Part shown: positions 1-64,000 of the stretch, in pieces
Numbering within the stretch: the stretch's first letter is position 1
Layout: every line of letters starts with the position of its first letter
Assembly: GCA_944384535.1 (NCBI GenBank)
Contig: CALWTS010000041.1
Location: 10,399 to 74,398 of the forward strand
Source: an uncultured Clostridia bacterium
Lineage (GTDB): Bacteria; Bacillota; Clostridia; Christensenellales; UBA1242
Direction of reading: 5' to 3'
DNA: 64,000 nucleotides
Notes under the pieces: model-generated
The model's database searches: none
What the model saw: only the letters and a program-made list of their open reading frames with translations
Told to the model about the DNA's origin: nothing
Translations under genes and position numbers: made by a program

Positions 1-3000
1 CACTAAAAGTAAATATTAAATTAGAAATAAAACTTCTATTTTCATAAGTAAATTTATTTTGATTTACAACAACTTCATCAATTTGAAGTTTTTCAATTTG
101 AATAGTGAATTCGAACGCTTTTGAAACAGATGTATAACCTGTTCTACTTACAGTAATTAAAAGTTTGTAATCATTACCATTAGAGTTTGTGTTTGCTGGA
201 ACAGTGAGTCCATTTTCTTTATCAAATAAAACACTATCCGCTTTCATCCATTGATATTTATATGAAAGTGCATCTTCATTTTTGTTTTCAATTCCTGTTG
301 TCAAAACATCTACAAGGTTAATATCATCGACCAAAGCACTATAATCTGCTTTTGCATTTCTTTTAACAATACTATTAAGAATTCCCGTTGGTTCAACAAT
401 AACCCAAATAGCAGTAATCTTTCCTGCCGTAATTTTTGCATCAGCTGAAACCTGAATTAAATTACCTTCAATAGATACTTTACTATCATAAGATTGCCAG
501 TGATCGAAAGCAAATCCAGTCCAACCTTCACCTAGAGATGCTTCTTTACTTTCACCTAATTTAATATAAAGATAGCCATTATTTCCACCTTTATCACCCC
601 AATCTAACAAGATAGCTTTATAGTCTGTGAAAATTGAATAAATATTTGAACCTTCACTAAATTCGTTAGTAAATTGTCTGCTTCCTTCATTGCTTAAAGT
701 ATTTAAAGTGTTTAACAAAGAATTTGTTTCAAAATTATTTGTCCAATCTAAAACAGCCATATTTCCATCAACTTCAAAAGTAAATGAAACAGTTTTTCCA
801 TTTGCAACTTGAACTAATGGATTATTTGTTACATTAGAAGAAATAGAGAATATTAATTCATCACCAACAATTAAATTGAAGAAATCCCTGTCCGAACTAA
901 TCATTGTAGTAGGACCATTGTTATAGATATAACTTACAATCTTGATGTTAACATCATCTTTATCTAAAACATTAACCGTGTCAAAATATTTTGTATCAAC
1001 AACAACTTTATAAGCATCATTTTGAGATATGATTTCATAAGCACCAGTAATAACCCAAACAAAATTATTTGTTTTTATTAGATCATCTTTATAAACAGTA
1101 CCTTGAATGTTAAATTGTTCAGTTTTATCATAAACGTTAGCAATTACTTCGTTAGTTTCAATTAATGAAATATTGACAATAAAGTCTTTAACATAATCCG
1201 GTTGAGAAATTGCATAATCAACAACTTGTTGTTTTTCATTATTTTCAAATGCCTTTCCACTCACCTGAATAGTAATAGGTGTTTGCTTAATAGAAGCTGT
1301 TACTTGAGAAGTTTCATAAGTATAGAAAGAACCTGCTTGAACAAGACCGCTATAATTATTAATATCAAATGCTCCAGTTGCAGTAAAATAATATTTTACA
1401 CTGTAATTGTTACCAACATCAAATTGGTTAGTTTCATCTAAAACAACAACCTTATAGAAAGTTAATTCATTAATAGCAGTCTTATCCAAATCACCATAAT
1501 GTGCTGTACCATAATTATTTAAATCAGTTGGATAGAAAACTCCAGTACCACTATAATAAGTTTCAAGATTTGTATCTGCAAAAATAATATTACTTGATTG
1601 AATATTAACTTTAATAGGTAAAGATTGAATCGTGTATGTAACAGAATTTGTGGAATCTAACAACGTATCATGAAGTTCAATTACAACATAAACTTCCCCA
1701 TCAGTTATTGCATTTCTATACATTAATGAATAATCTGATTGAATTTCATATCTAACATTATTGATTTTGTAGTAAATATCAATTACTTTATCTCCATTTG
1801 CAAAAATGGTTCCTTTAGTAACAGTTTCATTTTTTTCAGTCGTTATAATGCTGTTTGCAATAACTTGTTCATTACCATTAAAGATTAAATCATAAACAGG
1901 AGTAGTCTGTGCTTGAACATAATTTTCCTCAGATATCCAATAAGCTTTCAATACAAGGTTACCATCATATTTAAATATGTTATTTTGAACAAAAGGCTCA
2001 CTATAAGTCCAATTAACACCGCCGTTATTAGATGTAGCAAATACCTGATTTCCATATTTCAAAGTGTTAACCTTGTAACCTGAACGATCAAATGTAACAG
2101 AATCCAAGAAAGAAATCATTTCTTGATCAAATGAAACATCAAAAAGTGTTTGAGATATTGTTTCAGGTGATGATGTTTGTATTTCAATTGTATAGTCTTT
2201 AGCTTTAATAGCAACTTGAGAAGTTATATCTCCACAGATGTTTGAAATTGTAACAATATTTCCAGAAACAGCAATTTTTGCTTTTTCATTTTCTAAAGAA
2301 CTTGAATCTGTAAGAATTTTTGTATTATTTACATCAATTTCATAGCCTGTCTCTAAAGTAAATGTAAACGATTTACTTGTTCGGTATAATGTTTTGATAG
2401 CAGCATTTTCAATATATTCTGCACCATCTACTCTAACCTGAATAATTTTACTATTTTCATCAATATAGGAAACTTGAACATTATATCTGTTACTAGACCA
2501 ATCTGCAATTAAAGTCATAGTTAAGTCTATACTTGGATTTTCTGTAATGAAAGGACTTCCTAAAATATAAGTTTCTAACCCATTACTCCATGAATAACTT
2601 TGTCCTGCAGCATAAACTTCAGGAATATCATCGATAACAGAACCATAAACCCAATCTCTTGTAACAGTATCTTTTCCAGTATCATCACCTATAAATACCG
2701 CTTCAACATCATGACCTTCACTATCTTTATTAGGAGTACCTTTATCAAATGTTATTTTATAAATGAGTCCTTCAAAATGAGCTTTCAACTCGATAACTAT
2801 ATCCTCTTGAGGAATAGAACCATATAATAATATTATAATTTGTTCTATATTTTCTTCAGAAGTAACTTGTTTATCTGAATAAACCCAATAGTCTTGTTCG
2901 TAAGTTCCCTCTTGAGGTGTGTAGTAAGAGATTAAGTCACCTAATAAATCTTTCTCAAAATTTTTATTATAAACTCCAGAAATATCTCCACTCTTTTCAT

Positions 3001-6000
3001 TTATAGAAGCACCAATAGGTTGATCGTAAGAAGTTTCAAATGTAACATTAATTACTTCAGTAAGAATAGTAACTGTAAGAGAAGAATGAATAGTATTAAG
3101 AGTAAAGCTTCCGTTTGTAGTGTTTGTTGCTTGATTTGATGCGTTAATATCACCACTTATAGAAACAACACTACCATTAATGATTGTATTACTCCACTTG
3201 TACCAATCCTGACCATCTAATTTAACATAGATAGTATCATTATAATAAATATCATAAACATTATTTAAAGAAACAATCTTTTGTCCTAAAGCACTGTCTT
3301 TATAAAGAGAAACATTAATATTTGATGAAGAAATTAAGGTTAATGTTAATTTAGCAACTTTCCATTGTGCTACAAAAGTATATCCTTTCTCTTCATCATC
3401 ATCTATAAAATCAAATCCTTTCTCTTTAATTCTTTCCCAAATAGTAGTTGTTCCCTGTGCTCCAGTACTATTACCAAAACCTTCAACTTGCCATTTATCA
3501 AAATCGTAAGTATTAGGAGTTGTAACATATAGTTCAGGTAAATCGGTTGAAGAAAGTTCAGAGTATGAAACAATTCTCTCTTTAATACCCCCTGTCCAAC
3601 CTTTGCTATTTGTATCAACATTAAATTTTTCAGGTTCATTGTAAGAAATTATAATTTTAACAGTAATCTCTTCAGAAATAACAGTTGCTTTTATATTTCC
3701 TATTATATTTATTAAACTAAATGCTCCTGTATTTGTAGTATTTCCATTCACAATAAGTTGTTTTACATTATTTTCATTTTCTAAACCAATTTCTTCAAAG
3801 GTATATCCTTCTTTAGTTGTTACTGAAATATTTTCAATACTATCCCAATAATTTATTGTTATTTGTTTAGATAAATCCAAATCATTATGTGAAATTGAAA
3901 TTGTGTCATTATGAATAACATCAACAGTATATTTTTCAATATCCCATATTGCGTTGATTGTTATTGAACTATTTAAATGAGCTGCGTCAACAGCGTGTTG
4001 CAAGAAAGAATCTTTATCAAAACTAATATCACTAAGAGATATATTATCATAAGTCCATCCTGTTTGTTTATAACCAATTCTTGTTGCAAAACTTGATTCA
4101 GCTAAAAGATTATTTATCAATTTAACCAAATCACCATCATAAGTAAGAACTAAATCACCATCGTTACCAAAAGTATCAATTCCATCGTTAACCCAATTTT
4201 TAGTATCAAGTTCTTTATGGAATGTCAAATTAATAGATGTTATATTACCTTTGACAATTTGAGTAACGGTGTAGTTAATATTAGCACCACTTAAAGTTAA
4301 GGTAATTTCTTTATTATTACCTATGGTTTTGTCGTTATAAGTTCCACTTTCAACGTAAATAATATCTCTAGCTAAAATTCCATCTGAAGTGTAATAACCA
4401 TTATTTGCATTAATGTTTTGTTTTACAAAAGTTTCTAAAACATTATTATTACCGTCATATTCTTTTGTTATAACCTTTCCAGAAGCATTACTAATTGTTA
4501 TAGAAATTGGTGTAATTTCAACAATTATTGTTAACTGAGTGTTATAAACATGTCCTAAATCACTTTCAATAGTTTGACCGAAAGTATAATTTTTAGAACT
4601 TAAATTATAAACAAAGCTCCAGCTTTTATTTACGTTAAGATAATTTCCACCTAAAGAATAGAGTTTGTCTGTAATATCATAAGAAACAGCAGTAATGTAA
4701 GTATTATTAATTTGTCCTCCATTATAAAGAAGAGGAATTATAGTATTTAACTGAGTAATGTCTGTAGTGTTTGTTATAATACCATATTGAACAGCACTCA
4801 CAGAGGATGATAATGATATATCTTCTGTTGATGGTTTAACTAAAACCTTTAAGTTTTCTGCGAGTTGCAAAGTATAATTTGAGTAAGCTCCAACCTGATC
4901 AATCACAAAACTTGTAAATTCTTGCTCTCCTGCCAATGCTGAACCTATCTGCCCAGAAATTTGAATTTCATCAGGAGTATCTACTGTTATAATTCCCTCG
5001 ACAGTCAATTCGATTGTATTATTAAAATTATTAATATTGTTATATACGAAAGAATTTGTTTGATCAAAAACTTTAACAGCATTAGTAATAGTCAACATTT
5101 TTTGATTTACTATAATTTTAGCATTATCATGGTTAACGAACTCGACACCACTCCAACCACCTTGTGCAGATGTTGATAAAGCAACATTTAAATTATAAAT
5201 ACCTGCAAATTTATTTACATCTAAACTTGAGAATGTCAAATAAGTTGCATATAAATCTTTTTGATCTTGAGGAATTTGAATAGTGTTGTTTCCACTCATA
5301 TAATACAAATCAAAACCAACAGTTACTTCTTGGGTACCAGCAGTGCCTTTTAATGTGTAATTCAAACCATTATAAGAAACTGTTAAATTATTTAAAGAAT
5401 AACCATTATAGATATAAGATAATTTACCTTTTAAATCTACTTGAAGTTTACTCTCTGGAACTTTAATTTCAAAATAAGATTCAAAGCCATCAGTATTAAC
5501 AGTATAATTTTGTCTATCATCAACATAAGTTAATTGAGAGAATGTAAGGATATGAAGTCCAATAGATTGCCATCCTTGAGTAGTAGTATCTCTTGTAAAT
5601 TCTAGTTTAACCTCATCTTTCAAGTTTTCTTCAATAATTATAGTTGCGCTTATAGGATTTGGATCTTCTGTACCAAAAACTTTAGAAGGTGTAATTTTAT
5701 CATTGTAATCAGCTAAATTAATAATATATTGAGAAATTTGTACATTAAAGTTTTCTCTTCCACTTTCAAGCTCATATACTTTAGTAAGTAAACTGTCAAT
5801 AGTAGCAGAGATAATATAAGTATCAACTTTATTTAAAACGTTATAAGATTTTGTAGATGAAATTGTAATAAAGAATCCTTTGCCTGAGTTTGAATTATCT
5901 GTTGTAGGTAAAGTTGCTAATATAGCTGTTCCGTTTTCTTTACCATTTAACCAAAGTTGTACAATAACATTTCCATTTTGATTTGAATTATTAAATATTA

Positions 6001-9000
6001 AATTAGAGTTTTGAGTAGAAATACCAATCGTGTTAATTTGAATAGTTAAATTTAATGTACATTCGAATACTTGAGTTTGTGGACTATAAACTCCATCATT
6101 ATAAGTAACACTGACAACAAACTTATAATCTCCAGTCATATCAGTAGTAGCCATTCCACTTTCATTTTTAATGAAGAAAGAATTAGAACTAGAATTATAA
6201 GTAAAGTTTAAAGAATCATGATTTAATGTTAAAACTTTTGAAGTAGTTTTATCTGGATATAAAATATTTACAAATTCATCAACAGTTAAATCAAAACCAG
6301 TAGTACTAGCTTTCTTTGTTAATTTGTTTTTAATTTGTGTTGCATCAACTTGATTAAATAACCAAGCTGCTTTTAATGTTTCGGCTTGACCTCCTTTTTG
6401 TGTTGTGAAAGTGTTTTTTCCTTCACTTGATGAAACTACAATATTGCCAGTTTTAGGACTACTGTAATTATTAAATGAAAGACCTGAATATGAATGAGTT
6501 GGATTTGAAACATCATAAACTCCATTCATTACACCAAGATAAATAGTTTCAGCGCTTTTTCCATCTCGAGTTCCACCATTATAATCCAAATTAATCTTAA
6601 CAACATCAGTTAATACAGCATAAATATTTTGATCAGATGAGTTTGATTGAATTGTGCTTGTCAAAGGATTGGAAGCAGTAAACGCACTGTCAAGATATGA
6701 ATCATAATAAGAAGCATTTAAATTATCTCCCCAAGCTAAAAGAGAAAGTTTTTCACTTCTAGTCGTAGAAATATTAACCTTGATATCAAAATATAAATTA
6801 TTAATAGTTTTACGAACATCATTATTAATGTAAATAATCAAATGAGAAGAATTATTATTTACAAAACTAAATAAAACTTGTTCTTGATATTTATAGGTAA
6901 ATTGAGAATCATTTTCTATTAAAATTGAACTGTCATTTACAACCACATTTTCAACTGTCAAAGTTTCCATATAGCCTTCATAACTTTCAGCAAGTGTTTC
7001 AATAAGTTTACCCTCGCTAGCTAATAAATATTTTGAATAATAGTTATATTTTACAGCATTATTTGAATTTAACAATTCAAAAGTAGATGATTTACTAATA
7101 TTCCATTCAAAATTAGAATATAAATCTTGTTCATGTCCAACTATAGAAAGACCTTCAACAATAAAATTTTTACTATCCTCGATATTATTTTCTTTACCAG
7201 AATAGATACCTGGTTGAGCATTTGGATATAAAGTAATTTGATTGTAAGTATAAGTAAATGTCTGACTTCCTACTCCAAATTGAATATTAGATGAATTTTT
7301 ATAGACAATGGTTGTAACACCATCAAAATAATAAGCAGATCCTGGTTTAAACTTTATAGTAAATTTAGCTTTTTCAACACTAATAGAACTATCACTATCA
7401 TTATTGATAAAAGAATAGTAACCATTTTCATCTTTTTCAACATTACTGAAAAGATTTTTATAATTTTGACCATAACCAGACCAAACAATATTTGAATCAT
7501 TAATATAAACTTTTAATGACTTGTTCTGTCCTACATTATAATCATTGTCTACTTGATAGATTGAAAAATCTTTAAAAGCATTTTCAACTTTATCAATTTT
7601 GGTTATATTTCCTTCATATAAATTATCTCCATTCCAATCATATTTAAATAGGAAAGAACCAAAATTATTAGTTTCTTCAACTTTTACAAATTCTTGAGTA
7701 CCATTATAGTAAGAATGAATATCATTATCAAAATAAACAATTTCATTCTTAACCATTGTAAATTCAACAAAAGATGTGCTAATAGCTGTATATGTAGCAC
7801 TGCTTAAAGTGTCTTTTATATTTATAAAGAAAACAACTTTATATTGTCCTTCTTGAGAGAAGTTGGATATATTTAAAGTTAAACCATTATAATTTTTAGT
7901 CTCTGAATTAAATGTCACACTATACCCAAAACTTAAAATTTGCTCACCATTTGTTAAAATATCATCAGCAGAAGGTTGAGTTTTATCTCCAACATTAACT
8001 CCTGACATTAATCCATTTAAAATATCATGATTATTAAAAAGATAAAAACTTCTAACACTATTTACACCCTCTGTCCAACTTAAGTCAGCAGTTGTAGATT
8101 GTTTATTAAATACCCAAATAGGTGTAACATTAATATCAGCAGTCGAAGTAAATGGATTATTTACACTTAAAATAGAACTATCGGTTTTTTTCCACTGCGA
8201 GTAATCTGGATTATAGCCATCTCTTGTAATTATGAGATTTTTCCCATTTACTGCATTTTGAATGTTTATAGGTTTTGTATTATATGTAACATTAATATAA
8301 ACTTTTCCATTTTCTTCGCCACCGTATGCATTATTTTCTCCATTCCAAATTACGCTATAATACTTATTAGTTGAAGAATTTATATAAATTCTATAACTTG
8401 CAGCTTCTCTGTAAGTTTTTAATATGATAGGATCATTATTGTTTGCCGTAAAGTAATATCCACTTGTTAAAATTTGTTTAACAATATCTAAATTTTCAAC
8501 TGAAAATTTAAATATATTAGTGTTTCCTGTTGTAAATGAGGTAATAGGATTGTTATCATCTGAACCATCATATCCTATAGAATAAATATTTGCTTTCTTT
8601 GCAACATAACCTAGAACACTTTTTCCATTTTTTGTAATTTTATTGATTGTATAAGATGCTTTACCATCTTTATCACTTTCAGTAACATTCATTAAGATAG
8701 TTTGACCAATTTCAATATTCATTGAAACATAATCATCTATTCGAATAGTATAAGTAATAATTTCCCATGTAGCAGTAAGAGTAATTGATGCTTTTTTACT
8801 TTTTTCATCTCCTGCAAAACTATTCCAACTTTCAGTTGGACTACCTCTAAATAATGAATACCAGTTTTCTCCTTGTATAGTAAAATTACTATCTGCACTA
8901 TAACCATTACCCTCTGTTGTCCAAGAAGTCAACCATTCAGCGAATGTATAACCTAAATTTGAATAAATTGGAGAAAGTTTAATCGTTTGAGCATAAGTTA

Positions 9001-12000
9001 CAGTTGCAAAAACTTTGTCTTGTGTGTTGTCAACAAAATTTCCATTGTAATAAATTTTTCCGTTTTCTTTATCGCCAGAGTTGAGATGAACATCTACAGT
9101 TCTTTTAACAACATACGCTGCTACATTAGAATAAATTATTTCTTTACTGTTAACATCTCTTGTTCCAACTTGTATAATGTCGTTTATAATAGATGAATCT
9201 GTTAAATAATTTCCATAATTTCCAGTAGTAACAGTTGTGCCACCTTTAAGATACCATCCCAAAAGATAATATTGTGAATCTATATTAATACTACCTAAAT
9301 TTCCTGAAATTTTAACTGCTTTATTGGTTGTATCATAACTAAATGTTGCACTGCCAGTTATGTTTTGAAGTGCACTTAAATCGATTAATCTACCATTTAC
9401 CTCTCCATTAGAGTTCCCTAAATATAATTGATTTACATTGATAGTTAATTTTTTAAAGTTAAAATGAAAGGTTGCAGTTGAATTAAATGTACCCATCTTT
9501 ACTTCAAAAACCCACTTACCTTCTGAAACCTTGCTTTCTTCAGTGATGATTTTCATGCTGCTCTTTTGGTAACCAGCAGAAGCATTAGAATCTTCATCAA
9601 CTATAGTACTAGATAAGGCATTTACTCCGTATAATATACCCTTACCTGCTTGTGTTAAATTAATTTCTATCTTATAAGTATAACCTGATTCAATACTAAT
9701 TATTGAATTATTTTTTTCTCCATTAACTATAAAATCATATAGGACACTATGCGCATCTACAATATTATCAGAGATTTCAAAACTGATATTCAAATTATAA
9801 CTTCTTCGTTGAAATTTTACAATTATATTAATAACACTATTATCAGTACCATCATATATTTTATTTACAAAAATTGAAGAGGCAGTAAAAATATCATTTT
9901 CCCAAGAACCATCTATCGTTACAGAACCTATCATTACTGCAACTGCTTGGTAGTAACCATTATTTTTTGCATAAACTTGATCTGCTGTTGTAGATGAAAT
10001 TGTTGTCTTATATGGAAAAAGAGCAGATGTATTTGCTATATAATTTTTCTTTTCACTATCATCATTTATAGCAATACCTAAATTAGCATATTGAGGATTA
10101 CCTCCATTTATATTGATAGTTTCACCATTCTCATTAATAAGTTTTACATAAACTTTACTTTTTAATGCTCCTATTAAAGGTTTTAAACGAATGCCATTAG
10201 TAGAAAAAGTTTCATTGGAAGTCGTGAGATTATAAAAATAACCAGTATAATATGGATTATTCTTATCTAAAGTAGGAATTAGTAAGTTTGTATCTGGACT
10301 AGCTGTTATATTTACTCCACCACTAGTAGTAAAATTAGTATCCTTGAGTGGATTTAGTACAGCACCATCTCCTGTAACTACCAATTTAAGATTATAAGTT
10401 TCATATAATTTGAATTTTGTTTCACTACCTAATAATGTGTAACTTCCATTTTTTTTAACGTACCACTCATATTTTATTTCATTATCAACAAATATTGGTT
10501 TTAAATCATTTGTAAGTTCAGTTCTTTTAATTACAATATAAACTTCACCTGCTTTACCAACAATATCTTTTACTGTTATCGTATATGTATTACCATTTTT
10601 TTTCCCAGAAATAGAGACTGGTAAATATGAGTCATTGTTTCTATCATTATTGTAATTATAATTAGGATCTATTCCTGTAGAATTTGTAAATTTTACATAT
10701 AATCCACTTGCTTTGTTTGCACAAAACAAATTATACTCATCACCTGCTGAGTTTTCTTTATTTCTTATAATGTCATTAGAACTCTCGCTTGTCGCTAAAT
10801 CTATTCCAAATCCATTTTTTAAAGTAATTGTAAAAGTTGACGTGTTTTGTTTAGCAGGAGTTTTAATACCATACCTTTGCTCAGTTGCATTGACAGTTAG
10901 TCCATTTGGATAGGTTGAAACTGCAGATGAAAGCATATCTTGACTTGTCTTATAATTTGATTTTTCATCTTCTGCCATTGCTAAATAAACATTGTAAGAA
11001 AAATTGCCCTGTGCTATAAATTTAGGATAAACAGTACACCCGTCGGTAGGATATGCCTTGTTATATGTGTTGCCATTAACATCATATTTTTCTCCTGAAA
11101 ACTTAGCATCTGAATACAAACCTTCAAAATCATATCCTACTCTTTTTATTAAATATTGATTGTTATCTAAAAAATTTTTAAATGTTTGATCATATTGCAT
11201 GCTTACTTCAGTTACTCTTCCTCCATATTGAAAATCAAACGTAACTTCAATTTTTGTTAATTCCGCTCCCAATATGTAACATTTATCTTCTGCCCCAACA
11301 ACCTTTTCTGCTGAAGGAATAGAATATTTTATTCCTTGAAGAAGAGGATATACATCATCATTTCCTGCATTTTCCCTCAAAGTTATCATTTTATTATGAT
11401 ATAAATAAGCATTGGCATTATTTATATCTGCTACATTTTTGCCGTTAAAACAGAATCTAACAAATTTTTCTTCATACCATTTTTCTCCTTCCTTATAAAA
11501 AACACCATTGTTACTAATATGTACATATCCTACTGTTAAACTACTATCTTTTCCTTTTATTTTTGTACTATCAGTAACTTTTTCTGTAGTAAAAGTATTA
11601 TTTTTTATATAACCATCTCCTGTATAAACTTGACCTTTTATATTACCAATTGATTTTACACTACTTGTACTTGTTCCATCATATTTTGATTTTGAAGTCG
11701 TGAAATCATAGCAATTAATAACAATTCCACCTTTAGCGAGTGTCCCCATCAAACTTCCAACATTATTTTTGTTTGTACTAGCATAAAAAGTTCCATCAAG
11801 AATTACATCTGTTATTGTTCCAGAGACGTAACCAAATAAACCAACAGAATTACTGCTACTATCTATAACAATATCTGCAGTGTTGACATTCTTTATAGTA
11901 TATCCATTACCAATAAATGTTCCATTAAATGGATTAGAAGATGTATTAGAAGATGTATTAGAAGATGTACCTATTGGTGTCCAAAGAGCTCCAGATAAAT

Positions 12001-12370
12001 CAATGTCAGCTTTTAGAGAAAAAATATAATCAGGTGAAGTCTTTCCATTATTAACTAAATATGCCACATAAGCAAGATCTACTTCATTATTAACTTGATA
12101 AACAGTTTTATTTCCCCCATTTATTTTAATACTTTCTGTTTTAAGACTCATAGAAGAAACATTAACCAAAGCATCACTCCACATTTTTTCAGATAAAGTA
12201 TCAGCAGAAACAATTTCTGAATCACTTAACTGAGAAACAGTTAACAATTTTTGATTACTTTGCGCCTCGCTTGTCTTTTTAAAATTTAGACTAGAAACTA
12301 AACAAAAAACTCCTATAGTCATAATCATAAGAGCAAATATGTATAATCCATTTACCAATCTTCTAAACAT
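1..12370 (-). CDS. giant secreted/cell-surface adhesin-like protein; start inside the window, 3' end lies beyond position 1 (4123 codons visible)
   Basis: Absent from the supplied track. ATG is the complement of 12368-12370. AAGGAG (complement of 12378-12383) lies 7 nt upstream, and an in-frame TAA (12383-12385) fixes the start. I split every 60-nt line into this frame (plus-strand codons at 2-4, 5-7, ...) and found no tta/cta/tca triplet down to position 2. N-terminus MFRRLVNGLYIFALMIMTIGVFCLVSSLNFKKTSEAQS has a basic n-region plus hydrophobic core. The other five frames are closed (longest listed ORF 79 aa). Confidence 0.9.
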   Translation of the reverse strand, partial: MFRRLVNGLYIFALMIMTIGVFCLVSSLNFKKTSEAQSNQKLLTVSQLSDSEIVSADTLSEKMWSDALVNVSSMSLKTESIKINGGNKTVYQVNNEVDLAYVAYLVNNGKTSPDYIFSLKADIDLSGALWTPIGTSSNTSSNTSSNPFNGTFIGNGYTIKNVNTADIVIDSSSNSVGLFGYVSGTITDVILDGTFYASTNKNNVGSLMGTLAKGGIVINCYDFTTSKSKYDGTSTSSVKSIGNIKGQVYTGDGYIKNNTFTTEKVTDSTKIKGKDSSLTVGYVHISNNGVFYKEGEKWYEEKFVRFCFNGKNVADINNANAYLYHNKMITLRENAGNDDVYPLLQGIKYSIPSAEKVVGAEDKCYILGAELTKIEVTFDFQYGGRVTEVSMQYDQTFKNFLDNNQYLIKRVGYDFEGLYSDAKFSGEKYDVNGNTYNKAYPTDGCTVYPKFIAQGNFSYNVYLAMAEDEKSNYKTSQDMLSSAVSTYPNGLTVNATEQRYGIKTPAKQNTSTFTITLKNGFGIDLATSESSNDIIRNKENSAGDEYNLFCANKASGLYVKFTNSTGIDPNYNYNNDRNNDSYLPVSISGKKNGNTYTITVKDIVGKAGEVYIVIKRTELTNDLKPIFVDNEIKYEWYVKKNGSYTLLGSETKFKLYETYNLKLVVTGDGAVLNPLKDTNFTTSGGVNITASPDTNLLIPTLDKNNPYYTGYFYNLTTSNETFSTNGIRLKPLIGALKSKVYVKLINENGETININGGNPQYANLGIAINDDSEKKNYIANTSALFPYKTTISSTTADQVYAKNNGYYQAVAVMIGSVTIDGSWENDIFTASSIFVNKIYDGTDNSVINIIVKFQRRSYNLNISFEISDNIVDAHSVLYDFIVNGEKNNSIISIESGYTYKIEINLTQAGKGILYGVNALSSTIVDEDSNASAGYQKSSMKIITEESKVSEGKWVFEVKMGTFNSTATFHFNFKKLTINVNQLYLGNSNGEVNGRLIDLSALQNITGSATFSYDTTNKAVKISGNLGSINIDSQYYLLGWYLKGGTTVTTGNYGNYLTDSSIINDIIQVGTRDVNSKEIIYSNVAAYVVKRTVDVHLNSGDKENGKIYYNGNFVDNTQDKVFATVTYAQTIKLSPIYSNLGYTFAEWLTSWTTEGNGYSADSNFTIQGENWYSLFRGSPTESWNSFAGDEKSKKASITLTATWEIITYTIRIDDYVSMNIEIGQTILMNVTESDKDGKASYTINKITKNGKSVLGYVAKKANIYSIGYDGSDDNNPITSFTTGNTNIFKFSVENLDIVKQILTSGYYFTANNNDPIILKTYREAASYRIYINSSTNKYYSVIWNGENNAYGGEENGKVYINVTYNTKPINIQNAVNGKNLIITRDGYNPDYSQWKKTDSSILSVNNPFTSTADINVTPIWVFNKQSTTADLSWTEGVNSVRSFYLFNNHDILNGLMSGVNVGDKTQPSADDILTNGEQILSFGYSVTFNSETKNYNGLTLNISNFSQEGQYKVVFFINIKDTLSSATYTAISTSFVEFTMVKNEIVYFDNDIHSYYNGTQEFVKVEETNNFGSFLFKYDWNGDNLYEGNITKIDKVENAFKDFSIYQVDNDYNVGQNKSLKVYINDSNIVWSGYGQNYKNLFSNVEKDENGYYSFINNDSDSSISVEKAKFTIKFKPGSAYYFDGVTTIVYKNSSNIQFGVGSQTFTYTYNQITLYPNAQPGIYSGKENNIEDSKNFIVEGLSIVGHEQDLYSNFEWNISKSSTFELLNSNNAVKYNYYSKYLLASEGKLIETLAESYEGYMETLTVENVVVNDSSILIENDSQFTYKYQEQVLFSFVNNNSSHLIIYINNDVRKTINNLYFDIKVNISTTRSEKLSLLAWGDNLNASYYDSYLDSAFTASNPLTSTIQSNSSDQNIYAVLTDVVKINLDYNGGTRDGKSAETIYLGVMNGVYDVSNPTHSYSGLSFNNYSSPKTGNIVVSSSEGKNTFTTQKGGQAETLKAAWLFNQVDATQIKNKLTKKASTTGFDLTVDEFVNILYPDKTTSKVLTLNHDSLNFTYNSSSNSFFIKNESGMATTDMTGDYKFVVSVTYNDGVYSPQTQVFECTLNLTIQINTIGISTQNSNLIFNNSNQNGNVIVQLWLNGKENGTAILATLPTTDNSNSGKGFFITISSTKSYNVLNKVDTYIISATIDSLLTKVYELESGRENFNVQISQYIINLADYNDKITPSKVFGTEDPNPISATIIIEENLKDEVKLEFTRDTTTQGWQSIGLHILTFSQLTYVDDRQNYTVNTDGFESYFEIKVPESKLQVDLKGKLSYIYNGYSLNNLTVSYNGLNYTLKGTAGTQEVTVGFDLYYMSGNNTIQIPQDQKDLYATYLTFSSLDVNKFAGIYNLNVALSTSAQGGWSGVEFVNHDNAKIIVNQKMLTITNAVKVFDQTNSFVYNNINNFNNTIELTVEGIITVDTPDEIQISGQIGSALAGEQEFTSFVIDQVGAYSNYTLQLAENLKVLVKPSTEDISLSSSVSAVQYGIITNTTDITQLNTIIPLLYNGGQINNTYITAVSYDITDKLYSLGGNYLNVNKSWSFVYNLSSKNYTFGQTIESDLGHVYNTQLTIIVEITPISITISNASGKVITKEYDGNNNVLETFVKQNINANNGYYTSDGILARDIIYVESGTYNDKTIGNNKEITLTLSGANINYTVTQIVKGNITSINLTFHKELDTKNWVNDGIDTFGNDGDLVLTYDGDLVKLINNLLAESSFATRIGYKQTGWTYDNISLSDISFDKDSFLQHAVDAAHLNSSITINAIWDIEKYTVDVIHNDTISISHNDLDLSKQITINYWDSIENISVTTKEGYTFEEIGLENENNVKQLIVNGNTTNTGAFSLINIIGNIKATVISEEITVKIIISYNEPEKFNVDTNSKGWTGGIKERIVSYSELSSTDLPELYVTTPNTYDFDKWQVEGFGNSTGAQGTTTIWERIKEKGFDFIDDDEEKGYTFVAQWKVAKLTLTLISSSNINVSLYKDSALGQKIVSLNNVYDIYYNDTIYVKLDGQDWYKWSNTIINGSVVSISGDINASNQATNTTNGSFTLNTIHSSLTVTILTEVINVTFETSYDQPIGASINEKSGDISGVYNKNFEKDLLGDLISYYTPQEGTYEQDYWVYSDKQVTSEENIEQIIILLYGSIPQEDIVIELKAHFEGLIYKITFDKGTPNKDSEGHDVEAVFIGDDTGKDTVTRDWVYGSVIDDIPEVYAAGQSYSWSNGLETYILGSPFITENPSIDLTMTLIADWSSNRYNVQVSYIDENSKIIQVRVDGAEYIENAAIKTLYRTSKSFTFTLETGYEIDVNNTKILTDSSSLENEKAKIAVSGNIVTISNICGDITSQVAIKAKDYTIEIQTSSPETISQTLFDVSFDQEMISFLDSVTFDRSGYKVNTLKYGNQVFATSNNGGVNWTYSEPFVQNNIFKYDGNLVLKAYWISEENYVQAQTTPVYDLIFNGNEQVIANSIITTEKNETVTKGTIFANGDKVIDIYYKINNVRYEIQSDYSLMYRNAITDGEVYVVIELHDTLLDSTNSVTYTIQSLPIKVNIQSSNIIFADTNLETYYSGTGVFYPTDLNNYGTAHYGDLDKTAINELTFYKVVVLDETNQFDVGNNYSVKYYFTATGAFDINNYSGLVQAGSFYTYETSQVTASIKQTPITIQVSGKAFENNEKQQVVDYAISQPDYVKDFIVNISLIETNEVIANVYDKTEQFNIQGTVYKDDLIKTNNFVWVITGAYEIISQNDAYKVVVDTKYFDTVNVLDKDDVNIKIVSYIYNNGPTTMISSDRDFFNLIVGDELIFSISSNVTNNPLVQVANGKTVSFTFEVDGNMAVLDWTNNFETNSLLNTLNTLSNEGSRQFTNEFSEGSNIYSIFTDYKAILLDWGDKGGNNGYLYIKLGESKEASLGEGWTGFAFDHWQSYDSKVSIEGNLIQVSADAKITAGKITAIWVIVEPTGILNSIVKRNAKADYSALVDDINLVDVLTTGIENKNEDALSYKYQWMKADSVLFDKENGLTVPANTNSNGNDYKLLITVSRTGYTSVSKAFEFTIQIEKLQIDEVVVNQNKFTYENRSFISNLIFTFS
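11933..11980 (-). repeat. perfect 12-nt x4 in-frame tandem repeat inside the giant ORF (coding strand ACATCTTCTAAT = Thr-Ser-Ser-Asn x4)
   Basis: Read directly on the plus strand: gg[attagaagatgt]x4 acct. Confidence 0.95.
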
Positions 12371-12585
12371 AACACAACTCCTTTACATTCAAAAATAATG
12401 GTATAGCTATCGAAAGTACTTTTTCTAATTTATTATATAATATTTATGATATTAAAATCAAACAAAATTATCCATTTTTAATATTAAGAAGTTAACAAGA
12501 GTTAATATATTAAAGTTAGACAATATGGAATTAATAAGGCAATCATAACAAAAAGTAATCATAACTAAATAAAAAATATATTTCA

Positions 12586-12615
12586 TTGACATTTAGTTTT
12601 TTTTAATGCTATAAT
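12586..12615 (+). promoter_or_regulatory. sigma-A-type promoter of trpS
   Basis: TTGACA (12586-12591), 18-nt spacer, TATAAT (12610-12615), 16 nt before the ATG. Confidence 0.6.
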
Positions 12616-12631
12616 TCAAAATGGGGAAAAA

Positions 12632-13693
12632 ATGAAAGATATAATATTAACAGGTGATAGACCAACAGGAAATTTGCATTTAGGGCATTACGTAGGTTCA
12701 ATTAAAAATAGATTAAATTTTCAAAATCAATATGATTATGAAAAGTTTTATATTATGATAGCGGATACACAGGCTTTAACTGACAACCATGATAATGTAG
12801 ATAAAGTTAAAAATAATATTATTCAAGTCGCAATAGACTATATTTCTGCAGGAATTGATCCTAATAAAGTAAACATTTTTATTCAATCAATGGTTCCAGA
12901 ATTATCCGAAATTACAACTTATTTTATGAATTTAGTTTCTGTTGCAAGATTACAACGTAATCCAACAATAAAAGATGAAATAAAACAGAGGAATTTTGAT
13001 AAATCTATTCCTATTGGTTTTTTAAACTACCCTGTTTCTCAAGCGGCCGATATACTTGCTTTTCAAACAACAATTGTTCCAGTTGGTGAGGATCAATTGC
13101 CAATGATAGAACAAACTAGAGAAATTGTTAATTCATTTAATTTTACTTATAAACCAAAACAAGAGGTTTTTAAATTTCCTAAAGCTATAATTCCTGAAAA
13201 AAAGATTTGCCAAAGACTTCCTGGACTTGATGGAAAATTAAAAATGTCAAAATCAGCAGGAAATGCAATCTATTTATGTGATGACACAGAAACTGTTAAA
13301 CAAAAAATAATGTCAGCTTATACAGATCCAAATCATATTCATGTACAAGACCCTGGAAAAATCGAAGGAAATATAGTATTTTCATATTTAGATGCTTTTT
13401 GTGAAGATAGACACTTCCAACAATATCTTCCAGAATTTCAAAATTTAGAAGATTTAAAAAATAAATATAAACATGGTGGTGTTGGAGATGTAAAAATAAA
13501 ATTATTTTTATTTAAAATAATCGAAGAACTTTTAACTCCTATAAGAGAAAAAAGAAAAGAATGTTTAGAAAATATAAATGAAATCTACAAACTTTTATTT
13601 AAAAACAGTGAAGATGCTTCAAAAGATGCTCGTAAAACATTAATAAAAATGAAAGAAGCTATGGGTATAGATTATAAAAAACTATTAAAATAA
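12632..13693 (+). CDS. trpS: tryptophan--tRNA ligase
   Basis: 353 aa. Class I motifs: HIGH-type GNLHLGHY near the N-terminus and KMSKS (LKMSKSAGNAI). Confidence 0.95.
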   Translation: MKDIILTGDRPTGNLHLGHYVGSIKNRLNFQNQYDYEKFYIMIADTQALTDNHDNVDKVKNNIIQVAIDYISAGIDPNKVNIFIQSMVPELSEITTYFMNLVSVARLQRNPTIKDEIKQRNFDKSIPIGFLNYPVSQAADILAFQTTIVPVGEDQLPMIEQTREIVNSFNFTYKPKQEVFKFPKAIIPEKKICQRLPGLDGKLKMSKSAGNAIYLCDDTETVKQKIMSAYTDPNHIHVQDPGKIEGNIVFSYLDAFCEDRHFQQYLPEFQNLEDLKNKYKHGGVGDVKIKLFLFKIIEELLTPIREKRKECLENINEIYKLLFKNSEDASKDARKTLIKMKEAMGIDYKKLLK

Positions 13694-13766
13694 ATCTAAT
13701 TTGATAAAAAAATAAATAGATTATAAAAAATTGTAAAAAATAAAAAATACTTAGGAGAAAATATTT

Positions 13767-14639
13767 ATGAATGCTTTTGAAAGGTTTATTCACTTTTTTC
13801 AAACAAGTATGCCTACTCCAACTTGGTTTGGATGGTTTCATTTAATATGGCTAGTTTTAATGATTGGGATATGCAGTCTTGTTATAATCTTTAGAAAAAA
13901 AATAAGCCAAAAATCAGTAAAATATATTTTATTATCAATGAGTTGTATTTTAATATTTTTAGAAATTATAAAGCAACTTGAATATAGTTTTCATTGGGAT
14001 GAAACTACACAAACTGCTAGTTGGGATTATCAATGGTATGCTTTTCCTTTTCAATTTTGTTCAACACCAATGTATATAATGTTAATGGCTGGACTATGTA
14101 AAAAAAATCTTTTTAGAGATGCATTATACTCATATTTAGCTACTTTTGCTTTATTTGCTGGATTATGTGTAATGATATATCCTGGAGATGTATTTTGTTC
14201 AACTATATACATAAACTTTCAAACAATGATTTGGCACAGCTCAATGGTTATAATTGGTGTTCTTTTATGGGCAACAAATTCTGTAGAATATAAACATAAA
14301 ACATTTTTAAAAGCATTATGTGTTTTTGCATCAATGCTTGTAATAGCTTTATTTATGAATTTTATTTGGAAATGGTCAGGAGGATTAGAAACCGGAGAAA
14401 CATTTAACATGTTCTTTATTAGTCCTTATTATACTTGTACACTTCCTATATTATCTGAAATTTTTGTGAAAGCACATTATATTGTATTTTTACTCTGTTA
14501 CACATTAGGTTTTTGTTTAGCAGGATATATTTTTGTATTAATTCCAATGGCTATTAAATATATCAACAATAAAATTCTATTAAAAAAGCAAAATAACAAA
14601 ATAGATAATGGAATAAATCAGACAAAAGAAGAAAAATAA
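13767..14639 (+). CDS. polytopic integral membrane protein, family uncertain
   Basis: 290 aa with multiple long hydrophobic segments. AGGAG RBS sits before the ATG. Confidence 0.7.
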   Translation: MNAFERFIHFFQTSMPTPTWFGWFHLIWLVLMIGICSLVIIFRKKISQKSVKYILLSMSCILIFLEIIKQLEYSFHWDETTQTASWDYQWYAFPFQFCSTPMYIMLMAGLCKKNLFRDALYSYLATFALFAGLCVMIYPGDVFCSTIYINFQTMIWHSSMVIIGVLLWATNSVEYKHKTFLKALCVFASMLVIALFMNFIWKWSGGLETGETFNMFFISPYYTCTLPILSEIFVKAHYIVFLLCYTLGFCLAGYIFVLIPMAIKYINNKILLKKQNNKIDNGINQTKEEK

Positions 14640-14707
14640 TTTTACTCTTTTTAAAAAATCACACTTTAAAAAAAAATATTAATAGACTAGATTAGTGGAA
14701 GGAAAAA

Positions 14708-15343
14708 ATGACGAATCCAATAATAGAGTCTATTTTATTTTCTTTAGCTTTATCACTAGACTCTTTTATAACATTTTTTGGTTATGGTGCATCAAAAATT
14801 AATGTAAGAATAAAACCACTTTTACTTACAATATTAATAAATATTTTAATGTTATTATCCGGAATAATTTTAGGAAAATCATTATCTTATTTTTTAAGTG
14901 ATAATTTTTCTAAATATTTTTCCTTTTCTTTACTATTAATTGTTGGAATTATTAAATTTTTTAGTGAAATAATAAAAATGTGGCTCTCTAAAGTAGCTAA
15001 AAAAAATAATAAAATAAAAATTTCTATATTTAATTTTAATTTGTTTTTAGATGTAGTAGTAGATCCCTTAAAAGCAGATGTAGATAAAGATAAAAATTTA
15101 TCTATAAAAGAAGCTATCATAATTGGAATTATACTTTCTTTTGATAGTTTGTGTGTAGGTTTTGGAATAGGTATAGAAAATAATTTTTCTTATTTAATAA
15201 TTTTATTTTCTTTTATAACTAATTTTTCTTTTTCTGTTTTTGGAAATTATTTGGGTAAAAAAATAACAAAAAAAACAAATATAAATATTTCTTGGATAAG
15301 TGGGCTTACTTTAATTTTGTTGGCATTTTTGAAAATTATTTAA
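14708..15343 (+). CDS. MntP/YtaF-family (DUF204-like) membrane protein
   Basis: 211 aa. N-terminal FSLALSLDSF motif and a second half-repeat (ILSFDSLCVGFGIG) are typical of the MntP/YtaF two-repeat fold. Confidence 0.7.
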   Translation: MTNPIIESILFSLALSLDSFITFFGYGASKINVRIKPLLLTILINILMLLSGIILGKSLSYFLSDNFSKYFSFSLLLIVGIIKFFSEIIKMWLSKVAKKNNKIKISIFNFNLFLDVVVDPLKADVDKDKNLSIKEAIIIGIILSFDSLCVGFGIGIENNFSYLIILFSFITNFSFSVFGNYLGKKITKKTNINISWISGLTLILLAFLKII

Positions 15344-15434
15344 TTTTTTTATTTATTTTGAATTAACGTAAAAATATGATATAAATTAAATATATAAAGT
15401 TTTTATTACATAATTTTCTAAATAAGGAGAATTT

Positions 15435-17279
15435 ATGAAAAAAATATTTATAATATTTGGATTATGTTTTTGCTTATTATCAACTCTTTTTATGTTAAGT
15501 GCGTGCGGAAGTAATAGGATTACTGTGGAAAGTATAACATTTTCACAAGATGTTTATGAAATTTTTAAAGGTGGTTCAAAAAAATTAGAAATTAATCTTT
15601 TACCAGAAGATGCGAGGGGATTTTCTTTACAATGGAAAACTTCAAATCCAAAACTACTGTCAGTAGATTTAGGAGGTTATGCTCAAACTTACGACTTATA
15701 TGGTGAAGCAACTGTAACTGTTACTGAAAAATATTCTGGTGTTTCTGCATCTTGTAAAGTTATCGTTAATGATGGTTATGCTTTTAAAATTTATGCTGAT
15801 TATAGTAATATAAAAACTACATATTACGAAGGAGAAAGTTTTGATTCACAAGGACTTACTGTTTATGCTAGTTATCAAAGTGGAGTAGATAAAGTAATAC
15901 CCGCTTCTCAATACGAAATAGATGTTCCAGATGTTTTAACAAATGATACAAAAGTTAAAATTAATTACAATGATTTATCAACTGAATTTGATATTTATGT
16001 AGTTAAAGATCACATTCTTGGTTTAACAGTCTTATCACAACCTATAAAAACAACCTATTTACTAGGAGAATCTTTTGATCCTACAGGATTAGAAATAGGA
16101 TTATTATACGCAAGCGGTAAGATTGAAAATATATATGATTATGAGTATGATAACTCACCTTTAGAATATGGTACTGAAAGTATAGTTATTAAATATTTAG
16201 ATTATGAAATTGAAATTCCTATAAAGTTAAAAACTAATTACGTAATAAATAATATTTCAAACATTCAATCTGTAATTGATAATGCTGAAAATGGAACTAG
16301 TATAATGATATCAAAAGGAGAATTTAACGTTTTTGAACCAATTAGAATTCCAAAATCAAAAAATTTAACAATATTAGGTGAAAATAGTGATGTAATAATA
16401 AATAGTATTGATTCATCAATATTTGAAATAGTTAATGATACTGAAGAAAGTTGTTATTTAAAAATATTTAATATCACATTAAATTCAACTAATACAGAAA
16501 AAGCAATATTTTCACTTAATAATATAGATTCAATAAACAACCTTAATAATATAGAAATATCATTATCTCAAATTACATTTGAAATAAATACTAATGGTAA
16601 AATAATAGAATTTATTTCTAATAAAGAATTTACTACACAATATATTGAAAACATTGATTTATCACTAAATAATTGTATATTATTAAGTTCTACAACATCT
16701 GAAAGTGAAAATAATAACATTATCCATATAAGTGGTATAAATAATGGTATATTAAATATAACTGAATGTGATTTTAATAATTCAAATAACATTATATTTA
16801 TAGAAGACTCTTATAATTTTGATATAAATATTTCAAATACTATATTAAATACAATTTCTAAAGTTGTTGTATTAAATGAAATTAAAGATTGTAACATAAA
16901 TATTTTTAATAATTCATATTTAAAAGGTTTGTCATGTATAGATGTATCAAACAGCGAAAATATTGAATTAAAAATAGATAATTCATATTTAACTTCAAAT
17001 CAAAATCAAGAAGATATTTTAGAAAATATAACGGCAATTTTATTTTTAAAAGGTTGTAAAAATTTAAATATAACTATTAATAATTCAAACTTAACAACAA
17101 TGTATAAAGATGAACAAATTTATGAAAACGCTTTAAACTATATAAGTATAATAAAAGATAATGATATTAATTCAAAAAATAATGAAATCATATTAAAAAA
17201 TTGTGATATAGTATGTAATTTAAGTGAAATATATTTGATTATAGAAAATAATATTACTAGCTTTGTAACTATATGTTAA
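15435..17279 (+). CDS. surface lipoprotein: Big_2-like Ig domain, two Big_3-like Ig domains, Asn/Ile-rich beta-helix-like C-terminal half
   Basis: Lipobox LSAC at residues 21-24. ITVESITFSQ...VTVTEKYSGVSASCKVIVN resembles Big_2. Two Y.GESFD..GL.V...Y modules follow. The C-terminal half is N-rich with a periodic NI..I.N pattern. Confidence 0.75.
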   Translation: MKKIFIIFGLCFCLLSTLFMLSACGSNRITVESITFSQDVYEIFKGGSKKLEINLLPEDARGFSLQWKTSNPKLLSVDLGGYAQTYDLYGEATVTVTEKYSGVSASCKVIVNDGYAFKIYADYSNIKTTYYEGESFDSQGLTVYASYQSGVDKVIPASQYEIDVPDVLTNDTKVKINYNDLSTEFDIYVVKDHILGLTVLSQPIKTTYLLGESFDPTGLEIGLLYASGKIENIYDYEYDNSPLEYGTESIVIKYLDYEIEIPIKLKTNYVINNISNIQSVIDNAENGTSIMISKGEFNVFEPIRIPKSKNLTILGENSDVIINSIDSSIFEIVNDTEESCYLKIFNITLNSTNTEKAIFSLNNIDSINNLNNIEISLSQITFEINTNGKIIEFISNKEFTTQYIENIDLSLNNCILLSSTTSESENNNIIHISGINNGILNITECDFNNSNNIIFIEDSYNFDINISNTILNTISKVVVLNEIKDCNINIFNNSYLKGLSCIDVSNSENIELKIDNSYLTSNQNQEDILENITAILFLKGCKNLNITINNSNLTTMYKDEQIYENALNYISIIKDNDINSKNNEIILKNCDIVCNLSEIYLIIENNITSFVTIC

Positions 17280-17385
17280 ATAAATCTAAATTAATTAAAA
17301 ATAAAACAAAAACATCCAAATTTCTATTAACTTATTAATTAAAATTTAATTAAAATAAATTTTATCACTAAATTTGGAGGTTTTT

Positions 17386-17466
17386 ATGAATGTTAAAATA
17401 TTTACTAATTTAGTTTTATTTTTATCAACTATATTAGCATTAGTAACGTTTTTAATATGTCAATAA
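17386..17466 (+). CDS. 26-aa hydrophobic peptide (MNVKIFTNLVLFLSTILALVTFLICQ)
   Basis: Too short for the track. GGAGG lies 5 nt before the ATG. The ORF is followed immediately by the hairpin at 17467-17497. It forms a single predicted TM helix. Confidence 0.45.
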   Translation: MNVKIFTNLVLFLSTILALVTFLICQ

Positions 17467-17497
17467 AAAGAACAACTTTAAAGTTGTTCTTTTTTTA
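17467..17497. terminator. bidirectional hairpin between the small peptide ORF and recF
   Basis: AAAGAACAACTT - taa - AGTTGTTCTTT, with a T-run on the plus strand and an A-run on the other side. The right arm encodes the recF C-terminus. Confidence 0.6.
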
Positions 17498-18545
17498 TAT
17501 AAATTTTATTTGCTGAAATATTATCTTCAAAATCTGTACAAGTTATAATAGTTTGTGTTTTTGAAGTAAATTTTAAAAGTTTTTTTCTTCTATCTTGATC
17601 TAATTCACTAAAAACATCATCAAGAAGTAAAATTGGATATTCCCCCATTCTATTTTTAATAATTTCAAGTTCAGCAAGTTTTAATGATAAAGCAACAGTA
17701 CGTTGTTGACCTTGTGAGCCATAATTTTTAACTTCTACTCCATTTAAAAAAATATCTAAATCATCTCTATGCACACCAACAGAAGTAAAACCTAATTTAA
17801 AATCTTTTTCTAAATTTTTTTGAAGAGCTTTTATCATCTTTTTTGAATAATCTTCATCAAAACTACTGACATATTTTATCTCAATATCTTCACTATTATT
17901 TGTTATATATTTGTGTGCTAATTTTGCATAAGGAGAAAGTTCTGTTATAAATTTTTTTCTTTCAATATAAATTTTTTCAGCTAAATCACTTAATGCCCTA
18001 TCCCAAATATCTATTGTTTCTTTAATAACATTAATATCTTTTGAACTTTTTAATAATTTATTTCTATTTGCTAATACTTTTTCATATCTTCCAATTAAAT
18101 AAAAATATCTTTTGTTTGTTTGTGAAATATCAATATTTATAAATTTTCTTCTTTCATCAGGACTTTCTTTAACTAATTTTAATTCATCAGGTGAAAAAAA
18201 TACAGCATTTGCATTTTCCATTAACTCCCCTATTTTTTTTATAGAAATACCATCTATTTTAATAGATTTTTTATGATTATTATCAAAAAAAATCTCAATA
18301 ATAACATCTCTATATTTTTTTTTAAATTTTGCTTTTATAAAAGCATTTTGACAATTCCAATTAATAACTTCTTTATCTTTAGAAGTTCTAAAACTTTTTC
18401 CAATAATAGCATAAAAAATTGCTTCAAGAATATTAGTTTTTCCTTGAGCATTTTTGCCTATTATAATATTTAAATTTGGACTAAATTTAAAAGAAGCTTC
18501 CTTATAACTTCTATAATTTTTTAAAGTTATATTTTCAATATACAT
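17478..18545 (-). CDS. recF: DNA replication/repair protein RecF
   Basis: 355 aa. MYIENITLKNYRSY start, Walker A GKNAQGKTNILEAI, and C-terminal LLLDDVFSELD. Confidence 0.93.
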   Translation of the reverse strand: MYIENITLKNYRSYKEASFKFSPNLNIIIGKNAQGKTNILEAIFYAIIGKSFRTSKDKEVINWNCQNAFIKAKFKKKYRDVIIEIFFDNNHKKSIKIDGISIKKIGELMENANAVFFSPDELKLVKESPDERRKFINIDISQTNKRYFYLIGRYEKVLANRNKLLKSSKDINVIKETIDIWDRALSDLAEKIYIERKKFITELSPYAKLAHKYITNNSEDIEIKYVSSFDEDYSKKMIKALQKNLEKDFKLGFTSVGVHRDDLDIFLNGVEVKNYGSQGQQRTVALSLKLAELEIIKNRMGEYPILLLDDVFSELDQDRRKKLLKFTSKTQTIITCTDFEDNISANKIYIKKEQL

Positions 18546-18627
18546 ATTAATATATTAACACAAAAAAGATAAATTTAAAATAAATAATTTATCATTTACA
18601 AAAAATAATCTTTAAAGTCACTCATGG

Positions 18628-18656
18628 TTGACTTTTTTTTATTAGCAAGTTATAAT
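18628..18656 (+). promoter_or_regulatory. sigma-A-type promoter of dnaA
   Basis: TTGACT (18628-18633), 17-nt spacer, TATAAT (18651-18656). It lies inside the N-terminal extension proposed by the track. Confidence 0.6.
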
Positions 18657-18686
18657 TGTTGTCGTATTATATTAAGAGGTGGAAAA

Positions 18687-20039
18687 ATGCAAGAATTATC
18701 TTCATTATGGAAAGCAGTATTAGATAAACTTGAGTTAACTGTTTCAAATGTTTCATTTGTAATGTGGTTTAAGCCATTAAAAGTTGTAGATTTAGTAGAA
18801 AATAAAAAATTAGTAATAGCAACAAATTCTACATCTGCAAAAAATCAAATACTAAGAAATTATTTTGAAAAATTAAATAAAGCAGTTCAAGATATTTTTG
18901 GGGAAGATATAGTTATCGAAGTACTTGATCAAAATGAAGAAATCGAATATATAAAAGTTAATGGAGATAAAACAAAAGAAAAAGAAGTTGAAGTTATAAA
19001 AAATCCATTTAATGAAAAATATACATTTGATAATTTTGTTGTAGGAAAATCGAACCAATTTGTTTATGCAGCAGCTAGAGCTGTCGCAGAACATCCGGGA
19101 GAAAAATTTAATCCATTATTTATTTATGGTGGTGTTGGTTTAGGAAAAACTCATATTTTACATGCAATAGGAAATTATATAAAAGAATATAATCCTAATA
19201 TAAATGTTATGTATGTGACTTGTGAAAAATTTGCTAATGATTATATAGAAAGTTTGGGTTCAAATACAAAAAATAAAGCGGTTTTAGAATTTAGAACAAA
19301 ATATAGAAATCTAGATGTTTTAATGGTTGATGATATACAATTTATTTCAAAAAAGACAAGTACTCAAGAAGAATTTTTTCATACTTTTAATGAATTATAT
19401 CAAAATAATAAACAAATTATAATTACATCTGATAGACCACCAAAAGATATTGATACTTTAGCTGATAGATTACGATCTAGATTTACATGTGGATTGATAC
19501 AAGATATTCAAGCTCCTGATTATGAAACAAGAGTTGCTATTTTGCGAAAAAAATGTCAGATAGAAAAATATGTTATAGATGATAATGTTATAGATTTTAT
19601 TGCAGAAAAAAATGTAACAAATATTAGAGAACTTGAAGGTATGCTTTCTAAAGTTTATTTTTTAGCAAATCTATCAAATAAACATTCAGCTACAATGGAA
19701 GATGCGATAGAAGCTTTTAATAGTGAATTAGAAGAAGATAAAAATGAAGGATTATCAGTAGATGATATTATTGACACTGTTTGTAAATATTTTGATATAA
19801 CAAGACAAGATATAATAGGTAAAAAGAAAAGTAAAGATGTTGTAGAACCAAGAATGATAGCTATATATTTAATAAGTGAAATTTTAGAAATTCCTCTTGT
19901 ATCTATAGGAAAAATTTTTGGAGGAAGAGATCATACAACAATAATGCATTCACGAAATAAAATTTCAGATGAATTAAAAACTTCTCATAAAATGAAATCT
20001 CTCGTGAGTGAAATAAAAAAAATGTTGAAAGGTGGATAA
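18687..20039 (+). CDS. dnaA: chromosomal replication initiator DnaA
   Basis: MQELSSLWKAVLDKLE start preceded by AAGAGGTGG. The track start at 18624 adds 21 non-conserved residues that overlap the promoter. Walker A GGVGLGKTHL, IRELEG, and a C-terminal DNA-binding domain (DHTTIMH). Confidence 0.95.
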   Translation: MQELSSLWKAVLDKLELTVSNVSFVMWFKPLKVVDLVENKKLVIATNSTSAKNQILRNYFEKLNKAVQDIFGEDIVIEVLDQNEEIEYIKVNGDKTKEKEVEVIKNPFNEKYTFDNFVVGKSNQFVYAAARAVAEHPGEKFNPLFIYGGVGLGKTHILHAIGNYIKEYNPNINVMYVTCEKFANDYIESLGSNTKNKAVLEFRTKYRNLDVLMVDDIQFISKKTSTQEEFFHTFNELYQNNKQIIITSDRPPKDIDTLADRLRSRFTCGLIQDIQAPDYETRVAILRKKCQIEKYVIDDNVIDFIAEKNVTNIRELEGMLSKVYFLANLSNKHSATMEDAIEAFNSELEEDKNEGLSVDDIIDTVCKYFDITRQDIIGKKKSKDVVEPRMIAIYLISEILEIPLVSIGKIFGGRDHTTIMHSRNKISDELKTSHKMKSLVSEIKKMLKGG

Positions 20040-20183
20040 ATAATATAAAAAATCCACAACTTATCCACAATTTTATACAACAATATAAAGTATTTATTTT
20101 ACTAATAAAATTAAAATTATACAATATATAGACTAAATTATAATTTATCCACAAATTTACATTGATTATTATTAATATTATTA
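20031..20183. other. oriC core: DnaA-box cluster plus AT-rich trinucleotide-repeat unwinding region in the dnaA-dnaN spacer
   Basis: TTATCCACA perfect at 20061-20069 and 20145-20153. TTATCCACC on the complement of 20031-20039. AAATCCACA at 20050-20058. TTA TTA TTA ATA TTA TTA at 20166-20183. Confidence 0.75.
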
Positions 20184-20317
20184 CAAAAAGAATTAAAATA
20201 TAAATACTCTTACTTTTATGGCGGATTTAAAACGGAAGAATTTATTTTTTTAAGGGATAAAAACTTGATTAAAATACTGATAAGTGATATACTATTTAAG
20301 TGTTTAAGGAGAATAAA

Positions 20318-21418
20318 ATGTTAGTTAGTTGTCAAGGATTAGAATTATCAGAAGCTTTTTTAAGAGTTAGTAAAGCTATCTCAAATAAAATTACAAACCC
20401 TATTTTAGAAGGTATAAAAATAACTGCAGAAGATGAAACATTAACAATGTCTGCAACTGATACAGAATTATCAATTGAGAAAAAAATTAAAGCTAATGTT
20501 AAAATTGAAGGCGAAACTGTAGTTCCTGGAAGATTTATTACAGAATTTGTAAAAAAACTTACAAATTCAATTATTGAATTAGAAGTAAATGAAAAAAATC
20601 AATTAATAATAAGATACGAAGATAGTGAAAGTATAATTCAATGTTATAATCCTATTGAATACCCCGGTTTTAAAAAAATAGAAACAAATGAATATTTCGG
20701 TATTACACAAAGAGATTTTAAAACTTGTGTAAATAAATCAATATTCTCTGTTGCTTTAGATGACTCTAGACCAATTTTAAAAGGTGTTTTATTTGATATA
20801 AATAATAATGAATTAAATGTGGTTGCTTTGGATGGATATAGATTAGCAAGAGTAAAGAAAAATATAAATTCAAATATTATAAAATCTATAGTTGTTCCAT
20901 CAAGAAGTCTTAGTGAATTAAGTAAATTAATTGAAGACAATGATGAAATTATAAATATTTATATTGATAAGTATACAATAATGGTTGATTTAGGTGATAC
21001 AAAAGTAACATCACGTTTACTAGAAGGAGATTATATCAATTATAAACAAATTATACCAGTTAATTATGAAACATTTGTAATTATTAATAAAGAACAATTT
21101 GAACAAGCTCTTGAGAGAGCTACACTGCTTTCTAGAGCAGGAAATAATAATTTTGTTAAATTTGATATTAAAGAAAATAATTTATGTATAACTTCAAATT
21201 CAGAATTAGGAAATATTAAAGAAAATATTCCTGTAAATGTATCTGGTAAAGACCTTATAATATCTTTTAATCCAAGATATTTTTTAGAAAGTTTAAGAGT
21301 AAACACAAATGAATTTGTAAAAATTTGTTTTAACAAGTCATCAACACCTTGTGTTATTGTTCCTACTGAAGAAGATGAGTTTTTATATTTAATTTTACCA
21401 GTAAGAGTTATAGCTTAA
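20318..21418 (+). CDS. dnaN: DNA polymerase III beta sliding clamp
   Basis: MLVSCQGLELSEAFLRVSKAI start with AAGGAG at 20306-20311. The track begins at an upstream GTG (20300). The length (~366 aa) and overall pattern are typical of DnaN. Confidence 0.93.
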   Translation: MLVSCQGLELSEAFLRVSKAISNKITNPILEGIKITAEDETLTMSATDTELSIEKKIKANVKIEGETVVPGRFITEFVKKLTNSIIELEVNEKNQLIIRYEDSESIIQCYNPIEYPGFKKIETNEYFGITQRDFKTCVNKSIFSVALDDSRPILKGVLFDINNNELNVVALDGYRLARVKKNINSNIIKSIVVPSRSLSELSKLIEDNDEIINIYIDKYTIMVDLGDTKVTSRLLEGDYINYKQIIPVNYETFVIINKEQFEQALERATLLSRAGNNNFVKFDIKENNLCITSNSELGNIKENIPVNVSGKDLIISFNPRYFLESLRVNTNEFVKICFNKSSTPCVIVPTEEDEFLYLILPVRVIA

Positions 21419-21626
21419 AATTATGGTAACTAATTTAAAAAGTGTTTTAAAATATTTTAATGGTTGTCAAAATTATTTTAGAAATTACAAGTGTAAATTT
21501 TTTTAGTGAATTTGATATAAAAGATGATTTAGAATTATTTAATTATGCTTCTAGTTATAATGAATTATACCCTTGTAAAAGTGAATAATAAAAATAAAAC
21601 TTTGTAATTTAAATATAGGAGAAAAA

Positions 21627-22154
21627 ATGAATTATTTTAAAAATGAAGATATAATTTATTTTTCAAAATTAAATCAAAAAGCTATAATACCTTCTAAAGA
21701 AATAGAAAATGCTGGATATGATATTTATGCTTGTTTTGATGAAGATTATATTTTAATAAAACCAAACCATACACAATTAATTCCTACTGGTATATCGTGG
21801 GCTTCTTGTCCTAAATACTATCTTCAAATAGAAGAAAGATCAAGTACTGGGAGTAAGGGAATAAAGAAAAGTGCTGGAGTAATAGATAGTGGTTATCGAG
21901 GAGAAATAAAAATAGCTATAACAAATAGCAATGATGTGAATTTATATTTTATTAATTTAAATGAAGAAGAATTTAAAGAAAAATACAAAGATTTAATAAA
22001 TAAAAATGATATATATTATTATACTAAAAAAGCTATAGCTCAAGCGATTTTACATAAAGTAGAAGATGTTAAAGTAAAAGAAATATCAATTGAAGAATTA
22101 TTAAAAATTCCATCAAAAAGAGGTAATAAAGGTTGGGGTAGTTCTAATAAATAA
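21627..22154 (+). CDS. dut: dUTP diphosphatase (trimeric dUTPase family)
   Basis: Motifs AGYDIYA, ERSSTGSKG, GVIDSGYRGEI and the C-terminal RGNKGWGSS. Confidence 0.85.
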   Translation: MNYFKNEDIIYFSKLNQKAIIPSKEIENAGYDIYACFDEDYILIKPNHTQLIPTGISWASCPKYYLQIEERSSTGSKGIKKSAGVIDSGYRGEIKIAITNSNDVNLYFINLNEEEFKEKYKDLINKNDIYYYTKKAIAQAILHKVEDVKVKEISIEELLKIPSKRGNKGWGSSNK

Positions 22155-22180
22155 AAAGTATCTAAATGATACTTTTTTTT
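22155..22180. terminator. bidirectional rho-independent terminator
   Basis: AAAGTATC - taaat - GATACTTT followed by a T-run. Confidence 0.65.
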
Positions 22181-22484
22181 AAACAAAATTTTCACTGTCA
22201 TTAAAAAATTTTTCATATTCTAAAAATAAATCTATTTTTTCTTTATTTTCTTTTGCTAAATTATACAATTTATCAACATCTAATTTAAAATCTAAATTAC
22301 ATTCAAAATCTTTTTTTCTAAGATAATGTAAAATAATTTCATTTGGTATAGATTTTATTTTTTCATATTGATTAAATAAATAGAGATATAAATTATTATA
22401 ATCTTCTCTTTTTAGAAGAATGGTAATTATTTGATCATTTGGATATAATTTACTAAATTTTTCTAATAATTTTTTAGAAATCAT
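22179..22484 (-). CDS. hypothetical protein (101 aa)
   Basis: GAGGAGG RBS lies upstream of the ATG on the minus strand. I recognised no motif. Confidence 0.65.
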   Translation of the reverse strand: MISKKLLEKFSKLYPNDQIITILLKREDYNNLYLYLFNQYEKIKSIPNEIILHYLRKKDFECNLDFKLDVDKLYNLAKENKEKIDLFLEYEKFFNDSENFV

Positions 22485-22625
22485 AAATTCCTCCTCTTTT
22501 TATCTTTATGAAAATAAAAATAATTTATTTACTATAATTAAAAAATAATTTTATAACTACAGTTAAAAATATTTTTATAATATATTTTTGTTTTAAATAC
22601 AAATGTAAAAAAATAAATATTACAA

Positions 22626-22654
22626 TTGACAAAATCTTTTTTATTCTCTATAAT
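22626..22654 (+). promoter_or_regulatory. sigma-A-type promoter of the rpmH operon
   Basis: TTGACA (22626-22631), 17-nt spacer, TATAAT (22649-22654). Confidence 0.65.
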
Positions 22655-22688
22655 AAAGTAGTTACAATTAAAAAGGAGGCATATTAAA

Positions 22689-22823
22689 ATGAAAAGAACT
22701 TATCAGCCAAAGAAAAGACAAAGAAATAAAGTTCACGGTTTTAGAGAAAGAATGAGAACTAATGGTGGAAGAAATGTTATAAAAAGAAGAAGAAATCGTG
22801 GAAGAAAAAAATTATCTGCTTAA
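22689..22823 (+). CDS. rpmH: 50S ribosomal protein L34
   Basis: Too short for the track. [44 protein letters not shown] (44 aa), with AAGGAGG RBS. Confidence 0.95.
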
Positions 22824-23157
22824 TACTAAAGAAAGGTCAGACCATAGATTAAAAAAAAATAAGCATTTTAATTATATATATAGAAAAGGTGAAAAATATA
22901 ATACAAAAAACTTTAATCTTTATGTAATAAAAAGTAAATACAAAACTTTTAAAATAGGTTATTCAATAAGTAAAAAAGAGGGTAAAGCAAATAAAAGAAA
23001 TTTACTTAAAAGAAGAATGAAAGAAGTTGTAAGATTAAATAATTTACCCAAAGAATATAAAAATTATATTTTACAAGCAAAAAATAATGCTTGTTTATTA
23101 AGTTATATTGAAATAGAAAAACAAATAAAAGAATTATTTAATAAGGTAATAATTTAA
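22798..23157 (+). CDS. rnpA: ribonuclease P protein component
   Basis: [16 protein letters not shown] and the RNR-type motif [17 protein letters not shown]. The only canonical in-frame start is GTG at 22798, which overlaps rpmH by 26 nt, so the start is uncertain. Confidence 0.85.
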
Positions 23158-23423
23158 TGAAAATTTTAAAAAAATTTTTTTTATTTTTAACAAAAATACC
23201 TATATATTTTTATAAATATTTTATTTCACCATTTCTTCCTCATACGTGTAAATTTTATCCAACTTGTTCAACATATTTTTTAGATTCCCTGAATAATTTT
23301 GGTTTTTTTAGAGGAAGTATTATTGGATTAAAAAGGCTTATAAAATGTAATCCTATAAATAAAAATAATGGATATGACCCAGTTCCTATAAATATTAAAG
23401 GAGAAATAAAATGGCTATTTTAA
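23157..23423 (+). CDS. yidD: membrane protein insertion efficiency factor YidD
   Basis: FYKYFISPFLPHTCKFYPTCSTYF...GYDPVP. Confidence 0.9.
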   Translation: MKILKKFFLFLTKIPIYFYKYFISPFLPHTCKFYPTCSTYFLDSLNNFGFFRGSIIGLKRLIKCNPINKNNGYDPVPINIKGEIKWLF

Positions 23424-24820
23424 GCACATTGTTATCTGTAAGTGAGCCATCAGGAGCATGGATTTCTGTCATTAAAGCATTTGAAGCAGTAACAAATAAT
23501 TATGTATTAGCTATCATATTTTTAACTGTAGTATTAAAAATTATAACAAGTGTTTTTGATACTTTTAGCAAATATAGTCAGCAAAAAATGAATGATATTC
23601 AGTCAAAGATTCAACCTGAATTAGAAAAAATAAAACAAAAATATGCAAATCAACCACAAATAATTCAACAAAAACAAAATGAATTATATAGAAAACATTT
23701 TGGAAAAGGATATTATGGCAGTTGTATAATAACTATGTTATTAATGATATTAAATTTAGTAATATTTTTAACATTATTTTCAGGTTTAAACTTAATGTCA
23801 TCGTATAAAATAAGTCTTAGTTATGATAATTTAAAATATACATATGCGAATTGTTTAAATGTTACAGACGTTTACTTTAATGGTAATTATCAAGATTCAG
23901 AGAAATTAGAAATATTTAAAAATTATGAAAAATTATCTTATCAAGTTATTAAAGAAGATGGAATACAAAAAATATTATTGATACAAAATAATAATGATGA
24001 ACAAATAATTTTAGCTGAAACAGAATTTAAAAATGATTTTAGTATTTATGATCCTGAAAATCCAGAAGAAATATTAAAAACATCTAATGAAAGTATAATT
24101 GAAATAATTGATAAAATTTTTCCAACCTATACAGAAGAAGAAATATTAGGTTCTAAAGAAATTATACTTATTGAAAATTATATTCCAGTTTTAGATGAAA
24201 ATGGAATTCAAAAAGAGGATGAATCAGGTAATTTAGTTTATCAGGATTTATATCTTTCTACAGCTGTTCAAAAAACTATTATGAATAAATTAGAAAGTGT
24301 ATATGATGAAAATAAAGATAGTTTTCTTTGGGTAGAAAACATTTGGATTGCAGACTCACCTTTTCAAAATTCTATAGTAGATTACAATACATTAGTTAGT
24401 CAAATAGGAAAAGATAATATAGAAGAAGGTGAAGAAAAAATTTATAATTGTTTTATGGATGATTTAAAAGAAGTTAAAAATAAAGCAAATGGTTATTATA
24501 TATTACCACTTTTATGCGTATTAATTTCTGTAGTATCTTTATTTTTAATTAATCCTTTATATAGTAAAATAAAATGTAAAAGAAAAGGGATTCCATATGT
24601 TAAACAAAGAAAAGGACAATTTACACAGATTATAATAGTAGTATTATTTTCTATATTTGCGTTATTCTATAATACAGTATTTACAATTTATATGATTACA
24701 GGTCAATTAATTGCAACTTTATTAAGTCCCCTTCAATTATATATTGTTGATAAGATTGTAGAAAAGAAAAAGAAAAAAGAAGAAGATAAAATTACTGTTG
24801 AGTATTCAAGAAAATTTTAA
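23411..24820 (+). CDS. yidC: membrane insertase YidC/SpoIIIJ family, unusually long (469 aa)
   Basis: IQPELEKIKQKYANQPQ...ELYRKH C1-loop signature, FLWVENIWIADSPF, and a basic C-terminal tail. About 175 extra residues lie between the two signatures. Confidence 0.85.
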   Translation: MAILSTLLSVSEPSGAWISVIKAFEAVTNNYVLAIIFLTVVLKIITSVFDTFSKYSQQKMNDIQSKIQPELEKIKQKYANQPQIIQQKQNELYRKHFGKGYYGSCIITMLLMILNLVIFLTLFSGLNLMSSYKISLSYDNLKYTYANCLNVTDVYFNGNYQDSEKLEIFKNYEKLSYQVIKEDGIQKILLIQNNNDEQIILAETEFKNDFSIYDPENPEEILKTSNESIIEIIDKIFPTYTEEEILGSKEIILIENYIPVLDENGIQKEDESGNLVYQDLYLSTAVQKTIMNKLESVYDENKDSFLWVENIWIADSPFQNSIVDYNTLVSQIGKDNIEEGEEKIYNCFMDDLKEVKNKANGYYILPLLCVLISVVSLFLINPLYSKIKCKRKGIPYVKQRKGQFTQIIIVVLFSIFALFYNTVFTIYMITGQLIATLLSPLQLYIVDKIVEKKKKKEEDKITVEYSRKF

Positions 24821-24835
24821 TTTAGGGAGGAAAAT

Positions 24836-25627
24836 ATGCTTTCTGCTGAAGGAATAGGAAAAAATATTGAAAAGGCAATAGAAAATGCATTATTGGAATT
24901 AAAAGCTTCAAGAGAAGATGTTGATATAAAAATATTAAGTGAGGGAGGTCTTTTTAAAAAAGCAAAAGTAGTTGTAACAATTTCAGAAGATGCAAGAGAA
25001 AAATATGAAAAAAAGACCAAAAAAGAATTAAAAAATCTAGATGAAAGCACAAAAAAAGAAGAAAATATAAACGTTGAAAAAGAAAATATAGTTGAAGATG
25101 TTGTAGAAAAAACAGAAGAATCTAAACCAAAAATAAAACAAGAAAGTACGGAAGAAAAAATAGAAAAACCTAAACTAGAAAAAGAAAAGACAGTTGATGT
25201 TTTAAACTTTTTGAAAGGATTATTTGAAAAAGCAGGAAAAACTGTAGAAATAAATATTAAAGATGATGACAAATATATAACGTATTCAGTTGTTGGTGAA
25301 GATTTAGGAGATATGATCGGTCATCGTGGTGAATGTTATTATGCAATTTCTAAATTATTATCAGTAATGAATAATGATAATGATAAAAAAATTTTATTAG
25401 ATATTGGTGGATTTAAAGAAAAAAGAGCTGAAAGTTTAACAGCTCTTGCAAAAAGAATAGCTAATAAAGTTATAAAAACTGGTCGATATGTTAAATTAGA
25501 TCCAATGAACCCTAGTGACAGAAGAATAATTCATACTGCTTTACAAGATAATGATAAAGTTACAACGTTAAGTAAAGGGACAGAACCACATAGATATGTA
25601 ATTATTTTTCCTAAAGAATCAGAATAA
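24836..25627 (+). CDS. jag: Jag/KhpB RNA-binding protein (Jag_N, KH, R3H)
   Basis: The KH-like IGHRGECYYAIS and the R3H region PMNPSDRRIIHTALQD...PHRYVIIFP are separated by a Lys/Glu-rich linker. Confidence 0.88.
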   Translation: MLSAEGIGKNIEKAIENALLELKASREDVDIKILSEGGLFKKAKVVVTISEDAREKYEKKTKKELKNLDESTKKEENINVEKENIVEDVVEKTEESKPKIKQESTEEKIEKPKLEKEKTVDVLNFLKGLFEKAGKTVEINIKDDDKYITYSVVGEDLGDMIGHRGECYYAISKLLSVMNNDNDKKILLDIGGFKEKRAESLTALAKRIANKVIKTGRYVKLDPMNPSDRRIIHTALQDNDKVTTLSKGTEPHRYVIIFPKESE

Positions 25628-25654
25628 AAAAAGACTAATTTTAGTCTTTTTTTT
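25627..25654. terminator. bidirectional rho-independent terminator
   Basis: AAAAGACTAA - tt - TTAGTCTTTT flanked by A- and T-runs. Confidence 0.65.
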
Positions 25655-26561
25655 ATATGGATAATTCTATTTCTTCAAATTCTATGTTTTTATTTTCATT
25701 TTCTAATTCTTCAATATTATTTTTTGATATTTCAATAGCTTTACTAGAGTGTAATATAGTCTTTTCAACATATTTTTGAATATTTGAATATTCATATGTT
25801 CTTAAACAACCTTTGAAAGATTTATTTCTCATATCACTAAAAACTCTTATTAAAAATTTATGAAATTGTTGATATTCAATATTATTTTGAATTAAAGTTT
25901 CATTTGCTACTTTATCATATTTGGTTGTTAAATCATTACATTTTTCACCATTAGCATTACAAACCTTTTCTTCATCTGAATCAGTTAGTTCAAAAGAGTT
26001 TTCATGTTGTGTAATAGGACCACAAATTTTCATACAAAGATATTGTAAATTAGGTATTGAACTAAAAAAACTTATTGGTGATAATTGATTGTACTCATTT
26101 TTTATACTTTCTGAAAACATATTAATTTCACAAGTTAAGAGATAGTCAGTAATAAATTTTTTTTGTTTATCAGTAAAATTATAATCAAATAAATAATGAT
26201 ACCAATCTGATTTTGGAAATTTTAATCTTGATTGTGTCCATTCATTTTCATAAACTTCATTATATGAAGATGTAAGATGACAGTTTGTAAAATAATCTAT
26301 ATATGCAAGTCCTTTTTTACAAATTTCTTGATTTTTTAAAGATCCATAATTAAGATCTTTTTTTAAATCATCTCTTAATTTTTCTATTTCAGCAGTAGAC
26401 ATTGTTAAAATCATTGTTTCAATGTTAGATAAATTATTTTGAGATTTATTTTCATAATTTAATGTTTTCTGAATTTTATTCTTAGATGAAAATTTATCAA
26501 CTTTCTTATCAATCTTTGATTCTTTTTTGATCAAGGTTTTAAATATTTTTTTTTGATTCAT
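25653..26561 (-). CDS. hypothetical protein (~302 aa), Cys-containing, no recognised motif
   Basis: AGGAG lies 6 nt upstream of the ATG at 26561 (MNQKKIF). The track starts 9 codons earlier. Confidence 0.65.
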   Translation of the reverse strand: MNQKKIFKTLIKKESKIDKKVDKFSSKNKIQKTLNYENKSQNNLSNIETMILTMSTAEIEKLRDDLKKDLNYGSLKNQEICKKGLAYIDYFTNCHLTSSYNEVYENEWTQSRLKFPKSDWYHYLFDYNFTDKQKKFITDYLLTCEINMFSESIKNEYNQLSPISFFSSIPNLQYLCMKICGPITQHENSFELTDSDEEKVCNANGEKCNDLTTKYDKVANETLIQNNIEYQQFHKFLIRVFSDMRNKSFKGCLRTYEYSNIQKYVEKTILHSSKAIEISKNNIEELENENKNIEFEEIELSI

Positions 26562-26654
26562 ATAATTCTCCTGCTTTAATAATATCATATAAAAAAGCTT
26601 TTGTAAAGAGTAATTATGTTTTAAAAATTTAAAATAATATGTTATAATCTCTAT

Positions 26655-27998
26655 ATGAAAAATAATATTATTGCAGCAGTATCTACTCCTATAGGAATAG
26701 GAGCTATCTCAATTGTAAGAATGAGTGGAAAAAATTGTTTAGAAATAGCAGAAAAAGTTTTTGTGGCTAAAAATTTATCATATAAAGAAATTATTCCTAG
26801 AATGTTATATTTAGGATATTTTGTTTTTAATGATAATAGTAAAGAACATTGTATGATGGTATATTTTAAAAATCCAAATTCTTATACAGGTGAAGATATA
26901 ATAGAATTTCAGGTTCATGGAGGAACAATTTTAACGCAAAAAGTTTTAAAAACTTTATTAGAAAAAGGATCTTCATTAGCAGAACCGGGAGAATTTACTA
27001 AAAGAGCTTTTGAAAATGGAAAAATTAGTCTAGATGAAGCAGAAAGTATAATTGGAGAAATTAATGCAGAGAGTGAAAGTGAATTAAAAGCATCACTAAA
27101 TTTAGCTGAAGGACGATTAAAAAATAAAATTAAAAATTTACAAAATAAATTAACTGAAAGTATTGCTCAAATAGAAGCAACATTAGATTATCCAGAAGAG
27201 GACTTTGAACAATCTACAAAAGAAATTATTTTCAAAGGGTTAGAAAATGTAAAAGAAGAAATATTACAGTTTATAAAAGATTCAGAAAATTCAAAATATA
27301 TAAAAAATGGAATAAATATAGCTATAGTAGGAAGTCCAAATGTTGGAAAATCCAGTTTGTTAAATGCACTAATAGGAGAAGATAGAGCAATAGTTACAGA
27401 AATTGAAGGAACTACAAGAGATGTATTAACTGAAAGTATTTTTTATAATGGAGTTAAATTAAATTTTATAGACACAGCGGGAATAAGAGAAAGTGAAGAT
27501 AAGGTAGAAAAAATTGGTATAGAAAAGTCAAAAAACATAATAAAAAATGCAGATGTGATACTATTTGTTTTAGATGGTAGTAGAAAAATAAATGAATATG
27601 ACTTAAAAATTAAAGATTTGTTGAAAAATTTAAAAAATGTTTTAACCATTGTTAATAAATCAGATGTAAAAAGAGTACTAGAAAAACAAAATAATGAGTT
27701 AGAAATATCTGCTTTAAAGGAAAGACAAATAAAAGAAGTTAAAGAAAAAATTTATTCATTGGTAATAAATGAAAAAATAGATTATAATAAAACAATAATT
27801 ATAAATACACGACAAATTGATATATTACATGAATGTGAAGAAATTATTGATCAAATTTTTATTTCAAAATATGAGAGTATGGATATTATTGCAATGTTAA
27901 TTAAAAATTTATGGAATACTCTTGGAAGAATTACTGGAGAAAGCGAAAATGAAAAAATAATTGATTTAATATTTTCAAAATTTTGTTTAGGAAAATAA
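26655..27998 (+). CDS. mnmE: tRNA modification GTPase MnmE
   Basis: G1 motif GSPNVGKSSLLN, DTAGIRE, NKSD, and the C-terminal FCLGK. Confidence 0.93.
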   Translation: MKNNIIAAVSTPIGIGAISIVRMSGKNCLEIAEKVFVAKNLSYKEIIPRMLYLGYFVFNDNSKEHCMMVYFKNPNSYTGEDIIEFQVHGGTILTQKVLKTLLEKGSSLAEPGEFTKRAFENGKISLDEAESIIGEINAESESELKASLNLAEGRLKNKIKNLQNKLTESIAQIEATLDYPEEDFEQSTKEIIFKGLENVKEEILQFIKDSENSKYIKNGINIAIVGSPNVGKSSLLNALIGEDRAIVTEIEGTTRDVLTESIFYNGVKLNFIDTAGIRESEDKVEKIGIEKSKNIIKNADVILFVLDGSRKINEYDLKIKDLLKNLKNVLTIVNKSDVKRVLEKQNNELEISALKERQIKEVKEKIYSLVINEKIDYNKTIIINTRQIDILHECEEIIDQIFISKYESMDIIAMLIKNLWNTLGRITGESENEKIIDLIFSKFCLGK

Positions 27999-28028
27999 AA
28001 AAAATCTAGAATTATCTAGATTTTTTTT
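27999..28028. terminator. bidirectional rho-independent terminator (mnmE / rsmG)
   Basis: AAATCTAGA - atta - TCTAGATTT flanked by A- and T-runs. Confidence 0.65.
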
Positions 28029-28723
28029 ATTAATGGTTTCGTTTTTGGTAAATTTTTTCCTCTAGGATAAATATTATTAGTATGTTTTATTTTTTTTATA
28101 AATAAAATATAACGTAAACTATCAACCTCTTTAATTAAAAATTTTTCTGTTTTTTCTATAATTCCTCCAAGTTCTTTAATAGCAGTTTTACCAATATTAA
28201 GCTCTTCTAGTAATTTATTGCTTTTATACATAATAGCTACTCCCCCAATTTTTATGTATGGAAGTAAATATTCAGATAATGTTGGTAGTGACGCAACAGC
28301 GCGTGATACAGCAACATCAAATTTTTCCCTATTATTTTTTATATAATCTTCTGCTCTAGCGTGAATAGCCTTAACATCTTTTAGATTTAAATTTTCAACT
28401 AAGAGGTTTAAGAAATTAATTCGTTTTTGTAGGCTATCAAGTAAAGTTAATTTGATATCGGGTCGTAAAATTTTTAGAGGAATACCAGGAAAACCAGCAC
28501 CTGTTCCTATATCAATAACATTTGAATTTAAAGGTATATCTTGTATAGGTAAAATACTATCAATAAAATGTTTTGTGTAAACATCTATTTTTTCTGTAAT
28601 TGCAGTTAAATTATATTTTTGATTTTCTTGTAATAAAAGATTATAAAATTTTTCAAATTGTTGAATTTGATCATCATTTACATCAATTTTATAATTTAAA
28701 AATAGAGATTTAATATCAAACAT
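28016..28723 (-). CDS. rsmG: 16S rRNA (guanine527-N7)-methyltransferase RsmG
   Basis: SAM-binding motif IDIGTGAGFPGIPLKI. The start lies 6 nt after the mnmG stop. Confidence 0.9.
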   Translation of the reverse strand: MFDIKSLFLNYKIDVNDDQIQQFEKFYNLLLQENQKYNLTAITEKIDVYTKHFIDSILPIQDIPLNSNVIDIGTGAGFPGIPLKILRPDIKLTLLDSLQKRINFLNLLVENLNLKDVKAIHARAEDYIKNNREKFDVAVSRAVASLPTLSEYLLPYIKIGGVAIMYKSNKLLEELNIGKTAIKELGGIIEKTEKFLIKEVDSLRYILFIKKIKHTNNIYPRGKNLPKTKPLIKKI

Positions 28724-28729
28724 TTTTTT

Positions 28730-30601
28730 TTATTCCTTTTTTTTATTTTCTTCCATAACAAATTTTTTAACTAATACACTTAAAACAGCGATATCAGAAG
28801 GAGAAACTCCAGAAATTCTTGAAGCTTGTCCAATATTTAATGGTTGAATCTGAGATAATTTTTCTGCTGCTTCAAGTCTAAGACCGTGGTATTTTTTATA
28901 GTCAAAATTTGAAGGAATAACAGTGTTTTCATATTTTTTAAATTTTTCAATTTCTTCTAGTTGTTGTTTTAAATATCCTTCGTATTTTACCATAATATTC
29001 ATTTCATTTATTATATCATAATTAAACTTATCGAATACATGAAATAAATTGTTAATTTTAAAGGCATCAATATTACTTCTTTTAATCATATCTTTAATAG
29101 AAATACTTTCTTTTGGTAAATTTTCATTATTTGAAGTAAACAAATCTTGAATTTCAGAAATTTTATATTTTTTATTTAATAGACTAAATATTTTTTCAAG
29201 ATTTTTCTTTTTTTTAAGAAAAATCTTATATCGTTTATCATCAACTAATCCTACCTTTCTCCCAATTTCAGTTAGGCGCAAATCGGCATTATCTTGACGA
29301 AGTAACAAACGATATTCTGCTCTACTAGTCATCATTCGGTATGGTTCATTTGTACCTTTTGTCACAATATCATCAATTAAGACACCAATATAACCATCAC
29401 TTCTTTTTAAAACGAGTTGTTCCTTATTTTTTAGATAAAGATTTGCGTTGATACCAGCGATAATACCTTGAGCAGCAGCTTCTTCATAGCCAGAGGTTCC
29501 ATTAATTTGACCAGCGAAGAATAGTCCTTTATGAGTTTTTAGTTCTAAAGTAGGAAGTAGTTGAGTTGGATCAATACAATCATATTCAATTGCATAACTA
29601 TCTCTCATAATTTCAGCATTTTCTAATCCTTTAATAGAATGAATCATTTTTTCTTGTATTTTTACTGGCATAGATGTGGAAAATCCCTGAATATAAATTT
29701 CATTGGTAGAAAGAGATTCGGGTTCTAAAAACAATTGATGTCTTTCTTTATCTGCAAATCTAACTATTTTAGTTTCAATAGAGGGACAATATCTAGGACC
29801 TATTCCCTGAATTAATCCAGAAAAAACAGGAGCTTTATCTAAATTATCCCGTATAATTTTATGTGTAAGTTCATTTGTATAAGTAAGATAACAAACAGCT
29901 TTGTTTTTTATTTTCTTTTTAGTAATAAAAGAAAAATTTTGAATATTTTCTTCTCCATTTTGTACATCTAAAACTGAATAATTAACACTTCTTCCGTTAA
30001 TTCTTGCAGGTGTTCCAGTTTTAAATCTTAACAATTTGATTCCAAGATTAGTTAAGCATAAAGAAAGTTTCTGTGCATTTGAAAAACCATTTGGACCACA
30101 ATCTTTAGTCCATTCACCAATTATAATTTTACTTTTTAGGTACACTCCAGTTGCAAAAATGATTGCTTTAGCAAAAAATGTTTGTCCAACAGCTGTTATA
30201 ACATTATAACCTTCATTTTCTTTAACAATATCAACAACCTCTCCTTGTTTTAAAAAAAGATTTTCAGTATTTTCTAAAGTCTTTTTCATTTGATTGTGGT
30301 ATTCTATTTTATCTGCTTGTGCACGTAAAGATTGAACTGCAGGACCTTTGCCACTATTAAGCATACGGAGTTGTATCAATGTTTTGTCAGTATTAACTCC
30401 CATTTCTCCACCTAAAGCATCAATTTCACATACCAGTTGACCTTTTGCAGTTCCTCCAATTGAGGGGTTGCATGCTAAGAAAGCTACAGCGTCCAAACTT
30501 AAAGTCAATAAAAGAGTTTTATTATTTGTACGAGCTAGAGCTAAAGCTGCTTCACAACCTGCATGACCTGCACCTATAACAATTGCATCAAAGATTTCCA
30601 T
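28730..30601 (-). CDS. mnmG: tRNA uridine 5-carboxymethylaminomethyl modification enzyme MnmG
   Basis: 623 aa. FAD motif IGAGHAGCEAA and overall MnmG/GidA pattern. Confidence 0.95.
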   Translation of the reverse strand: MEIFDAIVIGAGHAGCEAALALARTNNKTLLLTLSLDAVAFLACNPSIGGTAKGQLVCEIDALGGEMGVNTDKTLIQLRMLNSGKGPAVQSLRAQADKIEYHNQMKKTLENTENLFLKQGEVVDIVKENEGYNVITAVGQTFFAKAIIFATGVYLKSKIIIGEWTKDCGPNGFSNAQKLSLCLTNLGIKLLRFKTGTPARINGRSVNYSVLDVQNGEENIQNFSFITKKKIKNKAVCYLTYTNELTHKIIRDNLDKAPVFSGLIQGIGPRYCPSIETKIVRFADKERHQLFLEPESLSTNEIYIQGFSTSMPVKIQEKMIHSIKGLENAEIMRDSYAIEYDCIDPTQLLPTLELKTHKGLFFAGQINGTSGYEEAAAQGIIAGINANLYLKNKEQLVLKRSDGYIGVLIDDIVTKGTNEPYRMMTSRAEYRLLLRQDNADLRLTEIGRKVGLVDDKRYKIFLKKKKNLEKIFSLLNKKYKISEIQDLFTSNNENLPKESISIKDMIKRSNIDAFKINNLFHVFDKFNYDIINEMNIMVKYEGYLKQQLEEIEKFKKYENTVIPSNFDYKKYHGLRLEAAEKLSQIQPLNIGQASRISGVSPSDIAVLSVLVKKFVMEENKKKE

Positions 30602-30814
30602 AATTTTCCTTTATATAAATAGAATTATAATAATACATATTATAGTTTATTTTTTATAAAAAGTAAATTTAAAATAAAATTTATAATGAAGAAAACTTTT
30701 AAATTTGTTATTTTAGAATAAATTTATTCCAATAAATAAAAAAAATTATAAAAAGACTTAAATTTTGCGTTGATTTATGTTATTATATATATAGTTAATA
30801 CAAACGAGGTAATT

Positions 30815-31642
30815 ATGGGAAAAATTATAGCATTTGCCAATCAAAAAGGCGGAGTTGGGAAAACCACAACTTGTATAAATTTAGCAGCTTACGTTGCAGC
30901 AATGGGTAAAAAAGTTTTAGTAGTTGATATGGATTCACAAAAAAACGCAACAAATGGATTAGGAGTTGATAAAAATAAAGACATAAAAACAATTTGTGAC
31001 TTAATTGCAGGAGATTCTAATATCGATGAGGTAATACTACCAACTATTGTTGAAGGTTTAGATATAATTCCATCAACAGTTGATTTGGCCGGAACTGAAG
31101 TAGAAATGGTACAGATGCCACAAAGAGAAAAAATATTAAAAGGTATATTAGATCAGGTAAGAGATAGTTATGATTTCATAATGATTGATTGTCCTCCATC
31201 ATTAAGTCTTATAACAGTCAATGCTTTAACAGCTTGTGATAGTGTTATTATACCTATGCCATGTGAATATTACCCTCTTATGGGAATAACACAATTAATG
31301 AATACTATAAGGTTAATAAAATTTCATTTAAATCCTAAGATAGATATAGAAGGCGTTGTAATGACAATGAAAGAAAAAAGGTCAAAATTAACAGCTCAGG
31401 TAGGAGATGAAATTTTAAAATTTTTTGGTAAAAAAGTTTTCTTTACATATATACCAAGAAATGTTAGATTAGCTGAAGCACCAAGCCATGGAGAACCAAT
31501 TTTAATATATGAGCCAAACTCAAAGGGAGCAGATGCTTACTTATCATTAGCTGAAGAATTTTTAGATAGAAATAAAGTTAAATATAAAGCAATAACAAAG
31601 GACACTAAGATAAAATTAAGAGAGGTAAAATATAATGGATAA
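30815..31642 (+). CDS. parA: chromosome partitioning ATPase ParA/Soj
   Basis: MGKIIAFANQKGGVGKTT deviant Walker A. The track begins at an upstream TTG (30770). Confidence 0.93.
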   Translation: MGKIIAFANQKGGVGKTTTCINLAAYVAAMGKKVLVVDMDSQKNATNGLGVDKNKDIKTICDLIAGDSNIDEVILPTIVEGLDIIPSTVDLAGTEVEMVQMPQREKILKGILDQVRDSYDFIMIDCPPSLSLITVNALTACDSVIIPMPCEYYPLMGITQLMNTIRLIKFHLNPKIDIEGVVMTMKEKRSKLTAQVGDEILKFFGKKVFFTYIPRNVRLAEAPSHGEPILIYEPNSKGADAYLSLAEEFLDRNKVKYKAITKDTKIKLREVKYNG

Positions 31643-32597
31643 AAAGAAGGGATTGGGAAGAGGATTAGAAGCATTATTTAATTTATACGAAGATAATAGT
31701 AATGAAATAATAACTAATCAAGCAAATCAAAAAAGTGTAAAAGGTGATGTAAAAACTGGCGTAACTGAAATGGAGATTAACAAAATATATCCAAATCCAA
31801 ACCAACCAAGAAAACACTTTGATGAAGAAGCTTTGCAAGAATTAGCAAGTTCAATAAAACTCCATGGAATAATACAACCATTAGTTGTTACTAAAACAGA
31901 TGATGATAAATATATGATAATAGCTGGTGAAAGAAGATGGAGAGCTGCAAACCTAGCAGAACTTGAAAAAGTTCCAGTTGTAATTAAAAATTATACCGAA
32001 AAACAAATAAAAGAAATCTCATTAATAGAAAATCTTCAAAGAGAGGATTTAAATCCAATTGAAGCTGCGAGAGCAATTAAACAATTAATGGATGAATATA
32101 ATTTAACACAAGAAACAGTATCGGATAGAATTGGAAAAAGTAGATCAAGCGTTGCTAATACATTGAGACTATTATCTTTATATCCAGATGTTATAAAAAT
32201 GATTGAAGATGGTAGACTGTCAAGTGGGCATGCGAGAAGTTTAGTTGTTATCGATGATACTACACATCAAATTAAATTAGCAAAACAAGCTGCAGATGGA
32301 AAAATGTCTGTAAGAGAATTAGAAAAAGCTGTAAAAAATTATTTAAATCCACCTAAAAATGCTAGTGTAAAAGTAAAAGAACAATCATTGGAATTAAAAG
32401 AATTGATTAATGATATGCAAAGAGTTTTTGCAACAAAAGTTTCTGCAATTGGAAATGATAATAAAGGAAGAATATATATAGATTATTATTCAAGAGATGA
32501 TTTAGATAGATTATCCGATATGATTGAATTATTAAAGAAAAAAGAAATCACTTTAGGAGATTTAAGAAATTATAATAAAAGACATCCAAACGAATAA
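31635..32597 (+). CDS. parB: chromosome partitioning protein ParB/Spo0J
   Basis: GLGRGLEALF, NPNQPRK, IIAGERRWRAA and the HTH region. Confidence 0.93.
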   Translation: MDKKKGLGRGLEALFNLYEDNSNEIITNQANQKSVKGDVKTGVTEMEINKIYPNPNQPRKHFDEEALQELASSIKLHGIIQPLVVTKTDDDKYMIIAGERRWRAANLAELEKVPVVIKNYTEKQIKEISLIENLQREDLNPIEAARAIKQLMDEYNLTQETVSDRIGKSRSSVANTLRLLSLYPDVIKMIEDGRLSSGHARSLVVIDDTTHQIKLAKQAADGKMSVRELEKAVKNYLNPPKNASVKVKEQSLELKELINDMQRVFATKVSAIGNDNKGRIYIDYYSRDDLDRLSDMIELLKKKEITLGDLRNYNKRHPNE

Positions 32598-32634
32598 AGA
32601 GAATGAAAAAACAAATTCATTCTCTTTATTTTTT
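32597..32634 (+). terminator. rho-independent terminator of parAB
   Basis: AAGAGAATGAA - loop - TTCATTCTCTT followed by TATTTTTT. Confidence 0.7.
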
Positions 32635-33052
32635 ATCAGATATATTTTTTTATGCACTCATTTAAAAATATAAAATCATTTTAATGAACAATTCTTCGTT
32701 CTAAAATGACCATTTTTAGCGTCTATTTTTATAAGGCGCATTTATTTTTTGTTTATCAAAATTATAAAATCGTCACTATAAAATTACATATAGCAACATT
32801 TATTTTAAAAAGAAAATTTCTTAATTTTGATAATTTACTATTTTATATTTTTTAATTGACATTGTTTTGATGTATTTTTATAAACAATTTGCTTATAAAT
32901 CTTTATTTTAAAAATTTTTTAATTATTACTTAATTAAACAGTAAATTTTCCAAAAAAACTATATTTTATAAATTAATATTAATATATATTTGAAATTTAT
33001 TTTTTAAAAACGGCAATTTTTTAATGAGTGCATATATAGAAGCAAGCTAAAA

Positions 33053-33068
33053 TGTTTCACGTGGAACA
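33053..33068. promoter_or_regulatory. parS centromere-like site (15/16 palindromic)
   Basis: TGTTTCACGTGGAACA matches the Bacillus-type consensus TGTTNCACGTGAAACA when read on the other strand. Confidence 0.8.
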
Positions 33069-33095
33069 ATTTTTTATTTTAAATTTTAATTCTAT

Positions 33096-33111
33096 TGTTT
33101 CACGTGAAACA
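33096..33111. promoter_or_regulatory. parS centromere-like site (perfect 16-bp palindrome)
   Basis: TGTTTCACGTGAAACA. Confidence 0.85.
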
Positions 33112-33223
33112 TTTTTGAATCAATATTAATAAATAAATATTTCTTTTAAAAAATAAATTTCAAACTAATTAAAACTGTTTGGAAAGATTGTTTGTGTATG
33201 GTATAATAACGATGGAGGTATTT

Positions 33224-33766
33224 ATGAAAGAATTAAAAGGAACAAAAACAGAAAAAAATCTTCAAGAGGCTTTTGCTGGAGAAAGTCAAGCTAGAAATAA
33301 ATATACATACTATGCTTCAAAAGCAAAAAAAGATGGTTTTGAACAAATCGCAAGTATTTTTGAAGAAACAGCAAACAATGAAAAAGAACATGCAAAGTTA
33401 TGGTTTAAAGAATTGCATGGTGGAGATATTCCAAACACTTTAGAAAATTTATTAGATGCTGCAGCTGGTGAACATGGAGAATGGACAGAAATGTATGCTA
33501 GAATGGCTAAAGAAGCAAAAGAAGAAGGATTTGATGAAATAGCATATAAATTTGCTGCTGTTGGAGAAATTGAAAAAAGACATGAAGAAAGATATAACAA
33601 ATTAGCTCAATTAGTGAAGGAAGGTAAAGTCTTTAAAAAGGTAAATAAAAAAATTTGGATATGTAGGAATTGTGGACATATTTATGTAGGAGAAGAGGCT
33701 CCAAAGGTTTGTCCAGTATGTAAGCATCCTGAATCATATTTTCAAATACTTGTTGAAGAATTTTAA
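33224..33766 (+). CDS. rbr: rubrerythrin
   Basis: [27 protein letters not shown], ExxH motifs ([16 protein letters not shown]), and a C-terminal rubredoxin-like CRNCGH...CPVCKHP. GGAGG RBS. Upstream promoter TTGGAA-17-TGgTATAAT. Confidence 0.92.
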
Positions 33767-33782
33767 TTTTCATTTTATATAA

Positions 33783-33820
33783 AAGAAGTAGATTTTAAAA
33801 AATCTACTTCTTTTATTTTA
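33783..33820 (+). terminator. rho-independent terminator of rbr
   Basis: AAGAAGTAGATT - loop - AATCTACTTCTT followed by a T-rich tail. Confidence 0.7.
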
Positions 33821-33961
33821 TTTAAAAATGGATTTAAACAAAATTCGACACTAATACAAAAATTGTGCGAAAATTTTAGTTTTTATTTGTTTAAAAAAGT
33901 TATATAATATAGGTGCTTTTTAGAAAAGATAAATAATTTAGTGTAAGGAGAGTGAATAAGT

Positions 33962-34267
33962 ATGAAAAATGATATTTTAAAAGCATTAGCAATGAAAGCG
34001 AAAAACAGATTAATAAATAAGGAGTTAAGAAATACATATGCAAATACAAATGTAAGAATAATTGACCATAATGATCAAGGATTTTATGATAAAGTAAAAG
34101 AAATTATCACAAATGATGTTGATATATGTAATCCACTAAAGAGATTAATGGATGAGAATAAGTTAATGAATTTAGATGCAAGAGGAAAAGAAAGATATCT
34201 TTTAGACACAATTGAAAAATATCAGCAAGCAAGAAAATTAATGGAAAAAGAAAATAGTATTTGTTAA
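33962..34267 (+). CDS. hypothetical protein (101 aa)
   Basis: AAGGAG RBS upstream, and a hairpin terminator at 34352-34377. Confidence 0.65.
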   Translation: MKNDILKALAMKAKNRLINKELRNTYANTNVRIIDHNDQGFYDKVKEIITNDVDICNPLKRLMDENKLMNLDARGKERYLLDTIEKYQQARKLMEKENSIC

Positions 34268-34351
34268 AAAATTGTTATTAAAACATAACTACTTTTATAT
34301 TAAAATTTTTAAATAATTATTATAAAAAATATCATACAGTAAGAGAAATTT

Positions 34352-34377
34352 AACAATCTTTAAAAGATTGTTTTTTT
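34352..34377 (+). terminator. rho-independent terminator
   Basis: AACAATCTT - taa - AAGATTGTT followed by a T-run. Confidence 0.65.
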
Positions 34378-34809
34378 ATTAATAAAGAATTTGATTTTGT
34401 ATACAATAAAAAATTTAAAGTACTAGAAATTTTTATAATTTATCGATTAAAAATTATAAAGAAAATATTTATAAAAGATATTTATATATATTTTGTAGGA
34501 TCTTTATAAGTACTACAATATTTTGTTATTCATCTTAATGTTTTATTTTTATTATAGTAAATAATAAAAAATTTTTTAATATTTTTTTAGTTTAAATTAA
34601 AATTATACAACGGCGGTTAAAATCTTTATAGTATAATTTTATTATGTAATTTTTATTTGTTTATATTTTTCAAATATATCTTTGAAAATAAATTCAATTT
34701 TAATATTTAAAATAATATAATGATATAAAAAAAGAGATCAACTAGAAAAAGTTCTCTTTATATTATCTCTCTATGTTTCAATTATATCATATTAATAAAA
34801 TATTCAAAA

Positions 34810-34842
34810 CAAAAAAGAGAAGCATTGGATAAAACTTCTCTC
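34810..34842 (-). terminator. rho-independent terminator downstream of tRNA-Leu
   Basis: On the minus strand: AGAGAAG - 12 nt - CTTCTCT followed by TTTTTTG. Confidence 0.55.
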
Positions 34843-34930
34843 TTGTACTTAATTGTTGTTTTTTGCCTTGTTTTTATTAGTTGGAAATTAAAAAAAACAA
34901 CTAAAACCTAAAGGTTCGGATTGCTTTTAT

Positions 34931-35012
34931 TGGTGCGGATAACAGGAGTTGAACCTGCACCCTTTCGGACTGGAACCTAAATCCAGCGCGTCTGCCATTC
35001 CGCCATATCCGC
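34931..35012 (-). tRNA. tRNA-Leu, anticodon UAG, type II (long variable arm), CCA encoded
   Basis: Folded by hand. Acceptor stem is 7 bp (GCGGATA/TATCCGC). Anticodon stem CTGGA/TCCAG with loop TTTAGGT. T-loop TTCAACT. Upstream on the minus strand: TTGCAT-17-TATAAT. Confidence 0.92.
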
Positions 35013-35140
35013 ATTATTTACACCTTGTATTATATACGATTTTGAACGATTATGCAAGTAAACTATTAAAATTGTAAGTGATTATTTTATTTCTATTTAC
35101 AAATCTTTTCAGTTGTGATAATATTGTTGAAAGGTGTTTT

Positions 35141-35431
35141 ATGGAAAAATATATTCAAAAAATAAATGACAAAATTAAAAGAAACAATTCAGAAGAAAAA
35201 CAAATAAAAATTAAGAAAAGATTTCTTTTGGCTGGAGGTTTAACTCTAGCTATAGGATTAGCAGGTTTTCTGGCTTCTTTTATTTCTTTTATCGTTTTGT
35301 TTTTTAAATTTGACACAGATAGAGCATTAATTGCATGGTTTGTGGCAATACCTTTTATATTAATGATTGTCGCTGGATCAGTAGTCACTAGAATAGGTGA
35401 TATGTTATTAAAAGATAACGAACATATTTAA
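35141..35431 (+). CDS. small two-TM membrane protein (96 aa)
   Basis: MEKYIQKIN start with AAAGGTG RBS. The track starts at an upstream alternative codon. Two hydrophobic helices. Confidence 0.6.
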   Translation: MEKYIQKINDKIKRNNSEEKQIKIKKRFLLAGGLTLAIGLAGFLASFISFIVLFFKFDTDRALIAWFVAIPFILMIVAGSVVTRIGDMLLKDNEHI

Positions 35432-35454
35432 TTTTTAAAATATAAGGAGTTTTA

Positions 35455-36228
35455 ATGTTAGGAGCAATAATTGGTGATATAGTAGGTTCTATTTACGAGT
35501 TTAATAATATTAAGACAAAATATTTTCCACTTTTTAGTGATGAATGTTTTTTTACTGATGATACCGTAATGACTGTGGCTGTTTATAAAGCTTTAAAAAA
35601 AAGTAAAGGTAGAAAAGATATTTTAGCAAAAAATGTCATACATGAATTCAAAAAATATGGCAAACGTTATCCTGATAATGGATATGGTTTAAGATTTAAA
35701 AAATGGCTTATTTCAAAAAACAACGAACCATATTATAGTTTTGGAAATGGTGCTGGAATGAGAATAAGTCCTGTAGTTGAGTTTTCAAATTCTTTAGAAG
35801 ATGCTTTAGAATTATCTGACATTATTACATCCGTTACTCACAATCATCCAGAGGGTATTAAGGGAGCTCGAGCTGTTGTCAGTGCTATATTTATGGCAAA
35901 GAATCATAAGACTAAAGAGGAAATTAAAAAATTTATTATTGAAAATTATTATTCTTTGGATTATAATTATAATGAATTAGTTAAAAATTATAAGTTTAAT
36001 GAAATTTGCCAAGAAACGATACCTCAAGCAATTTTTTGTTTTTTAATTTCCAAGGATTTTGTTGATTGTATAAGGACAACAATTTCTATTGGTGGAGATA
36101 GTGATACGCTATGTGCAATTTCCGGTGCTATTGCTGAATATTACTACGGAATTCCTGAAGAAATTAAAATTAAGGCAAAAAAATTTTTAGATAAAAGATT
36201 ATTAAAAGACTTAAAAAAATTTTTATAA
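35455..36228 (+). CDS. ADP-ribosylglycohydrolase family protein
   Basis: MLGAIIGDIVGS, FFTDDTVMT, GNGAGMRISP, GGDSDTLCAISGAIAE. Confidence 0.85.
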   Translation: MLGAIIGDIVGSIYEFNNIKTKYFPLFSDECFFTDDTVMTVAVYKALKKSKGRKDILAKNVIHEFKKYGKRYPDNGYGLRFKKWLISKNNEPYYSFGNGAGMRISPVVEFSNSLEDALELSDIITSVTHNHPEGIKGARAVVSAIFMAKNHKTKEEIKKFIIENYYSLDYNYNELVKNYKFNEICQETIPQAIFCFLISKDFVDCIRTTISIGGDSDTLCAISGAIAEYYYGIPEEIKIKAKKFLDKRLLKDLKKFL

Positions 36229-36238
36229 AGGAGATTTT

Positions 36239-37027
36239 ATGAAAAACATAGCAGTAATCACTGGTGCTTCTTCTGGAATGGGAAAAGAGTTTTTAATTCA
36301 ACTTGATGGAAAATTTGATGAAGTATGGGCAATAGGTTTAAATATTGATAACCTTTCTGATTTAAAGGATAAATTAAAAACGCCAATTATTTATTTGGAG
36401 TTAGATTTAACCAAAGATGAAAGTTTTAATATTTATTCAAATCTTTTAAAAGAAAACAACGTAAATGTTTCTTGGCTCATTAATTGTGCAGGATTTGGAA
36501 AATTCGGAAGATTTGATGAAATTGATGTTGAAAGTTCTGCAAATATGATTGATTTAAATTGCAAAGCTTTATTAAAAATGACTGAAATAACTATACCTTT
36601 TATGGCAAGAGGTGGCAAAATAATTGAAATAGGTTCTGTAGCAGGATTTCAACCGGTCCCATATATAACTACTTATTCTGCAACAAAAGCTTTTGTAATA
36701 AGTTATTCAAGAGCGTTAAATATAGAATTAAAAAATTTAGGAATTCACATTACTTGTGTATGTCCTTTTTGGACAAAAACTGCATTTTTTGATAGAGCTT
36801 TAAAAACAAAATCGAAACAAGAAGTTGTCTCTAAGTATATTGCTTTATATGAACCAAAAAATGTTGTAAAAAAAGCTATCAAAGATACCATTAAAAACAA
36901 AGAAATTTCTATTTGTGGATTTATTGCTCGTAGCCAGGTTCGTCTTGTAAATATATTACCTAAACGTTTTGTAATGAATTTTTGGATAAGACAACAAAAA
37001 TTAAATAAAAAATATAAAAACAATTAA
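36239..37027 (+). CDS. short-chain dehydrogenase/reductase (SDR) family oxidoreductase
   Basis: TGASSGMG cofactor motif and the YSATK catalytic motif. Confidence 0.88.
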   Translation: MKNIAVITGASSGMGKEFLIQLDGKFDEVWAIGLNIDNLSDLKDKLKTPIIYLELDLTKDESFNIYSNLLKENNVNVSWLINCAGFGKFGRFDEIDVESSANMIDLNCKALLKMTEITIPFMARGGKIIEIGSVAGFQPVPYITTYSATKAFVISYSRALNIELKNLGIHITCVCPFWTKTAFFDRALKTKSKQEVVSKYIALYEPKNVVKKAIKDTIKNKEISICGFIARSQVRLVNILPKRFVMNFWIRQQKLNKKYKNN

Positions 37028-37041
37028 TGAGGGGAGACATT

Positions 37042-38745
37042 ATGACAATTGAAGAGAGAAGTGTAAAAATTCAAAATTTATTAAATTATTTGAGAGATAA
37101 TAATATTTTTAATAAAGATTTTGTTCTTAAGCTAATAGACAATTTTAATGAGAGTTTTGTTTATCAAGTTGATAAATTAAAAAATCCTTTTTATTTTATG
37201 AGCAGAACTTATGCTATAAAAGATTTATATGATGAAAAATTAAAAGCTTTAGACAATGCAATATTTGAAATTAAAAACATTCTTAAAGAGATTATTCCAA
37301 CTCAAGATGATAAAATTTTCCTTATTTTGAAAAAAGATTTTAATTTATTGTCTAGAGAAGAAAAAATAGAAGTGCTTAGTTATTTTGCAAAGAATTATAA
37401 TTTAAGAATTAATTACAATCATGAATTTAATGATAGAGATTTATATTTATCAAAAATTTATGATTTTTTAAAAATTGAATTTGCAAAAAAGATGATTTTT
37501 TCTAATAAAATTTTTAATCAAGAAAATCATTTTGTTTTTCTTAGTGAATTATTAGAAGTTTTACAAGAGGAAAAAGAAAAATTAATTTATAATCGTGATA
37601 ATGTTGAATTATTTAGTTTAGATAAAGATCAAATAACTCCTGAAAATCTTGAGATGTTAGAAAGAGTTGCTAAAACATCTTTGAGACATGGTAAAGAAGT
37701 ATGTATTGGAGTTGACAATAATATGGCAACTCAAAGTAACCAAGATAATGCAAATTATTTATACTCAAAAAGACAGTTATCTAGTCTTATCGTTTTAAAC
37801 AATAATTTATCAAAAGAAGGAATGAAAGAGCCAATTAAATTTAGCGAATTAGAAAAATTTTCAACGAAAGATGATTTTGATAAAGCATGGACATTGAAGA
37901 ATGTTTTAGATTCTAATTATGTTATTGATAGGATTGTTGATGATATTAAAAATAAAAACTTAACTCCTTTCGAAACAGTATTATTCATTTATAATTTAGT
38001 TAGAAAAATACCTTACAAACAAAATGAAAAAATAGAAGATCCAAGAGTTATAGTTGGTGTTTTAAAAGATAATCAAGCAGTATGTTCTGGATATGCTTCT
38101 TTAATAAAAGCGATTATAGATAGATTAAATATTCCAGAGCTAAAATGCGATTTGGTCGGTTGTACTTTGTATGAAAGAAAGGGGGTTATTCCTCGTATAA
38201 AAGGAGGGCACTGTCATAATATTATAAAAATTTCAGATTCAAAATATGATATAGATGGTACTTATGCTTTAGATGCAACAAACAACGATGATATACCATT
38301 TAACTATTCACTTTGTTTATTTCCAATTGAAGACTTAACAAAATTTAGACATTTAAGATATCAACAAACTAACCAAAAAAACAGATTAGATAATATTATT
38401 TTTCGTCAAGAAAATTTTAAAGATATAATGAAATCTGATATTTCATATAAATTTAAGCATGTTTTAGAAGGATTAAAATTATATTTTGTTCAGCCAGATG
38501 TTGTAAAAGAAAACCCAAATGGCAAAGTTATCAGTATCGATTGCTTTAAAAAAGCTATAAGATCTTTAGTAGAAAAAGAATTTTTTAATAATGGTGATAT
38601 GGATATTGATGAGTTTATTGATGGGATTGTAGTATTATCAACAGCTGCTGCTAAGTCTTGTTTTAAAAATAATGCAAAAAATTGTTTTGTACATTGTGAT
38701 TTAAGTCTATTTGATGAAAAAGAAGACGAAGATGAAAATAATTAA
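37042..38745 (+). CDS. large cytoplasmic protein with C-terminal transglutaminase-like Cys-His-Asp core
   Basis: AVCSGYASL ... GGHCHNIIK ... YALDAT has the spacing typical of the transglutaminase-like cysteine peptidase fold. The N-terminal ~330 aa are unrecognised. The start could instead be 37027. Confidence 0.7.
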   Translation: MTIEERSVKIQNLLNYLRDNNIFNKDFVLKLIDNFNESFVYQVDKLKNPFYFMSRTYAIKDLYDEKLKALDNAIFEIKNILKEIIPTQDDKIFLILKKDFNLLSREEKIEVLSYFAKNYNLRINYNHEFNDRDLYLSKIYDFLKIEFAKKMIFSNKIFNQENHFVFLSELLEVLQEEKEKLIYNRDNVELFSLDKDQITPENLEMLERVAKTSLRHGKEVCIGVDNNMATQSNQDNANYLYSKRQLSSLIVLNNNLSKEGMKEPIKFSELEKFSTKDDFDKAWTLKNVLDSNYVIDRIVDDIKNKNLTPFETVLFIYNLVRKIPYKQNEKIEDPRVIVGVLKDNQAVCSGYASLIKAIIDRLNIPELKCDLVGCTLYERKGVIPRIKGGHCHNIIKISDSKYDIDGTYALDATNNDDIPFNYSLCLFPIEDLTKFRHLRYQQTNQKNRLDNIIFRQENFKDIMKSDISYKFKHVLEGLKLYFVQPDVVKENPNGKVISIDCFKKAIRSLVEKEFFNNGDMDIDEFIDGIVVLSTAAAKSCFKNNAKNCFVHCDLSLFDEKEDEDENN

Positions 38746-38757
38746 ATAAATGAGATA

Positions 38758-39639
38758 TTAGTCATTATCTAATATCTCATTTATTTTGTTATCTTTAATA
38801 ATGAATTCATAAATTTTATTATTATTGTTTGAAATGGCAAAACAGGTTTTTTGATCTATAAAATAGAAATAACTGATATCTCCAAAATAATTTTTCAGTT
38901 CTATCTCACTTATATTTTTCTTTAAATCTTCTGAAATTGAAGTATAAGCATTTGTATAATCATTGTTTTGTATGGCATTCATGAAGTAAAAAGCTGTTAA
39001 ATTTTCTGATAATTTTCTATTTGTTAGAGAAAAAGATTTATTTTTAATTTTAAGACCTTCTTCATCTATTTTATATTCTTCTATTACTTCTTCATATAAA
39101 TCAGAATTTTTTAAGATAGTAAATTCATTTTTTAAAATTTTTATTTTTTTACCTTTAAAAATTTTAGATTTATTATTAAGCACATTATATGCTATTAGTT
39201 GCTCATTATCATCTTTTTGTATAAGAACATAATCAATATAATATAAACTTCCACAAGTAAATTTTTGTATTTTGTAAGGAAAAGTTATTAACTTTCTTTT
39301 CTTTTCTGTAACAAACAAAATAGAATTTGATGAGACTTGGATAGAACTTTCTGTATCTTTATATTTATAATTAAAATTATCAATATTCTCTGCCAAAATA
39401 CCATCTAAAAGAAAAATAAGTATTTTATCATCTTTTTTTATAATGCTATAAAAATTTGTTGAGCCTTTATCTAAATTTATTTTAAAAGAATAATTTGAAG
39501 ACTTGCCAATAGGATATACATATATAAATTCATCATTAAATTTATCAATTATTAAATGTTGTTCATCATTTAAGTATTCTTCTTTATCTTTATATTTTAT
39601 AACACACTCATAAGGTGTGTAAATTACTATATTTTCCAT
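38758..39639 (-). CDS. hypothetical protein (293 aa)
   Basis: Long ORF in stop-rich DNA. No RBS and no motif recognised. Confidence 0.55.
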   Translation of the reverse strand: MENIVIYTPYECVIKYKDKEEYLNDEQHLIIDKFNDEFIYVYPIGKSSNYSFKINLDKGSTNFYSIIKKDDKILIFLLDGILAENIDNFNYKYKDTESSIQVSSNSILFVTEKKRKLITFPYKIQKFTCGSLYYIDYVLIQKDDNEQLIAYNVLNNKSKIFKGKKIKILKNEFTILKNSDLYEEVIEEYKIDEEGLKIKNKSFSLTNRKLSENLTAFYFMNAIQNNDYTNAYTSISEDLKKNISEIELKNYFGDISYFYFIDQKTCFAISNNNNKIYEFIIKDNKINEILDND

Positions 39640-39742
39640 AATTTAATATATGTTAAAAAAAAATGGTTATTACCTAATCTTTTTTAAATTAATGTATAAA
39701 GTTTATAATTTTTGTCTATAAACTTTGTGAGGAGAATAAAAT

Positions 39743-40510
39743 ATGAATAATAAAGGTTTATGGGATAATCAAGAAGTTCAAAATCTTTTTGAAAATGTAG
39801 AAAAAATTAAAAGTAATAATAAACCACTAAAGAATGCTTTTATTGAACATGCTGTAAAATATGGAAGAAAGCCAAATAGTGTAAGAAATTATTATTATCA
39901 CGAAATTGACAACTTAAAATCTGATAAAGAAAGGTTAAATGTTTTAAAAATTGACTTAAGTAAACATTTAAAAAGTTCAATAATATACTTTTCCGCTGAA
40001 GAAGAACAAACTCTTATGAAAGAAATTGACAAACTTGTTAAAGATGGAGTTTCTGTTAGAAAAGCTTGTTACACATTGTCTAATGGTGATGTTGGAAAGA
40101 TGCTAAGGTATCAAAATAAGTATAGAAACTATATATCTAAAAATAAAGAAAATAAAATTGTTAGCAATGATAATATAATTAAATTTACAAAGAAAAAAAA
40201 TATAATTAGTGAAAGTGAAATTCAATCTTTGTTCATGGGATTAGTTCGATTGGTTAAAAGAAATACCATTGAGGAAATTAATGACAAAATAAAAATAGAA
40301 TTTGAAAATAAAAATATTGAATTAAGAAAAACATTAATTGAACTTCATAAAAAAGAAAAAGAATATCAAAATTTAAAAGAAGAATTCGCAAAAATCAAAA
40401 ATGAAAATTCAAAACTTTTAGAAAATGTTTTAAAATTAAAATGTGATAAAGCATCAAGACTAAGAGAAAAATTAAAAAAAACAAATTGTATAGATGTTTC
40501 ACAAATTTAA
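39743..40510 (+). CDS. Myb/SANT-like DNA-binding protein with C-terminal coiled coil (possibly RsfA-like)
   Basis: Two W/F...AF...R..SVRNYYY-type helix motifs and a heptad-rich tail. GAGGAG RBS. The family call is tentative. Confidence 0.6.
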   Translation: MNNKGLWDNQEVQNLFENVEKIKSNNKPLKNAFIEHAVKYGRKPNSVRNYYYHEIDNLKSDKERLNVLKIDLSKHLKSSIIYFSAEEEQTLMKEIDKLVKDGVSVRKACYTLSNGDVGKMLRYQNKYRNYISKNKENKIVSNDNIIKFTKKKNIISESEIQSLFMGLVRLVKRNTIEEINDKIKIEFENKNIELRKTLIELHKKEKEYQNLKEEFAKIKNENSKLLENVLKLKCDKASRLREKLKKTNCIDVSQI

Positions 40511-40590
40511 TTTAATAAAGAAAAATTATTTTGTTTAATACAATCATAATTTTTCTTTTTTTTTGTTTTTTTATGTGTTAATATATACTT

Positions 40591-43500
40591 ATGAAAATTA
40601 AACTATTTATTAACAACACAACTTTAGATGCGACGAAGGATATGATATCTGCTATAGATAATAGCGACTTTTCTTTTGAGCACATTATTATTGTACCAGA
40701 TAAATTTTCACTTCAAATGGAAAAATTATTATTATCTTTATCTCCAAACGAATCATTATTTAATGTTAACGTGGTTGGACTTACTTCTTTTGCTAATCAA
40801 ATTTTTAAAAAATTAAATAAAAAAATAGAATTACTTTCAAATAGTGAAAGTTTATTGATAACTGAAACTGCAATACAAAATGTTAAAAATCAACTTAAAT
40901 TTTTTTGTAAAAAGGATATTTCTTTTTGTTTTGAAATTGATAGATTGATTGCGCAAATAAAAAGCTCTTGCATAGATAGTTTTGATTTAGAATTATTGTC
41001 TAACGAAAATTTAAATGAAAAATACAATGATATATATTTAATTTTTAAAGAATATCAAAAACTATTAGGTGATAAATTAGATGAAAACGAAAGATTAAGA
41101 TTGCTTTGTGAAACTCTATTAAAAAATGATATTTTAAAAAATACAAAAATTTATTTTGCACAGTTTGACAGTTTTACTGCAGAAGGATATTTATTGATCA
41201 AAACTTTAATTCAATGTGCTTACGAAGTAAATATTAGTTTAACGCAACCTTTAAGCATTGGAAATGACTATATATATGAGAAAGATATTTATTATAAAAT
41301 TACAAAATTATCTAATGAACTTAATTGTTCATTTGATGTTATAAACAAAAACTTGATCTCCAATTCTAGTAAATATGTTATTGTTAAGGGGTTATATAGT
41401 TATGAAAAATTAAAATGTGAAAACAAAGGTTTTTATAACTTGTTTTCTGTAAACAGCATTGTTGAAGAAGTAGAAGATGCCGCAAAAGCGATTTATTACT
41501 TTTTAAACAAGGGTGTTAAGTATAAAGATATAGTTGTGATGACTAGTAATTTAGAAAAATATAAAAATCAAGTAGAAAATGTTTTTAGCAGATATGAATT
41601 TCCATATTACATAGACAGTTCTATTAGTGCGGATAAAACTTTATTAGGAAATCTAATTAATATGTTTTTTGATACTTATATTATGAATTATCCTTATGAT
41701 AGATTAGTTAGTCTTTTTTCAAATATTTTAGTTGGAAAAGATGATTCATTAATCAAAATATGTCAATTATATTCTATTAGCGGGAAACAAAGATATAAAA
41801 AATATTTATCAAAACTATTTCCTATGGATTTTATTTTTAAAAATTTAGATAAAGCAAATACATCAGAAGATTTTTCAAAAATTATTTTATCAATTTGCAA
41901 AGAAGTTGAAAAAAAATTTGATGATGTGATTTTTAAAATGAATGAATTTAATTTGGTAAAAGAAAAAAATATTAATTTACAAGTTTACGATATTATTAAA
42001 GAAGTAGTTTCCTTAATTGAGAGGTATCAAACAAATGAGATTTCTGTTTCAGAGTATATAAAAAAGTTTAAATTACTTATGTCTTTTAAGCAAGTCTCAA
42101 CTGTTCCTTCGTATTGTGATGGTATTTTTATTGGTGATGCTACAAATAGCAGTTCGTTAAATTCAAAAATTATGATTATTCTTGGGGGACAAGATCTTCC
42201 GCTAATTAATAGTGACAATGGCATTTTATCAGATGAAGAACTTAAAGTTAAATTTAACAACAAAATTATAGAGCCAACTATAAGAATGATTAATAGAAGA
42301 AATAGATTTAAACTTTTCAACTTGTTATCTCAGGTGGATAAAAAATTATTTATATTTTATCATGCAATTAATGAAGAAGGTAAGAAAAATGAGATTCCTG
42401 CTTATATTGATTCTTTAAATAATATTTTTGATGTTCACCCAATAAAAGCCTCTTTAATATTTGATTCTTTAGATAATTCAAATTTAGAAAAAATAAAAAT
42501 TGCGCTTGGTAATAAAAAAAAATTTATTGAAAAATTTTACAATAAAGTAACTATAAATAATTTTAATCGATTTGGTTCTGTCAGTGTTGATGAAAAAAAT
42601 AAACTATCTAATAAAAATTATATAACTATAAATCCAACAAAATTATATTTTGATAAAGATTATGTAAGAGTTACCCAATTAGAGCAATATTTTTCCTGTC
42701 CTTTTAAACATTTTTTAACTTATGGATTAAAGTTAAAAGAAAAGGAATCTTTTGAATTTGATGCAAGGGATCTTGGTAATATTTGTCATAAAGGTGCAGA
42801 AATGCTTATAAATACCTTAATTAATAATGGATATAAGTGTGATTTTGATTTAGAAAAATATACTGATGGCATTTTTGATCAAATATTATTGGAAGAAAAT
42901 TTAAAAGAAAAAATAGAAAATTCTCAAGAAAAATATTGGCTTGCTAAATTTATTAAAAAACAATTAAATTATATTTTTTACGACATTATAAGAGAAGTAA
43001 AGCAGTCGCTATTTAAACCAAAGTTTTTAGAAATGAAATTTGAAAATATTTTTTTAGGAAATCAAAGTCCTATTAGAATGGTTGGAAAGGCAGATAGAAT
43101 TGATACATTTAATAATAAATATTTTAGGATTATTGATTATAAGACTGGTAGTGTAGGGAATGTATTAAAAGAACTTTATTTTGGAAATAAATTACAACTA
43201 TTTCTTTATCAAAGGGCAGTAAAAGAAAAAATAAAATTATTGCCAGCAGGTGTTTTCTATTTTAACGCAAAGTTTGATTATGCACAAAACGATGAAGATA
43301 AAGTAGTTTTAAAAGGATTAATAGAAGATTTCGATGAAATTTTAAAATTATATGATAAGAACTTAATTAATTTAGGTAAGAGCACAATTGTAGGTTTAGA
43401 AAAAAAATTAAATTCGAAAGAAAAAGAAGTTTTTAGTGGTGTAGCAATTGCAAAAGACAGTTTAAAAACTTACGAAAAATATGCTTTTGCTGTTTCTAAT

Positions 43501-43668
43501 AATGCTGTAGATGAGATACAAAATGGTTATATTGAACCAAAACCGAAAGAAAAAGCTTGTGAGTTTTGTCCATATTTATCTATTTGTAGGTATGAAAGAA
43601 ACAATGGTGAAAGAAACACAAAAATTATAGGAGATTTTAATTTAAGTGATGAAACAAAAACTAACTGA
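40591..43668 (+). CDS. addB: helicase-nuclease AddAB/RexAB subunit B
   Basis: 1025 aa. C-terminal nuclease domain with Fe-S cysteines (CPFKHF ... CEFCPYLSIC) and RIIDYKTG. No N-terminal GxGKT. Confidence 0.88.
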   Translation: MKIKLFINNTTLDATKDMISAIDNSDFSFEHIIIVPDKFSLQMEKLLLSLSPNESLFNVNVVGLTSFANQIFKKLNKKIELLSNSESLLITETAIQNVKNQLKFFCKKDISFCFEIDRLIAQIKSSCIDSFDLELLSNENLNEKYNDIYLIFKEYQKLLGDKLDENERLRLLCETLLKNDILKNTKIYFAQFDSFTAEGYLLIKTLIQCAYEVNISLTQPLSIGNDYIYEKDIYYKITKLSNELNCSFDVINKNLISNSSKYVIVKGLYSYEKLKCENKGFYNLFSVNSIVEEVEDAAKAIYYFLNKGVKYKDIVVMTSNLEKYKNQVENVFSRYEFPYYIDSSISADKTLLGNLINMFFDTYIMNYPYDRLVSLFSNILVGKDDSLIKICQLYSISGKQRYKKYLSKLFPMDFIFKNLDKANTSEDFSKIILSICKEVEKKFDDVIFKMNEFNLVKEKNINLQVYDIIKEVVSLIERYQTNEISVSEYIKKFKLLMSFKQVSTVPSYCDGIFIGDATNSSSLNSKIMIILGGQDLPLINSDNGILSDEELKVKFNNKIIEPTIRMINRRNRFKLFNLLSQVDKKLFIFYHAINEEGKKNEIPAYIDSLNNIFDVHPIKASLIFDSLDNSNLEKIKIALGNKKKFIEKFYNKVTINNFNRFGSVSVDEKNKLSNKNYITINPTKLYFDKDYVRVTQLEQYFSCPFKHFLTYGLKLKEKESFEFDARDLGNICHKGAEMLINTLINNGYKCDFDLEKYTDGIFDQILLEENLKEKIENSQEKYWLAKFIKKQLNYIFYDIIREVKQSLFKPKFLEMKFENIFLGNQSPIRMVGKADRIDTFNNKYFRIIDYKTGSVGNVLKELYFGNKLQLFLYQRAVKEKIKLLPAGVFYFNAKFDYAQNDEDKVVLKGLIEDFDEILKLYDKNLINLGKSTIVGLEKKLNSKEKEVFSGVAIAKDSLKTYEKYAFAVSNNAVDEIQNGYIEPKPKEKACEFCPYLSICRYERNNGERNTKIIGDFNLSDETKTN

Positions 43669-46600
43669 AGAACAAAAAAATATTCTAAACAATGACAAAA
43701 AAAATTTAATTGTTTCAGCTTCCGCAGGAAGCGGAAAAACTTTTGTTGTTGTCGAATATCTTGTTAATCTTTTGTGCAAAAAAAGTGTACCCATTTCAAA
43801 AATGTTGGTTTTAACTTTTACAAAAGCAGCTGCGAATGAAATGAAAATAAGGTTAACAAAAGCAATTTTAGAAAAGAAACCTAATGATTTTTTACTTAAG
43901 CAATTGGATGACATTTATATAAGCGATATAACTACTATTGATTCTTTTTGTGAAAGATTAGTTAAAAGAAATATTGCTTATATAGATGTCGATAACAATT
44001 TTTCTGTTTTAGATAGTAAAGTTAGTCAAAATTTAAAATATTTAAGTTTTACTAAAGTTTTTGAAAATTATACACAAAAAGATGATGCATTGTTTGAAGA
44101 ATTATACTTTGCTTTTAAAAAAAATAAAAGTAGAATGTTTGATGCTATTATGTATATAAATGATTATTTTAATTGTTCTTGCAATTCAAATAATCTTATA
44201 AATGAGTTTTTAAATAATAATGATTTATTTTTGAAAAAATCATTTGAATTTATAAAAAACGAATTAAATGTTTTAAAAAGTGAACTAATTAATTTAATAA
44301 ATTTTATTAATGATGACCAACTGACACCTAAATTAAAAGATTTAAAAAGAAATCTTCAAGACTTTACAAATTGTTTTAATAGTGATTTTTATTTAAGTTG
44401 TAAATTGCTTAACGATTATAAACTTCTTGACATACCAAAGAGTAAAATCGATAATATTCCGGAGAAGGAAGATTTGAGATTAGCAAAGGAAAAAGCTAAA
44501 AAAATAAAAAAAATTGTCGAGAATTATTCTTTTATTAATGATAATTTAAAAAATAAAATTAAAAATTGCTCTATCTCTAAAGCTTTAATTGGATTTTATA
44601 ATGATTTTGTAAACGAATATAACAATTTAAAAAGAATAAATAAAGGATTAGATTTTGCAGATTTAGAAAAATTTGCATATCAATTATTGCAAAATAAAAA
44701 GGTCAAAGAAGATTTGCAAAAAAAGTATGATTATATTTTTATTGACGAATATCAAGATACAAACAGCTTACAAGAAAACATAATTAAACCAATTGCCGAT
44801 GGTGGAAAGTTTATTGCAGTAGGAGATCCAAAACAAGGAATTTATGGCTTTAGAAATGCAAGCATGGAAATCATGAAAAAAGATATAGATGACTTTAATA
44901 CCAAGGAAGATAGTCAGTCATTATTTTTAACAGGGAATTTTAGATCTAATGACAAAATTTTACAATTTGTAAATAAAGTTTTTGAAAATGTTATAACTGA
45001 AAAAAATGTTGGAATTGATTATAAAAAAACCTCAATGTTAAAGGGATTAAAAAATTTTAAAGAAAGCAAATTTACTCCTGTAATGATAGATGTTGTTCTT
45101 CCAAATAAAGAGGAAAAAGAAGAAAAAAGGGGAGTTTATAGTGTAAAAAATGATAAAATAAAATTTTCAAAGGAGTATGAAAATGAGGTTTTTGATATCA
45201 TTAATAGGGTTGAGCAATTTTTAGAAAGTGATATATATGATGCAAAATTAGAAAAAATGAGAAAGGTTCAACCAAATGATATTGCTATCTTATTTAGAGA
45301 AAGAAATCAAATAATGATAGAGTGTGTGAGAAAAATGCAATCAATGGGGTTTAATATATTAGCTGACATAAAACACTCTTTATTAGACGATGGAGAAATC
45401 CAAACTTTAATGTCTTTAATAAAATTGGCAATTAATTTAAATGATGATATTTCATTGGTATCTGTTATGACTTCTTGGTTTGGCGGATTTTCATTAGATG
45501 AAGTTTGTAATTATAGAATTCAAGATTCTAAAAATTCAATCTATGATATAGTTATGAATTTAAAAAACAAAGATAAAAAAATTGATAAATTTTTTAAATT
45601 TATTGATGACTTTAGTTTTTATTGTCAGACAATTGGTTTAACAGAAAGTTTGCAAAAAATTTTTAATGAATACAACTACAATTTTTATATTAACAATTTA
45701 AGTTATGCAAATATTAAAATTTGCAATTTAAATGAGTTTTTTAAAATTATAAAAACAGGAAACTATGATTTTAATTTACAAGGTTTATTGGATTATTTAA
45801 CTAATATTAAAAGCGAAGGAAGTTTAAATGATAGTTCAAGCAATTCAATAACCATAACGACAATTCATGCGACGAAGGGATTAGAATTTCCTATAGTAAT
45901 TTTAGGGGCTTGTGGAGAATCTTTAGGTAAACCAAATAGAAATGCGATTAATATCACCAAAAATTTTGGAATGGGCAGTTATGTTTATGATTTTCAAGAA
46001 AACATAAAAATTCCATCACCCATATTTTTAGCAAATAAATTATTTAAAAAGAAAGAAGAGTTCATTGATGAAATAATGATTTTTTATGTAGCATGCACCA
46101 GAGCACAAAATAATTTGGTGCTTATAGGAAGTGCTGATGAAAAAAATATTTTAAATGAAGATGATGTTTTTGCCTGTAAAACATATTTTGATATAGTTTT
46201 TAGTAATATGGGTAAAAATTTTAAAGAACAAATTTTTTCACAGGAAAAAATAAATACATATAATTGCGAGTTTACTTTAATAGATGATGTTGTAAAAGAG
46301 AAAAAAGATACTCAAAAAAATTGTGTTAACGAACCTATCTTAATCAAACATCAAAAAGAAGTTTCCAACTATTTGAATTTTAAATACGTGGATCAAGAAT
46401 ATTGTTTTCAAGAATATAAAAATTCAGTCTCCAGTTTATTCGAGAAAGATGTTGAAGATAATTCAGAAAATTTTATTTTAAATGAAAACGATTTAACTAC
46501 CAATAGGGAAAAAGCAATAATGCAGGGTAATGCTTATCATGAAGCATTAAAGATTATTGATTTTGATAAAATTAAAACTTTTGATGATTTGGTTAATTTT

Positions 46601-46996
46601 AAGGAGTTTTTACAACAGTCTTTATCTGATGGCTATTTTCAGTTATTAGATTTAAATCTGTTATATAAAAATATACTTTTAATAAAAGATATTTTACCTA
46701 ATGGAAATATTATTAAAGAAAAACCATTCCTCATGAAAACGACATTACGAGAGTTAGGAATTAGTGACAATACAAACGAAATTTTAGTTCAAGGAATATG
46801 TGACTTATTTTGTATTGGAAAAAAGAATATTTTAATTGATTATAAATATACCTCTGTTAAAGATGAGAAAAGACTTATAAAAAGGTATGAAAAGCAAATA
46901 GAAATTTATAGCTTAGCGATAGAAAAAGCTTTTAAGATTAAACTAGAAGAAAAATATTTATTATCATTAAAAACTGCAACATTGATTAAATTGTAA
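43649..46996 (+). CDS. addA: helicase-nuclease AddAB subunit A (UvrD-like helicase plus RecB-type nuclease)
   Basis: SASAGSGKT, DEYQDTN, TIHATKGLEF, and the C-terminal ILIDYKYT nuclease motif. Confidence 0.92.
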   Translation: MKQKLTEEQKNILNNDKKNLIVSASAGSGKTFVVVEYLVNLLCKKSVPISKMLVLTFTKAAANEMKIRLTKAILEKKPNDFLLKQLDDIYISDITTIDSFCERLVKRNIAYIDVDNNFSVLDSKVSQNLKYLSFTKVFENYTQKDDALFEELYFAFKKNKSRMFDAIMYINDYFNCSCNSNNLINEFLNNNDLFLKKSFEFIKNELNVLKSELINLINFINDDQLTPKLKDLKRNLQDFTNCFNSDFYLSCKLLNDYKLLDIPKSKIDNIPEKEDLRLAKEKAKKIKKIVENYSFINDNLKNKIKNCSISKALIGFYNDFVNEYNNLKRINKGLDFADLEKFAYQLLQNKKVKEDLQKKYDYIFIDEYQDTNSLQENIIKPIADGGKFIAVGDPKQGIYGFRNASMEIMKKDIDDFNTKEDSQSLFLTGNFRSNDKILQFVNKVFENVITEKNVGIDYKKTSMLKGLKNFKESKFTPVMIDVVLPNKEEKEEKRGVYSVKNDKIKFSKEYENEVFDIINRVEQFLESDIYDAKLEKMRKVQPNDIAILFRERNQIMIECVRKMQSMGFNILADIKHSLLDDGEIQTLMSLIKLAINLNDDISLVSVMTSWFGGFSLDEVCNYRIQDSKNSIYDIVMNLKNKDKKIDKFFKFIDDFSFYCQTIGLTESLQKIFNEYNYNFYINNLSYANIKICNLNEFFKIIKTGNYDFNLQGLLDYLTNIKSEGSLNDSSSNSITITTIHATKGLEFPIVILGACGESLGKPNRNAINITKNFGMGSYVYDFQENIKIPSPIFLANKLFKKKEEFIDEIMIFYVACTRAQNNLVLIGSADEKNILNEDDVFACKTYFDIVFSNMGKNFKEQIFSQEKINTYNCEFTLIDDVVKEKKDTQKNCVNEPILIKHQKEVSNYLNFKYVDQEYCFQEYKNSVSSLFEKDVEDNSENFILNENDLTTNREKAIMQGNAYHEALKIIDFDKIKTFDDLVNFKEFLQQSLSDGYFQLLDLNLLYKNILLIKDILPNGNIIKEKPFLMKTTLRELGISDNTNEILVQGICDLFCIGKKNILIDYKYTSVKDEKRLIKRYEKQIEIYSLAIEKAFKIKLEEKYLLSLKTATLIKL

Positions 46997-47135
46997 GAGT
47001 CGAAAATTAAATTATATAATTTTTCTCTTTGTTTTGCACATGTTATAAAAAAAACTTTTATACGAAAAAGTATTATTTTTGTTGGTAAAAAATTATATTA
47101 TGTGTTATACTAATTTTGATTAAAAGGGGAGTCGT

Positions 47136-49412
47136 ATGTTGTCTTTGTTAAATAATATTGATAGCTCTATCAAAACATTTTTAAACCAGCTTTTTGAATC
47201 CCTAGGAGTTGTTGGTTTTTTATGTATTATCCTTGGAATAGAAGTCTTATTTATTGTATTGTTTAGTATAAAAACAGTATTTTCTTATGAAGCACGTTTA
47301 AAAAGAACATTAGATAAATTAAACAAATGGTTGTTTGTTAACAAAAAGATTGATGAAAGTAATATTACAGAATTTAATGCTTTGATTAAGAAGGGACCAA
47401 AACGTTTAACATACTATTGGCAACAATATATTCTTTATCGAGAGGGTACTCCTGCAGATTATTTAACTGAAGAAAATGTTATTGAGAAACCTTTAAAAAC
47501 AAGCAGTTGGAGTTCAAATATCACTACATTAACTATTTTGAGTTGTGTGTGGGCTGTAGTTAGTTTGATTTTTGGTTTTGCATCACAACCTACTCAAACT
47601 TTTACTGCACAAATTATTGCATATGCTTTAACATATCCTTTCTTAGTGTTAACACTTGCCGCAATTGCTATTCTTTTTATTAAAGGAAAGAGGGTAATTA
47701 ACTTAGATGATATTTATCATTTACATCATATATTTTCAAGATTTTTAACCAATGCTTGTGCAGAACTGACACCTTATTTAGATTTTGATTTATTATTTAC
47801 ACCAGAAGAGATAGAAAACGGAAACGCACAATTGCGAGAATATTATGAAGCAAGAGCAAGAAAGGCAAAACAAGAATTTGAAGATGCAAAACAAAAAGCA
47901 GTTAAAGACTCTGATTTTGATTTTGAAAAAGTTGGTGTTGATGGTTCTTTGTTGTTAAATAGAGCGATGAAAGAAAGTGAAACTTATATTAACAAAAAGA
48001 CAACAGCACTTGCACAAATAGCACAAGTTGAAGCGCAAAAAGAAGCTCTTCGAAGAAACTATGAAAATGTACAAATGGATCTTCAACGTAAAATTCAAGC
48101 ATCTAAAGAAAATATCCAAAAACTTATTGAACAACAGGCTGCAACAACAAGTAGAATTGAAGTAGGTTTACTCAAACAACAACAAGACAAAGAAGTAAGT
48201 AAACAAGCTTCATTACAAAGGGATTATGACCAAGAAGAAAGTAGATACAAGTCATCTAAAGAAGAACTTGATAAAGAAATTGATAAGTTAAATGTAGTTC
48301 TAAAAGAATGTTTAGATGAAGCAACTAGTGGAATGATGTCAGAATACAAATCTTTCTTTGAAAAGGTTATGCGTAGTGCTTATAAAGTTGCAGAAAGAAA
48401 AGTTATTGATGAAAAGAATGAACTTATAAAACAAAGAGATAAAAATGAAACTGAACTTATTAATGTTCAAACTCAAATAAAAAGATTAATGGACGAAAAT
48501 GTAACATTAAGGTCTAGATTAGACGAGGTAAATTCTAAATTACAAGAGTTCTCGCAAACGAAAGAGTCTGAACAACCTGAAGGAAATTATGATGAGAATG
48601 GCAACTTTGTTTATGCAGATGGTTCTTATCATGATGTAAATGGATTATTCCATGATGTAAATGGAAAAGTTTATGATTTAAATGGAGCTATTGTATCTCA
48701 GGAAGAAAATCCAGAGGAAGCTAAAAATAGAGAAGAAAAACAGATAGAACAGGAATCTATTAATCAGTTTGGAGATTATATTACAGAAGAAGAGTTGAAA
48801 AAAGATATTGTTGAAGAGCAGGATAATGTAATAAAAGATGAACTTAAACCTGAATATGTTGAGAAGAAAGATGATGATATTAGTTTAGAAAAATTAATAG
48901 AGAATGCTATTTCTCAAGATGAACAATCAACAACACAATCTAATAAAAAAGATAATACATCAAAAGAAAGCAAAAAACCTGCAAAGAAGAAAGCAACAAC
49001 AGAAGAACCAGAAAAGAAAAAAACAACTAGAAAAAAGAAAGAAAAAACGGTTGTCGAAGATGGTAAAAAAGATGAAAAGTTAACCAAACAAAAAAGTTCA
49101 CCTACAAAGAAAAGATCGCGTGCAAAAAAAAATGTAACAGAGAATTCATCTATTGACGAGATAAATAAACTCATCAATGAGGAAGAAGAAAAAATAAATT
49201 CTATTAAAGATTCTATTAATAGCAAAATCGATGAAGCTTTAAAGAATAATGATTTAGATAAAGAAAGAGATGATTTAACAAAATCAATTGAATCTCTTCA
49301 AGAGCAAGCAGAAAAGGCAAAAGCTAATGGCGAAAGTGAAGAAGTTTTAGCAGATATCAATAAAAAACTTGAAGAGTTGATAAAAAAACTAGGAGAATTA
49401 AACAACAAATAA
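47136..49412 (+). CDS. membrane-anchored long coiled-coil protein with Lys-rich segment (758 aa)
   Basis: Three or four hydrophobic helices in the first ~185 aa, then heptad-rich Glu/Lys/Gln sequence and a KKPAKKKATTEEPEKKKTTRKKKEK stretch. GGGGAG RBS. Confidence 0.7.
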   Translation: MLSLLNNIDSSIKTFLNQLFESLGVVGFLCIILGIEVLFIVLFSIKTVFSYEARLKRTLDKLNKWLFVNKKIDESNITEFNALIKKGPKRLTYYWQQYILYREGTPADYLTEENVIEKPLKTSSWSSNITTLTILSCVWAVVSLIFGFASQPTQTFTAQIIAYALTYPFLVLTLAAIAILFIKGKRVINLDDIYHLHHIFSRFLTNACAELTPYLDFDLLFTPEEIENGNAQLREYYEARARKAKQEFEDAKQKAVKDSDFDFEKVGVDGSLLLNRAMKESETYINKKTTALAQIAQVEAQKEALRRNYENVQMDLQRKIQASKENIQKLIEQQAATTSRIEVGLLKQQQDKEVSKQASLQRDYDQEESRYKSSKEELDKEIDKLNVVLKECLDEATSGMMSEYKSFFEKVMRSAYKVAERKVIDEKNELIKQRDKNETELINVQTQIKRLMDENVTLRSRLDEVNSKLQEFSQTKESEQPEGNYDENGNFVYADGSYHDVNGLFHDVNGKVYDLNGAIVSQEENPEEAKNREEKQIEQESINQFGDYITEEELKKDIVEEQDNVIKDELKPEYVEKKDDDISLEKLIENAISQDEQSTTQSNKKDNTSKESKKPAKKKATTEEPEKKKTTRKKKEKTVVEDGKKDEKLTKQKSSPTKKRSRAKKNVTENSSIDEINKLINEEEEKINSIKDSINSKIDEALKNNDLDKERDDLTKSIESLQEQAEKAKANGESEEVLADINKKLEELIKKLGELNNK

Positions 49413-49437
49413 TAGTTAGAAATTTAAAATTATCAAA

Positions 49438-49476
49438 AAAAGAAACTTTAGAAAATGAAAAGTTTCTTTTTTTTCT
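49438..49476 (+). terminator. rho-independent terminator
   Basis: AAGAAACTTT - loop - AAAGTTTCTT followed by a T-run. Confidence 0.7.
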
Positions 49477-49559
49477 TTTATGGTAAATTTAACTCTATTT
49501 TTTTTTATTAATGTATAATCATTTGTTTTTTTTACAAACTAGGATAAAAGGAGTTTAGT

Positions 49560-50201
49560 ATGTTAAGATTTTTATATTTATTTATGATTTTACCTATTTT
49601 ATTTTGTTCTCAAGCTAATTTAACAGTGGATCTATTTAATGAGGTTAAAGATATTGAATATTATAAAGATGGTCAAATAATAGAATTAAGTGAAGAAGAA
49701 CAAGCACGATTTGAAGAATTATTTTGTGAAGCTCTTTCAGATGCTCAACAGGCACCTGCGTATGGAGTAAGTTTACATGAAAATGTTGTTGAACAAATGA
49801 AAGAAGGAATATGGATTAAATTTATATTTGAAGAAACTTTAGTTAAATCAGATATGACTTTTGATGAACTTTTAATTAATGTTCAAAAAGATTGTTATGG
49901 GATTAATATTATTAGGGGAAATAATGGAAAGTACGAAGGAAGATGTTATTATTTAAATTTAAAAAATTCTCTAGATAATGTATATGATTTTATAGATAAT
50001 GTGTATTGCAAAAATACCATGATGGAAGTTGAGTTGGAAAGTCAAAATATAGAAAAATTTAAAATCGTTGAAAAAGATACTTTAGATGAAGATAATGAAA
50101 ATACTAATAATAGTGGAAGAGTTATTAATCAAAATCCTATTGATGAAGAAGATGGGGAGAAGAACAAAGCAAGTCAAGAACTTTTAAAACATTTATGTTA
50201 A
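49560..50201 (+). CDS. secreted hypothetical protein (213 aa)
   Basis: N-terminal signal-like MLRFLYLFMILPILFCSQA. AAAGGAG RBS. Confidence 0.65.
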   Translation: MLRFLYLFMILPILFCSQANLTVDLFNEVKDIEYYKDGQIIELSEEEQARFEELFCEALSDAQQAPAYGVSLHENVVEQMKEGIWIKFIFEETLVKSDMTFDELLINVQKDCYGINIIRGNNGKYEGRCYYLNLKNSLDNVYDFIDNVYCKNTMMEVELESQNIEKFKIVEKDTLDEDNENTNNSGRVINQNPIDEEDGEKNKASQELLKHLC

Positions 50202-50277
50202 AAACAAAAAAAATTAAGTAAAAATTTGTGTGCTTTATTATAATATGATATACTATCATGTGTGAGGTAATAAAGAA

Positions 50278-52548
50278 ATGGAACAAGATGATAAATTAAA
50301 AGAAATATACGATGGTTGGTGTGGTTTTAAGGGAGAAAAGTGGAAGAAAGAAATAAATGTTTCTGATTTTATTGATAATAATTTTACAGAGTATAAAGGA
50401 GATGATACTTTTCTTTCAGAAAAGAGTAAAAAAACTTCAAAAGTTTGGAATAAATGTGAAAAATTATTGGCAATAGAAAGAAAAAAAAGATTATTAGATG
50501 TTGATTTGACAAGAATCTCTGGTATAAATAATTTCCCCGCAGGATATATTGATAAAGCAAATGAAGTTATTTTTGGGTTACAATCAGACAAACCGCTAAA
50601 AAGGATTATTAATCCATTTGGTGGAATAAGGATGGTAAAAAACGCTTTAGATGCATACAACAAGAAAATGGATATTAAAAATGAAACTGTTTTTGATTTA
50701 ATGATTAGAAAAACTCATAATGATGGGGTTTTTGATGCCTATACTCCCGATATACGTAAAGCAAGAAGAAATGGCTTAATTACAGGATTGCCTGATGCAT
50801 ATGGAAGAGGTAGAATTATAGGAGATTATCGTAGGGTAGCTTTATACGGAATTGATTATTTAATCGAACAAAAACAGAAGGATTTGCTGTCTCCAGAAAT
50901 GTTAAGCATAGATAGTGAAGAAAAAATTAGGTTAAGAGAAGAAATTAATGAACAAATTAGAGCTTTAATAAAAATAAAAGACATGGCTAAAACTTATGGA
51001 TTTGATATTTCATTTCCAGCAGTAAATTCAACTCAAGCTTTTCAATGGACATATTTTGGTTATTTAGCATCAGTTAAAGAAAATAATGGTGCAGCAATGA
51101 GTTTAGGAAGAGTTTCTACTTTTTTAGATATTTATTTAGAAAGAGATTTATCTAAGGGGGTTATAAATGAAATGCAAGCACAAGAGCTGGTAGATCAGTT
51201 TATAATAAAACTTAGATTGGTTAGACATTTAAGAACTCCTGATTATGATGAAATTTTTGCGGGTGATCCTACTTGGGTTACTGAAAGTATTGGTGGGATG
51301 CTTAATGAAAAGAAAAGTTTAGTTACTAAAAATTCATTTAGATTTTTACATAGTTTAATAAATTTAAATCCATCACCAGAACCTAATTTAACTGTTTTGT
51401 GGTCCACAAAACTTCCATCAAATTTTAAAAAATACTGTGCAAAAATTTCAATTTTAACAGATAGTATACAATATGAAAGCGATGATGTTATGAGACCTAT
51501 ATATGGACATGACTATGCTATTGCTTGTTGTGTTTCCGCAATGAAAATAGGAAAACAAATGCAATTTTTTGGTGCAAGATGTAATCTAGCAAAATCTTTA
51601 CTTTATTCTTTGAATGAAGGAAAAGATGAGAAGAGTGGTGATTTGGTTGTTAATGGAATTCCAAAAATAACTGATGAAGTTTTAAATTATACAAAAGTAA
51701 AAAAAGCATACTTTGATGTTTTAACGAAAGTAGCTAAAACATATATTGATGCTTTAAACATTATTCATTTTATGCATGATAAGTATGCATATGAGGCTGG
51801 TCAAATGGCTTTGCATGACACCATTATTGAGAGAATGATGGCTTTTGGAGTGGCTGGGCTTTCGGTTGCAACAGACTCTCTTTCTGCAATTAAGTATGCA
51901 AAAGTTACACCTATAAGAAACGAAAATGGAATTGCTATTGATTTTAAAATAGATGGTGATTTTCCTAAATTTGGAAACGATGATGATAGAGTTGATAGTA
52001 TTGCGGTTGAGATAGTTAAACATTTTGTTACTGCATTGAAGAAACATAAACTATATAGAAATGCAAAGCATACCTTATCTGTATTAACGATAACTTCCAA
52101 TGTTATGTATGGAAAGAAAACAGGAAACACTCCTGATGGAAGAAAAGCTGGTTGCCCTTTTGCCCCAGGAGCAAATCCAATGCATGGACGAGATAATCAT
52201 GGTGCATTAGCTTCTCTTAACTCTGTTGCAAAGATTCCTTATTGTGATTGTTGTCAAGATGGTGTATCAAATACTTTTTCTATTGTTCCAAATGCATTAG
52301 GACATGAAGATAGTGTTAGAATTAAAAATTTAGTAAGTATTTTAGATGGATATTTTAAACAAGGTGCACAACATATCAATGTTAATGTTCTTGATAGAGA
52401 AAAATTAATTGATGCTATGAATAATCCAGACAAGTACCCTAATCTTACAATAAGAGTCTCTGGCTATGCGGTGAATTTTAATAAATTATCGCGTGCTCAT
52501 CAAGAAGAGGTTATCGCGAGGACATTTCATGAAAAGATAGGAAATTAA
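50278..52548 (+). CDS. pflB: formate C-acetyltransferase (pyruvate formate-lyase)
   Basis: 756 aa. Active-site IACCVSAMK and glycyl-radical motif [11 protein letters not shown]. Confidence 0.95.
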
Positions 52549-52565
52549 TTATTTGGAAAACGATT

Positions 52566-53279
52566 ATGGGTAATGTAAAGGGAAATATAAGCAGTGTAGA
52601 AAGCATGGGATTAGTTGATGGTCCCGGAATTAGATATGTAGTTTTCTTGCAAGGTTGCGAGTTAAGATGTTTGTATTGTCATAATCCTGAAACATGGGAA
52701 AGAAATAAAAAGAAAAATTTAATAACTCCTAAAAAATTAATAGAGCAAGTTAAAAAGTATAAAAATTATTTTGGAGAAGATGGTGGTATAACTTTTTCTG
52801 GAGGGGAACCTCTTCTTCAGCCTACTTTTTTATTAGAATGTTTAAAGCTTTGTAAAAAAGAAAATATTCATACAGCATTAGATACAGCAGGTGTGGGTTT
52901 TGGCAATTATGAAGAAATATTAGATTATACTGACTTAGTAATATTGGACATAAAAGCTGTTAAAGAAAAAGATTATGAAAAAATCACCGGACAAAAAATG
53001 ATGAGATTTAAAGAATTTTTAAAAATTTGTCAAAAGAAAAGAAAACCATTATGGATAAGACAGGTTATTGTACCAGGAATGAATGATAATAATGAAAATA
53101 TTAAAAATTTAAAAAATTTTATAGCTAAAATTAAATATGTTGAAAAAGTTGAATTGCTTCCATATAAAACAGTAGGTACTCATAAATATAATGAACTTGG
53201 TCTTAAATATAGACTTGAAGGAATTAGCGATATGGATGAAAAAAGATGTAAAGATCTTGAAAATATTTTAAAAGAGTAA
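52566..53279 (+). CDS. pflA: pyruvate formate-lyase activating enzyme (radical SAM)
   Basis: VDGPGIRYVVFLQGCELRCLYCHNPETW. Confidence 0.93.
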   Translation: MGNVKGNISSVESMGLVDGPGIRYVVFLQGCELRCLYCHNPETWERNKKKNLITPKKLIEQVKKYKNYFGEDGGITFSGGEPLLQPTFLLECLKLCKKENIHTALDTAGVGFGNYEEILDYTDLVILDIKAVKEKDYEKITGQKMMRFKEFLKICQKKRKPLWIRQVIVPGMNDNNENIKNLKNFIAKIKYVEKVELLPYKTVGTHKYNELGLKYRLEGISDMDEKRCKDLENILKE

Positions 53280-53304
53280 AAGATAAAATTTTTACTCTTT
53301 TTTA
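53273..53304 (+). terminator. rho-independent terminator of pflBA
   Basis: AGAGTAAAA - loop - TTTTACTCT followed by a T-run. Confidence 0.65.
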
Positions 53305-53307
53305 TTA

Positions 53308-53333
53308 ATAAAAAAAGATGCATAAAGCATCTT
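53308..53333 (-). terminator. rho-independent terminator of tRNA(CAU)
   Basis: On the minus strand: AAGATGC - loop - GCATCTT followed by a T-run. Confidence 0.6.
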
Positions 53334-53335
53334 GT

Positions 53336-53412
53336 TGGTAGCAGCAACTGGGATTGAACCAGTGACCTCAAGAGTATGAATCTTGCGCTCTAGCCAGCTG
53401 AGCTATGCTGCC
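53336..53412 (-). tRNA. tRNA with CAU anticodon (elongator Met, or Ile2 if lysidine-modified), CCA encoded
   Basis: GGCAGCATAGCTCAGCTGGCTAGAGCGCAAGATTCATACTCTTGAGGTCACTGGTTCAATCCCAGTTGCTGCTACCA. Cloverleaf folds with a G1-U72 wobble. It lacks the three G-C pairs of an initiator anticodon stem. Minus-strand promoter TTGACA (53450-53455) - 17 - TATACT (53427-53432). Confidence 0.88.
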
Positions 53413-53573
53413 ATAATCACTTAAAGAGTATAATAAAATTCTTTTATTTTGTCAAGAGAAAAATAAAAATAAGATTGATTTTTAATATTAATTCTTTATT
53501 AAATTATATAATTGCAAAATTATTTTGAATTTTTATAAAAAACAAATATAATATGAATTATGAGGAGAAAATT

Positions 53574-53996
53574 ATGTTGTATGATGAAATAAAAAAAGCT
53601 AACATTCAAGCAATGAAAGATAAGGATACGATAGCTAGAAGTTTTTATAGTGTTGTTCTAAATAAAATTATGTTAGAAAACATAAAGAAAAGAGAAAAAG
53701 GCGGAGAGGTTGATGATGCTGACATTTCTAATATTTTACAAAAAACTATAAAAGAATTAGAAGAAGAAAAAGAAAACTATAAAAAAGTAGGAAACATTCA
53801 AGAAGAAAATATTATCTTAACACAAATTGAATTAGCAAAAAAATATTTACCAAAGATGTTGACAGAAGAAGAAATAAAAGAAATAATCAAACAATTACCA
53901 GATAAATCTATTCCTTTTGTAATGAAATATTTTAAGCAAAATTTTAATGGAAAGTGCGATATGAAAACTGTTCAAGAGGTATTAAAAAAATTATAG
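53574..53996 (+). CDS. GatB/YqeY domain protein
   Basis: MLYDEIKKANIQAMKDKD... matches the YqeY pattern. GAGGAG RBS. The track starts 7 codons earlier. Confidence 0.8.
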   Translation: MLYDEIKKANIQAMKDKDTIARSFYSVVLNKIMLENIKKREKGGEVDDADISNILQKTIKELEEEKENYKKVGNIQEENIILTQIELAKKYLPKMLTEEEIKEIIKQLPDKSIPFVMKYFKQNFNGKCDMKTVQEVLKKL

Positions 53997-53997
53997 T

Positions 53998-54699
53998 ATG
54001 AAAATATTTGCTATAAGTGATCTCCATTTATCTGTAAACAATCCAAAACCTATGGATATTTTTGGTCCAGTTTGGGATGGGTATTTAGAAAAAATATTTT
54101 TTCAGTGGAAAAATATTGTAAGTGAAGATGATATTGTATTACTTGCTGGTGATTTTTCGTGGGCAATGAAATTAAATGATGCAATTAAAGATTTTGATTT
54201 ATTGAAAAATTTGCCAGGAAGAAAAGTTATAATAAAAGGCAATCATGATTTTTGGTGGAGCTCAATTTCAAATTTAAGAAATAAACTCCCTAATGGGTTT
54301 TTCGCTATACAAAATGATGCGATAAAGTTTAACAATGTTATAATTTGTGGAACAAGAGGTTGGCAGGTAGTTGAAAATGGAATAGAAAGAAGTGCTGAAG
54401 ATGAGAAAATTTATAATCGAGAAATTTTAAGACTTGAAATGAGTTTACAACAAGCAGAAAAATTAAAACAGGATAATGAAAAGATAATCTGTATGATGCA
54501 TTTTCCACCATTTAATTTTGCTAAAGATGATAGCGATTTTACAACGTTAATTGAAAAATATAAGGTTGATAAAGTTGTGTACGGTCATGTTCATGGTATA
54601 AAAAAAATAGAAAATAGAATCAAAAAAAATGGAATAGAATATTTTTTAACTTCTTGTGATGTTTTAAACAATAATCTTATATTGGTTTGTGAAGTTTAA
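53998..54699 (+). CDS. calcineurin-like metallophosphoesterase
   Basis: SDLHL, GDFSW, GNHDFWW, HFPP and GHVHG metal-ligand motifs. Confidence 0.85.
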   Translation: MKIFAISDLHLSVNNPKPMDIFGPVWDGYLEKIFFQWKNIVSEDDIVLLAGDFSWAMKLNDAIKDFDLLKNLPGRKVIIKGNHDFWWSSISNLRNKLPNGFFAIQNDAIKFNNVIICGTRGWQVVENGIERSAEDEKIYNREILRLEMSLQQAEKLKQDNEKIICMMHFPPFNFAKDDSDFTTLIEKYKVDKVVYGHVHGIKKIENRIKKNGIEYFLTSCDVLNNNLILVCEV

Positions 54700-54810
54700 A
54701 AAAAATAATAAAAGTTAATAATTGTAGTAATATAAATTTTTGATTAACTTATTGTTTGACAAAATCTTTTTTATGTTGTAAAATTTACCAGTAGTTAGTT
54801 TGGAGTTATA

Positions 54811-56163
54811 ATGAAAAAAAATATTTTTAAATTTTTATCAATAATATTTTGTATTGCGTTCTTTTTGACAGGATGTGCTACAGTGAGTAATGTATATAAT
54901 AAAGATGGAAGTTCTATATATTTTGACGACATTCAATATTTTCAAGGACAAGTTGTACAAATAGGGGACTATCTTTATTATGGCAATGGATATACATCTT
55001 CTGATTCTGATGATTTTGATTATAATTTATCAGCTCAAACAGGGTATCTTGCAAGAATTAATGTTTCAGACTATTTAAGTTTTGATGAAGATGTTTCTGA
55101 AGAATTAAAATCAAGTACATCACCTAATGGTGTTGAAAAGGTAAATGATAAATTAATTGGTTATCAAAATCAAGAAATGTTTGTTTTAGGTGAATACATT
55201 TATTTTACATCTGCAAACACACACAAAACAAGTACTTTAGAAAACGATTATACGCAAGTTTCTCTTTTTAGAGTTAAATTCAATGGTGATGGATTTGAAG
55301 AATTTGGCACCTTTAGAAATGATGAAAACTCAATAAGAACAGTACAAAAAGGAAGTGATGGTAGTTATTATTATATTATCTATTCTAAAACTAATGAAGA
55401 TGATGTATATAATTTATATTCAATTAAAATAGGAAATCAATTAGGAGATATTGTTACTTTAGCAGAAGATGTAGAATCAGTTGCTATTTGTGATAAAAAC
55501 TCAACGATAAGAAACATAATTTATTCTACAGATTCTGATAGAAGTGGTCATACTACTGACTGTGTTAAGTCTGTTGATTTTGCTACTGGAGAAATAAAAA
55601 ACTTGGATTCTGGTGTAACTGACACAACTTTAACATTTGTTGGAAGAGTTGCTGATATAGTATTCTATTCATATACTAACGATTATAAAGCAACAGAAGT
55701 ATATTACAAGGATTTAGTTAATAGTGATAATTATTTCAATCCTACAAAGTCAAATAAATTTTATAATGCAACTTCAATAAAAAATATTCAGGCAGTAGGA
55801 AGTGGGTACATGTTTATTTCAACTACAAGTAGTTCGTTGATGTATAAAACATTAGGATCAGAAGATGCAACACTTCTAGTTAAATCTGAAAATTATTCTG
55901 ATGTTTTGTTTATAGATGGTGATTATATATATTTTTCTAATAGCACAACTATAAGCAGAATAAATGTTATCGATTTTAATAAACAAGATTTAGTAAGCAT
56001 GACCAGTATCATTTCTGGACAATGTGGATATACTGGAGAATATATTTATTTTTATGCTCAACTTGAAGAAAAAGATGAAGATGCAAAAGAAGATGATACC
56101 AATTATTACATGTATAGGACTGATAAAGAGGGAAATTATCAGTTAATAGCAAAAACAAAATAA
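54811..56163 (+). CDS. lipoprotein with repeated G(D/E)YIY(F/Y) motifs (DUF5050-like beta-propeller?)
   Basis: Lipobox LTGC. Motifs GDYLYYGN, GEYIYFTS, GDYIYFSN and GEYIYFYA. Confidence 0.7.
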   Translation: MKKNIFKFLSIIFCIAFFLTGCATVSNVYNKDGSSIYFDDIQYFQGQVVQIGDYLYYGNGYTSSDSDDFDYNLSAQTGYLARINVSDYLSFDEDVSEELKSSTSPNGVEKVNDKLIGYQNQEMFVLGEYIYFTSANTHKTSTLENDYTQVSLFRVKFNGDGFEEFGTFRNDENSIRTVQKGSDGSYYYIIYSKTNEDDVYNLYSIKIGNQLGDIVTLAEDVESVAICDKNSTIRNIIYSTDSDRSGHTTDCVKSVDFATGEIKNLDSGVTDTTLTFVGRVADIVFYSYTNDYKATEVYYKDLVNSDNYFNPTKSNKFYNATSIKNIQAVGSGYMFISTTSSSLMYKTLGSEDATLLVKSENYSDVLFIDGDYIYFSNSTTISRINVIDFNKQDLVSMTSIISGQCGYTGEYIYFYAQLEEKDEDAKEDDTNYYMYRTDKEGNYQLIAKTK

Positions 56164-56190
56164 AAGAGAAAGTTCTCTTTTATTTTTTTA
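56163..56190 (+). terminator. rho-independent terminator
   Basis: AAAGAGAA - loop - TTCTCTTT followed by a T-run. Confidence 0.65.
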
Positions 56191-56373
56191 TACGACAAAA
56201 TTGTAAAAATTTTATATTATTTTTAAATAATCTATAATTTTATAATTTAACAAAAAACGACATTATAAGACAATAGTCGCCATAATTTGCCGCTTGTATT
56301 GTTTTATTTTGTAAAAAAAAAGTGCTATCTTTAAAATGTCCAAAAAATGGAGTGAAAGAAGGAGATAGTTAAT

Positions 56374-57120
56374 ATGGAAAACAATAAAAAGATAAAAATA
56401 ATAATCGCAGATTCTGAAGATGATTCACTTGTTAAGTATTTTTCGAATAAAAGTGAGTTTGATGTTAAAGGATATTGTAGTAATGGAATTGAATTAGTTA
56501 ATATGGTTAAAGAACAAAATCCCGACTTTTTAGTTATGGAAGTTTTTTTAGCAGGAATGGATGGTTTTATGGTACTTGAGAAATTAAAGGAAGAAAGAAT
56601 AAAATTACCAAAAATAATTTTTGTTTCAAATTTATCCCATAGTGGATTTGTATCAAAAGCAATAAAAGAGGGTGCTAGTTATTTTATGGTAAAACCTATT
56701 ATGCCACAAAATTTAGAGGATAGAATTAAAGATTTATCGATGACAAAAGATGAAACTGTTGAAAATAAAATTGAAAAACAACTTGATGAAAAAATATCAA
56801 ATATTTTTATAAGTATTGGTATTCCTGCACATATCAAAGGATATCAATTTCTTAGAGAGGCTGTAAAACTTGCGGTAGAAGAACCTGAAATTATTGGTTC
56901 TATAACTAAAAAGTTATATCCAACAATAGCTGAAAAATTTGAAACAAGTTCTTCAAAAGTTGAAAGAGGAATGAGGCACGCAATAGAAGTTGCATGGAAT
57001 AGAGGAAAAATTGAAAATATTAATTCATTATTTGGTCTGAAGATTTATAGCAGTAATGAAAAACCAACCAATGGAGAATTAATTGCACTAATTGCAGATA
57101 AAATGTTAATGGAAGGTTGA
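56374..57120 (+). CDS. spo0A: Spo0A-type response regulator (receiver plus Spo0A_C domain) with atypical receiver
   Basis: C-terminal IGIPAHIKGYQFLREAV...SKVERGMRHAIEVAWNRG...KPTNGELIALIADKM closely matches the Spo0A DNA-binding domain. Codon 56 (56539-56541) is GAA (Glu) where Asp is expected. Confidence 0.9.
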   Translation: MENNKKIKIIIADSEDDSLVKYFSNKSEFDVKGYCSNGIELVNMVKEQNPDFLVMEVFLAGMDGFMVLEKLKEERIKLPKIIFVSNLSHSGFVSKAIKEGASYFMVKPIMPQNLEDRIKDLSMTKDETVENKIEKQLDEKISNIFISIGIPAHIKGYQFLREAVKLAVEEPEIIGSITKKLYPTIAEKFETSSSKVERGMRHAIEVAWNRGKIENINSLFGLKIYSSNEKPTNGELIALIADKMLMEG

Positions 57121-57185
57121 TTTAGTTTTAAAAAATTTTAATTTATGATAACATATTTCAAAAATATAAAAATTGAGAGAGGAAT

Positions 57186-57533
57186 ATGTTAAAATTTTTA
57201 AATTTAAAAGAAAAAGATATGACTGTTGAACTAGCTCTTGCTATGATTGAAATTGAAATTGAAAATTCAAAGCTTCAGGATTATAGCTGTTTAAAAGTTC
57301 TTCATGGATATGGTTCTCATGGAAAAGGAGGGGCTATTCTTATTGCACTAAGAAATCAATTAAGAATTTGGAAAAAAACAGGAATGATTATTGATTATTT
57401 TAGTGGTGATAAATGGAATATTTTTGACAAAACTACACAAAAGATATTGTTAAAAGATAAAACAATATATAATGATGAAGATATAAATAAATCTAATCCA
57501 GGTATTACAATTATTGTTTTAAAAAAAGTCTAA
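57186..57533 (+). CDS. Smr-domain protein
   Basis: LKVLHGYGSHGKGGAI resembles the Smr HG.G.G core. GAGAGG RBS. Confidence 0.6.
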   Translation: MLKFLNLKEKDMTVELALAMIEIEIENSKLQDYSCLKVLHGYGSHGKGGAILIALRNQLRIWKKTGMIIDYFSGDKWNIFDKTTQKILLKDKTIYNDEDINKSNPGITIIVLKKV

Positions 57534-57550
57534 TCTAGACTTTTTTATTT
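57525..57550 (+). terminator. rho-independent terminator
   Basis: AAAGTCTA - atc - TAGACTTT followed by a T-run. Confidence 0.65.
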
Positions 57551-57555
57551 TAAGA

Positions 57556-57583
57556 TTGAAATAGATTTAAAATGTGCTATAAT
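57556..57583 (+). promoter_or_regulatory. sigma-A-type promoter with extended -10, apparently yielding a leaderless mRNA
   Basis: TTGAAA (57556-57561), 16-nt spacer, TGcTATAAT (57575-57583). The next ATG (57590) lies 6 nt after the -10. Confidence 0.5.
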
Positions 57584-57589
57584 TTAAGA

Positions 57590-58432
57590 ATGAAATGTAA
57601 AGATTGTCCTAGAAATTGTGATGTTGATAGAAGATTTCAAAAAGGTTATTGTGGAGAAAAAAATAAAATAAGAATTGCTAAAATAATTCCATTTTTTAAA
57701 TGGGAAGAACCTTGCATAAGCGGAGAAAAGGGTGCTTTAGCAATATTTTTTTCTGGTTGTAATTTAAGATGCAATTTTTGTCAAAACTATGAAATTTCAC
57801 ATAAAGGAAAGGGAAAAAGTTACAGTCAAAAAGAGTTTAGAATTCTTCTCGAGGGTTATGATTTAACTAAATTTTCCTGTATAGACTTAATTACACCAAC
57901 TCATTTTAGTAGTCAAATAATCAAAAGTTTAAAAAACTTTAAAAGTCCTATTCCAATTGTTTGGAATAGCAGCGCCTATGAAAAAGAAGATGTTATTGAA
58001 AAGTTGGGGAATATTGTAGATGTTTTTCTGCCTGATTTAAAATATTTTTCAAATGAATTATCCAAAAATTTTTCATCTGCTGAAAATTACTTTGAGGTTG
58101 CTTCTTTGGCAATAAAAAAAATGCGTGAAGTTAAAAAAGAAAATATTTTTAAAAATAAAATATTATATCAAGGAGTACTAATAAGACATTTGGTTTTACC
58201 GTCTTGTGTAAATGATAGCATGCGTATCTTAGATTTTATAAAAGAGAATATAAAAAATCCTTTAATTAGTCTAATGTCCCAGTTTACTCCAATTTCAAAT
58301 TCAGTTTTAAATAGAAAAATTTATCCATTAGAGTATAAAGCAGTTCTTGCACATGCTGAAAAGATTGGTTTAAACAATGGTTTTATTCAGGAATTTTCAA
58401 GTGCAAACGAAAATTTTATTCCAGACTTTTAA
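57590..58432 (+). CDS. radical SAM protein, PflX-like (homologue of PFL-activating enzymes)
   Basis: MKCKDCPRNCDVDR N-terminal Cys cluster and CNLRCNFCQN (CX3CX2C). The track start at 57572 lies inside the promoter -10 region. Confidence 0.8.
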   Translation: MKCKDCPRNCDVDRRFQKGYCGEKNKIRIAKIIPFFKWEEPCISGEKGALAIFFSGCNLRCNFCQNYEISHKGKGKSYSQKEFRILLEGYDLTKFSCIDLITPTHFSSQIIKSLKNFKSPIPIVWNSSAYEKEDVIEKLGNIVDVFLPDLKYFSNELSKNFSSAENYFEVASLAIKKMREVKKENIFKNKILYQGVLIRHLVLPSCVNDSMRILDFIKENIKNPLISLMSQFTPISNSVLNRKIYPLEYKAVLAHAEKIGLNNGFIQEFSSANENFIPDF

Positions 58433-58498
58433 AATATTTGACAAAACTTGAATAATTTTTTAAAATTATTACAAGTAATCATTTGGAGGTATTATTGC

Positions 58499-58834
58499 AT
58501 GGCAATTAATATTAGCAGAAAAGATGTAGAGGATTATTCTGGTTTTTTAAAAAGAAGAATGATGTTATCTAGAATTTTAGGAGTTGTTACCTGTTTAGTA
58601 GGAATTACCTGTTTAGTATTGTTTTATTTAAAAATTGTCAATGAGTGGATGTGTTTAGTTGTTTTAACATATTGTATGGCAAACTGTTTTTCTTTAAATA
58701 GTAATTTACAAGGTGTTAAGGTTGGAAATGCTTGGCAAAGAGTTAATATGATATCTTCTTTTATTTTATATTTCTTTGTTGTTTTTTTAATATCATATGG
58801 TTTTGCATCGGGAAATTTAGGTTTTCAATTTTAA
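58499..58834 (+). CDS. small membrane protein (111 aa)
   Basis: GGAGG lies 9 nt upstream of the ATG at 58499. Three hydrophobic helices. Confidence 0.6.
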   Translation: MAINISRKDVEDYSGFLKRRMMLSRILGVVTCLVGITCLVLFYLKIVNEWMCLVVLTYCMANCFSLNSNLQGVKVGNAWQRVNMISSFILYFFVVFLISYGFASGNLGFQF

Positions 58835-58835
58835 A

Positions 58836-58866
58836 AAAAGCTGGCACAATGGTCAGCTTTTTTTAT
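58836..58866. terminator. bidirectional hairpin terminator
   Basis: AGCTGGC - acaat - GGTCAGCT (one G-U pair) flanked by A- and T-runs. Confidence 0.55.
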
Positions 58867-59872
58867 GAAATTTTTTTTGTTTTCTTTTTAGTTTTAAACT
58901 AGATATATTCTTTTTAATTTTAAAATTTTCTTTAGTTTTTAACATTGGCTTTAATTTTTTTTGTTTGGTTTTAAGGAGTGAATTTTCTTTCATAAAATTT
59001 CCTTCTCCAATTGTTTCTGTAACGGGAGCAGAAAATACAAAAGCATTGTTGTCAATTTCAGAAACTAGTTTTTTCATTTCATGTGCTTGTTCATTTGGAA
59101 TGAGACAAAGGAGAACTGATTTATCTTTTTTTGAGAACATTCCGACAGCTTTTAGTTTTGTTACACCTCTTTTATATTTTTTTAAAATTGCCTGAGAAAT
59201 TGCTTCATCATGGTCACAAATAATGTAAAAGGCAAGAACTCTTTTTGATCCATCTAAAACTAGATTTGTTGCCATCGAACTAATTATTGCAACAATTAGA
59301 GAATAAAGTCCTGTTTGTAAACCACCGGTGATAACACTTAATATTAAAACAAGTATATTTATCATTAGAATACAATAACCGGTTTTTATTTTTGGAAAAT
59401 ATCTATTAATTATTGCACCTGCAATATCACTTCCTCCGGTTGAGCCTCCAAATCTTAATGCAACACCTATTGTTAATCCAACAATAATAGCACCAACTAT
59501 TGCATATAATAATTTTTCACTTTCTGGATTTGGAACAAGTTGAGAAATATAACCAAATTCCATACCTATAGTATAGAAAGATATACCAAATCCAGAGAGA
59601 ACTAAAAATTTCCACCCAAAGATTTTTAAAGCAAACAAAAATATAAATAAGTTAATTACAAGATAAATTACTGCTGTAGGAACATTAATACCACCTTTTT
59701 CAAAAGCATTAGAAATAATAAGAGAGAAACCTGAAAGTCCTGTAGGAATTAGTCCTACAGATTCAAAAAAAGTTTTAAAAGCAACACCACCAAAGAGACC
59801 TACTAAAGAGACAACTAAAAGGTGTAATAAAAATTTTAATAAATATTGTTTATTATTTGAAAATTTTTCCAT
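58853..59872 (-). CDS. YitT-family membrane protein (DUF2179 C-terminal domain)
   Basis: GGSTGGSDI motif, multiple TM helices and a soluble C-terminal domain. The ATG at 59872 is preferred over the TTG at 59878. Confidence 0.8.
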   Translation of the reverse strand: MEKFSNNKQYLLKFLLHLLVVSLVGLFGGVAFKTFFESVGLIPTGLSGFSLIISNAFEKGGINVPTAVIYLVINLFIFLFALKIFGWKFLVLSGFGISFYTIGMEFGYISQLVPNPESEKLLYAIVGAIIVGLTIGVALRFGGSTGGSDIAGAIINRYFPKIKTGYCILMINILVLILSVITGGLQTGLYSLIVAIISSMATNLVLDGSKRVLAFYIICDHDEAISQAILKKYKRGVTKLKAVGMFSKKDKSVLLCLIPNEQAHEMKKLVSEIDNNAFVFSAPVTETIGEGNFMKENSLLKTKQKKLKPMLKTKENFKIKKNISSLKLKRKQKKFHKKS

Positions 59873-59951
59873 GTACAAAATATAGCATATTAGTAAAGAA
59901 AACTAAAATGTTTTTTTAATTTTTAAAAAAAGTATAGCTCGAACTATACTT

Positions 59952-60335
59952 TTAATTTAATTCTTTTTCATTTGTATTTATAAAATATAATTTGTCATCT
60001 ACGAATCCGTAAGCAAATGTTTTGTTTTTTACAAGATTTTTAAGTGATGGATTTTTTGTAATTAAATTTGTAAGATAACTAGCAAATTTTTCAAATATCT
60101 CCTTATAGTTTCCTTTTTTATATTTAGTTATAAGTGTAAAAGGGTGATTTCTATTATAAATGCTAGTTTCATCAAAATACCAGTTATCATTTTCATTAAA
60201 AAATTTATTTGTACCTACGAGTTCACAAGTCCATTCATCATCTTCATCATATATATTTAAACAAAAAGCGTTTTCATTTTTGAGTGTTTTTAAACCGTTT
60301 TCCAACCAATATGCAAAACTGTCTTTTTTAAACAT
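59952..60335 (-). CDS. hypothetical cytoplasmic protein (127 aa)
   Basis: AAGGAG RBS upstream of the ATG. No motif recognised. Confidence 0.65.
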   Translation of the reverse strand: MFKKDSFAYWLENGLKTLKNENAFCLNIYDEDDEWTCELVGTNKFFNENDNWYFDETSIYNRNHPFTLITKYKKGNYKEIFEKFASYLTNLITKNPSLKNLVKNKTFAYGFVDDKLYFINTNEKELN

Positions 60336-60484
60336 AAAAACTCCTTCGTTTTATTTTTTACTATAAATATATAAATATGTCAAATAAATTAGCATAATAT
60401 GTTAAAAAGTTGCTTATTTTTAATTATTTTGGTAAAAAAGTATAAAAATTTTTTTTTAATCCATAATTTATTTTAGGAGGATTT

Positions 60485-61081
60485 ATGAAATTAAAGGACA
60501 GTAAAACATTTGTGAATTTGGGAAGAGCTTTTTTAGCAGAGAGTGCTGCACGTAATAGATATGAGTTTTGTGAATATGGATTTAGATTTAATGGGTATGA
60601 AGCGATAGCTCAATTAATTGATAAAATAGCATATCAAGAGTTCAATCATGCTAGAGTTTTGTATATGAAGATTCAGGATTGTGAATTAAAGGAAGTAGAA
60701 AATATTAATATCAATGCAGGTTTTCCTTTTAAACAAAAGTGGGATTTGTTAAATAATTTAAAACATTTAAGTGACGATGAAAAAGATGAAGCTTTAGCAT
60801 ATGAAAATTTTAAAAAGGTTGCTATAGAAGAGGGGTTTGAAGAAATTGCAAACTTATTTCAAATGATTAAAGAAGTAGAAGAGCGTCATGCAAAGATATT
60901 TTTAGAGTTATACAATCAAATGAAAGATAAAAAATTGTATAAAAAAGCGAAAAAAATTGCATGGGTTTGTCCCGCATGCGGATATGTAAGTTTTGATACT
61001 AAGGCTTGGGAAGAATGTCCATTATGTCAAGCTAAACAAGGTTATTGTGAAATTGATTTACCAAAAGACTTGTATTTTTAA
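60485..61081 (+). CDS. rubrerythrin-family protein (divergent paralogue)
   Basis: ESAARNRYEF, QEFNHARVLY, EVEERHAKIF, and a C-terminal CPACGY...CPLCQ rubredoxin-like site. Confidence 0.85.
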   Translation: MKLKDSKTFVNLGRAFLAESAARNRYEFCEYGFRFNGYEAIAQLIDKIAYQEFNHARVLYMKIQDCELKEVENININAGFPFKQKWDLLNNLKHLSDDEKDEALAYENFKKVAIEEGFEEIANLFQMIKEVEERHAKIFLELYNQMKDKKLYKKAKKIAWVCPACGYVSFDTKAWEECPLCQAKQGYCEIDLPKDLYF

Positions 61082-61183
61082 ATAAAAGATTTTATCTTTT
61101 ATTTTTTTTAATTAAATTTGTTTTGACTTGTTTGATTTGACAATGTCAATAAATTATTATTATACTAATCAAGAGAGGTGAGT

Positions 61184-62569
61184 ATGGAAAATATTGAAAA
61201 ATCTAGTAATAGAAGGTATACAAAGAAAAATATTTATGAACTAATTAATGACCAAGAAAAAAACAGTATTATGAGTTTCTCTGAAGAATACAAAACTTTT
61301 TTGGATTTGTGTAAAACTGAGAGAGAAGCGAATGATTATATCATTAAATTAGCAAAGCAGCAAGGTTTCTCTGAGTTTGTTTTTGGAGAAGATTTAAAAG
61401 TGGGAGATAAAAAATTTTTAACAAATAGAGGAAAAGGGGTTGTTCTTTTTAAAATAGGAGAAAATGATATAGAAAAGAACGGAATTAGAATAATTGCAAG
61501 TCATATAGATTCTCCGCGTTTAGATTTAAAACAAGTTCCTCTTTATGAAAGTGATGGGTTGTGCTTTTTAAAAACCCACTATTATGGCGGAATAAAAAAA
61601 TATCAATGGACAGCAATTCCTTTAGCATTACATGGTGTCATTTATAAAAAAGATGGACAAAAAGTAAATTTACGAATTGGTGAAGAAGTTGGGGACCCTG
61701 TTTTTTATATTAATGATCTTTTACCGCATTTAGGTGCGAATCAAATGCAACAAAAAGCTAAAGATTTTATCAATGCAGAACAATTAAATCTTGTTGTTGG
61801 TGGTATGGCTCTAAAAGACAATAATGAAAAAGATAAAATCAAAGAAAACATTTTAGATATTTTATATAGCAAATATCAGATAGTTGAAGAAGATTTTATT
61901 AGTGCTGAATTGTGTGCTGTCCCTGCACTTAATGCAAAAGATGTAGGATTAGATAGATCTTTAATTGGAGCATATGGGCATGATGATAGAGTTTGTGCTT
62001 TTGCTGCTTTAAAAGGGATTTTTGATAGTGATAATAAAAATACAGATGTTTGTATGTTGGTTGATAAAGAGGAAATTGGCAGTGAAGGAGTTACAGGAAT
62101 AAAAAGTAAATTATATGAAGATATAATTGATGAGATTTGTTTGACACTTAAAAAAAATGTAAGAAAAGTTAGACAAAATTCAATGTGCATTTCTGCCGAT
62201 GTTACATCAGCTTACGATGCAAATTTTGCTGATGTATTTGAAAAAAATAATTCGGCAATTTTATCATGTGGCACATGCATAAATAAATATACCGGAGGGG
62301 GTGGAAAAAGTGGAGCAAGTGATGCTTCTGCAGAGTTGCTGCAAAAAATAAGGGAAATTTTTGATAATAACAATGTAATTTGGCAGTCATCTGAACTTGG
62401 AAAGGTTGATCTTGGTGGTGGCGGAACAGTTGCAAAATATATTGCACAATTAAATATAGATACAATTGATATAGGTGTTCCTGTTATTTCCATGCATGCA
62501 CCTTACGAGTTAATTTCTAAAGCTGATTTATATAGTTCTTATAAAGCATACAAATCATTTTTTATATAA
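61184..62569 (+). CDS. M18-family aminopeptidase
   Basis: ASHIDSPRLDLK, GAYGHDDRVC, DKEEIGS, and VISMHAPYE near the C-terminus. ATG with GAGAGGTG RBS. The track starts at the GTG two codons earlier. Confidence 0.85.
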   Translation: MENIEKSSNRRYTKKNIYELINDQEKNSIMSFSEEYKTFLDLCKTEREANDYIIKLAKQQGFSEFVFGEDLKVGDKKFLTNRGKGVVLFKIGENDIEKNGIRIIASHIDSPRLDLKQVPLYESDGLCFLKTHYYGGIKKYQWTAIPLALHGVIYKKDGQKVNLRIGEEVGDPVFYINDLLPHLGANQMQQKAKDFINAEQLNLVVGGMALKDNNEKDKIKENILDILYSKYQIVEEDFISAELCAVPALNAKDVGLDRSLIGAYGHDDRVCAFAALKGIFDSDNKNTDVCMLVDKEEIGSEGVTGIKSKLYEDIIDEICLTLKKNVRKVRQNSMCISADVTSAYDANFADVFEKNNSAILSCGTCINKYTGGGGKSGASDASAELLQKIREIFDNNNVIWQSSELGKVDLGGGGTVAKYIAQLNIDTIDIGVPVISMHAPYELISKADLYSSYKAYKSFFI

Positions 62570-62600
62570 AAAAAGAGGTTATAACCTCTTTTATTTATTT
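62570..62600. terminator. bidirectional rho-independent terminator
   Basis: AAGAGGTTATAACCTCTT palindrome flanked by A-rich and T-rich runs. Confidence 0.65.
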
Positions 62601-63508
62601 ATTAATCTATTAATAAAGTATATCATTTTTTTATTATTTTGTTTTGCTAGTTTTGAATTCCATGTCAAAGAGAATGTGTGATTTTCTTTCTTTTTGTTGG
62701 AATAAAATTCTTCGTAAACTACGTTGTTTTTTTCGAAAGTATCAACCAATAATTCTCCTTGTCCTTTACAAAAATAATCATATTTACAATATGTTACAAA
62801 AGTTGTTGGAAAATTTGAGTTTATAAAATTAATAGGTGACATAATTTTATAATAAGGATGATTTTCTATATGTTTAACAGATATACCTAAAAAGTCTTTA
62901 ACTAAAAATTTTGAAATGTTAAATAGAGTTTTGTTTGTTAAAGCTAACTTTAAATCATAAACCCCACAATTTAAAATACAACCAATTATATTAGATTTTA
63001 ATATTTTAATTTTTAACAGATTTCTGTATTTTTGATTGCAAAATATAGTACATAACACACTAGCATAAAAAGCTCCGGCAGAGTCACCACAAATAATTAT
63101 TTTACTTTTGTCAACATTCCATTTATTTGCGTTTTTTACAATAAAATTGAAAGCATTTGCAATATCATAAATTGCACAAGGAAATTTATTTTTAGGTGCT
63201 AAACTATAATTTATATTGAAAACGGTTGCGTTTGTCAAACGTACCAACCAATTTGACAATCCTTTTCTATATTTTTTATCACCTGCAACAAATCCGCCAC
63301 CATGGATTTCTATTATAATAGGTGAAATTAGTTTAGAATTTTTAAGTTGATATATGTCCATTTTGCAGTTAGATGGATTTGATTGATCATAAATGACATC
63401 TTTGATTACATTTACTTTATTGTTTTTATCTATACATATTTTTCTTTTGTTTTGTGAGTGATTATATAATATATCAATTGATTTAAACATGAATGTAGAA
63501 ATAGACAT
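62591..63508 (-). CDS. alpha/beta-hydrolase esterase/lipase (hormone-sensitive-lipase-like)
   Basis: HGGGF oxyanion motif and GDSAG nucleophile elbow. AAGGAG RBS. Confidence 0.85.
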   Translation of the reverse strand: MSISTFMFKSIDILYNHSQNKRKICIDKNNKVNVIKDVIYDQSNPSNCKMDIYQLKNSKLISPIIIEIHGGGFVAGDKKYRKGLSNWLVRLTNATVFNINYSLAPKNKFPCAIYDIANAFNFIVKNANKWNVDKSKIIICGDSAGAFYASVLCTIFCNQKYRNLLKIKILKSNIIGCILNCGVYDLKLALTNKTLFNISKFLVKDFLGISVKHIENHPYYKIMSPINFINSNFPTTFVTYCKYDYFCKGQGELLVDTFEKNNVVYEEFYSNKKKENHTFSLTWNSKLAKQNNKKMIYFINRLINK

Positions 63509-63657
63509 AAAGACTCCTTATATTTATTATAAAAAAAAAGATGTATATTATAAAATATTTTGTCAAATTTTAAACAATTTTTATTCTTTGTTTACTAAAA
63601 GTAGGAAAAGTTGATTTTATTTAAAAAAAATGATAGACTATAAAAGAGAATAAAATT

Positions 63658-64000
63658 ATGAAAGTGATGAATAAGTTAGTTAGAGATAAAATACCAGAAA
63701 TATGTTTGTCAAATAATCAAAAACCTAAAATAAAAATACTTAATAAAAGCGAGTATTATGAAAAACTGAAAGAAAAATTATTGGAAGAAACTAAAGAATT
63801 TTTAGAAAGTGAAGATATAGAAGAGTTGGCAGATTTAGAAGAGGTTTTAAGGGCTCTATTGGATTTAAAAGATACAAGTTATGATAAACTTGAAGAAATT
63901 AGATTGGAAAAATTAAAAAAAAGAGGAGGTTTTAAAAATAGAATATTTTTACTTAGTGTTGAGGATATCGTAAAACAATTGGGAGGAAAAAATAATGACA
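63658..64000 (+). CDS. MazG-like nucleoside-triphosphate pyrophosphohydrolase family protein, apparently truncated by the window edge
   Basis: Absent from the track because no stop occurs inside the window. MKVMNKLVRDKIPEI...LLEETKEFLES...ELADLEEVLRAL...KKRGGF is the pattern of small all-alpha NTP-PPase proteins. Confidence 0.7.
   Translation, partial: MKVMNKLVRDKIPEICLSNNQKPKIKILNKSEYYEKLKEKLLEETKEFLESEDIEELADLEEVLRALLDLKDTSYDKLEEIRLEKLKKRGGFKNRIFLLSVEDIVKQLGGKNND

Follow-up and report, generated by a model that had tools for sequence, protein, structure and literature searches.

A 19.2-kb gene beside trpS in an uncultured gut Clostridia bacterium encodes a member of a narrow family of giant, predicted surface proteins

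What does the first 12.4 kb of this DNA encode? The window, meaning the whole stretch of 64,000 nucleotides that was analyzed, opens with a region (1-12370) that looked empty because the ORF listing excludes ORFs running off an end. The preliminary description had recognized this omission and had named a second case, the ORF at 63658-64000; the latter is indeed open over 114 codons and missing from the listing. When we translated the reverse complement of 2-12370, the minus-strand frame set by the ATG at 12368-12370 continued for 4,123 codons down to position 2 with 0 stops, as had been claimed. Across the same span, each of the other five frames contained between 255 and 658 stops, and their longest open runs reached 37 to 90 codons. 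If stops were only as dense as in the frame with the fewest of them (~6%), a run of 4,123 codons free of stops would still have a probability of <1e-100. An alternative genetic code was considered and is irrelevant, since the frame is already stop-free under table 11. The ORF has a GC content of 28.1% (window, 25.3%), and its composition (N 10.5%, T 9.4%, S 9.4%, I 8.9%, and Y 6.4%) agrees with the richness in Asn, Thr, Ser, Ile, and Tyr noted earlier.

2..12370, minus strand: giant gene, codons 1 to 4123 of 6,398 (stop-free frame; same-strain contigs; ortholog P0053)

To the left of the window, the gene continues for ~6.8 kb, through another 2,275 codons to its stop. Same-strain contigs in public assemblies are 100% identical over 3,246 aa, and the product called on them has 6,398 aa, so that the previous figure of more than 4,100 aa stands as a minimum and falls short of the actual length. 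The ortholog of a second strain (P0053) is complete at 6,396 codons, ends in TAA, and is 95.5% identical over the 4,123 aa of the window; a strong terminator with a 12-bp stem lies 5 nt past that TAA. We conclude that the window at 2-12370 (minus strand) holds the 5′ two-thirds of one monocistronic gene with a product of 6,398 aa (~715 kDa), which bears out the proposal of one continuous giant coding gene. An apparently empty 12.4 kb is thus the largest gene of the window and, at 19.2 kb, must represent a substantial commitment of the organism's resources. ORF tracks that are blind to partial genes can hide giant genes like this one.

Trivially, such a frame could reflect an assembly that is chimeric or collapsed, or else a pseudogene in the course of decay. 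Metagenome assemblies can in principle collapse repeats, although nothing was found in favor of an artifact here. Repeat collapse was rejected, the sole DNA repeat found being a 41-bp microsatellite (Tandem Repeats Finder). An identical 9.7-kb stretch is present in a Logan contig of run ERR4096495, and gene calls on that contig and on an ENA scaffold both give the 6,398-aa product. The whole frame is kept in the second strain: strain-to-strain indels amount to 20 residue positions altogether, every one in frame, and dN/dS is 0.33 (3,237 codons). Length and domain order are, in addition, common to 16 distant orthologs. The giant gene is intact and under purifying selection, and an artifact, to which we give a negligible probability, is effectively refuted.

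The start of the gene and its surroundings were read next to these comparisons. The upstream sequence, 5′-...TGTAAAGGAGTTGTGTT-ATG, is identical in strain L023 and contains the following elements:

12378..12383, minus strand: Shine-Dalgarno sequence AAGGAG, 7 nt before the ATG at 12368-12370, overlapping an in-frame TAA at 12383-12385 (read directly)
12432..12461, minus strand: putative promoter-like site TTGATT-18-TATAAT, 10/12 matches (consensus scan only)

The ribosome binding site and in-frame stop match the start context reported previously. The promoter-like site is ~60 nt before the start, inside a 261-bp divergent spacer common to the giant gene and trpS; neither there nor elsewhere was a T-box or other leader detected, Rfam returning two tRNAs only. 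Wherever local context is readable, the giant gene is beside trpS (observed in L001, L002, L004, L005, L010, L013, and L022), and in the window it is ~7.7 kb from DnaA boxes, near oriC and co-oriented with replication. A Flg_new membrane protein of 337 aa is encoded in the adjacent position, and rpsF is found downstream of the giant gene. Orthologs adjacent to trpS in related metagenome-assembled genomes are 47%, 33%, and ~25% identical, and the syntenic relatives in L006 and L009 have only 1,380 aa. GC3 of the gene is 0.135, compared to 0.132 for neighboring housekeeping genes; horizontal acquisition was rejected on this value together with cross-species synteny. The label "accessory" given to the gene in the preliminary description is unsupported: synteny is kept throughout the clade, with collinear orthologs beside trpS in several related species. 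From these comparisons, it behaves as a conserved gene of its clade.

To which proteins is the product related? An exhaustive search of 1.84 billion representatives yielded 21 matches, and the family was retrieved only in this way: when the N-terminal 600 aa served as query in a word-indexed homology search, all matches were distant GLUG-module proteins from outside the family. A scan of GTDB genomes with the last 500 aa of the fragment found no relative, which means that the species is absent from those representative genomes. About 16 members are full length (6,079 to 6,706 aa, with 14 of the 16 within 6,183 to 6,467 aa) and are collinear end to end at 26 to 41% identity; all members come from related uncultured gut Clostridia. 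The window protein is collinear with all 16 (family P0053-P0071) and has the family's N-terminal signal and head as well as the trpS locus. The C-terminal traits (head-like module, transmembrane [TM] segment, and basic tail) are taken from P0053 and other members, the window strain's own C terminus being known by its length (6,398 aa) only. The intact 4,123-aa fragment gave 0 Pfam matches at an E value of 0.01; a rerun on 550-aa pieces was needed for a YDG domain to appear, and no segment had an informative match in NCBIfam. Pfam and NCBIfam together leave >90% of the sequence uncovered. By sequence, these proteins form a narrow, undescribed family built like known giant Gram-positive adhesins. 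The family is now defined, whereas current annotation libraries leave such proteins "hypothetical."

The termini suggest how the protein may be placed in the envelope. P0053 (6,396 aa) has exactly two hydrophobic segments, one at each end, and the signal-like N terminus described earlier is one of them.

12290..12370, minus strand: residues 1 to 27, predicted signal peptide or signal anchor (MFRR, then a hydrophobic stretch of ~21 residues)

This N-terminal segment (Kyte-Doolittle mean, 2.3), whose pattern recurs in 12 other family members, is predicted to be a Sec signal peptide or signal anchor; if it is an uncleaved anchor, both ends of the protein would be membrane bound. The C-terminal 2,275 residues are described from the 95.5%-identical strain (P0053). 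They include a TM helix (Kyte-Doolittle mean, 3.0 to 3.9) followed by [RK]5-8 and, in most members, (L/M)(D/E)E(I/L)A(N/S). The earlier suggestion of an LPXTG, cell-wall-binding, or S-layer anchor at the C terminus found no counterpart in this ortholog, which instead ends in the one TM helix and the Arg/Lys-rich tail; the motif LP.T[GASN] is absent throughout its 6,396 aa. The protein is acidic (pI 4.5).

Beyond the signal, the N-terminal part divides into a conserved module, which we call the head, and a variable region:

11591..12193, minus strand: head module, residues 60 to 260 (AlphaFold2 model; homology to a module of GLUG proteins)
11929..11969, minus strand: 12-nt tandem repeat, 3.4 copies, encoding (SSNT)n within the head (Tandem Repeats Finder)
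11012..11293, minus strand: first beta-grasp (Flg_new-like) domain after the head, residues ~359 to 453, containing GYDFEGLY (secondary structure of the model)
7961..11590, minus strand: distal region, residues 261 to 1470 (family conservation and strain comparison)

The head comprises a helix (DLAYVAYLVNNG), the conserved motifs DIDL..WTPIG..F.G.F.GNG..I and GLFG, and short-strand, beta-solenoid-like repeats; its AlphaFold2 model has a pLDDT of 83.7 and a pTM of 0.79. Residues 91 to 257 are 36% identical (E value, 1e-16) to a module of P0003 located just ahead of its GLUG repeats; P0003 scores 77 bits for PF07581, which also occurs on many other homology-search matches to the N-terminal 600 aa. 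In the N-terminal segment itself, PF07581 has no match even at an E value of 10. The GLUG domain type proposed before thus holds as homology to the cap module of GLUG-motif proteins and fails for the Pfam GLUG motif. A head profile had 0 matches among PDB sequences. Foldseek matched the C-terminal domain of the head model (residues ~359 to 453) to ubiquitin-like/beta-grasp folds (probability of 1.0 over ~87 residues) and to the InlB internalin plus B-repeat structure (InlB residues 36 to 392; E value, 5e-4).

The head, residues 5801 to 5900, and the last ~200 residues are among the most conserved blocks of the family, and the residues invariant in the head are the structural motifs WTPIG, F.G.F.G, and GLFG. 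Residues ~200 to 1000 are the most variable part, with a conservation minimum at 601 to 900. Between strains, the first 870 residues hold all of the indels and the highest pN (0.047 to 0.056), and the (SSNT)n copy number varies, the window having 8 residues more than strain L001. The giant gene has a dS of 0.079, compared to 0.003 to 0.04 in its neighbors, in a mosaic pattern. That family conservation is at its lowest, pN at its highest, and every indel located within the first ~1,000 residues is what an adhesive tip would lead one to expect. A fast-evolving mosaic tip would be a natural strain-tracking marker and a target for binding studies. A second head-like module sits beside the membrane on the C-terminal side, which is unexpected for a pure tip adhesin.

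The rest of the window protein corresponds to a predicted long stalk:

2270..7960, minus strand: supermodule A of the stalk, residues 1471 to 3367 (internal duplication)
2..1807, minus strand: start of supermodule A′, residues 3522 to 4123, cut by the window edge (internal duplication mapping)
4259..4498, minus strand: YDG domain (PF18657), residues 2625 to 2704 (29.5 bits versus a cutoff of 25; E value, 9e-7; 550-aa segment)
2111..4693, minus strand: modeled stalk segment, residues 2560 to 3420 (AlphaFold2 pLDDT, 85.4; pTM, 0.41)

Collinear matches between residues 1469 to 3365 and 3520 to 5086 (21 to 30% identity; E values down to 8e-9) indicate that A is an ancient duplicate of A′. The modeled segment is predicted to form ~9 to 10 successive small domains of ~90 aa each, in which Ig-like beta-sandwiches alternate with helix-containing beta-grasp domains; its pTM of 0.41 is as expected for beads on a string. 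The repeated strand-helix-strand units with G[YF]xFxxW motifs correspond to the beta-grasp fold of the InlB B-repeat. Foldseek ranked the Bacillus anthracis TIE protein (E value, 8e-7), YwfG, pilins, pilus adhesins, and SdrD highest, with TM-scores that are low (0.1 to 0.2) because individual domains alone match. YDG/MBG membership (PF18657 and PF18676), here by Pfam gathering score, extends to the C-terminal part of the ortholog, where YDG scores 52.5 and 26.8 bits and MBG_2 reaches 20.5 bits, under its cutoff. Among the domain types anticipated earlier, MBG-related YDG was recovered, and Flg_new_2 (PF18998) was found in that C-terminal part (36.1 bits versus 23.6), whereas the Flg_new model (PF09479) stayed below threshold in the window (15.7 and 11.1 bits versus 27). 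As models, both AlphaFold2 stretches show beta-rich structure, the stalk stretch being a string of small beta domains, in line with the beta-type sequence proposed before such segment predictions were made. For the remainder of the protein, which may likewise consist of small beta domains, the Pfam matches and internal repeats agree with this picture.

We infer from these features, with moderate confidence, that the giant protein is a Sec-exported, membrane-tethered surface fiber with a variable tip acting in adhesion. The N-terminal signal would direct Sec-dependent export, and the C-terminal helix would serve as a stop-transfer anchor with a positive-inside tail, so that the protein would adopt a type I topology independent of sortase. 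Its ectodomain (~6,300 residues) would fold into ~70 beads on a string (Ig-like sandwiches, YDG, and Flg_new-like beta-grasp domains), which, if extended, would span an estimated 0.2 to 0.3 μm. The tip would present a GLUG-type beta-solenoid head and the fast-evolving distal region, and it may bind host, dietary, or neighboring-cell ligands. The placement of an adhesive domain at the N terminus of a long stalk is an established general design of Gram-positive adhesins (PMC10619420). Profile searches of PDB sequences and NCBIfam returned no ligand-binding or catalytic domain of known specificity. An uncultured, ~25%-GC, widespread gut lineage, whose DnaA variants (83 to 91% identity) are found on numerous public contigs, including 80 for a single variant, thereby gains a concrete candidate for contact with its surroundings.

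The main rival to adhesion is a steric shield or spacer, a membrane-tethered "bumper" or coat of defined length that would distance cells, phages, antibodies, or surfaces, or set envelope spacing, with no specific ligand. The tight length range of the family, its collinear, nonrepeated domains despite 26 to 41% identity, the acidic pI, and the retention of a single oriC-proximal locus throughout the clade, with transcription in the direction of replication, all suit such a role. The distal end, however, evolves fastest and carries a distinct head domain, as is typical of ligand-facing tips, and the 1,380-aa syntenic relatives imply that full length is not always required; we consider this reading unlikely. 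Length and domain order are unusually conserved, and the protein is nonrepetitive, features that fit a length-dependent structural role at least equally well. Taken further, the family might not be an ordinary adhesin but a lineage-defining, length-calibrated, membrane-tethered fiber encoded next to oriC in a clade of low-GC uncultured gut Clostridia, a view that we hold to be quite doubtful. The conserved length of ~6,400 residues, a succession of domains that is position specific and nonrepeated, and the presence of matching head-like modules at the two ends along with a conserved cytoplasmic tail point in this direction. If true, it would mean a structural or spacing function, for instance by keeping a partner cell or the host surface at a set distance or by forming an S-layer-like coat, and a new type of envelope organizer in Firmicutes.

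An envelope structural or morphogenetic role, in which a membrane-anchored scaffold serves wall or envelope integrity or division while its cytoplasmic tail contacts an intracellular partner, is very unlikely in our judgment. The tail motif conserved after the TM segment in most members, the core-like conservation, and the origin-proximal position speak for it, and Ebh has been associated with envelope integrity. Against it are extracellular domain types typical of adhesins (YDG, Flg_new, and Ig-like stalks) and a strain-level diversification, visible in the elevated, mosaic dS, that would be unusual for a housekeeping scaffold. We regard it as highly improbable that the long array of beta domains is a carrier for a secreted enzyme or toxin. 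Proteins with Peptidase_M26_N domains also have the head's cap module at their N terminus, but Pfam and NCBIfam searches of all segments and the PDB profile search with the head alignment revealed no catalytic or toxin domain; the invariant head residues are structural, and the C-terminal TM anchor speaks against release.

Among stalk-type Gram-positive adhesins and TIE proteins, we compared B. anthracis TIE (PDB 6fwv), Clostridium perfringens Cpe0147, and the adhesin of Mobiluncus mulieris, which has 7,651 aa (PMC10619420). Like these, the giant protein is one very large polypeptide in which a signal and a head at the N terminus are followed by a long string of small Ig-like beta domains. The TIE Ig-like fold is recovered, 6fwv being the top Foldseek match of the stalk model (E value, 8e-7; probability, 1.0; TM-score, 0.13 to 0.19). 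In contrast, the known proteins are sortase anchored via LPxTG and have recently repeated domains with intramolecular cross-links, whereas the giant protein is nonrepetitive, interleaves beta-grasp domains, and lacks LPXTG. The hydrophobic segment and basic tail of the sortase-anchored class are present in P0053 without the motif, and a C-terminal TM anchor takes its place.

Ebh and Embp of staphylococci (~1 MDa) have an N-terminal signal, a huge ectodomain, a C-terminal membrane-spanning segment, and a basic tail but no LPXTG. The giant protein shares the N-terminal signal, C-terminal TM segment, and basic tail (ortholog P0053). Size-dependent surface effects have been reported for the Ebh/Embp type (PMC6548404), and these proteins, as far as described in PMC7587433, are alpha-helical bundles with many near-identical FIVAR/GA-type repeats. 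The giant protein is, in contrast, beta-rich in both modeled stretches, predicted to be almost entirely beta, and nonrepetitive; no FIVAR, GA, or DUF1542 match was found by Pfam in the window fragment, its 550-aa segments, or the C-terminal part of the ortholog.

Type I-secreted giant adhesins of Gram-negative bacteria offer a further parallel. SiiE and LapA/RTX adhesins, in the accounts of PMC6272769 and PMC7493085, are long rods of beta-sandwich domains in tandem, with a binding region extending away from the cell, and the giant protein would likewise present a distant binding region on a rod of beta domains. SiiE and LapA, however, have a C-terminal type I secretion signal, Ca2+-rigidified BIg repeats, and outer-membrane retention, whereas the giant protein, encoded on a Firmicutes-type chromosome, combines a Sec-type signal at the N terminus with a TM helix at the C terminus. 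Omnitrophota-type giants, with numerous transmembrane regions and SecA DEAD-like domains (bioRxiv 10.1101/2023.11.21.568195), differ in that the giant protein has two hydrophobic segments only and no Pfam match to SecA in the window fragment, its 550-aa segments, or the ortholog's C-terminal part.

Giant genes of 10,000 to 30,000 aa with Listeria-Bacteroides repeats, Dockerin, LRR, and YG repeats have been described from gut Clostridia, with a proposed role in binding surface glycoproteins (West-Roberts et al. 2023, bioRxiv 10.1101/2023.11.21.568195). They share with the present family their source, mammalian-gut Clostridia, and Listeria-Bacteroides repeat domains (here by fold and by Flg_new_2 in the C-terminal part of the ortholog); by description they are larger, whereas the present family has 6.1 to 6.7 kaa, defined modules at both termini, and a locus that stays the same. 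Surface proteins of Firmicutes with Flg_new/InlB B-repeat, YDG/MBG, and GLUG domains use a domain vocabulary in common with the giant protein, most of whose domains are too diverged for Pfam models. Taken together, these comparisons indicate that the general principle of a giant Gram-positive surface fiber is already known, and that the combination, order, and size of the domains set this protein apart as a separate family with 21 representatives only.

The minus-strand frame read from the ATG at 12368-12370 through the reverse complement of window 2-12370 contains no stop in 4,123 codons. Each of the remaining five frames over the same span contains 255 to 658 stops, with longest open stretches of 37 to 90 codons; taking the stop density of the least stop-rich of these, the probability of such a run is <1e-100. 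Translation of the window bore out every detail of the open frame, start, AAGGAG, and upstream TAA reported in the preliminary description. Region 2-12370 had seemed empty because the ORF lister leaves out ORFs running off an end, as that description had supposed and as the lister itself states. A second edge-cut ORF that it had named (63658-64000, plus strand) is likewise present, 114 codons long and with no stop before the window edge. The following signals precede the giant gene:

12378-12383, minus strand: Shine-Dalgarno-type AAGGAG, 7 nt 5′ of the ATG
12383-12385, minus strand: in-frame TAA upstream of the ATG
~60 nt 5′ of the start, minus strand: promoter-like TTGATT-18-TATAAT (consensus scan)

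To establish the full length of the gene, we drew on public assemblies. The window's exact TrpS and DnaA proteins each occur on seven public contigs. On Logan contig ERR4096495_1612, the frame adjoining trpS matches the window at 100% identity across 3,246 amino acids (aa) and is called as a 6,398-aa product; a call of equal length is found on ENA scaffold ERZ28614154. A second strain (ENA ERZ16268138 scaffold_1081 and Logan ERR10610526, 0 nucleotide differences) encodes a 6,396-aa product, P0053, with 95.5% identity to the window protein across all 4,123 residues. In L023, the second-strain DNA carrying this gene, the reading is complete: 6,396 codons end in TAA, a terminator with a 12-bp stem and T run lies 5 nt 3′ of it, and the sequence upstream of the gene matches the window's. 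The difference between 6,398 and 6,396 aa reflects net indels inside residues 1-4123; therefore, the remaining 2,275 residues are equal in length in both strains. The C-terminal third of the giant protein was read from this 95.5%-identical second strain, not from the window's own.

These data, together with substitution, composition, and repeat analyses, led us to reject three explanations. Assembly artefact was rejected given the same-strain 6,398-aa calls, the intact second-strain gene, and the absence of DNA repeats in the giant gene besides one 12-nt × 3.4 (SSNT) microsatellite (11929-11969), whose copy number varies between strains. A pseudogene was rejected because the indels between strains, which sum to 20 residue positions, are all in frame, the second-strain frame is complete, and dN/dS is 0.33 over 3,237 aligned codons (dN 0.026, dS 0.079). 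The adjacent trpS, recF, and dnaN gave dN 0 and dS 0.003 to 0.04. Recent transfer was rejected on GC3 (0.135 versus 0.132 in ten other genes). Measured against L001, divergence of the giant gene between strains is mosaic (synonymous 0.012 to 0.22 per 250 codons), a pattern suggestive of recombination patches; the housekeeping genes on its flanks are near-identical.

The window covers a chromosomal origin region of Firmicutes type (25% GC), with trpS (12632), an MntP/YtaF-like gene, recF, dnaA, dnaN, dut, rpmH-rnpA-yidD-yidC-jag, mnmE, rsmG, and mnmG, in addition to parA/parB-like genes and addBA. The dnaA-dnaN spacer holds the only two perfect DnaA boxes in the window:

20031: DnaA box with one mismatch
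20061-20069: perfect DnaA box (TTATCCACA)
20145-20153: perfect DnaA box

Judged from these boxes, the spacer (20031-20153) is probably oriC, which would place the giant-gene start ~7.7 kb from it, directed away and co-oriented with replication. Gene order here is unusual: upstream of dnaA, recF occupies the minus strand, and rpmH-rnpA-yidD-yidC-jag follows dnaN-dut in the same orientation. For dnaA (18624-20039, plus strand), the mechanical ORF has 471 aa versus 450 aa in public calls for the identical protein, implying a start 21 codons further downstream, at ~18687. Just 5′ of trpS, TTGACA-18-TATAAT (12586-12615, plus strand) matches the sigma-70 consensus perfectly and has an extended TG; neither a T-box leader nor another Rfam family was detected in the trpS-giant-gene spacer. 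The MntP/YtaF-like membrane protein (14708-15343, plus strand) has 211 aa here versus 155 aa called in strain ERZ16268138, which may represent a truncation or a different start. A 614-aa ORF (15435-17279, plus strand), with a weak Big_3 match only and no NCBIfam match, is 100% identical in both strains, unlike the giant gene. Outside the window, the giant gene's terminator is followed by a 337-aa protein with an N-terminal transmembrane helix and Flg_new repeats (L023:25277-26290; TIGR02543, 45.8 bits), possibly a partner for the giant protein, and then by rpsF-ssb-rpsR-rpmE.

To determine how broadly the protein is distributed, we searched 1.84 billion representative proteins exhaustively with HMMER, using residues 2924-4123 as the query. 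Seventeen of 21 matches were 5,133- to 6,706-aa proteins matched at the corresponding position; the other four were short fragments or weak unrelated matches. Sixteen full-length members align collinearly end to end (26 to 41% identity to P0053), and 14 of them span 6,183 to 6,467 aa. A word-indexed database did not return the family: the N-terminal query yielded only distant GLUG-module proteins, and the C-terminal module only five short fragments. By TrpS (53 to 83% identity), most of the closest genomes are MAGs of uncultured Clostridia, Clostridiales, Eubacteriales, or Lachnospiraceae, labelled as gut samples from humans (UMGS, Hadza, Nepal), rumen (RUG), rabbits (Lapin), and mice (MGBC); the most distant matches were MAGs of Saccharibacteria (53%) and Anaerolineales (43%). 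The neighbor of trpS is a collinear ortholog in L004 and L022 (47% identity; TrpS 82 to 83%), L005 (33%), and L010 and L013 (~25%). Other fetched genomes carry different forms:

L006:5548-9690 and L009:5549-9685, minus strand: "mini" syntenic form of ~1,380 aa beside trpS
L012:11283-21035, L014:11452-21045, L015:11253-21050, and L016:11264-21037, plus strand: different open frames of >3,200 aa immediately 3′ of trpS

The mini form consists of a signal peptide and a region matching the giant's last ~1,220 residues (31% identity). The >3,200-aa frames, from more distant genomes, lie on the opposite side of trpS, extend past the end of the retrieved DNA, and have only the GLUG-type head module in common with the window protein. 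Because trpS-adjacent collinear orthologs recur in related species, the giant gene reads as a clade-specific, conserved, fast-evolving gene; "accessory feature," as it was initially termed, does not fit, since this is not an accessory island.

The giant protein has a calculated mass of 715 kDa and a pI of 4.5, and begins with two elements:

Residues 1-27: MFRR plus a hydrophobic stretch, a type of segment kept across the family
Residues ~60-260: head (AlphaFold2 model)

Membrane-spanning hydrophobicity is confined to the N-terminal segment and one C-terminal segment. The head, modelled on the 16-sequence family alignment (pLDDT 83.7, pTM 0.79), comprises a helix, short-strand solenoid-like beta structure, and a beta-grasp domain. 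Residues 91-257 share 36% identity (E 1e-16) with a module that lies ahead of the GLUG repeats of a PF07581 protein; Pfam's own GLUG model did not match the head. Foldseek against solved structures returned weak matches only: InlB internalin plus B-repeat (E 5e-4), the Lactobacillus reuteri SRRP solenoid (E 0.04), and ubiquitin-like beta-grasp domains (probability 1.0 over ~87 residues). Residues ~200-1000 are the least conserved in the family; every indel between strains falls there, and pN peaks there. Residues ~1470-3370 and ~3520-5090 are mutual ancient duplicates (21 to 30% identity). The stalk model (residues 2560-3420; pLDDT 85.4, pTM 0.41) shows 9 to 10 consecutive domains of ~90 residues, Ig-like sandwiches alternating with helix-containing beta-grasp units, with top Foldseek matches to Bacillus anthracis TIE protein (E 8e-7), YwfG, pilus adhesins and pilins, and SdrD. 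By Pfam, the window portion has a single YDG domain (29.5 bits), and the C-terminal portion of the ortholog adds YDG (52.5 and 26.8 bits) and Flg_new_2 (36.1 bits), leaving >90% of the protein uncovered; NCBIfam gave no match. Homology to the N-terminal head recurs in P0053 at residues 6212-6313 (28% identity, E 6e-11). The protein ends in a strongly hydrophobic helix (VIGSLIFLILLILLIILLI) followed by RKKKKKELQEIASA; an Arg/Lys run and then an acidic-Ala motif form the tail in 14 of 16 members. No LPXTG motif was found.

Giant stalk adhesins are already well known as a class, and giant surface proteins with Listeria-Bacteroides repeats were noted previously in gut Clostridia (bioRxiv 10.1101/2023.11.21.568195). 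What is new here is (i) a family of ~20 representative clusters without Pfam or NCBIfam coverage; (ii) its nonrepetitive, collinear architecture; (iii) its paired head modules, as recognized by homology; (iv) its predicted transmembrane-tail anchor; and (v) the fixed origin-proximal locus.

We propose that the N-terminal signal would direct Sec export and that the C-terminal helix with its positive-inside tail would act as a stop-transfer sequence, tethering the protein in the cytoplasmic membrane. Extrapolating from ~90 residues per domain in the stalk model, the ~6,300-residue ectodomain would comprise roughly 70 domains and, assuming 3 to 4 nm per domain, reach 0.2 to 0.3 micrometres, with the head and variable distal region at the far end. 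Chief among the alternatives is a shield or spacer whose action depends on length, instead of an adhesin, an effect described for staphylococcal giant surface proteins (PMC6548404); the strikingly conserved length and domain order of the family and the head-like module beside the membrane both speak for it. We consider it improbable that the family is a length-calibrated envelope organiser and not an adhesin. A surface fibre mediating attachment is the reading we favour, with moderate confidence, because Gram-positive stalk adhesins are established to have this design, an N-terminal head on a long stalk (PMC10619420). The giant protein would share that design but differ in its membrane anchor, which is of a non-sortase type.
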